Shown: piece after piece, positions 1 to 64,000 of the stretch
How positions within the stretch are numbered: position 1 is the first letter of the stretch
How the letters are laid out: every line of letters begins with the position of its first letter
Assembly: GCA_973895155.1 (NCBI GenBank)
Contig: OZ316896.1
Location: forward strand, 10,241,525-10,305,524
Origin: Marsupella aquatica
Lineage: Eukaryota > Plantae > Marchantiophyta
Direction: 5' to 3'
Length of the DNA: 64,000 nucleotides
The notes under the pieces: generated by a model
What the model was told of the DNA's origin: nothing
Databases searched by the model: none
What the model saw: only the letters and a program-made list of their open reading frames with translations
Translations under genes and position numbers: made by a program

Positions 1-3000
1 CCTCCTTGTCAAAGTGGAATTTGACTATCTGATGTCTGCAGGTTCCCGAAACTTGTCTCGAACCAGTAATAAAGTAGGGAACTAAGCACTTACCAAAAGT
101 GCTTCTCGTAAATAGCGGCAGGCACATGACGCCAGCTCGTGGAACGATAAGACTGCAGTAGAAGCTGATTTTGATTGCTAGAGGAACTCCAGGTGACAGG
201 CCTCAGACCGGAAACACAATACACAGAGCCCTCCACTATATGCTGCATAACGATAATTACATGCAGGTGAGAACTGTGCATAGTTCTCGCTAATACGAAG
301 GCAAAGATGAATCCAGGGTTAGTTGACGCTATCGAGCTTTAAACGTGATCTACCTGTTCATCATTAATTTCCCATATCGAGGTCATTCCCTCTTTCCATT
401 CTCGACCTACTTGTCCGATTTCTCCTTCTCGACGTTGCAGGCCAGTGACACGGACTTTTAGGATGCGTGTAACATTGCGCGAATGTAGCCCGGCATCTTG
501 TAGCGCTTCTTTCAAAGTATCCTCAATAGTTACTTGCCTCGAGGTCTGCGAGTCAAAACATTGATACATTAGAAAATGGAGAAATCTTTCGTATCCAAAC
601 CCGAAGTCTACTCTTTAGAGAGCAGCTCTTAACATCAGCAAGAAACGGCTCTGAGCAATAAGTTCCTTACGATTCGAACGAAAAACACAACCTTACGTCT
701 CGCTTGACCTGATAAATGGCGAAAGACTCTGCGGCCTTGTCAGCATCAAACAAATCATAGCCTTCTTCATCCTTCTCGTCTTGAGATTTGGAAAGGTCGC
801 AAGAATTTTCGAGTTTCAGTAGAGCTTCGTCCGCTACTTTAGCACGCCTGATGGACAGAAAAGTTCCAGTAAGATCTTCTTTCTAGGATTCTAAGGCCAG
901 TGTACAAAATCCATTTACTAAACTTTTGTACTACTCTGAGCATTTATCAGCTGATCTATCAAATAGTACCAACGTGCAGACAAGATGCAAACCTTCGCTC
1001 AAACTGGTTCGAAGCTAGTTCTTCCGCACGAACAGACCGGATAATAGAGGTACCGTCAGCAGATCTGACCAATTCGAGTGAAATAAACGACATTATTTTC
1101 CGCAAAACAAGCAGAAACTGCTCAAACAATGCAGAGCACAAATTAATGAAATCCAGCAGGCACAAAAACTACTACTAGAAGGTCGTGTTGCTTTCCTGAA
1201 CACGATACTCACGTTTCTTTAAATAAAATGGGATACACTCGAGCAACTCCGACATATGTCTTGGGAACAACACCGCCGTCAGGCTTGATGCACCTCAATG
1301 CAAGGGGTGGCATTGGTTCCTTACCTATGGGGATGTAAGGTAGCATAATTAGTTTTACAGTATCATGTAGAGTCAACATAGTAGATAGCATGAAGTTTGC
1401 TGACAGTGTCTCGACTACCTTTACATAAAATATATATCTATGGAAACGGCGATTAGAGTCCTAATATGCCAGAAGAAGTGGGAAGCAAGCCTGCTTACAG
1501 AATCCCAAGCGGTGATTCTTGCGAGCCCTGCGGGTCCCATTCACGTGCAGCGTCAAGAACGAATCTCGAAAAGCCTGCACCACAAGCATAAGGTATTAAT
1601 AGTATTGGGCGTTTGACAATCACAGAGAGTGCCTGGCACCTATGCCACTTTCCGAAATCAGATGGATAGCGTAAAATTTGTGCTTAGCGCTAGAAAGATA
1701 AAGCTCGTTGCAGTCTTGAGATATCCAATTAGCATGAAGATAAAGTTGAATAACCTCCAAAGGTGATGTTGAATCTGGGCAGCAGCACAAAGTTGCTCCA
1801 CAAACCTGCGAGCAGGTCACACAAAATCAGCTTCAAGCTTAAACAACTAGCGTTGCAATTCTTAGATCTGGAGTTGGTTCCCACATCCCACCTGAATTTT
1901 TTGGCCGACGTTCAGTTTCCCCTTTCTCAGATATTTCGTCAATGGAGCATCCAACACAGAGTTCAACCGGTACCTGTAAAACGTTGAAAAAATTTACATT
2001 CCTCTCATGAAAAGTTCCAAGAAAGAAAAGACGACAGGAAGATATAATAAGTAAACCAGTCGCTACAAGTTCCTCTTCCATGCATTCAAATTCGAAAAGC
2101 GTTAGGACTGGCTTTTACCATCCATCTGTCAATTCTATTTTGGCAGTATCGCCCGACGATGATGAGTTTCCAGTGTGCTCCTTGATGGCTCCATTTTCAT
2201 CACCATCGTGGCGTATCGCTGAGATCAATAGGACCATTGCCCGTGAAGCTGAAGAATCGCCTTCCGTTATTCTTCGAATTGCAGATCGACGGCCCGACAA
2301 CTCTGTATCATATCTGCAAAGTTAAGAAGCAACACAACGATGATGAAGACAAGTAAACAAACCATGAATCAGAAAATTGCTGACTTCTGAGGTACCTGAG
2401 AACAACATGTCGAATAGAATCACCTGAACTTAAGCTCGTCAAGAACAGTATCCAACGCGAGACGCTTTCGAGCAGTTTGCTGTGGGTGCTTACGTTCCGA
2501 AGATGCCAGTTTCCAGGTAATCCACTTGTAGTGGTTAGCAACCCATCTGCGACGTCGTCAGTTGAGCCAGGTCAGCTGACAGACAAGAATGAAGTAATTG
2601 AATTCAACTCGAAAAGAATTAAATTGCGTTAAATTATCAGTCCCATGACAGCCCAACGAAGGGCAATGCATAGAGTGCATGCAGGCAAGAAATTGTGCCA
2701 CTAATAAACACAGAACAAAAAATAAAGGAAAGATACAAAGCTGTACGACGAGGAGCTAGACACAGAATACTTACTTTTCGCTTGAATACAGAGGGTCAGC
2801 TCCGAGATCTAACAAAAGCTTCCAAAATTCCGTGCTACCAACACTTTCCAGTCTCCCATCTTCCGTGACATGGTGGATTCGGTAGCTAGAAGCTGCATCT
2901 GATGTCATTGGTTTTACATTGGGGGATAGAGACAAATCCTGGAATATCAGGTGACAAAGAAGGCAAATCCAATAGATTAAACTTTTCAGAGTTCCAAGTG

Positions 3001-5750
3001 CAATGATCAACAATCCACCTAGGATGTAACTATTGCTCTGCTGAAGCCTTGCCCGTAGAAAGACAAGTGACGACTCTCGGATTGCTCCATTGCTTTACGG
3101 GGCCAAACAACGTTCTGTGCAAAGCGCACCTCATTGGCTGGAGTTCCCTCGATGTACTCTCGCAGCCTCATCCATCCACTCCTGCCATCCTTAAGGTACG
3201 CGGGCCTTAGTGGTTGCAATTGTTGGTGGGCATTGACGACAGTGACCGAATTACCACAAGAGTTAGCACCAAATATCGAGGTTGATCTGTTGCTTTGGAA
3301 TGTGCCGGTATCATCTGACTTCGTCCTGTCATGTGTGGTACGATCATCTATCAGTTATGCTGCTGGTCTACACGAAGATATACACACAATAGAATGACAG
3401 GACTGGATTCAACTGCCACTCTCTTTGTTCGCAATTTACTGATGATTCAAAAAACACAACTCCATGAAAAAACTCGATGGAATCCGAACGGAGCGGCTAG
3501 AAGCGGAGACCGTCACCCTTTCAAAATCAATACATCCCAACAAACAATGGATAACGACGGCGCTCACCGGATTCTTGGTGGCTTGAAAGCAAGTACATTT
3601 TTCCAGTGGCGTTCTCCTCCGGCAGCGGAAGGTAGTTTAGCACTAAAAAAGCCGGCGGCGTCGGGTTTGCGGTGGTTGAGCTTAGGTGAGGCCTCATTAG
3701 TAACTACACTAGGTTGTCCAATTTTGGAGTCCGATAGGTGGTCTTTAATTTCTAATTCTCTATCATGAGAAGTACCGATTGCAGTCTCTTCGAATTCCTC
3801 CCCTAAAAATGCCTTCGCCTTTTCTAAAGCATTGGAAGAAATTGACACAGATTTCCCGCTTCGTGTCACAAAAGAGGTAGTCGCAACCGGCTTCTCAGGG
3901 CCTTGAGCCGGAGCTGTCTCTTCGAAATCTTCCCCCAAAACTGCTCTCGCCTTTTCCAAGGCCTTCGAAGAGATTGACACAGATTTCCCGCTTCCTGTCA
4001 CAAAAGAGGTAATCGCAACCGGCTCCTCAGGGCCTTTAGCCGGAGCTCTCTCTTCGAAACCTTCCCCCAAAACTGCTCTCGCCTTTTCCAAAGCCTTCGA
4101 AGAGATTGACACAGATTTCCCGCTTCCTGTCACAAAATTGGTAATCGCAACCGGATCGTGAAGACCTTTAACCGGAGCCGCCTCTTCGAAATCTTCCCCC
4201 AAAACTGCCCTCGCCTTTTCCAAAGCCTCGGAAGAATTTGACACAGATTTCCCGCTTCGTGTCTCAAACGAGGTAATCGCAACCGGATCGTCAAGACCTT
4301 TACCAGAAGTTGTCTCTTCAAAATCTTCCCCCGTAAATGCTCTCGCCTTTTCCAAAGCCTTCGAATAAATTAATACAGATTTTCCGCTGCCTGTCACAAA
4401 CGAGGTAACAGCGACTGAACCATCAAGCGCGTTAACCGGAGCATTCTCTTCGGCTTCTTTCCACGAAAATGCCCTCACTACTTTGCCCAAAGCATTGGAA
4501 GATATTGATACAGATTTTCCGCTTTCTGTAACTAAAGACGCAATCGCTAGCGGATTTTGAAAAGCTCCAACCGGAGGTAGAAGAGCTCTAGCCCTTGAGA
4601 AGGCCTCGCTTGAAATGGCGAACTTGCGGATTGACGGTGTCCGAGAGGTACGGTCGGGATTGGGCCGTTTGGTGGGGGTAGCAAGATTCCCCGAGTGACA
4701 ATCAATTGATTTACAGAGAGAAGCTGTTGTTGCTGTACCATCAGCTAATAGAGCCTTCGCTTTCTCCATAGCCTCTCTCGAGATAGCAAAAGTCCGTCCG
4801 GATCCAGTCTGGAATGTGAGAATTCCATTAGGATCAAGTGTGTTTTGCTCTGCTGCCTGAGAAGTAATAGTCCTACGCAACTTGGAGGGACGATGAGAGG
4901 GGTCCTTGCTAGCTCCAGTCTGTTTAGGTAATTCTGGTAGTACTAGGTCTTCAAAATTTGTCGATGGAAGCGATTTAGGTAATTCTGGTAGTACTAGCTC
5001 TTCAAAATTTGTCGATGGAAGCGATGTTCGTGACAACTTGTAAGGGTTAGCCCCACAAGACTCTTCCGGTGAATCAGGTACTACCAATTCTTCAAACTTT
5101 CGCGATGGTAACACAGGCGGTGGTCTCCTAAATTTACAGGAGCCGCGCCGAGAGGAGTGTTTTGCTCCGGAACAGACTTCTTCTGGGGAGTCTGGTACGA
5201 TCAATTTTTCAAATTTTCGCGACGCAGGCGAGACTTCTTCTGGTGAATCTGGTACAAACAATTCTTCCCATTTTCGCGATGCAGGCGGTGTCGATGGTAA
5301 TTCAGTTCCATCTGTGCTCTCTCCGAGTGCAGAACCTGACATACAGACGACTTTGCGAATGAAAAACAAATTGAGCCACTGCCTGACATCTGTTTCCCAA
5401 TATCGTACAATCCTATGGTAAATGCATTATTGAGGATAATGGTCCTGGTCAAAAGCTGAACGGTCATTCAATTAGACACCATTCCATCATCGAAGAGTTA
5501 GACCAAGGCCACCTCGTTCCATCACTTAGAAAAGTCAAAATACCATAGAATTCTTACCTGGCAAAATGTCCCCCTCTGTGGCAAGTTGTGGTTGCTGCCA
5601 GCCTTCAGGCTCAAGCAGACGCGCAAGATGTAGACGTGACTGTGAATCGTGGCTGGCCCTCCGTGCACGTATGCGTCTCACTGACCATCTATGTATCTGT
5701 CGTTCCGACTCGCCACTCTTTCCCATACTTGATCGATCGCTTGCAGACAT
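1..5750 (-). CDS. BRCA2: BRCA2 homolog, multi-exon, 3' end runs off the left edge; integrity uncertain
   Basis: The large exon (about 3568-5335) carries BRC repeats (FQTGSGRTFAISREAMEKAKALL; FVTGSGKSVSISSKALEKARAVL) and FKPPR. Downstream exons read WVANHYKWITWKLAS (about 2500-2546, helical domain), RRSAIRRITEGD...IELTDGW (2115-2300, OB1), GGVVPKTYVGVARVYPILFKE (1210-1290), RSVRAEELASNQFERR, RNVTRILKVRVTGL and EGSVYCVSGLRP. A GT-AG intron at 5557-5336 joins the 5558-5750 exon in frame. The start codon is uncertain, and there is a possible in-frame TAA at 3355-3357. Confidence 0.9.
3785..4530 (-). repeat. Tandem 132-bp (44-aa) BRC-repeat array within BRCA2
   Basis: gccttcgaagagattgacacagatttcccgcttcctgtcaca recurs at 3961 and 4093 (period 132). 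There are five near-identical units plus one diverged unit, and two more BRC-like units lie at about 4580-4820. Confidence 0.92.
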
Positions 5751-8449
5751 CGATGATATGTCAAGTCAACCTCTGTTCATTCAACCTGTGCACAGGTAAA
5801 CTGCACTAAATACTTGTAATTCAAGAATTGCTCAATTACCGGCCGCGCGGCTCTCCTATTCTGATGGAAGAGAAATGACAAATGGAGATCAAGGATGTAA
5901 AATGCTTGGTGGAGTTGAGACAGATATGGACAGTTCAAAAGTTCTCATAGCTACATTCAGTAAATAAACAGCCTGACGACATGAAGGAACACACCTGTTG
6001 AAAGTAAATGGACAAAATATAGGACATGATAAATTATAAACTCTACAGGATAGAAACCTACAAAGCTTGAAGAAAAACCTTACCAGGAGGAAGACTAAAC
6101 AAAATAGATAGACCAAATCGGAATGGCACGAGAGAGCGACACGCAGGAGAAGGCCATTCACCAAGGACCAGAGTGACGCGAAGTGTATTATCTCACTTAC
6201 AAAAGCGCTGTCTGTCCGTCCGCAGGAACAAATTCGTACGAGACAGAGGAAGAAACCGGGAGGGATTCTTCTCAATTTTTGTCAGTTGCTATGATAACCG
6301 AGAGTCCCGATTGCCGCAGAGATATTCAAATGAGCTGCAGAGCCACCGTTGCAAAAATTTTAGTACATCAAATTCAAAGATCACTGAATGCGCAGACAGA
6401 GTGTTTGTAAACAAAGCTAAGATATCTAGGCTGAGTTTTGACAAAATGCTTAAACCTAATGCATAGCGAGGGAAACCGAGACAGAGTGTAAGTAGTAAGT
6501 ACATCGAGCTTAGATTACTTTGCGGGACGGAGCTTGTAAAACATGCTTCGACATGGTGACCAACCACTTGAACGAGACACATTATGTCAATCATTAATAG
6601 AGCTCAGATTGCTGCGCGGCAAATTGCTGCAAATAAATGCTTCAACCTACCATCGTACTTGCAACGCAGACACGAATCAAACGAGCGCTTCAAAGACAGA
6701 ATGGGTGAGAGGAGAGAAGCTGACAAAGAGAGGTGACGAGAGTGCATCAACACAACAACGAGTGAAACTGTTGGCTAAGTTCAGTTTGCAAGGGGATGGC
6801 GTGGAGCTGAACTGAGAGGTCCATTGCTCAATCCCGTGAATTGGAACCCGTCCCTCGAGTGATGAACATTTGGCTTTCCTCGAATCGAGGGAAGAGCAAG
6901 AATGGCGGGAGACAAGCTCAAGGTGTTTTTTTGAATTGAAGCCAAAATGGAGATTAGTAAAAAAAATAAAGTAACAAAATATGGCCCATGGTATTGGTAC
7001 CATACCATTTCTTAAATTTCACTTTTGGGTTTAATGATGTTCCATGGACCACAACCTTGATCTTTGAAAACCCAATGGATCACATTTCCCAAAATTTGAC
7101 ATGGATAGCATTTTCCAAAACTTGACTTTAATTGTAATTTTGATGTTAGTAGTTGAAATATTTTTTAGTTCCGAGTATGTGTTAATCTTAGGTGATTACA
7201 CTTCTATGAAAATGACAGTGAAGTTTTGACCATTTTGGTTGACTTATTCATCATGAAGTGCATAGGGGTAAATTCTATTGGATCATTTTTCATTGTGTTA
7301 ACATGAAGTATTTGGGCTTTTGCTTTCTGAAAGTCTCCTCCTTCTCTAGTTGCCTTGCAAATTGCAAAAGTAAAAAAATGTTAAGGACTCATAATAATCA
7401 AGTTATAAGCACAAAATTCCCATGGACCACCATAATATGATACACGGGAGCACTCTGGCCAACATGGTGATCCATCAGTGTTTCACTTTGTTCTAACTTG
7501 TTTCACTTGTTCTGGCATTCCCACAACTATGCTAGAAAATGCTACACTTGCCCAAAAGAGCTGACCTGAGAATAGTAAATCTCCTGGGTTATTCCAGCCT
7601 CTCACGCACCGCATGTCTTGTAATGAGAAATCCCACCGCATTTCTTGTAAATGAGAAACCCCATGGATGGACCATGACACCTTTTATACTTCAGTCTTTG
7701 ACATCCTTTGGTTTCCAAAACATACCAAAACATTTTCAACAGCAAAGTTTGACAATAGATTGCGTTTTATCCGATCCGAAACGTAGCGAAGAATTAAGGT
7801 GGTTGATTGTAAATGATTTCCATCTCTGTCATAAGTGCTAGCTTCAATGTACACCAAGGAGGTTCCCTCCCGCCCTAAGTTAAAAGGGCACACGAGTTTT
7901 GCACAACACGTGGCACTAATATATATGTTCGTCACAATCTTGCGAAGAAACTACAGTACGTGATCGACCTCAGAGCTCCACATAGTCGAGCTTTGTTCCA
8001 TGGCGTGTTCATCTCGATCCCGAGCCAGTACTGTCGATGTCGAGACAAATTCTGATCATATGGCCAATTCCAAGAGGGCCCAAAAGGATTACACATTATT
8101 TGGCCAAAACGAAGGGAAGGTACAAGGATTTTCTTGGCGACCAACACATTTCGATCGAGCTGGATGTGCAGTTAAGAAGCAGCCGCCCGTACTAGGGTGA
8201 TTCTCCACAATCCAGTGCAATCTTAGTAGACTGCAAGAAGTGCAACAGCTAAAGTGCAGGTGACTGTGAGCACTATGGGAGAAGCAACTTTACGATGGCT
8301 TCTCTTTACCCTTGGCTCCAATTGGCAAAACAAATGAATGCTTGCTTATGGTGAGTGCTTACACAAATAAATCAATGGATGAGATTATTAACTGAGTGAG
8401 AAAAAATACAATTGTCCTAGAGTCGTCAGACATGGACCCGCCTAAAGAG

Positions 8450-8885
8450 GTTCTATCTCTTCTAAGTCCCCAAACAGTTCCATGTTGTCATCCTTAGAAT
8501 TGCTACACTTTGCATTTGATGTTGCTGTTGGTGACAAATGTGGCGCGCCCGCGTTCAAAATGTTCATCCTCACGTTGTGTCGTTGGCAACTGCGACTGCA
8601 TGGTAAAATCGTTGAACACCTGCGCGGTGAAGCCTTTGGAACACCGCTCAGGTTCGATGCAGACCTTTGTATTTGCCAATAAACATCAGCAGGCCTTGGA
8701 TACTGAAGTCTAGAACATAGACACTATATATGCCAGCTTTGTGTTCATTCAACCTGTGCGCAACGCGCAGCATCTCTATTTCTTTTGCTCGTGTACTAGC
8801 CTTGTCTGGATGGAGTTCTGGGAGCGCATCCTCACTATCCCCATCGTGTGAACCTGAGACATCGGGGAGTGGCCTGCTCACCTTT
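8450..8885 (-). pseudogene. Decayed bHLH copy (paralog of 52906-53517)
   Basis: PDVSGSHDGDSEDALPE...ASTRAKEIEMLRVAHRLNE matches PDAAGSHDGESKDGLPE...AEAHRIAE; the C-terminal MELFGDLEEIEPL-like end lies at about 8450-8482; frameshifted. Confidence 0.75.
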
Positions 8886-8902
8886 CATTTTCCGTATAAT
8901 TG

Positions 8903-9265
8903 CTAATTTTTACCAGTGGCCCCATGCCCCCGGCCAGCTAGTACGCTTGCTAAGTTTAACAGCAGCCACATCGGGCCCCGAACCCCCGTCAGCGTAGTAC
9001 TCTTGCAAATGTTAGAAGCGGGTCCATGCCCCGTGCATGAGACTAATACTCTTGCTAATATTAACACCAGCCAGGAACCCTCCATAGCCCCAACTTATAG
9101 GCTATGGAGTTGGTCTGATGCGCGGCGACGACCGGTGCGAGGACAGGTTTGGAAAGTGGGAACAACAAAGCTGCGCGCAACACCAACGAAGCTGTTCTAG
9201 TGAGCAGACAGATTTGAAAACGTACTGGGAACAACAAAGCTGCAACACCAACGAATCTATTCTCG
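8903..9265. repeat. Short-repeat spacer (ctagtactcttgctaatttt-like units and a ~60-bp cagatttggaaa...aacaacaaagctgcaacaccaacgaa unit)
   Basis: The units recur locally and again at 24430-24805, 54125-54265 and 57465-57750, each time beside bHLH copies. Confidence 0.65.
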
Positions 9266-9326
9266 AGACAGTTGCGTACGGCAGGAAGGGTCCTCCTGCT
9301 TCGAAGGGCAAACGGAAAATTGCAAG

Positions 9327-9748
9327 ATGAGCAGGTGTTCGATGCCCCAGGTTCACACGATGTGGACCGTAAGGATGAGCTTCCAGAACCCGTTCCAGAA
9401 TAGCCCAGGCGGAGCAAAAGAAGAAGGCCTGCTGGTGCCCACAGGTTGCATGAGTGGCTTCAACGAGAGCGTATCAACCGGAGTATGCACAATTTTAATT
9501 TGGAGTAGTTCGCATGTACACATCACAAGGCTGGTATGATGTCTATGTTGGACTCAAGTATCCGAAGCCTGCAGCTGAAGTTCATTGGCAAACACGAAGG
9601 GCTCATGCCTGATCGAAAGGCGGTGCCACGCCTACAGCTGCCAACTACACGACGTCAGCAACAGCACCATGAAATGGTAGGGGCTAAAAATTCTAAAGAC
9701 GAAATCATGGAATTGTTTGGTGGCTTAGAAGATATACAACCTCTTTAG
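9327..9748 (+). pseudogene. Decayed bHLH copy, inverted relative to 8450-8885
   Basis: It ends ...SMLDSSIRSLQLKF...DEIMELFGGLEDIQPL*, matching SVLNSCIEGLQML...ETMELFGGLEDIELL of the intact copy; frameshifted. Confidence 0.75.
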
Positions 9749-10099
9749 TCAGGGTAGGACCATGTACGTAGGGTCATTGAGTTTTTCTCACTCGGTTAAC
9801 ATCTCAACTACAGATTTATAGCAGTCACCATGAGCATGCTTTTCCACCTGGAGCCACATACAGTGCCAACATTCACCTGCGGTTTGGTTATTGCACTGCT
9901 TGCGGTCAACTGCGATTGCGCTGGATTGTGGATGATCGAGTGAGGCTAATTGTCAACTGCATCCACCTCAACATTGAGTTCCCTCGTGCTGCTGGCTGAA
10001 ATTTAGAAAATCACACTATGCTCATAAATGAACAATAGCACCGGAGGGTTGATCGGGTCGGGCTCGGTAGATATAGTGCTTGTATTAATTATTGAGCAC

Positions 10100-12871
10100 C
10101 TTGGACGTCAAGGAGCGAGTCTACTGCCTGCATTGAACACCCCACACGATTTCAGGCCAACGAGGATGGCACCAGAGATTTCGGGCACTGCCTAAAAATT
10201 GTAAGTGAAATAAACAGATGTTAGCTAGATCGACTAATTTCGCTTACCCAGGGGGATGAATCGGCCCTCAAACAAAAAGAACTGCAATGAATTCGGAGAT
10301 GCTTGACGCGATGGGATGCGAAGTTCGAGGAGAACCTAAAACAAATAGCGCGACCGAGATGTCAGTCCACCCGGAAATTAAGAAGTTCAGCTAGAGGTGT
10401 GGCCTCCTTGTCGATCAAAGAGGGATTTGAGTATCCGATGTCTGCAGGTTCCCGAAACATTTCTGGAACTAATAACAAAGTAGAGACTAAACACGTACTT
10501 ACATACCAAAAGTACACTTCGTATCTAGCCCAGGCACACGACGCCAGGTGGTGGAGCGATAAGACTGCAGTAGAAGCTTAATTTGATTGCTCGACTCGGA
10601 CTCCAGGTAATTAACAGGCTTCAGACCGGAAATCAACATACACAGAGCCCTCCATTTGCTGCATATAGAGACAATTTGATGTAGCTGTGTGAGAACTGTG
10701 CATGGTGCCTGTCAGTAATACGAAGGCAATTAAAAATAACGAATCCAAGGTTGGTTTCAGACTCTATCGAGCTTCGGTACCTTCTTAAGGTGTTCTACTT
10801 GTTTATCATTAATTTTCCATATCGACGTTATTCCTTATTTCTTTTCTCGACCTATCTATCCGTTTTCTTACACTGTAGACTTTCAAGATGCGCGTTACAG
10901 CGTTGCGTGAATGTAGCCCGGCATCCTGTAGCACTTCTTTCACAGCAGCCTCAACAATTACTTGCCTCGAAGTCTGCGAATCATAAAATTGATACTTTAA
11001 AGAATGAGAAACTTTTCCAACCCAAACCTAAAGTCCACTGTTTAGAGAACAGTTCTTAACATCAGCAAGAAACGGCTCTGAGCAGTTATTTCCTTACGTA
11101 CGATCCGAACGACAACCACAACCTTATATACGCGCGCGTCTCTCTTGGCCTGATAAATTTCAGACGACTTCAGTTGCAAGTGCTGGGGTCGATCACTGAT
11201 CGATGTCTGCCATAAGAACGTTAGGCTCGGCGCCTTTTCCACAGCCAAACAAATCATATCCTTCTTCAATCCTTCTCTTCTTGATCGACATTTGGAAGTG
11301 TCGCAACAATTTTGTTGAGTTTCAGTATAGAGCTTCCTCCGCTACTGTAACGTGCCTGATCCACAGAAATGTCCCACAGTACGTGATCTTGATTCAAGGA
11401 TTCTAAGGCCAGAGTTCACAAAATCCACTTAGCAAACTCTTCTAATACTCTGATAAATTTTAAGCTGATCTATCAATTCGTACCAACGTGCAGATCGACA
11501 AGATGCAAACCTTCGCTCAAACTGGTTCGAAGCTAGTTCTTCCGCACGAACGGACCGGACCATAGAGGTACCGTCAGCAGATGTGGCCAATTCAATTGAA
11601 CTGAACGACATTATATTTCGTAAACAAGCAGAAACTGCTCAAAGAGAACAATTACAAACCAATGAGAATTCAGCAGGCGCATCTGAAACTACAACTACGA
11701 TTCATGAAGATTGTGTTGGTTTCCTGAACACGATACGTTTCTTTAAACAAAATGGAATACACTCGAGCAACTTGGTGATATGTCTTGCATTGGAAACAAG
11801 ACCGCCGTCAGGATTGATCCACCTGAATGCAAGGAGTAGAAAGAATGTCGAAAAGCCAAGAACGAATGTCGAAAAGCCTAGAACTAATTTCGAAAAGTCA
11901 AGATAGAACGAGCATAGGTAGAGTAAAGACTGCGGGCACCTACAGAGAGTTTTTGGCAACTATGCAAATTTCCTAAATCAGATACAGAGAGAGTAAAATT
12001 GTGCGTCCCGAATGATACTTACCGCCAGAAAGATAATGATCATCGCAGTCTTCAGATGTCCAATTGGAAGATAATGTTAAAATCTACCTCAATCCACAGG
12101 TGATGCTGAATCTGCGCAGCGACACAACTTAGTTGCTCAACAAACCTGCGAGCAGGACTCACGAAGTCAGCTTCAGGCTTACACAACTAGCGTTGCAATT
12201 CTTAGATATTGAGTTGGTTCGTATATATACGACATGCATCCCACCTGAAGTTCTTGGCCTACGTTGAGTTTCCTGTTGCTCAGATATTTCGTCAAATGAG
12301 CATTCAACACAGCGTCCAACCGGGACGAGTACTAAAGATGCCGTAAAAATGAGATTCCTCTGGATCATGAAAAGGTTCCACGTACGACGGAAGCAATATT
12401 CCAACAACAGACAGTGTAAGAAGTGAGCGAGTTCCTACAACCTCCTCTTCAATTGCATGGAAAATCGAGAAGAGTTAGGGCCGGGCTTTTACCATCATGG
12501 TCACCCCTGTTTGGGCAGCATCGCCCGACGATGAAGTGTTTCCAGCGTAGGTGCTCTACGCTCCTTGGAGCTCCATTTTCATCACCATGCCCCCTTGGCG
12601 TATCTATCCCTCAGATCAATAGGACCATTCGCCGTGAAGCTGAAGAATTGCCTTCTGTCTGAATACTTAGAATCACGGATCGACGGCTAGACAATTCTAT
12701 GTTATATCTGCAGCGTTCAGAAGGAACACAACGACGATGGAGAAGTAAACAAACCATGTATCAGACAAATGCTTCAGGACTTCGGAGGTACTTGCAATTG
12801 AGAACAACACATTGACGAATAGAATCCCTTGTACAGTATCCAATGCCAGACTGAAGCTCGTCAAGAACAGT
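10100..12871 (-). pseudogene. BRCA2: 5'-truncated BRCA2 duplicate (DNA-binding-domain exons and introns only)
   Basis: Colinear with 1-2450: ctccttgtc...gatgtctgcaggttcccgaaac at about 10403, and gatgcaaaccttcgctcaaactggttcgaagctagttcttccgcacgaac at about 11502 versus about 984. Contains indels and stops. Left boundary approximate. Confidence 0.85.
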
Positions 12872-13995
12872 CATCCCAAATCTCGACTGCGCAGGAGACA
12901 GGAGCTAGAAGCAGACGTCTGATGATCGGGAAACATATACGAGCGTAGCTAGAATTGAAAAAAGGAGAGCTGTATGTGACTGGACATACGCGCTCGAACA
13001 CAAGAGGGATACAAATGTACAATACCATCAATTGCAGAAATGAAGACCCTGAAAAAGGGGCGAACAGACGGATGCAGTGCAAATGAGGTGGCGCGGCTGC
13101 CGATACACAAAGGGCTGGCTGCGTACGTCCCGCTTGTCACAGTACTCCAGATTCCGTCAGGCGCTGGCTCGCCGACTGAATAGATTCGTCGCTGTCTTCG
13201 CTATTCTTGCTGATTGAATTTCAATCTGACCACGAATATCTGTAAGGGATGTCCTGTCATGTCAACATCGACCCTGACTAGTGCCAACAAGATGTTACTG
13301 TCGCTGGTCCAAAGGTAGGGAATCAGCCTGACGATGAGAAGAGGACAGGAAAACAAGCCATGGAAATCGGTTGGAGACTAGCTACGAGGCAGTTCGTAAC
13401 TTCCACTCTTGTATATATTCCGGATCTGATTACCGACCTAGTCACCACCCGTCACGCCTGAGAGAGTTGTAATCAGCGATGTCATTATACTCGATGCAAG
13501 CCGCCTGAGAGAGTTGTAATCAGCGATGTCATTATACTCGATGCAAGCTTGCAGGCGTTCAATACTGACCAACACCATGGCTGGTAGACAGAACATTAGA
13601 CATCAAATTAGACAGATCTGACTAGAAATCACCTTCGCGTCTGAGAGTGTAGAAATCAGCGATGCTGAGATTCTAATCCGGGCTACCAGCGGCTCAATGT
13701 ACCTTTCCCTGTGAGTACAAGGAACTTTCCACCAATTAACCATGAATATCATCTCCCATAGCCGTCGCAAGTGGCCATGATCGTCTAATGATATTCCATG
13801 GGATTCTCGATGGGATTGCAGTGCGGAAGCCCAGCTTCCGAGTGCAGGCATGGGTGACCCGGGAAAAACCGATTCAGCTCTCAGTTAGAATTGCCAACAC
13901 ATTTTTTAAATTTATTTGTTCAGTGAAGGCCTTGAGTTCAAATGGCAGATGATATCTGCAAGCCCAAGACCCAACCTTAAAGGTAAGAATATTCT

Positions 13996-14317
13996 TGTAG
14001 AGATTAATTTAGTTTTGGGTCAACTATGATTAGTATATTAACTAGGGTTAGAGTAAACCCTAGTTGAAGAGTTGATTCTTATCTTTTCAACTTCTATGTG
14101 GTGTGAGTACACACAAGAGAGTTCTCAAAAGAGAACACACTGATATAGCAAAAGATGAGAGCTTGAAGAGATTAGAGCTATGGTGATGCTTGAGTAGACA
14201 CATAACCGTTAATAAATCTTGGTTTTCCCGTGGACTTAACCAACCTTGAGGCGAACCACGTAACTATTGAGCACGTGTATGTTTGGAGTGTTTTTCCTGA
14301 TCTGATTTCTCCTCACA
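13996..14317 (+). repeat. copia-1 5' LTR
   Basis: tgtagag...ctcaca, a direct repeat of 19717-20039 differing mostly by transitions. Confidence 0.95.
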
Positions 14318-14319
14318 AT

Positions 14320-14331
14320 TGGTATCAGAGC
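14320..14331 (+). promoter_or_regulatory. Primer-binding site (initiator tRNA-Met)
   Basis: tggtatcagagc 2 nt after the 5' LTR. Confidence 0.93.
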
Positions 14332-15486
14332 TCAGATTTTTTCAGTCGATTAGGAACTCCATAGAATTTGCTTCAAGCAAAGCAAACAACGGATAATTTT
14401 CTCTTCGAAGCGGAGCTATTGAAAGAAGATCGGACTCAATCTTCTCACAAGTGTGGAGCACACAACCAGGGGCTCATTTCAGTGAAGCAATGAAGGCCTG
14501 AGGTCAGAAACGGAAACAATTGTAAGTGACGGTTTTCAATTTACGTTATCGGGCAAGAGATAAGGTCAATTTATCAGATCAGTCTTTTTGATTGTTCTAT
14601 CGGGACTTGAAACTGAGATACGCTTGAGCGCCTTGTCTTTCTAGACGTTTCAATATCAACATCGTTGAAGTCCGTCAAACGGTTGAGAAGCAATCTTAAT
14701 TTCAATTCTCATTTTTTGAGCTCGAAATTTTGGCTATGACAGATAACTTAATATCAGCCACTTTCACCGAATTGTTTTTCCCTCATTACTCCACCGTTTG
14801 CAAATTCTTTATATCAATCTTGATGCCCTCAAAGTCTAGTTTATGAATCTGAAATCAGAATTGGATTTCGTCAAAAACTGAGACGAGAATTTGAGTGAAT
14901 CCGCCGATGGGTACTTTCTGCCGTGAGTAGTCGCGACTTCCGCGGACGCGCAAGGAGGTCAAAAACTTCGAGGAGGCCTTTTAGGGCTCGACAAGGCTCG
15001 GGCAGGGGGAAGTGCCCCCTGTGAAGTCCCCCACAGGGGCTGTACAAGGGCGGATGAAATTTCCTGAAAATATTCTTTTCCAGAGGCTTAAAGTTTTACC
15101 GAAGATCAAAGATTTCGAGTGGCAAATAAAATTGGATCAACTTCAACTTTTGGATATGCGTACTTGGGGAAGCTAGGCAAGTATTGGTGCGTTCAATTCT
15201 GAAAAAGTATACTAGTGGAATCTTTGGCATAAGAGATTCTCTCGAGGGGTAATTATTTCATCTTTTACCCCCCTCTGATCGGAGTAAAAATTCTCGGCAC
15301 TCGAGAGTCCATTTGACAAACCGTTTTCAGAATTTGGAGCGTTACCTTGTGGGCTACACATAGGAGTGATCAGTTTCAAAATTCACCAACTTTCAATTTT
15401 GGCCTTATTTTCACATCCCACATCTGAGCATTCAACATTTATTTCTTGTCGGAAGGCGACTCCACACTACATTTGGCATTCCAGTG

Positions 15487-18400
15487 ATGGCGACTACTAG
15501 GATTGGAGGTCAAAAGTTTAAGGAGGAAAAATTTGATGGTCGGATGGACTATACAATGTGGGAACGTAACATGAGAGATGCACTTAGGGCGATGGGCCTA
15601 GGCAAGGTACTAAGATCTCAACCCAAGGAGATGGAAGATGATGATTGACATGACTCCAGGATCAAGCGGTAAGTATTATTGGCATGTACTTGAAAAACAA
15701 TGTGAAGAAGTAGTTCGAGGAAAAAACAACACAAACGGTGACGGACTTGTTTCAAGCATTGTGCAACAAGTACTACAAGAAGGAGATGTCAAACCGAATG
15801 TATGCAAGCCTGAAGCTCATGCAATTCAAAATGGCTGATGGAGTCAAGATTCAAGATCATATCGATCAGTTCAATGATCTTGTGGTTGACCTAGAGAATT
15901 TGGGGCAGCATTTGAGCGAAGAAAAGAAAGCCTTACAACTCTTGAGCTCACTACCACCTTCGTACCAATCTTTGTCTCGAGTTTTTCTATTCCATGATAA
16001 GACAACTATATCCTACAATGATGTGGTGAGTGCCCTGTTGACCGATGACATGCAGTCTAAGCTGGTTTCTTCAGCTCATCCTACCTCAACCTCATCATCA
16101 ACAGCACTGTTGATAGAAAGAGGCAAATCAAGGGAACCATCTCATGAAAACAAAAGGTTTAACCCACTTCCCATGGAGCGAGGAAGGTTCCACAACCAAT
16201 CTTTTGGTAGGAGAAGGTTTAGATCCAGATCTAGATCTCGATCCAAATCACCATCCAAGTCTACTCGTGAGATAAAGTGTTGGAAGTGTGATAAAGTGGA
16301 CCACATGAAGAAGGATTGTCGCGTCAAAGACACATTCAAGGAAGTTGCCGGTTCTTCAGCCCAAGTAGTTGTTCGAGAAGAGGATAGTGAAGGATTTGCA
16401 TTACAGTGTACCACTTCCCAAGTTGAGGATTGTCAATGGATCTTGGATTTCGCTTGTTCGTATCACATGTGCTATATGCGTGAACTTTTCTCATCCTACA
16501 CTCTTATCAACGGATCTGTTTTGATGAGAAATAATTATTCTTGCAAAGTTTTAGGGATTGGATCCGTAAAGATTCAACTACCCGGTGGCAAGTACTGTAC
16601 TCTATCAAATGTCAGACACATTCCAGAAATGCGTAAGAATTTGATTTCTCTTGGCTACTTGGATGCGAAGGGTTATCAATGGAGTGCAATTGATGGGGTG
16701 TTAACAGTCACGCATGGATCAACTGAAGTTCTTATTGGCAAGAGGAAAAGAAATATCTATGTCTTGGAAGGCACCACACTTCTTGCCGAAGTCAATTTGG
16801 TCACATCTCAGGAGGAGAAAATCAATTTATGGCATGCTCGGCTTGGTCACATGAGTGAAAAAAGTTTGGAAATCTTACACAAGCGATATTTCCTACCAGG
16901 ATTGCAAGCATGCAAGTTGAGTTTTTGTGATCATTGCATTGTCAGCAAGAAAACAAGAACTCCATTTCCAACTGCCATTCATCATTCTAAAGTTGTACTT
17001 GAGTATATTCATTCCGATGTGTGGGGTCCTACTCCGGTTTCCTCACATTCAGGCAAACAATACTATGTATCGTTTATCGATGATTACTCAAGGTTTGTTT
17101 GGATTTATTTCATTGCCCATAAGTTTGAAGTGCTTTCCATCTTCAAACAATGGGTAGCTCAACTTGAGACACAGACTACAAAGAATGTGAGATATCTACA
17201 ATCAGATAATGGTGGTGAATACACCTCTGGCGAGTTCAACACGTATTGTGCAAATAAGGAAATTACTCACCATCTCACAATTGTGTACAATCCTGAGCAA
17301 AATGGTGTTGCTGAGCGACTCAACCGCACATTATTGGAGCGAGCAAGGAGCATGTTGAGCCACTCTAAATTGCCACAAATCTTTTGGGCGGAAGTTGTCA
17401 ACATAGCTGCTTATCTATTAAATCTCTCTCCTAGTCGGGCAATTACTTACAAAACCCCCTTTGAGCTATGACACAATTGACCTGCTGATTATTCAAAGCT
17501 TAGAGTTTTTGGTTGTGAAGCATATGCACATGTTCCTAGCAATAATATGACTAAGCTAGATCCTCGAGCCCATAAATGCATTTTTCTTGGTTATCAGCGT
17601 GATGTTATTAAAGGATATCGATTGTGGGATCCAGTTGATTGCAAGTTATTTGTTAGTCGGGATGTATCCTTCAATGAAGAAAAAATCATTGAAGGAGGGG
17701 GAGATAGATCAATTCCCTACTACTAACAAAGAGCAATCTCCTCTCTAGAGGATATAAGGGGAAAGGATGTGTCAGATAACGAATATGTTGACACCACTGT
17801 AAGGCAAAGCACACTACAATCAGATCAGCCAGAGTCTTTAGTGCGAAGAGGAACTCAAAAACATCAAGCCCGGGAAAGGTATGGAACTTGGCTTCCTTCT
17901 GATCAAGTGGATTTGGATGAAGAATCTATTGATGCATTGGTGACAGAAGATGGAGATCCATCCTCATTTTGAGAGGTCCTAGCTTCTATAGAGAAGCAAC
18001 AGTGGCAGGTGGCGATGTGCATGGAAATAAAATCACTTCATGATAACAAAACTTGGGAACTCACAAGTCTACCTAGTGACAAGCAGGTTGTTGACAGCAA
18101 GTGGGTGTATAGGAAGAAAGATGGACCCACGGAGGATGCTAAGAAGATATTTAAGGCTCGGTTGGTAGCCAAGGGTTTTACTCAACAAAAAGGTATAGAC
18201 TACAATGAAGTTTTTTCACCTGTAACAAAGTATTCAACAATACGTTTGCTATGTGCTCTTGTAGTTTTATTTGATCTGGTTTGAGATCAAATGGATGTTG
18301 TCACAGCATTCTTATATGGATCATTTGATGAGGTGATTTACATGAGGCAACTAGAGGGTTTTGTGCAAAAGGGCAAGGAAAATTTGGTATGCAGGTTGCT

Positions 18401-19514
18401 AAAATCCTTGTATGGATTAAAGCAGAGCCCATGCAAGGCAATGGAACAAGCGTTTTGATGAATTTTTAAAATCGCTTGGATTTATGCGAAGCGTGTATGA
18501 TCCATGTGTTTACATAAGGCGTGTGAACAACACAGGTTTTAAGCTTGACATCCTTGTACTTTATGTGGATGACATGCTCATTGCAGCACAGGATAGGGAC
18601 GAAGTTGATAAGCTTAAGGCCCAACTCAGTTCTGAGTTTAAGATGAAGGATTTGGGCACAGCCAAGAGGATCCTAGGCATGGAGATTGTCAGGGATGTTA
18701 ACAAAGCCAAACTTTGGCTGACGCAAAAAAGATATGCAGAGAAGGTACTCTCAAAATTCAACATGGCAGATGCTAAGGCTATGAGTGTTCCTTTGGCAAG
18801 ACATTTCAATATTTCTGTAGCATTTTGTCCATCGGATGCGACAGAAAAAAGTTTGATGTCCAAAGTTCCTTATGAAAATGCTGTGGGTAGTTTAATGTAT
18901 CTCATGGTATGCACTCGACCAGACATAGCTTATGCCGTTAGCAAGGTAAGCAGATACATGGCAAATCCAGGAAAAGTTCATTGGGAAGCAGTGAAATGGA
19001 TTTTGCGCTACATCAGAGGTTCCACTAAGAAGGGTTTATTGTTTGATACAAGTTCAAACAATATGAAAGTGCTTCAAGATTATGTGGATGCAGACTACGC
19101 AGTGATCTGGATAAAAGAAGATCGACAACTGGATATGTATTTACACTTGCTGGTGGATGCATTAGTTGGAAGTCTACTCTCCAAAAGTGTGTTGCAAAGT
19201 CTACTATGGATGTCGAGTATGTAGCGGCAGCAGAAGCAGCATCAGAGACCATTTGGTTGAAAAATCTTGTCACGGAGATGGGTTTATCATAGGAGTGTGT
19301 ATATCTTCATTGTGACAGTCAAAGTGCAATTTACACTGCCAAGAATCAGGTGATGGATGGCAGGGTCCGCTATCATTTCATCCGACAGGCATTATCGGAT
19401 GATGAATTTGAGCTTGTCAAGATTGATGAAAAGCTTAATCCAGCGGATGCTTTTACCAAAGTATTAGACTCCAATAGTTTTTCAAGGCATTGTAATTATT
19501 TACAAATATTGTAA
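15487..19514 (+). pseudogene. copia-1 gag-pol, disrupted by stops and frameshifts
   Basis: Zinc knuckle CWKCDKVDHMKKDC; protease WILDFACSYHM; LWHARLGHMSE; integrase HSDVWGP, SDNGGEY and PEQNGVAER; RT KARLVAKGFTQ and LYVDDML; RNase H region. Split into ORFs 15738-17471, 18009-18284 and 18484-19224. Confidence 0.95.
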
Positions 19515-19716
19515 ATATATAGTTAACCAAGAAAATGTCTCTATATGAGTACTCCATCCGATGGCTTATAGGCTACGGCTTAGTTCTAGTTAACCCTTGC
19601 ATTAGGGGGAGGGTCTTTTGGCCCTACTGTCTTGAACTTCCCGCGGATCGAGGAACTTGTAAGGAAAAGACAATGTTATGAACCCTCTCAAGACGTGAGT
19701 CAAGGGGGAGTTAATT

Positions 19717-20039
19717 TGTAGAGGTTAACTCAGTCTTGGGTTGAACTATGGTTAGTATGTTAACTAGGGTTAGAGTAAACCCTAGTTGAAGAGTTGGTCC
19801 TTATCTCTTCAACTTCTATGTGGTGTGAGTACACACAAGAGAGTTCTCAAGAGAGAACACAGTGATATAGCAAGAGATGAGAGCTTGAAGAGATGAGAGC
19901 TATGGTGATGCTTGAGTAGACACATAACCGTTAATAAATCTTGGTATTCCCGTGGACGTAGCCAACCTTGAGGCAAACCACGTAACTATTGAGCACGTGT
20001 ATGTTTGGAGTGTTTTTCCTGATCTGATTTCTCCCCACA
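19717..20039 (+). repeat. copia-1 3' LTR
   Basis: Follows the PPT, ends ...ccccaca and is followed by the TSD attct. Confidence 0.95.
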
Positions 20040-20483
20040 ATTCTCTTAGGGAGATGACCCAAAAGTGTGTATATCAATGGCAGTCAAACTGTTTGCTACC
20101 CATGTATTGCCTGCACAAACACACCTAATATATAATTAAATTGCTAACAAAAAATTCTATTGGATCACTTGTGAGGTGTAGACTGTAAAATTGACTCATA
20201 CATAGCACCCAAAACACATATTAGAATCAGGATTATAATACTTCTCAGAGAAAATCTGGTTGGTACCAAAGTTCAGTCAAATGCTTGTCCAATTACTATA
20301 ACCTATAATATAGTAATGATATTAACTTTGATTCAAACAAAAGTCAATAAAGAGTGAATGTTGGTCATATGTGGGATGTTTTAGATGTGGGGGAGACAAC
20401 TAGAGACATGAGAGGGAACTCTAGGGTATAGGGCTTTTGTTGTTAAGGACACATTCAAACTTTACTTAGATTGAGACCAAATT

Positions 20484-20848
20484 TGTTGAGCATAGATAAC
20501 ATTTACAATGACAAGCACATGAACCCTCCAACGCACAAGTAGTCAACACAAAAAGATATCTGTTTCACCTCAACTGAGGCTCTACGTTCACAGGAACACA
20601 TGAGAGTTTTATTGCAATGTAGGCCCGTCCATATCGAGTCTCCACAATACAAGATATCTCGCAAGATCGATCTCCATATCTCTGAACTGGCTCAGTAACA
20701 TCAACCCCCGCATCAAGCTTGAGTTCCTCCTATCCAAACAAACACCGCTTGAGATATAGTGTGCAAGTTAGTTAACCTAGTCTGCAACTAAGGTTAGCCC
20801 TAAATATGGTTAGAATCGTAACCATAGACTAAGAGTAAATGCCTAACA
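20484..20848 (-). mobile_element. Solo LTR related to the LTR at 62833-63176
   Basis: tgttgagcataga...cctaaca flanked by the 5-bp TSD AAATT (20479-20483 and 20849-20853); the paralogous sites near 49246 and 61899 lack it. Confidence 0.88.
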
Positions 20849-23699
20849 AAATTAAAGGTACGCTACAGACCATCACTTGTAAGCAAACTGGTCAGGCAAA
20901 ATAACAACCAAAGGAGGTGAGAACTTGTCACCCAAAGGTAGGATTGAGAGTGACTAAGTGGGTATAGCAAGTGTAGCTTGAGATTGAGCTACACTCCAGT
21001 TTAGCAAACTACACTAAAGGACCAATCTCCAAACGCATGAGAAAACTCAGGTTTTGCAAACTGCACTGATCATCAAAATTTATGCTAAGTAAGAATTAGA
21101 GTTAATAACATTAATATTGGTTAAAATGATCTTAAGTCCAAACTAAGTAACACTTATCTTTTCATTTGGTTTTTCAGAATAACTTTTTTCCACTTCTGTC
21201 TGATTGTTGGTAAAAAATTGGTGATCTTGTGTTACTGTAACACTAATTCTTGTGTATTTTTCAAAGTACTTTTTCTCCTCTATTTTTCCACTCTTGAAAC
21301 CACAGTAACTCTGTCACCAATTCATGGGTAGAGTCCAAAATGTTTGCTCTCAAATTAGTGTAACACTACTTAGGGTGAACAGTGTACAAATTTTCACAAT
21401 TTCACAGATTTTCAAGAAGCTATACTATCAATCAGGTCTAGGACAGATTTGAACCAAAAGTGGGAGCAACAAACCTGCAAAGCGTGAGGAAATGTTCTCT
21501 CTCTTCTCTGCTCAACCTGTTAGTTTGCTCTGGTCTTGCTTAATTGCTGATCGCTTTCTTGATGTAGGACAACTGTTTTTGTTTAGGTAAAGTTAAGCTC
21601 TTGCTGATACCCTTACATTGTAAAGGGTCTTTGAACTCTGTCCAAAAGTTTAATGTTGCAAAGGAACCGACTTACAGCAAGGAGGATGCAAGCCGGGATG
21701 CAAGCAAGGCAACAATAGCCTGCAGGGTGTCTCAAAGCTTCAATAGCAACTGAATCATGGCTTTGCACAGGGTTGTGTAAACGTTTTTTCTGAAGTCAGT
21801 GTCTTTTTTCACTATCCCGTACAGTGACTTTTTCTCCCTAACCTTAATTACTCCTAAACTCCATCAATTATATTTGAAGCTTTTAGACTCCCTAGAGAAA
21901 CGGCAAGAAAGGTGGAAACAGAAAAGTCCCACAATGTTACAACTCCAAAATTGAAAAGTTTTCCCTCTTCCGGTTCTGTTTCCTTCTTATGTGGAACAAA
22001 GCTCGAGTATGTGTAGCGCTGAGGTCCAGCATGGACAAGTTGCCTACTGTAGTTTATTTGCAGTATTGTGACTCAATATGTACATAAGTGACACATTTTG
22101 GGCAAACCTTGCTTGCCCCCGCAATTCGAGGAGGGAGGGAACCCCTTTTTGCACAAACCATCTATGACAGTCAGTTACAAATAACCCCATTAATCATTAG
22201 CTATATATTCATGGTTGGATAAAACACAGAGAAGTAGGATTGGACCGTATTTGAATTTCATATTGAAGATTCCCAATGCAAGGAATTGAACCAGTGGTTT
22301 GCAAAGTATGTATATCATTTGCACACGGAAGCAAATGGCCTTGAAGAAGTCGTCAAAGGGGGGCTCCACGCCAGTCTCAATCTACAGATTTGGTTCCCTC
22401 ATGCTGTTGGTTAATATCCAGAAATCATTGAGTACATATTGGTAGATACCTTCGCAACATCCACTCTGGTCCAATCCACTACCAAATTGATAGTTAGCAT
22501 GTCTCTGGTACTTTTGGAAGGCAAAATTTTGACTTCGTCCCTTACATACGAAAGTACTCGGTCAGTACTATCAGATTTAATGGACGTGCATACTAATTAA
22601 GTCAGTGACACTCTTATCCATGTTGCCAAAAAGGTGCAATCGATGGGCCTTAATTCGACAGCTCCCGTCTAAACCAATGCGTATTGAATTCTGATGGATC
22701 CACCACTAGCAAAATTCTTGGGACGCTTGGGATGAGATAAAAATAGTCGCAGTGAAAGTGAGCTTGCCAGCACTTGTTCCAGTTGACCGTTCACTCGTTG
22801 GGTCTGTGGTACTTGGGCACAGTTCCTCCAACACTTTTGGTTTCTTTCGTGACTTTCCCTTCATTTCTTCACGACAATCTAGTAAGTTATGGAGAGTAAG
22901 GATACAGGAGTAAGAATCGTAATTTGCCCTACGTCCACGGCCTCGAGTTTGCAAGTCTCCTTTGGCAGTGAATGGTTTCTGGAATGCTACTCCTTGTTGT
23001 GAACTTGCCAATCTCCTGACGTGCGGAAGCGAATCTGAGTTCCTGTACTCAGTTCACTACCTTGTCGGTGCTATCCCTCGGTCAAAGAACCGACACCTAT
23101 AATACGATGTCCAAGGTGCTGAATATTACGTGCACTGCATCCACCGATCCCGATCAACACTCATGTGCCACCAGTTATTGATTTATCAGCATCCAGTGAT
23201 TTTCTGGATTTCAACCATGAACACAAGGGGACTGAATGTTGCTGCGGACATTCTCTGCGTTTTATCCGACCCGAAATGTAGCAAAGGATTAAGAAGGTTA
23301 TTTGTATGATTTCCATCTCTGTAATAAGATGCTAGCTTTGTACACAAGGAGGTTCCCTCCCGCCCTAAGTTAAAGGGGCACACACGAGTTTTGCCCAACA
23401 TGTGGCACTAATGTACATGATACTAGTCACAATTATATGCGAAGTGTCCTCCAGTGGGTGACTTGTCTATGCTGGACCTCAGAGCTCCACATACTCGAGC
23501 TTCGTTCCACCGAGCCAGTGTCGATGTCGAGATGACTTTTGATCACATGGCAAATTCCAAGAGGACCCGAAAGGATTACACATTACTTGGAGAAAACTAA
23601 GGATCGAAATTAAAGGTAAAAGGGTTTGCTAGGCGATCTGGATGCAGTTGACAACCAGCCGCACTAGAGTATTTCGTCCACAATCCAGTACAATCCCGT

Positions 23700-25225
23700 C
23701 CAAATTAAAGAAGTTCTATGTCTTCTAGCTAACCGACCAAACAATTCCATGGTCTCATGTTCGACATCGTTAGCCTTTGCCGTTTGTTCTTGCTGACGAT
23801 GTGTTGCGTCGGCGTTCACATCATCCATGTTGTATTGCTGGCAACTGCAACTGCAACTGCTTGCTGAAATCATGATACTGCTGCCCGGTGAATTCGAATC
23901 ACGTCCCTTTAGGCACCACAGCTTTGTACTTGTAGATTAGCATCAGCAGGCCTTCGATACTTGAGCCTAATACCGAAACCTTGTGGTTACTTGGAATACC
24001 GAAGCCTTGTGGTTGCAATGGGCGGGCAAATCCGTAAACTCGAAATGAATTTTTTTTATGCACTCGTTGATGCGCTCTCGACGATGCTGTTCAGCCAGCC
24101 TATGTGCATAAGCAGTCCTAGTTCTTTTGCCGGTGCTGGGTTGTTCTGGAAGAAGTTAAGGGGTTCTGGAATTGCATCGAGACTTGGCACTCCCATTCTA
24201 CTTCGATGGCTTTCTCCTCTCCTGCAGCTAGCCGTTTGCTCCGGCAGGCTGGCCTCCCGTGACGGGTTCCTTCTGTCCTCTGGGATCGGACAGAGAGATG
24301 AGCTCTAGCTTGGCTCTGCGCGACTGCAACGTCGATGAAGCACCGAGAATTGCTTCTTGTTGTTAGTGTACACCGACTGCACTCCCATATATTCTGCTTC
24401 GCCTCTCCTCTCCTGCAGCTAGCCGTCTGCTAAGTTTTACCAGTGGCCCCATGCCACCGGCCAGCTAGTACTCTTGCTAATTTTAACAGCAGCCACATCG
24501 GGCCCCGATGCCCCGTCAGCCTGGTACTGTTGCTAATGTTCGACGAGGGCCGGCAAGCGGGTCCATGACCCGTGACTAGTACTCTTGCTAATTTTAGCAC
24601 CAGCCAAGAATTCTCGATTAACACATAGCCCCAACTTATACATGGTAGATGTGAAGTTGGTCTGATGCGGCAACCGTGAGCGGACAGATTTGGAATCTGG
24701 GACCAACAAAGCTGCAACACCAACGAAGCTATTCTGGTGAGCGGACAGATTTGGAAACCGGGAACAACAATTAAAGCTGCAACCCCAACGAATCTATTCT
24801 CGAGACCTCTAACTACAGCTGTACAGCAGGATGGGTCCTCCTACTTCGGAGGGCAAACGCAAAATGCAAGATGAGCACGTACCTTCACACGATGGGGACA
24901 GTAAGGATGATGTTGGACCAGAACCCCGTCCAGAATAGCCCAGAAGTAGGACTGCTGCGGCACATAGGTTGGCCGAAAAGCCTCGTTCGAGAGCCGCATC
25001 AACGGGTGCATTACAAAGTTTCATTTGGAGTTTACAGATTTGGCCGGCCATGATATATTCCAATCACAAGGCTGGTATTAGACTCAGGTATCGAAGGCCT
25101 GCTGATGCTCATCTCTAAATACAAAGCTCTGATGCCTAAAAGGAGGTAAAATTTCCAACACTTCACCGGGCAGCAATATCATGATTTCAGCATGCAGTTG
25201 CAGTTGCCAACAATACAACGTGAGG
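23700..25225. pseudogene. Head-to-head pair of decayed bHLH copies (minus about 23700-24180, plus about 24870-25225)
   Basis: DVNADATHRQQEQTAKANDVEHETMELFG on the minus strand; the plus copy has gtatcgaaggcctgctgatgct, the reverse complement of agcatcagcaggccttcgatac at about 23940-23960. Confidence 0.75.
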
Positions 25226-25239
25226 ATGATGAGCACATT

Positions 25240-27330
25240 GGACGTCAAGGAGCGATCTCCTGCCTGCATTGAAAACCCCACACGATTTCAGGCCAACGAG
25301 GATGCATGGGAGATTTCAGGGACTGGATATAAATTGTAAGTGAAATAAGCAGATGTTACCTAGATCTTCTAATTTAGTTCACGTACCAGGGAGATGACTT
25401 GGTCTTCAAACTAAAAGAACTGCAAGGAATTTGGGAATGCTTGATGCGATGGGATGCGAAGTACGTTCGAGGAACCTAAAACAAATAGCCCTACCGAGAT
25501 GTCAGTCCATCCGGAAAGAAGTTCAGCTAGCAGGATTTTAGTTCCCGAATTGAAACAATTCTGGAACTAATAACAACTTAGTAGAGAACTAAAATAAACA
25601 CGTACTTATCAAAAACACATGTCGACGCTCGTGGAGCCATAAGGCTGCAGTAGAAGCTGCTTTGATTGCTAGAGGAACTCCAGGTGACAGGCCTCAGACC
25701 GGAAACACAATACACAGAGCCGTCGATTATATTGCTGCAAAACGATAATTTCATATAGCTCGGTGAGAACTGTGCATGGTGCCTGTCAGCAATATGAAGG
25801 AAAAGATGAATCCAGGGTTGGTTCAGTACCTTCTCGACGTCATTCCCTCTTTCATTTCTCGACCTACACGAACTTTCAAGTATGGACATTTTCTTACACG
25901 GACTTAATTTCAAGATGCGCGTTACAACGTTGCGGGAATGTAGCCCGGCATCCTGCGCTTTTTCACAGCATCCTCAATAGTTACTTGCCTCGAGGTCTGC
26001 GAATCATAAGATTGATATATTAAGGAATGGAGAGAACAGCGTTTAGAGAACAGTTCTTAACATCAGCAACAACGGCTGTCACGAGAAATTAGGTCCTTAA
26101 GATCGGAACGTAATTATACGACAACGTACCTTCCGCGCGTCTCGATCTCTTGACCTGATCAATTAGTTTTCAAAAACTTACTGGGGTCATCGATCTCTGC
26201 CATAAGAACGTCAGGCTCGGCGGCCTTTTCCACAGCATCAAACAATTCTTATCCTTATTCATCCTTCGCTTCTTGATGGTGATTTGGAAGTGTCGCAACA
26301 ATTTTTGAGTTCCAGTATATATAGCTTCCTCCGCTGCTTACTGTAGCGAGCCTGATCCACAGAAAGGTTCCACAGTGATCTTTATTCTAGGATTCTATGG
26401 CCAGCGTCCACTAAATCCACTTCTAAGTAAACTTGTTTTCTACTCTGGGCATTTTTCAGCTGATCTATCGAATAGTGCAAGTGTGCAGACAAGATGCAAA
26501 CCTTCGCTCAAACGGGTTCGAAGCTAGTTCTTCCGCACGAACGGACCGGACCATAGAGGTACCGCCAGCAGATGTGATTCGATTGAAATTGACATTATTT
26601 TCCGTAAAACAAGCAGAAACTGCTCAAAGAGTACAATCACAAATTAATGAGAATTAAGCATGAAGGCGCAGAAATCGAACTACAATTATACGATTCATGA
26701 AGTTTGTGTTGAATTTTTTCCTGAAACAACTGAATGCAAGGGGTAGAACGAAAGGCGAATGCCAAATTTATTTAGAACGAATGTCAAAAATTCAAGAACG
26801 AATTCATGTTGAGAAGTCAAGACGAATGTCGCCAAGTCAAGATTGAACGAGCATACTCAAGATGCCAGACATTCTCGGCGCCCATGAAAAGGATCCATGA
26901 AATAAATTTCTAGACGACAGGCAGGTCGACCGAGTTACTACAACCTCCTCTTCTATATATATGCATCGAAAATCAAAGAGCTTTTACCATCCATATATGG
27001 TCCCAGTATAGCCCGATGATGAAGTTTGCCAGTGTAGGTGTTCCTTGGAGGCTCCATTTTCATCACTATCATGGCGTATCTATTGCTGAGATAACAGGAC
27101 CATTGGCCGTGAAGCTGAAGATCAAATCGCCTTCTATTGTAATTCGAATTGCAGATCGACGGCCACACAACTCCGCGTCATATCTGCACCGTTCAGAAGG
27201 AACACAACGACGAATGATGGAGAGAAATAAACAAACCATGAATCAGACAATCGCTGACTTCGGAAGTACTTGAGAACACCATGGCGAATAGAATCCTTTG
27301 TACTTAAGCTCGTCAAGAACAGTACCCAAT
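25240..27330 (-). pseudogene. BRCA2: 5'-truncated BRCA2 duplicate
   Basis: GSVYCVSGLRPVTWSSSSNQ (ORF 25578-25913) and colinearity with the 5' copy up to cttaagctcgtcaagaacagta. Confidence 0.85.
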
Positions 27331-28055
27331 GCCAGATTAGAGCTCGTCAACAACAGTCGATCGTCCTATTTAATCTCGACTGCGCAGTAAAACACAGGAG
27401 CTAGCTAGAAGCAGATCGACGTCCAATGATCGGGAAACATGAGCACAGACTGAAAAAACGAGAGCTGCGACTGAACATACGCGCTCGAACACAAGAGAGA
27501 TACCAATTCACGTACAATCTATACCATCAATAGCAGAAATGAAGACTGTGAGAAAGGGGCACTCCATTTAACAACACAACAAAGCGACAGCAGTCCAGAC
27601 GTGATGCAATGCAAACGAGGTGGCGCGGCTTCCGATACACAAAGGGCTGGCCGCGTACGTCCCGCGCGCTTGTCACACTGCACAGCCCGTTAGGCGCTGG
27701 CTCGTAGATTGAATAGATTCTTCGCTGTCTTTGCTGTTCTTGTTGATCACACTTGAATGTGACCACGCATATCTGTAAGTAATGCATGTCCTGTCTGACA
27801 TGTAAACATCGACCCTGACTAGTCCCAACAAGATTTTACTGTCGCTGGTCCAAAGGTAGGGAATCAGCCGGAGGATGAGAAGAGTACAGGAAAACAAGCC
27901 ATGGAAATTGGTTGGAGACCGAAGCACACGAGGCAGTGCCTACTTCACTCTTGAATTTCCTGATCTGATCACCGACCTAGTCACCAGGCACCCATCACGC
28001 CTGCATGAGAGAGTTGTAATCAGCCGGGTAATCAGAATGTCGTCATACTCGTTGC

Positions 28056-28329
28056 TGTTAGAAATCCATGAGCCCAAGAATGTGGAAATGCGATGTGTAT
28101 ATCATTGAGTAGTGAGGGGTTTTATACATGGAGGGCATCCCTTAGATGCCAGGTCAAGTCAAACCAGAATATTGTGTATTCTCTCATGCTACACATTCCT
28201 TCACATGTGCCTATAACATAGTTCACCTCATGGTCTAATTTAAGTCACTAATTTAGGACGGTGGCCCACAACTAAGGACAGTGGCCTACCACTTAGGACG
28301 GTGGCCTACCAATTAAACTTTTTCTAATA
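28056..28329 (-). repeat. copia-2 3' LTR
   Basis: tgttagaaatccatgagccc...ttctaata; contains three taggacggtggcc-like units; matches the 44301-44882 LTR once the MITE is removed. Confidence 0.93.
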
Positions 28330-28357
28330 CTCCTACTTTAGTGACTAAATTAGAACC

Positions 28358-29302
28358 CTAATAAAGCCCTAGCATTTTTCTCAAATAAATGTGTTTGTCT
28401 TTTGGAAGTCCTTTGGTGAGAATGTCCGTTGCCATTTCCTCGGTGGGACAATAGATTACTTCTATTTCACCACTATCAACTAGTTCCCTACTAAAGTGAT
28501 ATTGAATATCGATGTGCTTGCTCCTATCATGAAGCCGAGACGCTTCAAGTAAGCTAAGAGCACTTTGATTATCACAATGAATGACGGCTCTTGCTTGCTG
28601 ATGATGCAAGTCTCCAAGAAGTCTTTTCAACCATACTATCTCAGTGCATGCCTTTGATAAGGCCATGTACTCTGCTTTGGTGCTAGACCCTACAGATTTT
28701 TGCTTTTTGCTTGCCCAACTCACTACTGCACCTGAGAGCATGAAACAATAACCAATCAGAGGTTGATCTTCTTGTGTCAATATCTCCTCCCCAATCAGCA
28801 TCAGTATATCCATGTAAGGGAATAAAAGATTTTGATCTTTTATACACCAAACCCATACTTGATGTGCCCTTCAAGTACCGAAAAATTCGCTTCACAGCCA
28901 TCCAATGCTTTGGACCTGGATTGGACATGAATTGTGCCATTGATCTAACTGCATAGGATAAGTCGGGCCTTGTGCAGATCATAGCCCACATGAGGCTTCC
29001 AACTGCATTCTGGTATGGTCGGGGGTATGGTACACTCTCCATCTGTAACTTTTCATCTTCAGTTTGTGGGCTATCCTCCTTGCTTAGCTTTAAGCCCAAC
29101 TCAACTGGAGTATGCACTGCCTTGCAATTCTCCATGTTGAAAGTGCTTAATTTGTCCAAGATGTATCTCTCTTGAGACATCTTGAGCCAACCCTCTTCTC
29201 TGTTGTGGGAGATTTCCATACCAAGGCAATTATGTATATTGCCTAAGTCACTCATCTCGAATTCCTTCATGAGTGTCGTTTTGACTTCAGCTAATATGTT
29301 GG
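28358..29302 (-). pseudogene. copia-2 RT C-terminus and RNase H (frameshifted)
   Basis: FEMSDLG, YQNAVGSLMWAMICTRPDL, GYTDADWGGD, IHCDNQSA, RSKHIDIQYHF. Confidence 0.93.
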
Positions 29303-30918
29303 AACATGATGTCGGACCTATCGAGAAGGGTGACCACCCTTCTCGTTTTTCATGATCAATTTTTTTTCTAAGGCATGTAAAACCCGATACAAATTGTGCA
29401 TTCCAGAAAAATAGTCATCCATGATTAGGAGGAATGCAAAGATCGATACGGGTATCGACCTTTGCATTTGTAAATTCTTTGGTTATCAGGAATTTACAGA
29501 AATGGTGAAACTGTGCATAACCGCGCAGTAGGCTCTAACTATGGTTAAGTTTAACTAGGGTTAAGCTAGAAATTAACCATAGCTACCTCCAAAAGTATAA
29601 ATATGACTGCCCGCTCATGGAAAAAAGTTTCATTTTTTCAAGTCCTCTTTCACAATCAAGCTCTCACCCAACCCAAAGAAAACCTCCTCTCCATACAGAT
29701 GCGCATTCTGGTCTTAACAGTAAGCTTTCCACTTTCCAAAGCAAACTGTGAGACTCGTATCGTAATCAGCTTTGTAGAAAGCAACTTGCGATACTTGTAT
29801 CGTAAGTTGCATTCAAACCTAAGTTTCAAACCCTCAACAATACAGGTATCGCTTGGTGCATTGAGCCAACTCAATTAGTCTCATGGTGCAGGAGTGAAAA
29901 TACTTCAATCATGGTTTAGATTCTGTCTCTTGAAGATTGTAAAGCCGTTTGCTGCTCATCTCGCAGTTCTTCATATTATGTTGGGGCCCTTATTTTCTCT
30001 TGGGTAGCTGTTGGTCGGATCCGAAAGCCAATAGCGATACTTGTATCACTCTTTGGATTGAGTAGTGTAGATTTAGGACGGACTGCGCTGCAAAGATCAT
30101 TGGACTGGGTCACTCGTGACCTCTAAGGTGGACCTGACAAAACCCCACCTAAACAAACACAAATACTTTGTTCCGTTCGCTTACAAGCAAAAATGTGCCC
30201 AGCAAAAGTTGGGCTCGACAATCTTTTGAGTGCCCAAAGAGTGACGGCCTCGTGTCTATATCCTCTCCCATACAATGTTTCCCATTTTTTCTTGTCTTTG
30301 TGAGAGCTCGTGTGAGAGATTTTGGAAAGGAGCATTGTTTGGCTAGAGAGGAGACTGAGGAGGTGGAGTGGCCTGGCTGATTCAAAAAGAAATAGTTTTA
30401 CCCTGTAGGCAGCACCAGAACAAGTTCTAGAGGTGGCGCAAATGAAGACAGTGCGAACCATGGTTTGTACTGTGAAAAGGATTTGGTCTGCTTCTTGAGT
30501 CATTTCCCTTAGTTGGTTTTGCACAAATAGTTTTTGAGGCATTCCGTGTGGCTTGTGAAAGACATATGAGATAGTCGTATTGCTTGGAGTAGGAGTCTTT
30601 GTGTTTTGTCATCAAAAGAGGAATCGGCGGATGGATTGGAAAGTGTTGACCCAATCCGAAAGCAAATTGCGGTGCTTGTATCTCTCTTGGGATTGAGTCA
30701 TGTTGTTCTCAGAATTAAGCTGAATTCAGTAATCCCAGTTAAAACATCAGAAATTAACTAGAGACTCCATTAGAGCCTGCAATCTTGTATCTGTAGCCCG
30801 ATCGTGGATTCATGGATCCTCTTGGGGGTTTGTAAGGTGTTGGCTTGTTAAGAAAGCAAAGCTTGTTCTCTCGTTCTTCTCTCTCTGCTCAATGGCAACA
30901 TTCCCAAAGAGCGGAGGA

Positions 30919-31633
30919 AGACTTGCAAGTCCCTGGGCCCTAAGCGTTACTAATACAGGGAGGACGTGCGAACATCGCAAGGGTATTTTTAATGTAATGC
31001 AAACTAATTTTTATAATAGTTTTTAAAGTAGGCAACATCCTTGTATATATATTCAGCACAATATTAGTAATAAGGCTCTTATCAAATACATGTCACATTA
31101 ATCTTATGCAAGGGTACCCAAAATGCCAAGTACACGCGTCACTATATGGTTGGCACACATGTCATCACTTCACTTGCACACATGTTCATATAGTAAATCA
31201 GACATTTAATTATTTGTCGTCATAAGGCAAGTTTGGTTTCGTGGGCTTTAGGAACACTGAGAGGATAGTGCAGCCATGCTTGTCTGTATACTACAGGAAG
31301 AACTATAATTCTTTGGTACTAATTTTGTTTAACTATATAAAATATGTACCCTAAACAAAGGGCGTAACATACAAGTCCCCTATGCAAAATAAAGTCTTAT
31401 CTATTTCAGTATGATATTTGCAATTTTAAAAATTCAAGGATGTTTTCAATTCCTTGAAAAACTATATTATAATTTACAAAAGGATAAAATTTAATAGGAA
31501 AAGTTAATATTTTTACATTAACAAGGGGATTTTTTTTGTGAACAAAAATATTAAGAAGGGGTACATGGGGGGTGTCTGTTCTCAGGGGGGTTCACTTTAT
31601 ATAGTAAGAGTGAGGGCCCAGGGTTGCAAGTCT
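30919..31633. repeat. ~33-bp inverted repeat flanking an AT-rich spacer
   Basis: agacttgcaagtccctgggccctaagcgttacta (30919-30952) versus tagtaagagtgagggcccagggttgcaagtct (31602-31633). Confidence 0.75.
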
Positions 31634-32220
31634 GAAGGACTTAGAATTCATCGCTGTCAATTTGGCCATTCCCACAATAACAATCATGACATAGTACTTG
31701 CTCAAATTGATGCAGCCAAAGGGCGACGAAGGAGAGGACAGTGAGTTGATCGTAGTCACCACCGGCAGAGAAGGAGTTGCAGCTTGTCATGTCTGTCAAT
31801 CTATCTTTCCTTTTGTTCCAATTGTTTTGTAAGTTGCTCTTTTGCATCGCTGCGGGCATTGGCGATTCTTCTGCGATTTTGAGTTTTGAGAAGCAGATTA
31901 AGTGATCAAACTGATAGTTTACATTGATTGCCAGTATCGTCGGCCTTTCTTCATTTTTTGAGCTTCCTGAGCTTCAGATTTGACTCACCGGCACTACATG
32001 TCATTGTGCAGATGGACAACGATAGCCTTGACCCTTGCTGGATTAGAACCGCATGAGAATCAATAGCAGCTCCCAACAGACGCCCCTGCTCAAGGTTCCT
32101 AGACCCAGTAGAAAGCAACTTGGATGCCGTATTCAGAAGAAAGCAAAGCGCGATACTTGTATCGCTCGTGGGATTGATCAAGCAGTGTAGATCTCAAATT
32201 TGATCTGCCAAAGGAAAACA

Positions 32221-35200
32221 ATGGAAGGAAGTGCAAGGACAGGGTCTGCTGAGACCGAGAACCTCATGACAACTTTGTGTAATGTGATTTGGACGACAGA
32301 AGATATTTGTGATGAACAAAAGTTTGTGAGGAGACCTTGGTACTTTCGGGATACTCGAATGATGTCCAAGGAAGTAGCTGACTGGGAGACACCCGTTCTT
32401 TGGGTTCAAGACTTAGTGAAGAAAACAGAGAAGATTACACTCTCCTTTGGTCCAGTAATTGGGGTTGCCGCATGTGACTTTAAGAAGGGTCATGGGAAGG
32501 AAAATCTGTCGCTATTGGATTGAGCTTCCTCACAATGTGTGGAAGCAAGGGTTTTGTGGCCCTTGTCGTGGACATGGATTTGTATGATCTCTCAACATTA
32601 GACAAATTTCCCGAAGACCCTATTGTGAAGGAAGTCGCGAGTACAATTGAGATGGAGATCTTCAAGCCTGAGTGGGTTGCTAATGTTGTGGATGATTCGA
32701 GTCCTTTGATGCTGCCGTTTGTCCAAAAAGAGTATAAGAGACTCGTGGGTGAAGAGTTTAAACCCACACGAAGGATCAAAGTAAGGAAGCCAACCATTAG
32801 CAGGAGTGGCGCATCTTCAGTTGCAAAAGGAGTTGATTGTGCTAGTGGGAGCGGGGGACATGGGAAAGGGAATTCCCAAGTAGAAGCTACCATGAGAGTG
32901 ATTCTAGGTGAAGCACCTCAATCTGTAGAGGCAAGCCCAGGCGCTACTGCAAGTGTTGGTCGTGGTCGAGGTCGTGGTCGTGGAAGAGGTCGTGGAAGGG
33001 GAGTTGTGGATGAATTGGTACCTGTCGAGGCAGAGGTTCCATCGCCATCAACTTCACTTGCAAAGAAGAAGAGGACTGGTTGGATTGGAGGCATAGGAGT
33101 AGCTCTAGCTGCAGATTCAAGTGGTGCAATAAGCACTCCAGCTGTGTCAATGCATCAATCCAAAGAACGATTACCCCTTACCTCAGGTCCAACCTCAGCT
33201 GTCGTTAGCATTCCCCTGGTAAGTTTATTTGTCTAGAAAAAATGAATGTTGGGAGCGATACTTGTATCGCGCATTGCATTGAAATAATGAAAATGGTTTG
33301 CATTTTGAATTCTTCTTAAAATTCATTGCAAGCCATGTTATTTTTCAGGGAGATGAGGAAGAAGAGACGCCGTTGGCTTCATTTGAGACAGATGCCATCA
33401 AGGCTGAACTTGCAAAGCTCATGCTTGAACGCAGAGTCCAGAGGACCAGTGTGCTTCTGCATGTCAATAATCTCATTTTTGAAGATGAGGGTGAGAATTC
33501 AACTTTAGTTAGACCTGTAGATCGGCTACATGTAGAGAACATCAAAATGTTGCTCATGAAAAACCCTTCCAACTTCACGGCTCCATTTGTTGTTGTAGTT
33601 GATCCAACAGATTGTCCCACAATTCATGAGTGGGACATTACTAAATCTAGGGTATGGAAGTATCGAGTGATTGGCGGTAATCATGGAGCTCGTGCAAAGG
33701 CTGAACTTTTCAAAATGTATGGAAAGCAAGTGTACGGTGAGATTGAGGCATGGGTTTACTCTGGTCTAACGAGACATGAGATCAGGATGCTGGCTTTCCA
33801 GCATAACTACGACCAGGAGTACCATAAAACCATGACATCGATTGACAAAGTTCGTGCCTGTCACAATATTTTCATGGAAATGAATGTGGGGTCAACTAAA
33901 GAGGTGCGAGAAGCTTGTTGTAAGGAATGTATGCTTGATTACACTCCAGGTGTTCGTGACTCAATGGCCAAACATGACCCTACATTTCAGATTGCCTTTC
34001 GATCTGGGGAGATTTGGGAGCTCCAAGATAAAATTTTCTCTATGTGGCAAAAGTTTGAGATCCTTGGTCAAACAAAGCCAATCGTGGCCAAGCAGCCGTC
34101 AGCAACATCAAAAGGTAAATCAAAAGCTAAACCTAAACCGCTGAGTGCAAGTGAAATCAAAATGAACAAGCTCTCTGGGCATTTCAATTTGAGGGTCTTC
34201 AGAGCTCTCCAGGGGCTTTCCCGAGGGCTTTCCAATCAGGAGCATGTGAAGCGACTCCTAAACAGAGTAATTGGAAAGAAAATCACTCTAGAACAAATGT
34301 TCAAAGAAGGTGAGACACTTAAGAAGTTGGCAAAGGTAAAGAAATTGTTCCTGCAGATTTCTGGTCAAAAAGATTGGGCAACATGCCGGGAAATGTTTCC
34401 CCAGGAAACTGATGTGAAAGTCCTTTCAACTTGGTGCGAAAAGCTCACAGAAGCAGTAAGCACAATGTCCTTATGGCCTTTTGTTTTCAGTTATATATAT
34501 TCAAAGCAAACATTTGAGATATTGAATGCAGGTAGTGTTACTTGTATCACTGGTGGCATTCAAAATTTGTGTTTGGAAATCTTACAAAGAGTTTTGTTTA
34601 ATGTGCAGTTCAAAATCAGTTCAAAGAGGAAGAAAAAAGTCATTTCTGGAAATGAATTTGATGAGGTCGTGGAGGTCGAGATTCCTTCATGCGACATCCC
34701 CTACGTCTTCAAGAACTATGTTCTTGAAGCAATTGAAAAACACAATCAGAGACTGAATATCTCATCAATTGCTACTGCTTCATCTCAACATCAATGGAAG
34801 AATGCAAATGGAGACGCATTCTCATATTCTCTTCATGTTGGAGATATTCGGAAACTAGAAACCTTTCTAGAGCCAAAACATTTCACTTTGGCAATTGCAG
34901 ACATCCCGTACGGTTTCAATGCCCCTGGTTTTCAGTTTGACGAGGAACCTTTCACTGAACAGGATGTAAATGAGATGGTTACTAATTTTGCTAAAATCAC
35001 CACCTCTCCATTGTGGAGGTTTGTTGTGATCCATTCCTTGCAGCAGACAAATAGCGTTATGAGCGCACTTGAGAAGGTTTGCAATTGCGGAGTTGAGGCC
35101 GGTATATGGGAGAAGACAAACATCCATGAGCACCCTTCTGGGCCAAGGCTAGCTTGGGCCTTTGAGAACTGGTCAATTGGTTATTACAGTGAGGATGGAG

Positions 35201-35724
35201 TCCGAAAGAAGGAGATGTACAATTTTGCTCCTGATGAGTCCAAGGTGAACATTGTGAAAGTTCCCTGTGTTACTACAAAGTCTGTGAGTCCATTAGGGTT
35301 TATTGTAAACCCTTTTAAAAAACCAATTGCATTGGGTGATTGGTTTGTTAATCATTTCAGTGAGAAAGGGGACTGGGTGGCAGACCTTTGTTGTGGAACC
35401 GGGTCAACATTGGTGACTGCACTTCTCAACTCTCGGAATGGGTGTGCTGTTGAAAAAGGTGAGACTCAGGTAGAATTTTTGAGGAGTCGGATTATGACAT
35501 TGGAATCTGTTTGGACTCTATACGATGAAGCACAAGTGTCCGGTGAAGGTGGCCAGGGACAAGAAGTCCAGCCTCCGGTTGGTGGGCAGTTGGGAGTCAT
35601 TGGTACTAGCATTTATGTGGATACTGATGACCAGGAGGAGCCTGAAGAAAATGAGCCAAACATTGAAGAAAAGCTACCTAGAACACCGGACGACAGGGAA
35701 CTCAATGATATGTTGTTAGATTAG
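32221..35724 (+). CDS. ParB/Srx-like domain plus beta-class N6-adenine/N4-cytosine DNA methyltransferase fusion; spliced; probable frameshift near 32500
   Basis: ParB-like segment VRPVDRLHVENIK...PFVVVVD...YRVIGGNHGARAKAEL. MTase motifs HVGDIRKL...TLAIADIPYG (motif IV) precede KKPIAL...FSEKGDWVADLCCGTGSTLVTA...GCAVE (motif I), the beta order. A phase-0 GT-AG intron at 33219-33348 fuses ORFs 32520-33236 and 33298-35724; a second in-frame intron is likely at 34456-34608. The N-terminal part has (GR)n and KKKR. Confidence 0.85.
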
Positions 35725-35889
35725 ATGTGTGCAATAACACTATTGAGGATTTATCAAGGCTTTCTATTAATGATTGAGAACCTTGATAAACATATCTCTA
35801 TTTGAGGTTTGAAATGCAATTGGCGATACATGTATCGGATGTAGCATTCCCAACAACATTCCTACCTATCTGCACTTTTCCTACTCTAA

Positions 35890-38696
35890 CTAGTCACAGT
35901 CATCTGCATCAATGATTTCCGTGTCGAGCATTGCTGCTTGGATGATTCGCTTTGTTTGTACTGGAAGCGTGTTGTTTGAGAGTAGTGCAAAATTATATGC
36001 ATAAATTACAGTTTCTGAGAGGCACAATGTGTCCTCAAGTAATTTGTTAGAGGATGCAGCTTTTTCAGGGTAATATTGACCTTCCATAGCAGACCCTTCT
36101 CGAGAATCCATTGTATACCATACAATTTTGATGTTCTCTGGAACATCTTGTACTTTGGATAGAATATCTATGACTTTTGCCATCCAAAATGGTCTGCTGT
36201 TTGGATCCCTATATGCAGCCACGCAAATCATTGCATATTTAGTGTTCACTTCAAGATCTTTGAAGTCTCCCTCGACTGCTTTCTTCTTCCTTGTTCCAGA
36301 GTACATGACTGTTGTTGCACCTGCAATTTTATCTAGCAAGGTTGGCTCTATTTGTGGGGGAAGTGCATTTCTTGGAGTCTCTACTCCAATATTTGATTTT
36401 GGCCACGTCCAATCAAAAACCCATTGTCCTGCCTTCAAGTGGTGTTTAATCACTTCTTTCTGGTTGTCAAAGAAACGGAGCCACCAAAGTTTATCCTCAT
36501 CATCAAAATAATTGAATCCATCTTCAATTGATTTGCGATATTTCTCCAGGACTGCAACATGGTTGCAGAGAAGACGCTCGTCTCCATTGCCTCCGTCATC
36601 ATGTTCATCATTCTCCACTGTTGCTCCGGTTGTAGATTTCAATGCCATTTGTGCAGCAACCCACATGGTAGATGTGGGGATGTATCTAAGGAACTCCACT
36701 GCTTCTCCCCAACTTTGAGTGCTAGAAAGATGCTTTGCGTGAAACAAAGTCGAAGTTCCTCCATTCTCTCCTACAACCCTCTTCATCCTAAATTGCTTTT
36801 GACCACTAATACCATGTAGAGGACACAAAACATGCCCAATACCTCCCATGTCATTGGGTTGGTCTTTATCCGACACAAACTTCTTGAAATCAGCAACCTC
36901 TTCAACAAAAATTATCTCAGCCTTTGGATTGTACGAATCCTTGAGAATGTCTGCAAGACTATCCACCCGAAAAGCTTTTCGCTTATTTAATTTTAAGGAG
37001 AACTTGCTGAACATTTGGTCAATCTGATCATGGGTATGTCCAACCAAAAGAAAACCAACTTTGATCTTTTGGAAAACCCTCATCTCAACAAGCATATTCA
37101 AATATGCCATGAGAAATTTATTTTTATTTTCTCGAGGGGTATTATCAAGTTGTAGATACAACACTGGAGGGAGTGGACCTTCCCAACTATTTAAAATATG
37201 TTGGATCACATGCACTGTCAAGTTGGTGTCATTGTGAATGTTTGGATAATTCAAAAACACTTTTGATGTCAAATGTCCATTGAACACCAAACAACCCACC
37301 ACATGTACCGGAATAAAGTACTTCTCGTCCATGTTTTTGGGGCACCTAGTGAAATGTGGCAACTCAGTCTTTTTTTGATCCATACCATCAATGCAGATCC
37401 CCAAATATTTTTCTGGACTCTTATAGCACTTGCTTCGGTGCTTTGCTAATTTCTCCCTCTCAACTCCTTGTGCTTTCCGATGTTGGTTCAAAAGTGTTGA
37501 ATATTTTCCTGTCAAATGAACGTCAATGTTTTTGTCAATAATAACCGCATCACCAAACCAAACAAGTAAATAATGTAGTACTTAACATCAATCCTTTACT
37601 TATTTAAAGGTAGACACAACTTACGTTTTTCTGCTTCAAGTACTGCTTTGTCGCGAAGTGCTTTGAACTCTGTGCAAGGACCGCATGTGGAGAAGCGACT
37701 CTTTTTTGGAATACGCACCCTGGGGAACTCTTTGTTCCAGATGCGAACAAACCAAGAATATGTGATCTCGGTTTCCTTCCGCACCATAGTATCAGTCTTG
37801 AAAGCATCAAATACTTTAGCTTTCGTCCAATTGTCTGGTAAGTGGAAGATGTCCTTGTTTGGAAGACTTTCAACATTTGACATGAAAAACTCATTCAACC
37901 ATTGAACTAGTGAAAGATGAGTAACCGATTTTTCCTTGCAAAATGTGTCATTTTGAATACGAGAAAACGTATTCCTTGAGATTCTCTGCAGCCGATTATT
38001 TCCAACGGAAAATAATTTCTTGAAACCTTCTCGACAAAAAGATCTCCCGTCAACAATGTAACCGGTTGGACCACCGTGCCCACTTTTCAAACAGCCCCTT
38101 AGAAGTATGTTCTTCTCGGTCGATGATAAGCCATAATAGAAGGTCCGGTGTTTTGTCACTAAATCTAGACCAAAATATCTCAAACACAAATTATCACAAC
38201 ATGGGTACTTAAAAACTTCTTTCATTTTTTTTGTCTTTAAATTTTGATTTGTAACATTATCTTTCCTCACAAGCTTGTCTCTCACTTTCTTGCTAAGCTC
38301 CTTTTGTTTCTCCATACTGTGAAATCCATGGAGTGAATGTTCACTCTCTTGTCTCTCTGCAACTTCCAGAATAGAGCCATTAGTATCTTTTGAGCTACTA
38401 TCATCTGAAGATAGAGTGGGATTTCTCGGATCACTAAAGAGATGACTATAGCTACTCTCGCCCTCATTTGTTTCCAAATATTCTGATACAACTTGTGCAA
38501 TGGCTTGCGACTGTCTATTTTCCTCAACATCTTCCTCCTCACTTGACTCATCAGAAAACACTATTGGACTTCTTGGTTCTCTGTACATAATTCGGACTCC
38601 GCTAAAACTAGTGAGGCCTCGTCTAGCAACTTGAAGACATCTAATTGGCTGTCTAGAAACACTCCTAGTTGCAGAAGTGGGTCTGGTGGTCATCAA
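35890..38696 (-). CDS. DDD/E transposase, Sola1-like, two coding exons (about 900 aa); start uncertain
   Basis: A phase-1 GT-AG intron at 37624-37509 joins the 366-aa and 541-aa ORFs (AEK-R-KYSTLL). Cys clusters CCDNLC...FC and FSTCGPC; catalytic-type motifs ICIDGMDQ, YLQLDNTPRENKN and FLLVGHTHDQIDQMFS. It lies inside TIRs with a 4-bp TSD. Confidence 0.85.
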
Positions 38697-40536
38697 TGGT
38701 GTGTCTTAATTGTTCCCCAAACTTGTATTGTGTACATGAGCGGCTGCCATTGGTCCATTGATTGGAGAAGCATCGAATAATCGTTGTACACATCTCCCCA
38801 CTGCAATTTGAGATTGCGCAGATTCTGGACTTTGTAGTCCGTTGTCTTTGCTGTTGCTGGGAACCAGTTCTCTTTGACGCAATGCAAACGGCGATCCACG
38901 TACCGTTGTGTGTATTGTACCTTGCGTTCTCATGTCTGTCCCAAGAACTATCCTTCGCTGCACCTGTGGCAAAACTAATTCCCTCAAAGGCAATGCAAAT
39001 GGCGATACACGTATCGCTGTTTGCATTCGACCTTCTCTTCTCTCCTCTGGCACCTGTTGGAAACTTGAAGCGTCAATTGGAGATCCCAATCTCGTTGCCG
39101 ATACGTGTATCGTCTTCTTGATTCCTTCACCATACCCAGGGATAGACGGTCTAAATCGACGTCTAGAACCTAAACCTTGGATAGAAAGCTTTTGCATGAC
39201 TCGCTTTCGCTATGGCTCCGGTGGTTTTTTCCCTTAACCAGGCCACTGCCTATAAGTCGCCGGCTCATTCTTCAACAGGCACGCGGCCGAGGGGAGGGAA
39301 TGTTTAGGAGCCGACATTTATCAGGTTTACTAGGTGACACATAGTAAGCCCCAGGTTCTGGTTCAGAACTTCCATCAGAATCAGAGTCCAATATTTCGGG
39401 TACACTCTGTTGAGAAACTGGGAGTAATTTGCAAATGATTTGGCAAACATCGACGACCATGAGGACCACCATTGGGGGAGGACTCAACTGAACTGGAGGG
39501 CGACCACTCTTTAGACATGGCTAACGTATAACTAACTCTATACTGGTGGGCATTCCTGTCACAAAATGCTCTTATGCTCAAAAAACTCAAATAGACGCAT
39601 AACTTTGTGAAACAAAATGGTGCAAAAAACTTAGTCGGCGTTGATGTATTTATAGTTTTTGGTGACCCTGAGCCACGTGGCTACTTCTGACTGGTCAGCC
39701 GCTACACGACAAAATAGATTGGGTGATTAAAAAAGGTTCAAATTAGTGTTTTAACGACAAAATTAATGTACATGTTAAGTGTTTCCTCCGGGGTGGATGC
39801 AATTTTTATTCTATTTGGGATATTGTACTGTGGGTTGCTTTAATCAACCATTGAGACAATTTGGTTCTAGATGCGATACAAGTATCGCTTTTTGCATTTT
39901 GGGGTGATTTTTTCAAATTGGTCCTGTAAAAGGTGCACATATTGTGCTTTGGAGTTATGTACCATAGTTTTGCTGATTCACAATCACTTTTCACGATGGT
40001 TAGGCGGAATGGTTACCATGATTTTGTCACTTAGTTTACTTTTTGGTTAAAAGTAGATCAACTGCGTTGAACTGTGTAGTAAATTTTGGGCAACTATGAT
40101 GTAACTTTTCAAATTGTTGATAGTAAATTTTTTGAAAGGAGAGGTTGAGCTACTTTTGGAGTATATTCTCAAATGATGAATGTGGTTTGCGATACGAGTA
40201 TCGCTAGTTGCTTTCCTTTATATGTTTGGGTTTGGAAGCAAAACTATTTTCCATGTGTACAAGTTGACGGAAAATAAGGATTTTCCATGTTGGAAACAAA
40301 GTTGAACGTTGTCAACAACAAACAGTACATTTCGGAAGTTTAAATATATATAATGAGGTAGTCTGTGGGCATTGCTCACCCCTTCAATGAAATCCCATCT
40401 ACGATACAAAAATGTAACTATTGGGATATTGCGGAATTTTGGATCGCTATTTGTGTCATTTCAACAAAATTGGCGAGAATGAAAAACACCCTTCTCTATG
40501 TGCGGAAATACTTCTCAATTGGTCCGAAATCATGTT

Positions 40537-43500
40537 TTGGTGTCATTGCTTGCAAGTATGCAATCATCAACATATAGAGCTAATATCACAAAGTTTCCTC
40601 CTGACTCATAATAGTACACATTTGAGTCAGCTATGCACTTTCTAAAGCCAATGCTTAACAAGAAAGTGTCAATCCTCTTATACCATAACCTAGAGGATTG
40701 CTTGAGGCCATATAATGCCCTCAATAGGAGACATACCATTTCAGGGTCAAGAATTTTCTCCAACCACTCTAATCCTTCAGGCAACTCCATGTAGATTGGT
40801 TCCGTGAGTATACCATTCAGAAATATTGTCTTCACATCTAAAAGGATGGCCTCAAGGTCATAAAAGACCACCAAGGATAGAATGAGCCTTATAGATGTGA
40901 TTTTCACTACTGGTGAAAAAGTATCCAAGTAATCAACCCCATAGACTTGAGAATAGCCTTTGGCTACAAGTCTAGCTTTGTATCTTGCAATGCTTCCATT
41001 CGGGTTGTACTTCAACTTGAAAACCCACTTGCAGCCCACCGCCTTTCGATTTTGAGGAAGCTTGACTATGGTCCATGTGTTGTTTTTCTTCAATGAGTCT
41101 AACTCATCATTAATGGCTTTCCTCCATTGCTCTGCATCTGGTCTTGTAAGTGCCTCCTTCAAAGAAATAGGTTCCGCCATTCTTGGTCCAGATTCAGTCA
41201 CTAGGGCCACAATGGCTGAATCGGAGTCAAAACCATATCTCCTCGTTGGTATCTTCTTCCTCTTTCCCCTTCCAAATTCAGGTTCTGAGAATTCAACGTG
41301 AGTAGAGGCATCACCTTCTATTGAACCTTCAAATTCATCAAAATGTGTTGCAAATGATTATGTGGACCTGGATCGTGGTAGTGGACTACTTGGTTGTGGT
41401 CCTCTTGAAGTAGATGTGCCTGACATTTCAGTAGCCTCTTCTCTAACATCAGGTGCATTAGCTCCCACTTGAGCTAAAGCCGGTGCTCCCACTGGTGCTA
41501 GTGCTGGTGCTCCCACTGGACCTGGTGCCGGTGCTAGCACTGGTGCTCCCACTGGAGTTGGTGTTGGTGCTAGTGCTATTGGAAGTTCAAATAGCACCGG
41601 ATCATCCAACTCTGAAGTAACTGGGCCTTTTCCACCGGGCTGGTCTTCTTTAAATCGAACATCTCTTGCCACAATCACTTTGCGATCGGTTGTTCGTTGA
41701 ACTCTATAGACATCTCTTGATGTGGAGTCTTCTGGATATCCCAAAAAAATACAATCTTCGGCATGATTGTCAAGCTTCCCTCGATGGTTTTTGTTGATGT
41801 TAAGATGTGCTCTACATCCAAAAACCCTAAGATGTGACAAGTTTGGTTTTCTCCCATACCAAAGCTCATATGGTGTCTTGTCGGCATCTAGTGCTTTTGT
41901 GGGTGTTCGATTTTGAAGATAGTTAGCTGTATGAATAGCTTCCCCCCAATAGGATTGAGATAGACCTGAATGATTCAACAAGGATAGAACTGCCTCCACT
42001 AGTGTTCTATTCTTTCTCTCAGCTACTCCATTTTGTTGAGGAGTCTCTGCAACTATAAATTGCCTTGCAATCCCATATTCCTTGCAAAATAGGTCAAAGG
42101 TTGTCGACTTGTACTCTCCTCCATTGTCAGACCGCAACACCTGAACCTTTTTGCTGGTTTGTGTTCCTGCAAGAACTTTAAACTCTTTGAATTTCTCAAA
42201 GGCTTCTGACTTGTGCCTCAAGAGATATATGGTACAATATCTCGAGAAATCATCAATGAATGTGATGAAGTAGACATAGCCTGAATGAGTGGCAGTGCGA
42301 ACTGGGCCACAAATATCTGAATGAACTAAGGCAAGAAGTTCAGTTGCCTTTGATCTTCCACCCTTTGGATATTTCAACTTTGCAGACTTTGCCTTTGCAC
42401 AGGCTCCGCAATTAGACAAAGAAACTCCATCAAATTTACCAATGCCTTCCACCATGTTGTGGTCTTGCAGTTGTTGCATTCTAGCTTCATTGATGTGGCC
42501 AAGCCTTTTATGCCACATCGCCCCACTTGTTGTGATAGCAATATTTGCACTATGGAGGCTTACAGTTACACCAAGTTTATATAACTTGTTAACAGTAAAG
42601 CAAGTACTAATGATAGAGCCACTTGGACTTTTCAAAGTACATGAACCTTTCTTGATGATAGCCTCTCCTCCTTCTTCATCAAGTTGATTCACTGAAAATA
42701 GGTTCTTTGTGAGACAAGGTAGATGAAGCACCTTGTCCACCATCCTCACTGAACCATCTTGGAGTTTAATGGGAATACTTCCCACTCCAGCAATTTTCAA
42801 GGTCGAATCATCTCCCAAATACACTACTTGGGCATGATCCCAAGCTTTGTATTCCACAAAGCTTTCTCGATGATGCGCCATATGTTGGGTTGCAGCTGTG
42901 TCCACATACCAACTTGAATCTCCTTCATCGAAATTCCCAATTGATGCCACATACAACTTATGTATGACTGAGTTCGCTTGAACCTTCTTGGCATCATTTC
43001 CCTCCTTGGTACCCTTGCTCTACAGTCGCGAATAAAATATCCTTTCCGTTTATAAAAGTGACATTTCATCTTGGAAGCTTTCTCATTCCATGGTTTTTGG
43101 GAGGTGCTAGCCTTCCCAAAATTACTACCTTGTGAGATGGTAGATTTCGACCCTAGCCTTGAGTCAATGTAAAGTGTTGTTGTCAACCCTGCCAAGTCCT
43201 CCATTTTTTGCATCGTTTCCTCTTGCAATAGATATGCAATCAAGGACGGAAGAGTAAGAGTTGTATCCCTCCTTAGAGGAATAATTGCCCCCCTCCAATT
43301 TTGAGGCATGCTCCTCATGAGTACCAATCGTGCATCCTCATCTGACACTGGTGCTCCCGTTGCATTAAGTTGCTCCAAAATTCCCCTTAAAGTATGTACA
43401 TGCTTTATGACGCTTTCTCCTTCCTTCATCTTGAGAGTAGCCAACTTGTCATGAGGATACATCTTGGTTATGGCATCACTTGCTTCAAACATGTTGAGAA

Positions 43501-43780
43501 GTGTTGACCATGCTTCTGCAGCAGTCTTGGCACTACTGATATGATGTGCTTGTGAATTCTCCATGCCTTGTGTCAGAATTTGAAGTGCCTTGTTATCTTT
43601 GTGATCCCACTCTTCCAATTCATCTTTTGTTGGGGTGTACGTTGGAGTTGTTGTTGGCTTCGGGCTAGTGCCATCAACAATTCCCATCAGCTTCTCATCT
43701 TTGAAACTCAAAGTCAGTTTTCGTTTCCACACTTGGAAATATGTGCCATCAAACTTTGGGATCTTCATGTTTGACGTCAT
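40537..43780 (-). pseudogene. copia-2 gag-PR-IN and RT N-terminus
   Basis: IPKFDGTYFQVWK (gag), WYVDTAATQHM (protease), WHKRLGHIN, HSDICGP, RSDNGGEY and PQQNGVAER (integrase), RYKARLVAKGYSQ, ALYGLKQS and LYVDDC (RT); frameshift near 42990 and a stop at 41358. Confidence 0.95.
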
Positions 43781-44288
43781 GTTGAGCCGTTGCTCAATAG
43801 AAAAGGACCAACGCCTTTGACTGGATCACTATCCAATAATCTTCTTGCCACCGCAAAAAATCTTCTTGACCACTGCAAGAAGCACTGCATTCACAATAGA
43901 ACACTTATATTGTTGCTCACCACAGATGACCTACTCGGAATGCTTTCCGTTGCATCTGCGTCGTCACATTCTTCACAATGCCAAAAACAAAATTTGAGAT
44001 CAAGCGTCCTCTCTCCCAAAACGTGAATTTGATAAACTCTGCTCCTTCTAAAATGCCATCTAATCGTGCTTAGATTTGGCCTCAACTGCTCCCCCCAAAA
44101 AAATCTGTCTTGCTGCCCGATGTACCTGCTTGAAAAACTTTTCTCATCAATTGGTAGGGAATTGAGTCCAATTCTTATTTCTTCAAATTTGATTCAAGTA
44201 GTTCTAGAGGGGGAATCCTCTCTCTAGACCAACTCTCCTCTCCTCATAAGAAATATGAAGTCCCACAATTCAGAAGTAACATAACAAG

Positions 44289-44300
44289 GCTCTGATACCA
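44289..44300 (-). promoter_or_regulatory. copia-2 primer-binding site (tRNA-Met)
   Basis: Reverse complement is tggtatcagagc, abutting the LTR. Confidence 0.92.
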
Positions 44301-44882
44301 TGTTAGAATCCATGAGCCCAAGAATGTGGAAATGTGGTGTGTATGTCATTGAGTAATGAGGGGTTTTATACACTCAGGGGTCTCACTATATGGGGACCTC
44401 CCCATCGCCTGTGACGTTTTTAGGCCTCGGACCCCCTAAAATGTAAGAAATTTTTTTTATTTTTTTACCCCTATAAAGTTGGAATATTTTTGGAATATTC
44501 TAAAAATTGGATTAAAAAGACCCTAATGTTCTTATAAGTCTCAAAATTGAATTTAAAAGACCCTATTGTTCTTCTACAAAAATTCTTAAGTCTTCCCTTA
44601 GAACCAATAAAATGACCCTATCCTTCGTCGCACGTGATATGCCATTTTTGTGGAAGTGAAACCCCCGAGTTTATACATGGAGGGCATCCCTTGGATGCCA
44701 GGTCAAGTCAAACCAGAATATTGTGTATTCTCGATCTCATGCTACACATTCCCTCACATTTGCCTATAACATAGTTCACCTCATGGTCTAATTTAAGTCA
44801 CTAATTTAGGACGGTGGCCCACAACTAAGGACGGTGGCCTACCACTTAGGACGGTGGCCTACCAATTAAACCTTTTCTAATA
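44301..44882 (-). repeat. copia-2 5' LTR, interrupted by a MITE
   Basis: Matches 28056-28329 on both sides of the insertion. Confidence 0.93.
44373..44669. mobile_element. 297-bp MITE with an 8-bp TSD (hAT-like TSD length)
   Basis: TIRs ctcaggggtctcact and agtgaaacccccgag (13/15); TSD TTTATACA at 44365-44372 and 44670-44677; the sister LTR has a single tttataca at 28121-28128. Confidence 0.9.
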
Positions 44883-46144
44883 GTTGCAAGCTTCCAGGCT
44901 TAGGCGGTGTCCCTGTCATTCGATACTGATTCTCGAGGTACGTGTCCCCGTCGTTGGATACTGACTAAGACCATGGCTGGTAGACAGAACATTCGACATC
45001 TAGCGTCTGAAAGAGTTGTAATCAGCGATGCTGAAATTCTAATCCGGGCTACGTACGTACGTACCAGCTAGCGGCTCAACCTTTTCCTGTCAGTACAAGA
45101 AACCTTCCGTAAATTAACCACGAATTTCATCTCCCAAGGCCGTGGCAAGCGGCCATGCACCTCAAGCGGCACCTCAAGCGGCCATGCACCTCAGACATAT
45201 GATATTCCATGGGATTCTTGGCGGGATTGCAGTGCGGAAGCCTGGCTTTCGAGTGCAGGCATCGGTCTGGTAAAAACCGCTTCAACTCGACTGAGAATTG
45301 TCTGGAACTTTAAATTATTCTAAGTGCCACCTTTCTTTGGAATCCTTGGGTTGTCATGTTCCACAGAAAGTTTTCGGCTTGCCCACTTTGAATCTCTCAA
45401 ACAGAAACAAATGAAACAAGCTTCAGTTTCATGGAGAATAATTATCGAGCTGAATGAATTTGGCTGTTCAATCCGGTAAAATGGATCATTCCCGTCCCTT
45501 AATGATGAGTAATTGGCTCGAGTTGAATCGACACCAGCAATATATGACCCACTTAGGTAACCCATGTCATGACTTTTAACTTTGGGTTTCCGGCCTCTTT
45601 GTTTTCTAGTAAAAGGTGCCATTGCACGAAATGGAACCATGCTCTTGTAGCTGGGACCGGCACTCCCAGAAATTAGTCCATGGAACCCGGTGTCATGGTG
45701 CACCCAATCACTGAGGGTCTGGTTACATCACGTTAAGGTCACTGGGTGGGTGTAATGTTTTTTGGGGCTTTAGGCTGCTGCCACGTTAGCACTTTTTGGG
45801 TGGATGATATCTCATTATTTTATACTGTATATTTATACGGTTCACATACGGCCAACATAACTTTTTTTGAAAATGAAAACTCCCGCGGTGGAGAGACTTG
45901 AAACTTTATTGGTAACAGGAAAGAATTACATCAATAATGGTCATATGACCAATTCAAGACACTATAAAGCCTATGTATATACATGATTGATTGAGGGTTG
46001 TCTGACAAAACCCGTGTTCAGGCTATAATATCTATGTCTAATATGCCTCGTAAGTACTGAGCACAATGCCATGCGGGCCAACTACAATGAGTTCTACACT
46101 CACGGTATAAGCCTATGTCTACAAGCTAGTAACTACCACTGACA

Positions 46145-48057
46145 TTAGTTCCCTAACTTCCCGATAGAAATCAAAATAGTGCAATTGTTGATGGACTGCA
46201 CTTTAGTGAAGAGTGCCTGCACTGGATTAACAACAACAGAGCTCGGCCGCAGGTTCTCAAAATGCTCATCCCAGTTGTAGTCGTCAACCCATCCGTCATC
46301 CCTCCAGTCGACCTCACCATCTGCATTCACACCACAAGATAATTCACTCTCAGTTAAGGGAGCCAATTTAATCACCATAGGAACCATCTCATTTAGAGGA
46401 GTCGTCATCTCAGTTGTGGCAGGGGTCTGAATCTCTGCTGGACCAGCTATTGGAGCAATGTCTGCACCAGGCGGAGCCATATCTGCACTAGGTCACAAAA
46501 TTACACTAATTAGTGGCTGCAGATATTTTTAGCAGACAATATCAAAAGGCTGCGGATCGATCAACATTACAAAGATTCCAAAAGATTACCTTCACCTCCC
46601 TTCTTGCGTTTGTGAGGCGAGACATCGTCATCATCTCCATTGACCACCTTCTGCTTGAAGCGTTCTGTCTCCTCATGAAAATTTGCTTCAAAACTGGATG
46701 AGCCACTGGCACATTTCTGGGCTGCTATAACCTTCGACTCTGTGCTGCGATCGTATCAAGCGTAGGCACCTTGGCTCTTATGGCCTGTGATAATCATCCC
46801 AACTTCTGCAGGAACACCTTCAGTCACCATGCGAGTCACACAAGTGGTCCTGCCAGATTTGTTAGTGACACCATCTGTAACCAAACCACACTCCCAATGA
46901 ATCTCCTTGAGAATACCACTCAACTTCTTCACAGACACGCGCAGAGTCGAGTACCATGCATGAGTCCGAGGGCTATCTATGCATTGGTAAAATAGAAATA
47001 TGCCTGCAACAGGCAAATGAGAAATCAAACTCTCGACCGTCTCAACCATGGAACTATCGTAGCTGGTTACAGCAGGCCGAAAATGCTCATCCTGATACCG
47101 ACCGAGACCAACTTTGTAGTTCTTTGATAGACGCTCATCATATCTTACGAACCATCTAGTCTCATTGCATCCAATTTTGAAGTCTGTCTTCGCCAACCAA
47201 TGCAACTCATCACCTCCACAAATGGCAAATCGAAATAGAAGGAAATGCACTGCACGACGCTGTAGGCCATGAGGGTAAATAGTGGTTGTGCAAGGGTGAG
47301 ATAATATAGTGGCCTCATCAGCCAATGAGATGACAGATGCCTTTTTGTGAGGCAAATTAGCACCATTAGATCTTGATTGCTCCATCGCTAACACGCAAGC
47401 AATGCCAACTTGCTTAAATAGAGGACTCTCGCGCATATGAAAGATGGGCTCGTCCATCCCTGTTTGTACAATTCAAACTTCCTGTTGGTGCCTCAATACT
47501 CGATGAAATGCACAATACAGTCCCATTAACGTCTGTGTCGGATATAAGCTGCCGTCCTTACAAATCTGCTCAAAAAACTTGATTAGGATTGATGCACATT
47601 CAGCCAAAGAGAGATCCTCGAATGGAACACTCGCATCCCACCCTTTAAACTCTCGAAATCGAGTCAATCGATTGACTGCCCATCGATCCACAGGAGCGCT
47701 TGGGTTAGAACCGCCCTCGACAAGGATCTTTTGGAACTGTGGATCTTCTGCAAGAAACTCTACAGCTGCCTGGCCCTGAACTTCGATCACAATCGGGTCT
47801 TTCTTGGGACACTCATCTACATGTAAGCTGTCTAAACTCGCATTCAGCTGTTGCAACTCCGCCATACAACTGTCACCAAATGTGCAATCATTCGAGGAAC
47901 TACTCATTGTGTCGTCAACGATAGCAGCACCTTTCATCATTGACATCCCTATGCTAAATGATGGCCTGTCCATCCAAATCAACAATGCACAAACTAGGAG
48001 GTCCTCCAACAACTTCAATTCACCAACCTGCAGTTGCGCATGGACAGTCCATGGCAA
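46145..48057 (-). pseudogene. Tyrosine recombinase (Crypton/DUF3504-like) with two in-frame TGA codons
   Basis: KDGSLYPTQTL, RFAICGGDELHWL, RLSKNY and TNKSGRTTCVTRM...IITGHKSQGAYA*YD follow the R-K-HxxR-H-Y layout. ORFs 47473-48057 and 46756-47457 are in one frame. A probable intron (about 46589-46483) leads to the 46145-46480 exon. Confidence 0.85.
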
Positions 48058-48772
48058 TAGCAGTTAGAGCAGATAAAGCGACAATGACCAGATTGCACAT
48101 AAGAAAATGAGTTAGCAAGCATAGCAAGACAAATGTGACCCGGCCCTCTCAGCGCCTCTGGCCCGCCAACCTCCACATACATGTACAATCCATGGCTGGA
48201 ATCGGCAGCAAGAACCGATGGCAAGAGCATTCAACTCGTCCTCCAATGCTTCCCGCTCGGCACCCTGTAGGCGCACACAACAATCCATGAATTTAGACCA
48301 AACAACGTCATCAAATGGAGAATGCGACATGATTTATCAACACAAACCAATGCACAAACAAATCTGCAAGCAATAGTGTGACCTGGCCCTCCAACACCTC
48401 CGGCTCGCCAACCTCCAGTCGCGCATCAACAAGGTAATATGCAGCAATGTGAGTAGCCAAATCAATCAATCTCCCGATAGTGAGCCGCTGGCAACACAAA
48501 GTCTACACGACAACTCAAGAGCGCAGTGCACCGGGAGCGCAACACCAATCTACAAATCTATGGAACATCTGCGACATAATGACAAATACCTGAATAGTGA
48601 GCGCCATATAGCTGGCGGCCTCTGGTTGGCATTTGACCTAAGCCGTTCGATTAGCCCGCCCTAGCTCCTTTCAATCGGAGCTGTCCATCAGTTTTCACGA
48701 CCCTGACACAGCACGGCGCTTGGAAGGCCATCCATTCCTCCCGATGTAATCTCCGTCGTTCGTTTTGATCCT

Positions 48773-48908
48773 TAACGTTGATTAGGGGCTCGGCCCTCCC
48801 CATAATGGGGTACGGGTCTACACGTATGCGTCGGCCCACAGGGCCTCCACATACGCTCGACCCTATACCCCATTATGGGACGGGTAGAGCCCTTAATCCT
48901 ATACGTTA
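48773..48908. repeat. Long imperfect hairpin at the right end of the Crypton-like element
   Basis: taacgttgattaggggctcggccctccccataatggggtacgggtc...cgtatg pairs with catacg...gaccctataccccattatgggacgggtagagcccttaatcctatacgtta. Confidence 0.88.
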
Positions 48909-51900
48909 GCCCCCTGTGGCCCTGTCGCTTCTGCACCCATGCGCATCTGATCACAGGCACTTAATGAACTCAAATGCAAGCCCACTGGCCTAGCACGAGC
49001 TATATAGCTTTAGGCCAACACAGTCTCTGATTTATTTGCTCAAGTAAAGGGCTTGAATTCAAATGGCAGGAAGGTATGTGCAAGCCCCAGGACTCAACCT
49101 CACAGCCTTGGCGGTATGAGCATTCAGGGCAATAAGTCCCCAGAAGTGGGTTTATTAACAATGGCAGCCAGACTAGAGGGAACTCTAGGGTATAGAATTT
49201 TTGTTTTTCAGGACGCAAAGACTACAAACTTACTGAGATGAGAATAAATTAGTTAGAGGTACACTACAGACCATCACTTGTAAGCAAATTTGTCAGGCGA
49301 AAATAACAACCAAAGGAGATGAGAACTTGTCACCCAAAGATAGGAGTGAGAGTGAGTGGTTAATTATATAACCAGTGTAGCCTGAGAACCCAGATTAAGT
49401 GATTGAGCTACACTCAGGTTTAACAAAGTACACTAGAGGTCCAACCTTCAAACATATGAGAAATCTCAGGTTTTGCAAACTACACTGTTCCTCGTAATTG
49501 ATGATATGTAACAATTAGCATTACTAACATCTCGACTAACATTAATTTTGGTTAAAATGATCTTGAGTCCAAAGTAACACTTATTGTTTTGGTTGTTCAG
49601 AATAGCTTTTTCCACTTTTGTTCAATTGCTAGAAAAAAATGGGTGATTTTGTGTAATTCTTGTGTAATTTTCAAAGCCAATTTTTTCCTCTATTTTCCCA
49701 CTCTTGAGACCACAGTAACACCAATTCATGGGTAGAGCCCTAAATGTCTGCTCTCAAATTAGTGAGTAACACTACTTATGGTGAACAGTGTACAAGTTTT
49801 CACAATTTCACAGCTTTTGAAGGAGCTATCCTATGAGTCAGGTGGGACAGATTTGAAACCAAAAGTAGGAACAACAAACCTGCAAAGTATGACAGGAATG
49901 TAGAACTCTCTCTCTCTTCTCTGCTCATTCAACCTAATTGTTTGCTCTGGTCTTGCTTGCTGATCTTGTTCTTGATCTAGAACACCTGTCCAAAAGTTTA
50001 ATGTTGCAATGGAACAGACTTCCAGCAAGGAGGATGCAAGCAATGCAATGTTCAATAGCCAAGGAGTCTCAAAGCTTCAATAGTCAATGAAGGGTGGCTT
50101 TTGGCCAGAAACAAATGACCATAGCTTTTTCATAAGGATGTGTAAAAGTTTTTTCTCAAGCGTCTTTTTTCCTCCCTTTTTGCACTATCCTCTACAGTGA
50201 CTTATGGTGGCATATGACCAACCTTTATAGAGTATGTTAGGAACTATGAATATGGTAGTCCATCAAATTTCAAGCTTTGACACCCTCTAATGAAACTGCG
50301 AGCAAGGTGGAAACGAAACTTAAGGCCAAAAACTACAACTCCAAAATTCAAAAGTTTACCACAATGCAGTTCTGTTTGTTTCCTACATGGAACAATACTC
50401 AAGTATGTGGAGCTCTGTCCAGCATGGACAAGTTTCTGAAGTTTCTTTGCAATATTGTGAATCAATATGTTTATGAGTGACGCATTTTGGGCAAAACTTG
50501 CTTGCCCAAAATGTATTTAAATTTCTTATTGAAGATTCCCAAGACAAGGAATTGAACCAGTGGTTTGCAAAAGTATGTCATTTGCACACGGAAGCAAATG
50601 GCCTTGAAGAAGTAGTCAAATTAAGGGGGGTCCACGCCAGTCTCTACAGATTAGGTTCCCTCATGGCGTTGGTACGTTTATAGATGTCCAGGAAATTGCT
50701 AGATGCTGATAAATCAACAGTTGCACTGGAGGGTTGTTTGGGTCTCCGTAGGTGTAGTAGGAGACAAGCTTATTGTTTTTGAATTGAAGCGTGGCTAAGC
50801 CATAGCCAAAATGGAGATTGCTAAGGAAATCAAGCAACAAAATAATTATGATCGATAGACCCAAGGTAACCATGGAATTTCATGATTAAATTCTGACTTT
50901 GGATTTCAGGCCAACTTCATTTTCCCCTGACAAATTAATATTTGAAACAAAATTGGCCACTTTAGGCTAAAATTGACAAAAATTCATGTACAGAGCTACT
51001 TACTCTATTAAACCACACCTGCTGGATCATATATATAAAGGCCTTGAATACAGCTCATTCTATCTTGTGGTGAATGGATCCAGGGAGATCTGATAATCAC
51101 AAATGGGTCACTCATTGTAGGGGGCAAGGAACAGTCAACTTGATGACCCCTAAATTTTCTATATCCAACTGCCTCACCCAACAACAACCTGGTTCATAAC
51201 ATCCATTTTGGGGACTCCTCGTTTTGCTAGCAAACTCACTAGCCGTTTTGAGTCATAAAAAAACACAAAATATATACAAGGCAACGGAAAGCAAAAGAAA
51301 TTTTAAAACATTTAGTGTCTCGCTAACAAAATTCATGTTTGCTAGCACTATACAATACCTCACGATCACAAATTAACTTATCGCACTGCCAAAAAGACAG
51401 GAGGGAGCGCCAAATCGGGAGACATGGTTCCAAAGGCAAAAAAACCCAATAAAGGGGGGAAGCAAAAGACCCAAGAAGACCAAAGAGGCCCAAGAAGTCA
51501 AGGAGTAACCTAGCAAATAAAATCAAAAGACAAAGGAGAAAACAACAAACAAACAACCCTACTGGGCTGTAAACTGAAAAGCGTGGGAGAACTAGATAAA
51601 TAATATTCCTACGCACACCAGGGAATATCTCAATACATCTGAAAAACTGTGTAAGTTTTACACACTATTGTTTTTCCAGTTATTTGTTAAGTGTGGTGGG
51701 AAAATGTTAAATCGCCCTCAGATCCATTAGCACAAATTTTTGGGACGCTTGGGATGAGATACGAGTAGTCGCAGTGAAAGTGAACTTGCGAGCCCTGGCA
51801 TTTGCTCCAGTTGACCGTTCACTCATTGGGTCTGTGGTACTTGGGCCACAGTTCCTCCAATATCTTCGGTTTCTTCCTTTGACCTTCCCTTCCTTTCTTC

Positions 51901-52905
51901 ACGACAATCTACTTTGGTTGTAAAGATTATATAGGGATACAGGAGTAACAATTGTAATTTGCCTACGCCCACGATCTGTAGTGTGCAGGTTTCCCTGGCT
52001 CCTGGAATGGTACTCATTGTTGTGAACTTGCCAATCTTCCTTTTTCGGAAGCGCAGAGCTCATTTACTCAGTTCACTACCTTGTCGTTGCTATCCCTCGA
52101 TCCGTCGAAGAACCGACAGCTATAATTCGATGTCCAAGGTGCTGAATATTACGAGCACTGATCTACCGAGCCCGATCAACCCTCCCAGTGCCACTGCATG
52201 TTAATTCATCATCATCCAGCGATTTTCTGGATTTCAACCATGAACACAAGGAGACTGAATCTACATTATATCACATTCTTTCTAGATTCTAACCATGTCT
52301 GGAACCCTTCATTGAAGAACTTCACGGCCATCTGATTCGCTGTACAGATCATTTACTTCTGCCAAGAACGTACCGGTTCAATACCTTGCCTTGACCAGTA
52401 CATATCTTTAATAAGGAATTAGTAAACTGTCCAATATATTGCAGTTCTCTGTGTTTTATCCGACCCAAAATGTAGGGAAGGATTAAGAAGGTTATTTGCA
52501 GATGATTTCCATCTCTGTCATAAAAGCTAGCTTTCTACGTACACAAGGATGTTCCCTTCCGCCCTAAGTTACAGGGGCACACACGAGTTTTGCCCACCAT
52601 GTACGTGGCACTAGTCTACATATTAGTCACAATGGGTGAGTTGTCGATCTATGCTGGACCTCACAGCTCCACATACTCGAGCTTTGTTCCATGGCGGGTT
52701 CATCTCCCGAGCCAGTGTCGATGTCGAGATGACTTCTGATCACATGGTAAATTCCAAGAGTACCCGAAAGGATCACACTGTATTACTTGGAGAAAACTAA
52801 GGAAAGGTAGAAGGGTTTGCTAGGCGCCCAACACATTTTGATCTGGATGCAGTTGACAACCAGCTGCACTGGAGTGATTCGTCCCCAATCCAGTGTAATC
52901 CCGCC

Positions 52906-53517
52906 CTAAAGAAGTTCTATGTCCTCTAACCCGCCAAACAATTCCATGGTCTCATCTCCAGTATCGGTAGCCTCTGCCGTTTGATGTTGCTGCTGCTCTT
53001 GCTGACGATGTGTTGCGTTGGCGTCCACAATATCCTCACGTTGTATTTCTGGCAATTGCAACGGCATGCTGAAGTCACGATACTCCAGCTCAGTGAAGCC
53101 GGGGGAGAAGCACCTTCCTTTTGGCACCAGAGCGTTGTATCTACAGATTAGCATCTGCAGGCCTTCGATACATGAGTTTAGTACCGAAACTTTGTCAGCC
53201 TTGCGATTAAAAGGGGTGGGCAAACCCGTTAACTCCAAATGGACAGCTTTCAAGCCTTCCTTGATTCGCTTTCGACGTTTCTGTTCTGCAATTCTATGGG
53301 CTTCAGCAGTCCGACTTCTTTTGCCGGTGCTGGTTTGTTCTTGACTGGGTTCTGGAAGCCCATCCTTGCTCTCCCCATCGTGTGACCCCGCAGCATCGGG
53401 GACCTGCTCGTGTTGCATCGTTTTGCCCTTCAAAGCCAGACGACGTGACATACTCCCGTCGTCGCTGGTCTGCATCCAGAACGGCTTCGTTGGTGTTCGA
53501 GCTCCAAGATGCTCCAA
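52906..53517 (-). CDS. bHLH transcription factor (basic region resembling PIF/SPATULA types), open exon
   Basis: KRSRTAEAHRIAEQKRRKRIKEGLKAV...KADKVSVLNSCIEGLQML has the H-E-R residues of G-box binders. An acceptor-like cag precedes 53517, so an upstream exon may exist. Confidence 0.82.
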   Translation of the reverse strand: MEHLGARTPTKPFWMQTSDDGSMSRRLALKGKTMQHEQVPDAAGSHDGESKDGLPEPSQEQTSTGKRSRTAEAHRIAEQKRRKRIKEGLKAVHLELTGLPTPFNRKADKVSVLNSCIEGLQMLICRYNALVPKGRCFSPGFTELEYRDFSMPLQLPEIQREDIVDANATHRQQEQQQHQTAEATDTGDETMELFGGLEDIELL

Positions 53518-56500
53518 CTGACAGTGCGCAAATTGTGCTAGACGAAAACAATTGAGTCAGTATTGCATGCGCAATGTGTATTCAATTTTCGCCAAAGGAA
53601 AGGAAACATGAAGGCCACGAACAGTCGAGTCCCGCAGAGAAGGAAAACGAGGGCGCAGATACAAACATCCCAGGCGCGTTACCCTCGCAGTGAGTGGCAA
53701 GTTAAATAGTGAAATAGACCGCACGCGAGACTTGGAACTCCCGTTCTACTTCGATCGCTTCTCCTCTCCTGCAGCTAGCGGTCTGGTCGGGCTGGCTCCC
53801 CTCCCGTGAGAATTTTCTTCTGTCCTCTTGGATCGGCAGAGAGATCAGCTCTTCGCTCTGCGCTACTGAAAACTTATGAAGCACCGAGAGTTCCTTGTTG
53901 TCGATGTTGTATCTAGTGTAGGAGCTCAAGGGTGTCGTTGGTACTTATATCTGCATGGTAAAAGAATGGTACTCCAGTTCGGTGAAGTCTCGGAAGCACC
54001 AGCTTTCATGCATCAGACTGATATTTGAACAATCAGCAACGCAGTCCCCTTATGTAGTGCAAATTTGTGCTTTTCGCGCTCCCGAGCTATTGTTGAACGA
54101 ACGGGTGCCAGTAGGCCACGCGTATAATTGCTAATTTTGACCAGTGGCCCCGTCAGCCTAGTACTCTTGCTAATGTTAAAAGGGGGTCCATGCCCCCTGA
54201 CTCTAGTACTCTTGCTAGTTTTAACATATAGCCCCAACTTATACATGGTATATATGGAGTGGTCTGATGAGTTTTCTCAGTTTTTCTAGCAGCTATACTA
54301 TCAATCAAGTAGGACAGATATATTTGAACCAAAAGTACGTGGGAGCAACAAACCTGCAAAGCGTGACAGGAAGTGTTCTCTCTCTTCTCTGCTCAACCTG
54401 TTAGTTTGTTCTGGTCTTGCTTAATTGCTCATCGCTTTCTTGATGTAGGACAACTGTTTTTGATTAGATAAAGTTAAGCCCTTGCTGATACCCTTACATT
54501 GTAAACTGTCTTTGAACTCTGTCCAAAAGTTTAATGTTCCAAAGGAACCCACTTACAGCAAGGAGGATGCAAGCCGGGATGCAAGCAAGGCAATAATAGC
54601 CAGGGTGTCTCAAAGCTTCAATAGCAAATGAATAATGGCTTTTTGCCATCATCAAATGACCATAGCTTTTGCACAGGGTTATGTAAAAGTTTTTTCTCAA
54701 GTCAGTGTCTTCTTTCACTATCCCGTACAGTGACTTTTTCTCCCTAACCTTAATTACTTCTAAACTCCATCAATTATATTTGAAGCTTTTAGACTCCCTA
54801 GAGAAACCGCAAGCAAGGTGGAAACAGAAAAGTCCCACAATGTTACAACTCCAAAATTGAAAAGTTTTCCCTCTTCCGGTTCTGTTTGCTTCTTATGTGG
54901 AACAAAGCTCGAGTATGTGTAGCGCTGAGGTCCAGCATGGACAAGTTGCCTACTGTAGTTTCTTTGCAGTATTGTGACTCAATATGTACATAAGTGACAC
55001 ATTTTGGGCAAACCTTGCTTGCCCCCGCAATTCGAGGAGGGAGGGAACCCCTTTTTGCACAAACCATCTATGACAGTCAGTTACAAATAACCCCATTAAT
55101 CATTAGCTATATATTCATGGTTGGATAAAACACAGAGAAGTAGGATTGGACCGTATTTGAATTTCATATTGAAGATTCCCAATGCAAGGAATTGAACCAG
55201 TGGTTTTGCAAAGTATGTATATCATTTGCACACGGAAGCAAATGGCCTTGAAGAAGTCGTCAAAGGGGGGCTCCACGCCAGTCTCAATCTACAGATTTGG
55301 TTCCCTCATGCTGTTGGTTAATATCCAGAAATCATTGAGTACATATTGGTAGATACCTTCGCAACATCGACTCTGGTCCAATCCACTACCAAATTGATAG
55401 TTAGCATGTCTCTGGTACTTTTGGAAGGCAAAATTTTGACTTCGTCCCTTACATACGAAAGTACTCGGTCAGTACTATCAAATTTAATGGACGTGCATAC
55501 TAATTAAGTCAGTGACACTCTTATCTTGGGGGTTTTCCATGTTGCCAAAAAGGTGCAATCGATGGGCCTTAATTCGACAGCTCCCGTCTAAACCAATGCG
55601 TATTGAATTCTGATGGATCCACCACTAGCAAAATTCTTGGGACGCTTGGGATGAGATAAAAATAGTCGCAGTGAAAGTGAGCTTGCCAGCACTTGTTCCA
55701 GTTGACCGTTCACTCGTTGGGTCTGTGGTACTTGGGCACAGTTCCTCCAACACTTTTGGTTTCTTTCGCGACTTTCCCTTCCTTTTCTTACGACAATCTA
55801 GTGAGTTATGGAGAGTAAGGATACAGGAGTAAGAATCGTAATTTGCCTACGTCCACGGCCTCGAGTTTGCAAGTCTCCGTTGGCAGTGAAGGGTTCCTGG
55901 AATGCTACTCCTTGTTGTGAACTTGCCAATTTCCTGACGTGCGGAAGCGAAGAGTTCCTGTACTCAGTTCACTAACTTGTCGGTGCTATCCCCCGGTCAA
56001 AGAACCGACACCTATAATACGATGTCCAACTGAAGGTGCTGAATATTACGTGCACTGCATCCACCGATCCCGATCAACCCTCATGTGTCACCAGTTATTG
56101 ATTTATCAGCATCCAGTGATTTTCTGGATTTCAACCATGAACACAAGGGGACTGAATGTTGCTGCGGACTATCCGGAGCCCAATTGAACGACTGCTTTAC
56201 GACCATCTGATTCGATGGACAGATCATTTACTTCTGCCATGCACGCACCGGTTCAATACTTTGCCTTGACCTGTACGTTCGTATCTTTAATCATTAAGGA
56301 ATTAGAAAACTGTACAATAGATTACATTCTCTGCGTTTTATCCGACCCGAAATGTAGCAAAGGATTAAGAAGGTTATTTGTATGATTTCCATCTCTGTAA
56401 TAAGATGCTAGCTTTGTTCCCTCCCGCCCTAAGTTAAAGGGGCACACACGAGTTTTGCCCAACATGTGGCACTAATGTACATGATACTAGTCACAATTAT

Positions 56501-56779
56501 ATGCGAAGTGTCCTCCAGTGGGTGACTTGTCTATGCTGGACCTCAGAGCTCCACATACTCGAGCTTCGTTCCATGGCGGATTAATCCCCGAGCCAGTGTC
56601 GATGTCGAGATGACTTTTGATCACATGGCAAATTCCAAGAGGACCCGAAAGGATTACACATTACTTGGAGAAATCTAATGATCGAAATTAAAGGTAAAAG
56701 GGTTTTCTAGGCGATCTGGATGCAGTTGACAACCAGCCGCACTAGAGTATTTCGTCCACAATCCAGTAAAATCCCGTCC

Positions 56780-58160
56780 CTAATTAAAGGAGTTCTATGT
56801 CTTCTAGCTAACCGACCAAACAATTCCATGGTCTCATGTTCGACATCGTTAGCCTTTGCCGTTTGTTCTTGCTGACGATGTGTTGCGTCGGCGTTCACAT
56901 CATCCATGTTGTATTGCTGGCAACTGCAACTGCAACTGCTTGCTGAAATCATGATACTCCTGCCCGGTGAATTCGAATCACGTCCCTTTAGGCACCACAG
57001 CTTTGTACTTGTAGATTAGCATCAGCAGGCCTTCGATACTTGAGCCTAATACCGAAACCTTGTGGTTACTTGGAATACCGAAGCCTTGTGGTTGCAATGG
57101 GCGGGCAAATCCGTAAACTCGAAATGATTTTTTTTTATGCACTCGTTGATGCGCTCTCGACGATGCTGTTCAGCCAGCCTATGTGCATAAGCACTCCTAC
57201 TTCTTTTGCCGGTGCTGGGTTGTTCTGGAAGAAGTTAAGGTTCTGGAATTGCATCGAGACTTGGCACTCCCATTCTACTTCGATGGCTTTCTCCTCTCCT
57301 GCAGCTAGCCGTTTTCTCCGTCAGGCTGGCCTCCCGTGACGGGTTCCTTCTGTCCTCTGGGATCGGACAGAGAGATGAGCTCTAGCTTGGCTCTGCGCGA
57401 CTGCAAAGTTGATGAAGCACCGAGAATTGCTTCTTGTTGTTAGTGTACACCGACTGCACTCCCCGTCAGCCTGGTACTGTTGCTAATGTTCGACGAGGGC
57501 CGGGAAGCGGGTCCATGACCCGTGACTAGTACTCTTGCTAATTTTAGCACCAGCCAAGAATTCTCGATTAACACATAGCCCCAACTTATACATGGTAGAT
57601 GTGGAGTTGGTCTGATGCGGCAACCGTGAGCGGACAGATTTGGAATCTGGGACCAACAAAGCTGCAACACCAACGAAGCTATTCTGGTGAGCGGACAGAT
57701 TTGGAAACCGGGAACAACAAAGCTGCAACCCCAACGAATCTATTCTCGAGAACCCTAACTACAGCAGGATGGGTCCTCCTACTTCGAAGGGCAAACGGAA
57801 AATGCAAGATGAGCACGTACCTTCACACGATGGGGACAGTAAGGATGATGTTCCAGAACCCCGTCCAGAATAGCCCAGAAGTAGGACTGCTGCGGCACAT
57901 AGGTTGGCCGAAAAGCCTCGTTCGAGAGCCGCATCAACGGGTGCATTACAAAGTTTCATTTGGAGTTTACAGATTTGGCCGGCCATGATATATTCCAATC
58001 ACAAGGCTGGTATTAGACTCAGGTATCGAAGGCCTGCTGATGCTCATCTCTAAATACAAAGCTCTGATGCCTAAAAGGAGGTAAAATTTCCAACACTTCA
58101 CCGGGCAGCAATATCATGATTTCAGCAGTTGCAGTTGCCAACAATACACCGTGAGGATGA
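56780..58160. pseudogene. Head-to-head pair of decayed bHLH copies (duplicate of 23700-25225)
   Basis: ORFs 56707-56952 and 57599-57988 are nearly identical to 23664-23873 and 24871-25053. Confidence 0.75.
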
Positions 58161-58169
58161 TGAGCACAT

Positions 58170-60345
58170 TGGACGTCAAGGAGCGATCTCCTGCCTGCAT
58201 TGAAAACCCCACACGATTTCAGGCCAACGAGGATGCATGGGAGATTTCAGGGACTGCATATAAATTGTAAGTGAAATAAGCAGATGTTACCTAGATCGAC
58301 TAATTAAGTTCACGTACCAGGGAGATGACTTGGTCTTCAAACTAAAAGAACTGCAAGGAATTTGGGAATGCTTGATGCGATGGGATGCGAAGTACGTTCG
58401 AGGAAGCTAAAACAAATAGCCCTACCGAGATGTCAGTCCATCCGGAAAGAAGTTCAGCTAGCAGGATTTTAGTTCCCGAATTGTTACCGAGATGTCAGTC
58501 CATCCGGAAAGAAGTTCAGCTAGCAGGATTTTAGTTCCCGAATTGAAACAATTCGGGAACTAATAACAACTTAGTAGAGAACTAAAATAAACACGTACTT
58601 ATCAAAAACACATGACGCTCGTGGACCCATAAGGCTGCAGTAGAAGCTGCTTTGATTGCTAGAGGAACTCCAGGTGACAGGCCTCAGACCGGAAACACAA
58701 TACACAGAGACGTCGATTATATTGCTGCAAAACGATAATTTCATATAGCTCGGTGAGAACTGTGCATGGTGCCTGTCAGCAATATGAAGAAAAAGATGAA
58801 TCCAGGGTTGGTTTACGCTATCGAGCTTCAGTACCTTCTCGACGTCATTCCCTCTTTCATTTCTCGACCTACACGAACTTTCAAGTAACGACATTTTCTT
58901 ACACGGACTTAATTTCAAGATGCGCGTTACAACGTTGCGGGAATGTAGCCCGGCATCCTGCGCTTTTTCACAGCATCCTCAATAGTTACTTGCCTCGAGG
59001 TCTGCGAATCATAAGATTGATATATTGAGGAATGGAGAGAACAGCGTTCAGAGAACAGTTCTTAACATTAGCAACAACGGCTGTCACAAGAAATTAGGTC
59101 CTTAAGATCGGAACGAAATTATACGATAACGTACCTTCCGCGCGTCTCTCTTGGCCTGATCGATTAATTTTGAAAAACTTACTGGGGTCATCGATCTCTG
59201 CCATAAGAACGTCAGGCTCGGCGGCCTTTTCCACAGCGTCAAACAATTCTTATCCTTCTTCATCCTTCGCTTCTTGATGGTGATTTGGAAGTGTCGCAAC
59301 AATTCTTGAGTTCCAGTATATATAGCTTCCTCCGCTGCTTACTGTAGCGCGCCTGATCCACAGAAAGGTTCCACAGTGATCTTTAGTCTAGGATTCTATG
59401 GCCAGCGTCCACTAAATCCACTTCTAAGTAAACTTGTTTTCTACTCTGGGCATTTTTCAGCTGATCTATCAAATAGTGCAAGTGTGCAGACAAGATGCAA
59501 ACCTTCGCGCGCTCAAACGGGTTCGAAGCTAGTTCTTCCGCACGAACGGACCGGACCATAGAGGTACCGTCAGCAGATGTGATTCGATTGAAATTGACAT
59601 TATTTTCCGTAAAACAAGCAGAAACTGCTCAAAGAGTACAATCACAAATTCATGACAATTCAGCATGAAGGCGCAGAAATCGAACTACAACTACGATTCA
59701 TGAAGTTTGTGTTGAGTGTTTTCCTGAAACAACTGAATGCAAGGGGTAGAACGAAAGGCGAATGCCAAATTTATTTAGAACGTATGTCAAAAAGTCAAGA
59801 ACGAATGTTGAGAAGTCAAGACGAATTTCGCCAAGTCAAGATTGAACGAGCATACTCAAGATGCCAGACATTCTCTGTAGGCGCCCATGAAAAGGTTCCA
59901 TGAAATAAATTTCCAGACGACAGGCAGGTCGACCGAGTTACTACAACCTCCTCTTCTATATATATGCATCGAAAATCAAAGAGAGCTAGGACCGAGCTTT
60001 TACCATCCATATATGGTCCCAGTATAGCCCGATGATGAAGTTTGCCAGTGTAGGTGTTCCTTGGAGGCTCCAATTTCATCACTATCATGGCGTATCTATT
60101 GCTGAGATAACAGGACCATTGGCCGTGAAGCTGAAGATCGAATCGCCTTCTATTGTAATTCGAATTGCAGATCGACGGCCACACAACTCCGCGTCATATC
60201 TGCACCGTTCAGAAGGAACACAACGACGAATGATGGAGAGAAATAAACAAACCATGAATCAGACAATCGCTGACTTCGGAAGTACTTGAGAACACCATGG
60301 CGAATAGAATCCTTTGTACTTAAGCTCGTCAAGAACAGTACCCAA
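58170..60345 (-). pseudogene. BRCA2: 5'-truncated BRCA2 duplicate
   Basis: SVYCVSGLRPVTWSSSSNQ (ORF 58571-58918); same truncation point as the other copies. Confidence 0.85.
58422..58545 (+). repeat. Local ~62-bp tandem duplication specific to copy B
   Basis: taccgagatgtcagtccatccggaaagaagttcagctagcaggattttagttcccgaattg occurs twice here and once at about 25493-25552. Confidence 0.85.
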
Positions 60346-62832
60346 TGCCAGATTAGAGCTCGTCAACAACAGTCGATCGTCCTATTTAATCTCGACTGCG
60401 CAGTAAAACACAGGAGCTAGCTAGAAGCAGATCGACGTCCAATGATTGGGAAACATGAGCACAGACTGAAAAAACGAGAGCTGCGACTGAACATACGCGC
60501 TCGAACACAAGAGAGATACCAATTCACGTGCAATCTATACCATCAATAGCAGAAATGAAGACTCTGAGAAAGGGGCACTCCATTTAACAACACAACAAAG
60601 CGACAGCAGTCCAGACGTACGTGATGCAATGCAAACGAGGTGGCGCGGCTGCCGATACACAAAGGGCTGGCCGCGTACGTCCCGCGCGCTTGTCACACTG
60701 CACAGCCCATTAGGCGCTGGCTTGTAGATTGAATAGATTATTCGCTGTCGTCTTCTTGTTGATCAAACTTGAATGTGACCACGCATATCTGTAAGTAATG
60801 CATGTCCTGTCTGACATGTAAACATCGACCCTGACTAGTCCCAACAAGATTTTACTGTCGCTGGTCCAAAGGTAGGGAATCAGCCGGAGGATGATAAGAG
60901 GACAGGAAAACAAGCCATGGAAATTGGTTGGAGACCGAAGGACACGAGGCAGTGCCTAGTTCACTCTTGAATTTCCTGATCTGATCACCGACCTAGTCAC
61001 CAGGCACCCGTCACGCCTGCATGAGAGAGTTGTAATCAGCCGGGTAATCAGAATGTCGTTATTCCCGTTGCAAGCTTCCAGGCTTAGGCGGTGTCCCTGT
61101 CGTTCGATACTGATTCTCAAGGTACGCGTCCCTGTCGTTGTATACTGATTAAGACCATGGCTGGTAGACAGAACATTCGACATTCAAAGAAATCTGACTA
61201 GCTAGCTAGTAATCACCAAGCGTCTGAAAGAGTTGTAATCAGCGAAATTGCATCTCAAATTTGCGAAAATAATTATCGAGCTGAATGAATTTGGCTGTTC
61301 AATCCGGTAAAATGGATCATTCCCGTCCCTTAATGATGAGTAATTGGCTCGAGTTGAATCGACACCAGCAATATATGACCCACTTAGGTAACCCATGTCA
61401 TGACTTTTAACTTTGGGTTTCCAACCTCTTTGTTTTCTCGTAAAAGGTGCCATTGCACGAAATGGAACCATGCTCTTGTAGCTGGGACCGGCACTCCCAG
61501 AAATTATTCAATGGAACCCGGTGTCATGGTGCACCCAATCACTGAGGGTCTGGTTACATCACGTTAGCCCCATGTGGCCCTGTCGCTTCTGCACCCATGC
61601 GCATCTGATCAAAGGCACTTAATGAACTCAAATGCAAGCCCATTGGCCCAGCACGAGCTGGCTTTAGGCCAACACAGTTTTTGATTTATTTGCTCAAGTC
61701 AAGGGCTTGAATTCAAATGGCAGGAAGGTATGTGCAAGCCCCAGGACTCCACCTCACAACCTTGGCGGTATGAACATTCAGGGCAATAAGTCCCCAGAAG
61801 TGGGTTTATTAACAATGGCAGCCAGACTAGAGGGAACTCTAGGGTATAGAATTTTTGTTTTTCAGGACGCAAAGACTACAAACTTACTGAGATGAGAATA
61901 AATTAGTTAGAGGTACACTACAGACCATCACTTGTAAGCAAATTTGTCAGGCGAAAATAACAACCAAAGGAGATGAGAACTTGTCACCCAAAGATAGGAG
62001 TGAGAGTGAGTGGTTAATTATATAACCAGTGTAGCCTGAGAACCCAGATTAAGTGATTGAGCTACACTCAGGTTTAACAAAGTACACTAGAGGTCCAACC
62101 TTCAAACCTATGAGAAATCTCAGGTTTTGCAAACTACACTGTTCCTCGTAATTGATGATATGTAACAATTAGCATTACTAACATCTCGACTAACATTAAT
62201 TTTGGTTAATTAAAATGATCTTGAGTCCAAAGTAACACTTATTGTTTTGGTTGTTCAGAATAGCTTTTTTCCACTTTTGTTCAATTGCTAGAAAAAAATG
62301 GGTGATTTTGTGTATTCTTGTGTAATTTTCAAAGCCAATTTTTTCCTCTATTTTCCCACTCTTGAGACCACAGTAACACCAATTCATGGGTAGAGCCCTA
62401 AATGTCTGCTCTCAAATTAGTGAGTAACACTACTTATGGTGAATAGTGTACAAGTTTTCACAATTTCACAGCTTTTGAAGGAGCTATACTATGAGTCAGG
62501 TGGGACAGATTTGAAACCAAAAGTAGGAACAACAAACCTGCAAAGTATGACAGGAAATGTAGAACTCTCTCTCTTCTCTGCTCATTCAACCTAATTGTTT
62601 GCTCTGGTCTTGCTTGCTGATCTTGTTCTTGATCTAGAACACCTGTCCAAAAGTTTAATGTTGCAATGGAACAGACTTCCAGCAAGGAGGATGCAAGCAA
62701 TGCAACAATAGCCAGGGAGTCTTAAAGCTTCAATAGTCAACGAAGGGTGGCTTTTGGCCATAAACAAATGACCATAGCTTTTTCATAAGGATGTGTAAAA
62801 GTTTTGTCTCAAGCGTCTTTTTTCCTCCCTTT

Positions 62833-64000
62833 TGTTGAGCATAGACGACATTCGTAACGGCAAGCCCATGAACCATCCAACGCACAATAGTCGACACAGA
62901 GAGATACGTGGTTCACCTCCACATGAGACTACGTCCACAGGAACACACAAGAGCTTTACTGCACTCTAGGCCGACCGGCCATACCAAACATCCACAGCAC
63001 AAGCTCTCCCTATCTCTCAACTAGCTCCGTAACAATGAGCCTAAGTTCCACCAGGGTTTGGCATCAGCCCTGGCTATATGCACACCAGCACTACCACTAA
63101 CATTAGCTAAGTCCTAACCCGAGTTAGATTAACTGTGGTTAGCTCATGAGTCACAAGACTAGAGCAAAATCTAACAAACTCCCCCTTGACTCTTGTCTTG
63201 GGGATTGGACTAAATGCAACCAAGGCATATGGAATCCTCAGCGGGAAGTTCTAGACAATCACCAAACCAGGTCTCCCCCTAAAAACCACAAGGGTTAACT
63301 AAGGGTTAACTAGAACTAAGCCGTAGCCTAACAGGAATGAATAATCCATATATAAATAGTCACACATTGCTAAATAACTCTACTTGTATTACAACTGCAA
63401 ACTTGCAAAGTAGCTCGGTGTCTTGAGAAACTCTCCAAAGGAATCACTTTGGTAAAAGCATTAGCGGGATTGAGCTTTCCATCAATCTTGACTAGCTCAA
63501 AAGTTTTTATCAGACACTGCTTGTCTGATAAAATGGTACCTGATATCAATGTGCTTCACCCTGCTATCCATCACCTGGTTAGCAGCCAAGTGAAGAGCAC
63601 TCTGACTATCACAGTTTAGAGTCATTTTTCCATGCTCTAAACCCATCTCCGCGATCAACTTGTCCAACCAAATTGCTTCCTTTGCTGCTTCTGCTGCTGC
63701 AACATACTCTGCTTCTGTAGTAGACTAAGATATGCACTTCTGCAAGGTAGATTTCCAACTGATACATCCTCCTCCAAGAGTAAATACAAACCCAGTTGTA
63801 GAACTCCTTGTATCCAGACAGCCTCCATAGTCAAAATCTACATAGCCAACTAACGTTCTATTTGATCTGTTATCAAATAGTAATCCATAGTCCTGTGTTC
63901 CCTTCAGATACCTGAGAATCCACTTCACAGCTTCCCAATGTACCTTCCCTGGATTTGACATAATTCTACTAACCTTGCCCAACACTAGGGCCAAGTCAGG
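62833..64000 (-). mobile_element. 3' part of a third copia element (3' LTR 62833-63176, PPT, RNase H/RT), cut by the window edge
   Basis: tgttgagc...ctaaca LTR; ctcccccttg PPT complement at 63179-63188; NPGKVHWEAVKWILRYLKGT...GYVDFDYGG. It shares the 3'-UTR motif taggctacggcttagttctagttaaccctt with copia-1. The paralog near 50175 is empty. Confidence 0.92.

Follow-up and report, generated by a model that had tools for sequence, protein, structure and literature searches.

Why should a plant DNA transposon carry a gene for a ParB-methyltransferase (MTase) fusion together with an array of palindromes? The question is raised by an 11,234-bp element (29303-40536) in a 64,000-nt stretch of Marsupella aquatica DNA (the window). 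The best explanation, which we give about an even chance of being right, is a Sola1-type transposon whose self-docking ParB-MTase writes a local amino-methyl mark.

Element boundaries and transposase gene

The first-pass annotation described a cleanly bounded element with 26-bp terminal inverted repeats (TIRs), a TTGG target site duplication (TSD) and a copia reverse transcriptase (RT) in frame upon its removal. These bounds were confirmed. The TIRs are identical at 23/26 bases, and the flanks of the RT split by the insertion, rejoined without the element, form a single stop-free frame (460 nt tested); in addition, the empty-site joint (29298>40537) was found in contigs from three of the four sequencing runs. 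The boundary features and later insertions, with strand where assigned, are:

28358..43825, minus strand: coding region of the host copia LTR retrotransposon (gag, integrase and RT), which the element interrupts
29299..29302: left TSD, TTGG, with the empty-site joint seen in contigs
29303..29328, plus strand: left 26-bp TIR, terminus AACAT; the X1 and X2 long contigs start or stop precisely at 29303
29323..29344: two inverted copies of the subterminal motif GAGAAGGGTG (third copy at 40487-40496)
30931..31623: later insertion of a non-coding element, 693 bp long, with TIRs of 22 bp and a duplication of 8 bp, TTGCAAGT
39198..39286: later insertion, an 89-bp 23S rRNA fragment
40511..40536, minus strand: right 26-bp TIR
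40537..40540: right copy of the TSD, TTGG

The two later insertions, like the damage to the MTase gene of the window copy, had been missed at first pass. Long contigs that carry the element lack the 693-bp insertion, and the 23S rRNA fragment appears to be of plastid origin; an Rfam scan of 38700-40600 returned no match. The GAGAAGGGTG motif differs from the internal palindrome and is a candidate transposase site, and the TIR of one relative (L029) contains a similar word.

The transposase gene comprises:

35890..37508, minus strand: exon 2 (DUF7869; DGMD, QLDN and GHTHD motifs)
37509..37624, minus strand: predicted intron, GT-AG
37625..38693, minus strand: exon 1

The spliced model has 895 aa and zero internal stops, and matches Pfam DUF7869 (7e-50), which we take to be the Sola transposase core; the acidic motifs are conserved alongside this match. 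Palindromes present in the transposase intron of three relatives (L001, L004 and L032) are absent from that of the window copy. A sequence profile of the transposase found no relative in the PDB, and none was found among the viral contigs searched. The 4-bp TSD and TIR bounds fit Sola1, and the Ectocarpus element Sola1-1_Ec32 is also listed with a 4-bp TSD; its AACCG termini have their first three bases in common with the AACAT termini here, and the relatives L016, L029, L034 and L043 end in AACAC. TIRs, TSD and AAC-type termini support the earlier view of a Sola-type element.

The ParB-MTase fusion

The second gene is convergent with the transposase gene, and the two genes recognized at first pass, a transposase and a ParB/Srx-like plus amino-MTase fusion, were both borne out by Pfam matches and predicted folds. 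The fusion gene is modeled as:

32221..33218, plus strand: predicted exon 1, which has a frameshift near position 32500 in the window copy and is open in contigs from three runs
33219..33348, plus strand: predicted intron 1, GT-AG, phase 0, containing palindrome 8 (33245-33280)
33349..34455, plus strand: exon 2, encoding a ParB/Srx fold, an HTH-like domain and a helical linker
34456..34608, plus strand: predicted intron 2, GT-AG, 153 nt, in frame, containing palindrome 9 (34525-34560)
34609..35724, plus strand: exon 3, encoding a permuted (beta-class) amino-MTase with motif IV (DIPY) preceding motif I (DLCCGTG)

Compared with copies in the sequencing runs, the window-copy gene is frameshifted and mutated; a 12-bp duplication near 34213 in exon 2 is found only in this copy, and the conserved YQKP of the MTase reads FKKP. 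The window copy is unlikely to yield a functional enzyme and would rely on intact siblings.

At the sequence level the fusion open reading frame (ORF) matches Pfam N6_N4_Mtase at 7e-6, with 26.5 bits lying just under the 26.7 cut-off, and PHROG 67 matches the MTase part (2e-11). No homolog was found for exon 1, and the ParB part had no match in PHROGs, PDB or Pfam except a weak HTH_ParB row (0.03). Neither the fusion ORF nor, at longer lengths, the MTase alignment retrieved anything in word-indexed protein searches; an exhaustive protein search gave 466 matches where the word-indexed search with the fusion ORF had given none. For the predicted structures, the Foldseek comparison proposed at first pass likened the ParB part (pLDDT 85.9) to Noc, ParB and KorB in its top ranks (E 1.7e-5) and the MTase part (pLDDT 91.7) to CcrM (7e-16), followed by M.BceJIV and M1.HpyAVI. 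The ParB N-domain model gave a VIA Z of 10.2 (rmsd 2.3, 99 residues) and the HTH part, matching the Spo0J-parS complex, a middling 5.3 (rmsd 4.6, 97 residues). The MTase model has the permuted Rossmann fold of CcrM-type enzymes, motif IV before motif I, with TMq of 0.68-0.72. These folds and the N6_N4_Mtase match support the reading of the gene as a ParB plus amino-MTase fusion.

The GxxR arginine of ParB Box II, required for NTP binding according to the accessible text of PMC12704722, is absent; the sequence there is GG[N/G/T]H[S/G/T], with H in 26/26 filled rows of the GGxH column and a residue other than R in the following column in at least 25/26. Because this arginine is missing, we do not assume a CTP-gated sliding clamp. 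A dimer model of the ParB part scored 0.35 against 0.00 for the best control and so passed a mark that 21/30 solved homodimers and 0/23 monomers reached; resemblance to ParB dimers of known structure may account for this pass. Contacts agreed by at least 52% between model runs, with pLDDT of at least 67.

The catalytic motif of amino-MTases is [DNSH]PP[YFW] (PMC4738411), of which D-x-P-Y is kept here. DIPY is invariant in 8/8 related loci; among the aligned rows, I, A or L usually stands where DPPY has its first proline, and DPPY itself occurs in distant homologs. The motif IV aspartate is found in 15/16 filled rows, the proline in 15/16 and the tyrosine in 13/17, and the motif I GxG glycines in 27/28 and 26/28 rows. 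DIPY in place of DPPY would suit a fusion that binds its sites as a non-catalytic, KorB-like repressor or activator, or that methylates RNA or single-stranded nucleic acid and not element duplex DNA, a reading that we consider unlikely. It would also accommodate KorB among the fold matches, the clustering of sites upstream of both genes and a Haliotis homolog with the ParB part joined to a Tudor domain and no MTase; moreover, acquired N6-MTases have repeatedly shifted to RNA and transposon-borne DIRS MTases are inactive (Iyer et al., accessible text). Against it, conservation under purifying selection extends to the catalytic D, P and Y and to the glycines that bind SAM, and DNA MTases are the best structural matches. 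We regard the ParB-MTase as probably active on DNA and, if it is active, adenine as the likely methylated base.

Palindromes, relatives and proposed role

The internal palindromes have the consensus AATGC-N5-GCGATAC-N2-GTATCGC-N5-GCATT and are located as follows:

29433..29468: palindrome 1
29738..29862: palindromes 2 (from 29738), 3 (from 29778) and 4 (from 29827), palindrome 4 being the weakest of the whole set of 15
30024..30059: palindrome 5
30659..30694: palindrome 6
32140..32175: palindrome 7, 45 bp ahead of the predicted MTase start codon
33245..33280: palindrome 8, within predicted ParB-MTase intron 1
34525..34560: palindrome 9, within predicted ParB-MTase intron 2
35813..35848: palindrome 10, between the stop codons of both genes
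38881..39123: palindromes 11 (from 38881), 12 (from 38992) and 13 (from 39088), which lie upstream of the transposase start by 190-430 bp
39863..39898: palindrome 14
40179..40214: palindrome 15

At least 14 copies of a 36-bp palindrome restricted to the element had been claimed; we counted 15, with none elsewhere in the window, and related sites are conserved in relatives. GATAC-N2-GTATC has 10 exact occurrences in the window, every one inside the element, as are all 11 matches to GCGATACNNGTATCGC with at most two mismatches (0.03 expected). A matrix trained on 14 of the sites, which match by construction, scored 15 palindromes inside the element at 16 or higher and nothing outside above 10. 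All 15 are non-coding, though non-coding DNA makes up just 43% of the element, and the sequence flanking most of them is unrelated.

Related palindromes number 192 across 80 loci, against 7.2 in shuffles. They share a CGAT[A/G]C half-site, occur in introns and between gene starts, distant from the TIRs, or form arrays that are tandem duplications with periods peaking at 31-32, 40-41 and 50-52 bp, approximately three, four and five helical turns. Their variants comprise 2- and 3-bp spacers and GATAC and GATGC half-sites. A scenario in which no protein binds the palindromes, and they are hairpins in RNA or DNA or arose as by-products when DNA was locally duplicated, is very improbable: the tandem origin of the arrays would agree with it, and the site halves are slightly more complementary than when shuffled (180 versus 169.6 of 255, p 0.015), but this excess is small, the half-site is kept between families whose transposases are 35-65% identical, flanks are mostly unrelated and arrays are helically phased.

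Of the 15 informative contigs, whose sequence extends for 3.5 kb or more upstream of the DDE domain, 13 have the ParB-MTase upstream of the transposase (14/16 with a ParB/MTase match before L043 was dropped); these loci come mostly from one series of related assemblies and are therefore not independent. The 'tandem' gene order of L043 was rejected as a clean arrangement, being a nested insertion, as were L072 and L073, which have an inverted duplication in common. Both genes and palindromes are present in the TIR-bounded L016 and L029 and in L034, whose right end is cut; the flanks of L016 and L029 have no TSD, possibly due to multi-copy assemblies. In Riccia, the transposase (R1sor_010795) and ParB-MTase (R1sor_010796) have adjacent locus tags. 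Estimates of dN/dS were 0.03-0.12 for ParB (5/55 pairs estimable, the remainder being dS-saturated) and 0-0.08 for the MTase (6/49 pairs), selection on the MTase domain being as strong as on the transposase. The ParB-MTase is under strong purifying selection in relatives and is paired with the transposase there, which rejects a one-off capture of the MTase gene, a doubt attached to the first-pass annotation. Exceptions are L054, with an MTase and no palindromes, and L068 and L069, with space upstream of the transposase yet no ParB/MTase match.

Palindromic docking sites are an established feature of ParB proteins. Since relatives repeat both the gene pair and related palindromes, the palindromes are likely docking sites of a dimeric ParB part, and we judge the ParB-HTH region to be their probable binder. 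They could alternatively be bound by the transposase, or by ParB bridging or condensing the 11-kb element for synapsis with methylation secondary, which we think rather unlikely. The genes are co-inherited, and therefore site variants track both trees; half-site-like words occur in the TIRs of the window element and L029, and the 6-kb contig of L068 has its own palindrome array in the absence of a ParB/MTase match. The AtMu1 transposase, in the accessible literature, controls its own copies. The sites are, however, internal, intronic and two-fold symmetric, with a separate subterminal motif near the ends; the TIRs of L016 and L034 have no half-site; MTase-domain selection equals that of the transposase; and in Bostrychia inverted-repeat arrays go with a ParB gene carried by another transposon superfamily, accompanying Plavaka transposases (accessible text of 10.1101/2025.02.11.637652).

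Co-inheritance of the two genes in itself counts against assigning the palindromes to ParB alone, and transposases can be sequence-specific regulators themselves, as the accessible literature describes. In a placement test of L045 on the ParB versus the transposase tree, p-AU was 0.15 and 0.44; this single case has ESW versus EPW in the putative recognition helix and mixed GATAC/GATGC sites.

Under the preferred reading of a self-docking ParB-MTase, the ParB-fold/HTH part would dock as a dimer on the 15 non-coding palindromes, and the beta-class MTase would write N6-methyladenine (less likely N4-methylcytosine) on element DNA nearby. The mark may modulate transposition or the promoters of the element itself, a role of local control of element genes and not blanket 5mC protection.

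The first-pass annotation had offered evasion of 5mC silencing as one of two possible roles, the other being to regulate transposition; evasion is not supported. Its strong form, in which the mark shields the whole element in the manner of VANC from Arabidopsis VANDAL transposons, appears improbable. VANC is likewise a plant-transposon accessory protein whose motifs lie in introns, intergenic and terminal non-coding DNA of its own elements and multiply as tandem repeats, like the arrays of relatives; in contrast, these motifs are short and non-palindromic, the protein is unrelated and has no MTase, and demethylation was shown experimentally (PMC5735166, accessible text), whereas the window element has no CpG protection signal. 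CpG is retained inside the palindromes (o/e 1.52), but non-coding CpG o/e is lower within 150 bp of them (0.50) than farther off (0.62), and fourfold sites are as depleted in the element genes (0.41) as in copia (0.36; Fisher p 0.84), compared with 1.08 in a host gene; such signals average over long times, and brief, cell-specific protection would escape them. Of the 20 window-copy differences 12 are C>T or G>A, five of these in CG/CHG context, a weak excess (42% versus 23% background). Ectocarpus, moreover, has negligible 5mC though carrying the same two-domain Sola1 design (accessible text of PMC12477816).

Comparison with known systems

The architecture, thought at first pass to be undescribed, has precedents: transposons of seaweeds with this pair of genes have already been published. 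The accessible text of PMC12477816 reports an Ectocarpus Sola1 with an opposite-strand ParB plus N4/N6-MTase gene and proposes self-modification. With proteins compared by description, Sola1-1_Ec32 resembles our element in its Sola1 type, 4-bp TSD, AAC-type termini and opposite-strand accessory gene (1104 aa, versus about 1067 aa modeled here) and differs in belonging to a brown alga, its 21.5-kb size and its 282-bp TIR. Its best blastp match listed there is Sola1-1_PPa_tp, a moss element going by the name. ParB with inverted-repeat arrays has also been described in bioRxiv 2025.02.11.637652. In Bostrychia Plavaka PAG2/PAG3, a ParB-like accessory gene adjoins tandem inverted-repeat arrays, and binding and self-modification were proposed for a cassette that moves between transposon superfamilies; by contrast, the fusion partner of ParB is a 2OG oxygenase, the N6-MTase sits apart in a SET fusion, the transposase is EnSpm/Plavaka and the hosts are red algae (10.1101/2025.02.11.637652, accessible text).

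New here are the land-plant case and the candidate binding sites. Full-text searches turned up no publication describing a ParB-MTase in a land-plant Sola1 or the palindromes of such an element, although older element catalogues may differ. Algal transposon ParB-MTases are so far short predictions, and the accessible main text of PMC12477816 mentions neither palindromes nor a target site for the Sola1 case. The land-plant family supplies this missing third part: a defined candidate site, natural site variants and, to match these, protein variants subject to purifying selection, so that binding, base identity and function are directly testable. If active, the enzyme would be a transposon-encoded, sequence-targeted writer of amino-methylation in plants and could give a small targeted epigenetic tool. 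The origin of plant 6mA/4mC is disputed, and an active enzyme would bear on it.

Phage ParB-N6N4-MTase fusions and ParB/Noc/KorB have the same domain pairing and folds (PMC12704722, accessible text), whereas the gene in the window is intron-containing and eukaryotic, lacks the GxxR arginine and has no ParA partner. CcrM, M.BceJIV and M.RsrI (6mA), like rotifer N4CMT and M.PvuII (4mC), have the same permuted fold, in which motif IV comes ahead of motif I; the window MTase differs from them in its DIPY motif and 15-20% identity to beta-class amino-MTases. A phage-type module of docking site plus writer may, tentatively, have become portable in giant eukaryotic transposons, with a private 6mA/4mC mark for each land-plant family. 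Such a module could conceivably span Sola1 (streptophytes and brown algae), Plavaka/Zisupton (red algae) and perhaps DUF3723 of fungal Starships, and, as speculatively, its recognition code might be readable from co-evolving HTH helices and palindromes.

The element, its sites, and its surroundings

The element spans 29303-40536 between two copies of TTGG, and its terminal inverted repeats (TIRs) agree at 23 of 26 positions. Once it is excised in silico, one frame of the surrounding copia reverse transcriptase (RT) stays free of stops across the 460 nt tested, and the empty-site joint was seen in contigs of three of the four sequencing runs compared, bearing out the clean boundaries (TIRs, TTGG duplication, RT in frame without the element) claimed in the first-pass annotation. 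Long element contigs in two runs, X1 and X2, start or end exactly at 29303; this and the empty-site joints are what insertion of the family at several sites would produce. The window copy shows only ~20 differences from family contigs in 4.4 kb, and the family is therefore young. The element is real and well conserved, and it has received two later insertions:

30931-31623: 693-bp non-coding TIR element (TIRs 22 bp, duplication 8 bp)
39198-39286: 89-bp 23S rRNA fragment, in the window copy only

The former has very high depth in every run and is therefore probably an abundant MITE-like family; the latter is probably plastid derived.

A matrix search found 15 palindromic sites with the bipartite consensus AATGC-N5-GCGATAC-N2-GTATCGC-N5-GCATT, where at least 14 restricted to the element had been claimed. 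The restriction stands: all 10 exact copies of the core GATAC-N2-GTATC in the window lie within the element, as do all 11 copies of the 16-bp core with up to two mismatches (chance expectation 0.03). All 15 sites are non-coding, though 57% of the element is coding; two lie in predicted introns of the methyltransferase (MTase) gene, one between the two genes' stop codons, and one 45 bp ahead of the MTase start codon; three more precede the start of the transposase gene.

Elsewhere in the window, two ~6.3-kb repeat copies (~21760-28040 and 54670-61050; 97-99% alike, 33 kb apart) have internal inverted repeats, no open reading frame of 150 aa, and a weak palindrome look-alike (score 9.9) at 24977 and 57912. 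A 620-aa open stretch (3564-5426, minus strand), whose five BRCA2 repeats follow a 132-bp tandem unit, is probably a host BRCA2 exon. A second copia (~14000-20040; gag, integrase, RT) has direct repeats at 14014 and 19736, and a 216-aa open stretch in repeated DNA (52906-53556, minus strand) has a weak bHLH match (E 2e-4).

Transposase and ParB-methyltransferase genes

The transposase model has two exons on the minus strand and encodes 895 aa with zero internal stops; its core is Pfam DUF7869, with the DGMD, QLDN, and GHTHD motifs conserved. The 4-bp target site duplication and AAC terminus of Sola1-1_Ec32 from Ectocarpus agree with those of the window element, a likeness by element description. 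The nearest named homologs are from Adiantum, Ceratopteris, Riccia, Ginkgo, and Chara; together with the inserted 23S rRNA fragment and the CG and CHG depletion of the copia, they point to a land plant as host. A Branchiostoma DUF7869 transposase (P0082) bears a Ulp1 protease.

The accessory gene has three predicted exons and encodes ~1067 aa in the form found in sequencing-run contigs. The predicted structure of exon 2 (pLDDT 85.9) matches Noc, ParB, and KorB across the nucleotide-binding fold as well as the helical domain that comes after it, the HTH part taken alone reaching a Z of just 5.3. The GxxR arginine, required for NTP binding (PMC12704722), is replaced in this protein family (GG[N/G/T]H[S/G/T]), which means that a CTP clamp should not be taken for granted. 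A model with two copies scored 0.35 against 0.00 for the best control (contact agreement at least 52%, pLDDT at least 67). This passes a mark that 21 of 30 solved homodimers attain but none of 23 monomers; the pass may reflect mere likeness to ParB dimers already solved. The exon 3 model (pLDDT 91.7) is a permuted beta-class amino-MTase, nearest to CcrM (7e-16), and a rotifer 4mC enzyme is among its structural matches. Its motif IV, DIPY, has the aspartate in first place that by a published rule goes with 6mA (PMC4738411), which points to 6mA as the product, though not decisively.

The MTase gene of the window copy is damaged. When contigs from three runs are taken as reference, its reading frame shifts near 32500, 12 bp are duplicated, and exons 2-3 carry nine altered amino acids; the conserved YQKP motif, whose Q is found in 27 of the 28 filled rows, reads FKKP.

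ESM Atlas features of the ParB/HTH region (33424-34371) rank two DUF3723 (PF12520) clusters of Ascomycota first (scores 0.96 and 0.95), with DUF3723 in 78% and 22% of members. DUF3723 is described as a conserved Starship gene in a Starship preprint that does not mention ParB, and Pfam scans of 29 homologs gave no DUF3723 among the matches listed (25 of 31 families). One lead is that DUF3723 could represent an accessory protein of ParB type.

Co-inheritance of genes and palindromes in relatives

Searching metagenome contigs for the transposase gave 113 confirmed loci, of which 80 were kept (37 clusters at 90%), many from one series of related assemblies. A ParB/MTase match was present in 19 of the 80, most contigs being too short to tell, and in 14 of the 16 loci whose contig extends 3.5 kb or more upstream of the DDE domain (13 of 15 when L043, a nested insertion, is left out). 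In L043 a Sola1 element of one family has its left end inside transposase exon 1 of a second family (4036-4040); these Sola1 elements therefore nest in each other. The loci lacking a match (L068 and L069) are frameshifted copies in an AT-rich clade, two members of which (L059 and L064) have matches downstream. The genes are convergent in the closest relative carrying both (L001), as in the window, and divergent in the larger series. The ParB and MTase domains are selected just as strongly as the transposase, with dN of 0.03-0.4 and, dS being mostly saturated, estimable dN/dS ratios of 0-0.12. Chara and Holothuria also have homologs, as does Haliotis, whose protein (P0217) lacks the MTase and has the ParB region fused to a Tudor domain; conserved across four species of the genus, it is possibly the product of a domesticated gene.

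Relatives with 59-65% transposase identity (L001, L004, and L010) share the window element's 2-bp-spacer type of site, which they hold in the intron of the transposase gene and downstream. The 35-40% identity series has CGAT[A/G]C-N3-G[T/C]ATCG in clade-specific variants, with as many as 15 copies arrayed between the two gene starts, and L032 and L068 have different palindromes at similar positions. In L068 (2135-3853; also L073 and L078), 18 TAGTCCT-N7-AGGACTA palindromes with an 87-bp period lie upstream of the AT-rich relative's transposase. Over the 80 loci there were 192 palindrome matches versus 7.2 in base-shuffled loci, with at least two in 28 loci. Spacings peak at 31-32, 40-41, and 50-52 bp, a phasing that suggests binding on one duplex face; the arrays, however, are related by descent. 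The co-occurrence of MTase gene and palindromes, which the first-pass annotation had proposed to check, holds in the TIR-bounded L016 and L029, with both genes and sites within, and likewise in L034, whose right end is cut; it fails in L054 (MTase present, sites absent) and L068 (array present, ParB/MTase match absent from the contig).

Putative function and known systems

On the simplest reading, the palindromes would be docking sites of the ParB-HTH fusion protein, because they are internal, two-fold symmetric, phased, non-coding, and co-inherited with it; the conserved MTase would most likely mark nearby element DNA. The transposase may instead be the binder, since transposases are able to regulate their own elements (2026 preprint on transposases as regulators) and a tree test on the placement of L045 did not set the two co-inherited genes apart (p-AU 0.15 and 0.44). 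Against this, a separate subterminal motif is a candidate site for the transposase, and in Bostrychia inverted-repeat arrays adjoin ParB-oxygenase genes on another transposon superfamily (bioRxiv 10.1101/2025.02.11.637652).

If the fusion protein does mark the element, the mark probably does not serve to shield it wholesale from 5mC; evasion of 5mC silencing had been one of two roles proposed in the first-pass annotation, beside regulation of transposition. CpG-forming bases at fourfold sites stand at 0.41 in the element (51/636), close to the copia (0.36, 52/676), which is depleted in CG and CHG, versus 1.08 in the host BRCA2-like exon; depletion near the palindromes is no weaker than further off, and Ectocarpus has the same design despite negligible 5mC (PMC12477816). 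We therefore prefer local control of element promoters or transposition, and give this role an even chance.

The first-pass annotation knew of no described eukaryotic transposon with this architecture, but Sola1-1_Ec32 has an opposite-strand gene for 1104 aa that combines ParB-like and N4/N6-MTase parts, and such proteins are proposed to attach to the transposon that encodes them and to modify it (PMC12477816); the word stem "palindrom" is absent from that main text. A land-plant description of such an element was not found in the full-text literature searched, a scope without Iyer 2011, Bao 2009, and Repbase Reports. A Physcomitrella Sola1 is tabulated (PMC9033089), Sola subgroups are named (PMC4455052), phage ParB-MTase fusions are described (PMC12704722), and VANC, the accessory proteins of Arabidopsis VANDAL transposons that act on their own elements, provide a precedent (PMC5735166). 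This kind of system is predicted in print, with a putative function; the value of the present case is a defined series of sites that renders the self-marking hypothesis testable.

Follow-up and report, generated by a model that had tools for sequence, protein, structure and literature searches.

The ParB-methylase gene that we followed up in Marsupella aquatica is almost certainly transposon cargo and not a domesticated host gene, because it is enclosed by a TIR element with a target site duplication (TSD) and an empty site. It lies within a stretch of 64,000 nucleotides of contig OZ316896.1, referred to here as the window, whose positions are used throughout (Table 1). Our preferred reading, held with somewhat better than even confidence, is that it is an accessory gene of a Sola1-like cut-and-paste plant transposon and that the encoded protein likely uses its ParB DNA-binding domain to bind palindromes of the element itself and likely methylates the element, probably at adenine N6.

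The boundaries of the element were established from its insertion site. Among four public runs compared over positions 28800 to 41200, three (X1 to X3) contain the joint 29298 to 40537, which represents the empty site and at which four letters fit either side. When the element was excised in silico, its flanks became one open copia RT frame. Contigs from X1 and X2 start exactly at 29303, as would be expected if copies lie within several different flanks. Sola elements are defined, in the account available to us, by a 4-bp TSD, TIRs, and a DDD transposase (PMC10741241). TTGG on either side, together with the empty site, provides the 4-bp TSD, and the paired ends provide the TIRs; the termini begin with AAC as in Sola1-1_Ec32 (AACATG in the window, AACACC in the metagenomic element L041, AACCG in Ectocarpus). 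The transposase carries DUF7869 (Pfam E value, 7e-50) and three Asp motifs, picked by eye, and its gene and the ParB-methylase gene are arranged tail-to-tail within the element. By TSD, TIRs, AAC termini, and DUF7869 we describe the element as Sola1-like, a placement that sets it beside Sola by description and not by transposase sequence. The window itself is eukaryotic, as its copia elements, its spliceosomal introns, and an exon of BRCA2 repeats indicate.

Table 1. Coordinates of the element, its genes, and its palindromes in the window
Feature	Position	Strand	Remarks
Sola1-like DNA transposon	29303..40536		11,234 bp; host sequence is the RT gene of a copia element
TSD, left	29299..29302		TTGG, 4 bp; fits joint 29298 to 40537
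TSD, right	40537..40540		TTGG; same joint
TIR, left	29303..29328	+	first bases AACATG; 23/26 bases equal the right end
TIR, right	40511..40536	-	26 bp; pairs with left TIR
MITE-like insertion	30923..31623		701 bp, high depth; 9-bp duplication; missing from other copies seen
ParB-methylase exon 1	32221..33218	+	N-terminal domain without a name (~190 aa), low-complexity linker with GR repeat; one base short at 32500
Intron 1	33219..33348	+	GTAAGT...TTTCAG, 130 nt, phase 0; perfect palindrome at 33256-33269
Exon 2	33349..34455	+	ParB/Noc-like N-terminal domain, predicted helical DNA-binding domain
Intron 2	34456..34608	+	GTAAGC...GTGCAG, 153 nt, in frame, phase 0; decayed palindrome at 34536 (3 mismatches)
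Exon 3	34609..35724	+	basic patch, beta-class amino-methyltransferase (DIPY, DLCCGTGS, NPFKKP), acidic tail
Transposase gene, DUF7869	35890..38705	-	start not fixed; single 116-nt GT-AG intron at 37509-37624
Palindromes CGATACnnGTATCG	29444..40203		13 with ≤2 mismatches, 9 perfect
Palindrome positions	29444, 29749, 29789, 29838, 30035, 32151, 33256, 35824, 38892, 39003, 39099, 39874, 40190

Both introns named in the original prediction lie at their stated coordinates, and related loci support intron 2 and the acceptor of intron 1. For intron 2, GT and AG occur at the same codon positions in all four close relatives (L001 to L004), around unrelated inserts of 352, 254, 287, and 485 nt that all carry in-frame stops and are never divisible by 3. 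Because the splice sites are kept at the same codons around unrelated inserts, we judge intron 2 to be beyond chance; the exon structure rests on this kind of conservation. All three relatives that cover the acceptor of intron 1 keep it (CAG, phase 0, where the conserved part of exon 2 starts), and the donor of this intron, assigned by its match to the consensus, sits in low-complexity sequence that cannot be aligned. By exon arithmetic, the intact protein has ~1067 aa. The N-terminal domain of exon 1 is ~33% identical in L001 and L004; it matched no Pfam family, and an Atlas search gave sub-threshold leads only. The GR repeat, AKKKR, acidic tail, GGNHGAR, and DIPY all lie where they had been reported. 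The GR repeat was found in none of the 198 family proteins checked (the region is missing in most) and in neither of the two complete exons 1 (L001 and L004), which also lack AKKKR; we therefore rejected both features as conserved adaptations. Exon 3 opens with an SKRKKK-like basic patch that is conserved in 4/4 close relatives and is a better localization candidate than AKKKR.

The exon 2 product resembles bacterial ParB proteins in fold. Its model (pLDDT, 88.6) had ParB and Noc as best matches (Foldseek E value, 2.5e-5; Z, 10.8), with alignments of 186 to 193 residues across both domains at an rmsd of 9 to 10 Å, and KorB was among the other matches. The N-terminal part has the ParB/Srx fold, as had been proposed (7bm8; Z, 10.6; rmsd, 2.3 Å; 99 residues), and the DNA-binding part alone, residues 161 to 326, aligned with 4umk (Z, 5.5; rmsd, 4.2). 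The HTH_ParB profile matched 2 of 54 members, below the confident level (best, 3e-4). On the models, a helical DNA-binding domain is likely present in exon 2. The phosphate-binding motif GERRxR is not kept: the window copy reads GNHGAR, and most of the 49 aligned rows read G-[NSG]-H-[STG], so the earlier description of this motif as noncanonical extends to much of the family. The GERR glutamate and both arginines are gone in nearly all members. In KorB, according to the portion of the study available, the arginine equivalent to the GERR position is needed for CTP binding (PMC11790492). Because GERRxR is replaced family-wide, and given the KorB data, canonical CTPase activity or CTP-gated sliding of the family's ParB domain is doubtful.

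The exon 3 product belongs with the beta-class amino-methyltransferases. Its model (pLDDT, 88.3) had CcrM as best fold match (E value, 2.5e-16), and motif IV precedes the SAM-binding motif I, which is the permuted order of the PF01555 beta class. Both fold models and the profile support the predicted fusion of ParB to a beta-class methyltransferase. The exon 3 profile ranked N6-adenine enzymes (1e-16 to 2e-12) above N4CMT (9e-8) and PvuII (3e-4). DIPY occurs twice in the window protein, and the second copy (AIADIPYG) is motif IV. Across 55 family rows, motif IV reads D/N-x-P-Y in 46, including 7 with DPPY in the two outermost tree groups, and is eroded in 9; its first proline is replaced in most members. 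SPPY occurs in 0/55 rows, and membership among the SPPY N4-cytosine writers of the N4CMT/DN4MT1 type was rejected on that account. The placement of motif IV nearer to N6-adenine than to N4-cytosine enzymes stood up to the profile ranking, the CcrM match, and the lack of SPPY. We lean toward adenine N6 rather than cytosine as the target base; this is a lean and not a result, because PF01555-type domains have, by the account available, switched base specificity repeatedly (PMC8885841). The window copy does not keep the QKP motif but reads KKP, with QKP in both runs compared and QK in nearly all relatives. The methylase is probably active in intact copies.

Relatives of the gene are numerous. A full-scan search returned 466 proteins, and a word-index search with the long ORF gave no match. 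Thirty of the 466 were looked up: 11 come from Chara braunii, 5 from Riccia sorocarpa, 3 from Adiantum nelumboides, and 1 from Ginkgo biloba; the remainder comprise one cluster with a sea cucumber member, one abalone cluster, and 8 without an organism name. The abalone relatives contain the ParB part and gave no methylase match, and motif IV is eroded in the sea cucumber relative. The methylase also identified 80 metagenome loci. Most lie on contigs of 1 to 6 kb, short enough to miss the transposase, and many come from a few assemblies and are not independent. Ten of them also carry the transposase, arranged tail-to-tail in four, head-to-head in four, in tandem in one, and at a contig edge in one. 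L041 represents a complete element in which 37-nt TIRs enclose both genes, and 11 loci show its terminus next to different flanks. No target duplication flanks L041, perhaps because its assembly collapsed.

A quick tree of the methylase placed 55 family rows on one side and 51 prokaryote-type rows on the other with support of 99; 106 of 140 rows were kept after removal of those with low domain coverage or more than ~85% alike, and group labels were assigned by search score, not taxonomy. No donor lineage stands out among the 106 rows. Several prokaryote-type matches are fusions of ParB_N with PF01555. No direct phage donor emerged, because the ParB parts of these prokaryotic fusions fail to match the family profiles; profile comparison aligned the methylase only. 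No methylase relatives were found in viral contigs, and phage records gave weak methylase matches only (best E value, ~1e-5) and none for exon 2. Between families, pN is 0.04 to 0.32 versus a pS of 0.60 to 1.0 in both domains, with synonymous sites saturated or nearly so. These values indicate purifying selection on the ParB and methylase domains rather than neutral evolution.

Palindromes in the non-coding DNA of the element provide candidate target sites; the original prediction had overlooked them. The window holds 14 matches to CGATACnnGTATCG with at most 2 mismatches, 13 of them within the element versus 0.88 expected. None of the 13 falls within the confirmed exons, which cover 5,921 of 10,533 bp. 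Three others of uncertain setting occupy one open frame, which may or may not be coding, on the upstream side of the transposase. In L001 to L005, all 36 sites fall outside the coding blocks, which cover 71% of bases; the exon 1 3′ ends of L001 and L004 are visual estimates, and beyond that of L001 one site falls in open frame. At least three copies of one palindrome occur in 17 of the 44 loci that are 3.5 kb or longer versus 0/44 shuffles, no shuffle having more than one; the other 27 loci, many of them mostly coding, have no repeated palindrome. Five other window stretches contain at most two copies of one palindrome.

The palindromes vary by family and center on CGA(T/G)-N6/7-(A/C)TCG. The arms are CGAGAC in L001 and L002, mixed in L003 and L005, and CGATGTTTGGATCG in L004, and a second clade has forms with a 3-bp spacer, CGATAC or CGATGC. 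Sites of the second clade lie between or upstream of genes and not at the termini (ten in L013 at ~41-bp spacing, five in L051, one in L041). From these comparisons, the palindromes appear confined to non-coding DNA and family-specific. L011 and L013 have the same predicted recognition region and different dominant palindromes, and L045 holds both, so palindrome type does not seem to track the predicted ParB recognition region cleanly. We consider it somewhat probable that the ParB domain binds the palindromes.

If it does, a ParB dimer would read the two half-sites of a palindrome, and the fused methylase would then mark neighboring DNA of cognate copies. The element would thereby come under control specific to its family, most likely by becoming resistant to 5mC silencing by the host, by analogy with VANC, which does likewise for VANDAL by other chemistry. 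A more ambitious version, possible in our view though rather doubtful, is that a widespread Sola1 lineage in charophytes and land plants has its own parS/ParB-like system, in which every family would evolve a private palindrome, spread it through introns and promoters, load a ParB clamp at these sites, write 6mA along its copies, and so escape 5mC silencing. If true, plants of a lineage considered to lack abundant genomic 6mA would possess a 6mA writer programmed by sequence, and natural protein-site pairs would expose the recognition code.

The palindromes could instead be binding sites of the transposase, comparable to the subterminal repeats of other DNA transposons, with the ParB-methylase cargo acting without them. 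Sites do approach the two ends to within 150 and 340 bp, one lies inside the L005 transposase intron, and the imperfect fit between palindrome type and ParB recognition region is in keeping with this reading. Most sites, however, lie in the interior of the element, including the two introns and a position shortly upstream of the ParB gene; those of the second clade cluster between or upstream of genes, away from termini; and a ParB gene accompanied by an unrelated EnSpm transposase also adjoins inverted-repeat arrays, according to the available text of that report (10.1101/2025.02.11.637652). We therefore regard transposase binding as unlikely. Slightly less likely still is a role as self-repressor or copy-number brake, in which the protein would bind the palindromes as KorB does its dispersed operators and the methylase would be minor or inactive. 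One site lies 70 bp upstream of the ParB-gene ATG, others are upstream of the transposase, KorB is among the fold matches, and a dispensable methylase would suit the abalone relatives, with no methylase match, and the sea cucumber relative, with its eroded motif IV; in plant members, however, the methylase domain is as constrained as the ParB domain, and motif IV, QKP, and the SAM loop are retained.

The window copy is an ordinary decaying insertion, because its frameshift and damaged QKP are missing from the other copies seen. The copies were compared at the frameshift, as had been suggested: all four public runs carry one extra base at 32500 relative to the window, and both exon 1 pieces of L001 and L004 lie in a single frame. 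The frameshift suspected near 32480-32520 is accordingly a real lesion of the window copy, and the alternative that it marked the true start fails. A 6-bp duplication, a 12-bp duplication, and the 701-bp insertion are missing in 4/4 public runs. Two runs compared at high stringency yielded 35 substitution rows, of which 6 found in a single run were dropped; 19 of the remaining 29 are C-to-T or G-to-A in the window, with 10 of the 19 in CG or CHG context, which accounts for 24% of C in the region. Among these 29 substitutions common to both runs, 21 change codons versus 7 that are silent (12 and 3 in the methylase gene; 8 changed codons, 1 stop, and 4 silent in the transposase frame). The stop, at 38706-38708, may or may not fall within the transposase coding sequence. 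Conserved NPYQKP has become NPFKKP in the window copy; the direction of change is fixed by outgroups for this motif and the frameshift only. That the lesions are assembly errors in an intact copy is improbable: the frameshift and QKP change lie in or beside homopolymer runs and the window's version is in none of the compared public contigs, but such errors fit poorly with a set of 29 substitutions that includes 19 C-to-T or G-to-A changes and alters 21 codons while leaving 7 silent, or with two small duplications and a MITE unique to this copy.

The part of the original prediction in which the gene was adapted to a eukaryotic host holds for the introns and not for domestication: that a horizontally acquired gene became a host epigenetic writer comparable to Marchantia DN4MT1 or rotifer N4CMT is very improbable and already largely refuted for the window locus, for despite spliceosomal introns, purifying selection, and family members among the annotated proteins of Chara, Riccia, Adiantum, and Ginkgo, the gene lies within a TIR element with an empty site, its window copy is decaying, SPPY is absent, and genomes hold many divergent paralogues (11 of the 30 looked-up proteins are from Chara).

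Several known systems share individual features with this family. Fold and motif order are those of beta-class N6-adenine methyltransferases (CcrM, M.BceJIV, M1.HpyAVI, M.RsrI), at ~20 to 25% identity to these enzymes and to prokaryotic ParB_N-methylase fusions. Rotifer N4CMT (PMC8885841) and Marchantia DN4MT1 (10.1101/2021.02.12.428880) are likewise beta-class amino-methyltransferases in eukaryotes but are host genes with SPPY, N4CMT with a chromodomain, and the available portions of these reports mention no ParB. DAM-carrying retrotransposons also bear a prokaryote-type adenine methylase but are retrotransposons; the accessible text mentions neither ParB nor Sola, and according to it streptophytes lack DAM-LTR elements (10.64898/2026.05.21.726589). 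ParB, Noc, and KorB clamps share the N-terminal fold and palindromic candidate sites, and the helical DNA-binding domain that comes next in them has a likely counterpart here, whereas the present family has lost GERRxR, has a fused methylase, and resides in a eukaryotic transposon (compared with the available portion of PMC11790492). VANC of VANDAL is, in the part of the study consulted, likewise encoded by its element, and the motifs that go with it are specific to each family and occur in introns, between genes, and in terminal non-coding DNA; it differs in being an unrelated protein with non-palindromic motifs that removes 5mC, with its function proven experimentally (PMC5735166).

Two systems come closest, and through them the class of ParB-methylase cargo is already known. 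In the Plavaka elements of Bostrychia, whose accessory genes PAG2 and PAG3 are the ones compared, as far as the available text describes them, a ParB gene lies beside inverted-repeat arrays, and a transposon-borne ParB-like domain, adjoining inverted repeats, and a PF01555 methylase occur in the same element, as here (10.1101/2025.02.11.637652). Unlike the window family, Plavaka has an EnSpm transposase and separate genes, one joining ParB to a 2OG oxygenase and the other the methylase to SET, and its repeats are tandem arrays, whereas our sites are dispersed, introns included. In our searches, mostly judged from listings and with subscription journals and Repbase outside their scope, we found no description of land-plant elements or their palindromes. 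Sola1-1_Ec32 of Ectocarpus, in the available portion of its description, is a Sola1-type element with a 4-bp TSD, AAC termini, and a 1104-aa ParB-methylase accessory gene for which a self-binding, self-modifying role was proposed (PMC12477816); that paper cites Iyer 2011 for green algae. As there, the window protein (~1067 aa) fuses a ParB-like domain to a PF01555-type (N4C/N6A) methyltransferase on the strand opposite the transposase. The likeness is by description, and Sola1-1_Ec32 differs in its host, a brown alga, and in its 21.5-kb length and 282-bp TIR, compared with a plant, 11.2 kb, and 26 bp here; palindromic sites are not mentioned in the portion available. What appears new, within the scope of those searches, is the land-plant branch of this recently described class, together with candidate target sites. 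The 2025 proposal that algal transposons bind and modify themselves is thereby extended to plants with candidate sites named, such elements may be a place where 6mA or 4mC arises locally in plant genomes, and intact coding copies in public data make the hypothesis directly testable.

The N-terminal domain of the ParB-methylase is conserved between the window and the metagenome loci L001 and L004 (table), and no family assignment was obtained for it. Among animal relatives, the abalone proteins (P0117, P0275-P0277) combine the ParB part with a weak Tudor-like tail, and no methylase was found in these four. The sea cucumber relative P0273 retains both domains, and the methylase catalytic motif IV is eroded in its cluster.

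Features of the window and of related loci (window coordinates unless a locus is named)
Feature	Position	Strand	Remarks
Long exon, seven BRCA2 (BRC) repeats	3564-5426	-	period 132 bp
Direct duplication, 6.7 kb	21400-28055; 54273-61071		copies 94-97% identical, 33 kb apart
Host copia LTRs	28121-28329; 44670-44882		96% identical to each other
Conserved N-terminal domain, ~190 aa	32221-32780; L001:643-1236; L004:390-1010
89-bp high-depth insert within the Sola1-like element	39198-39286		skipped in public sequencing runs X1-X3

The LTRs of the host copia flank the Sola1-like insertion on both sides. Elsewhere in the window, the BRC-repeat exon probably belongs to BRCA2 of the host. The 6.7-kb duplication has internal inverted repeats and further, older copies at ~73% identity, one of which contains a bHLH-like frame (52906-53556). 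Two neighbouring frames separated by a stop (46756-48063, minus strand) resemble by eye a Crypton-type tyrosine recombinase; a Pfam search of these frames named no family.

Palindromes, candidate ParB targets, also occur in the related loci. The more distant L059, L060, L075, L079, and L006 carry different repeated palindromes, with TATAGA arms, AATCTGCAGATT hairpins, and TCATGCTAGCATGA. Upstream of the ParB-methylase gene in L013, ten palindromes are spaced ~41 bp apart (599-1032), an array that resembles the centromere arrays of plasmids.
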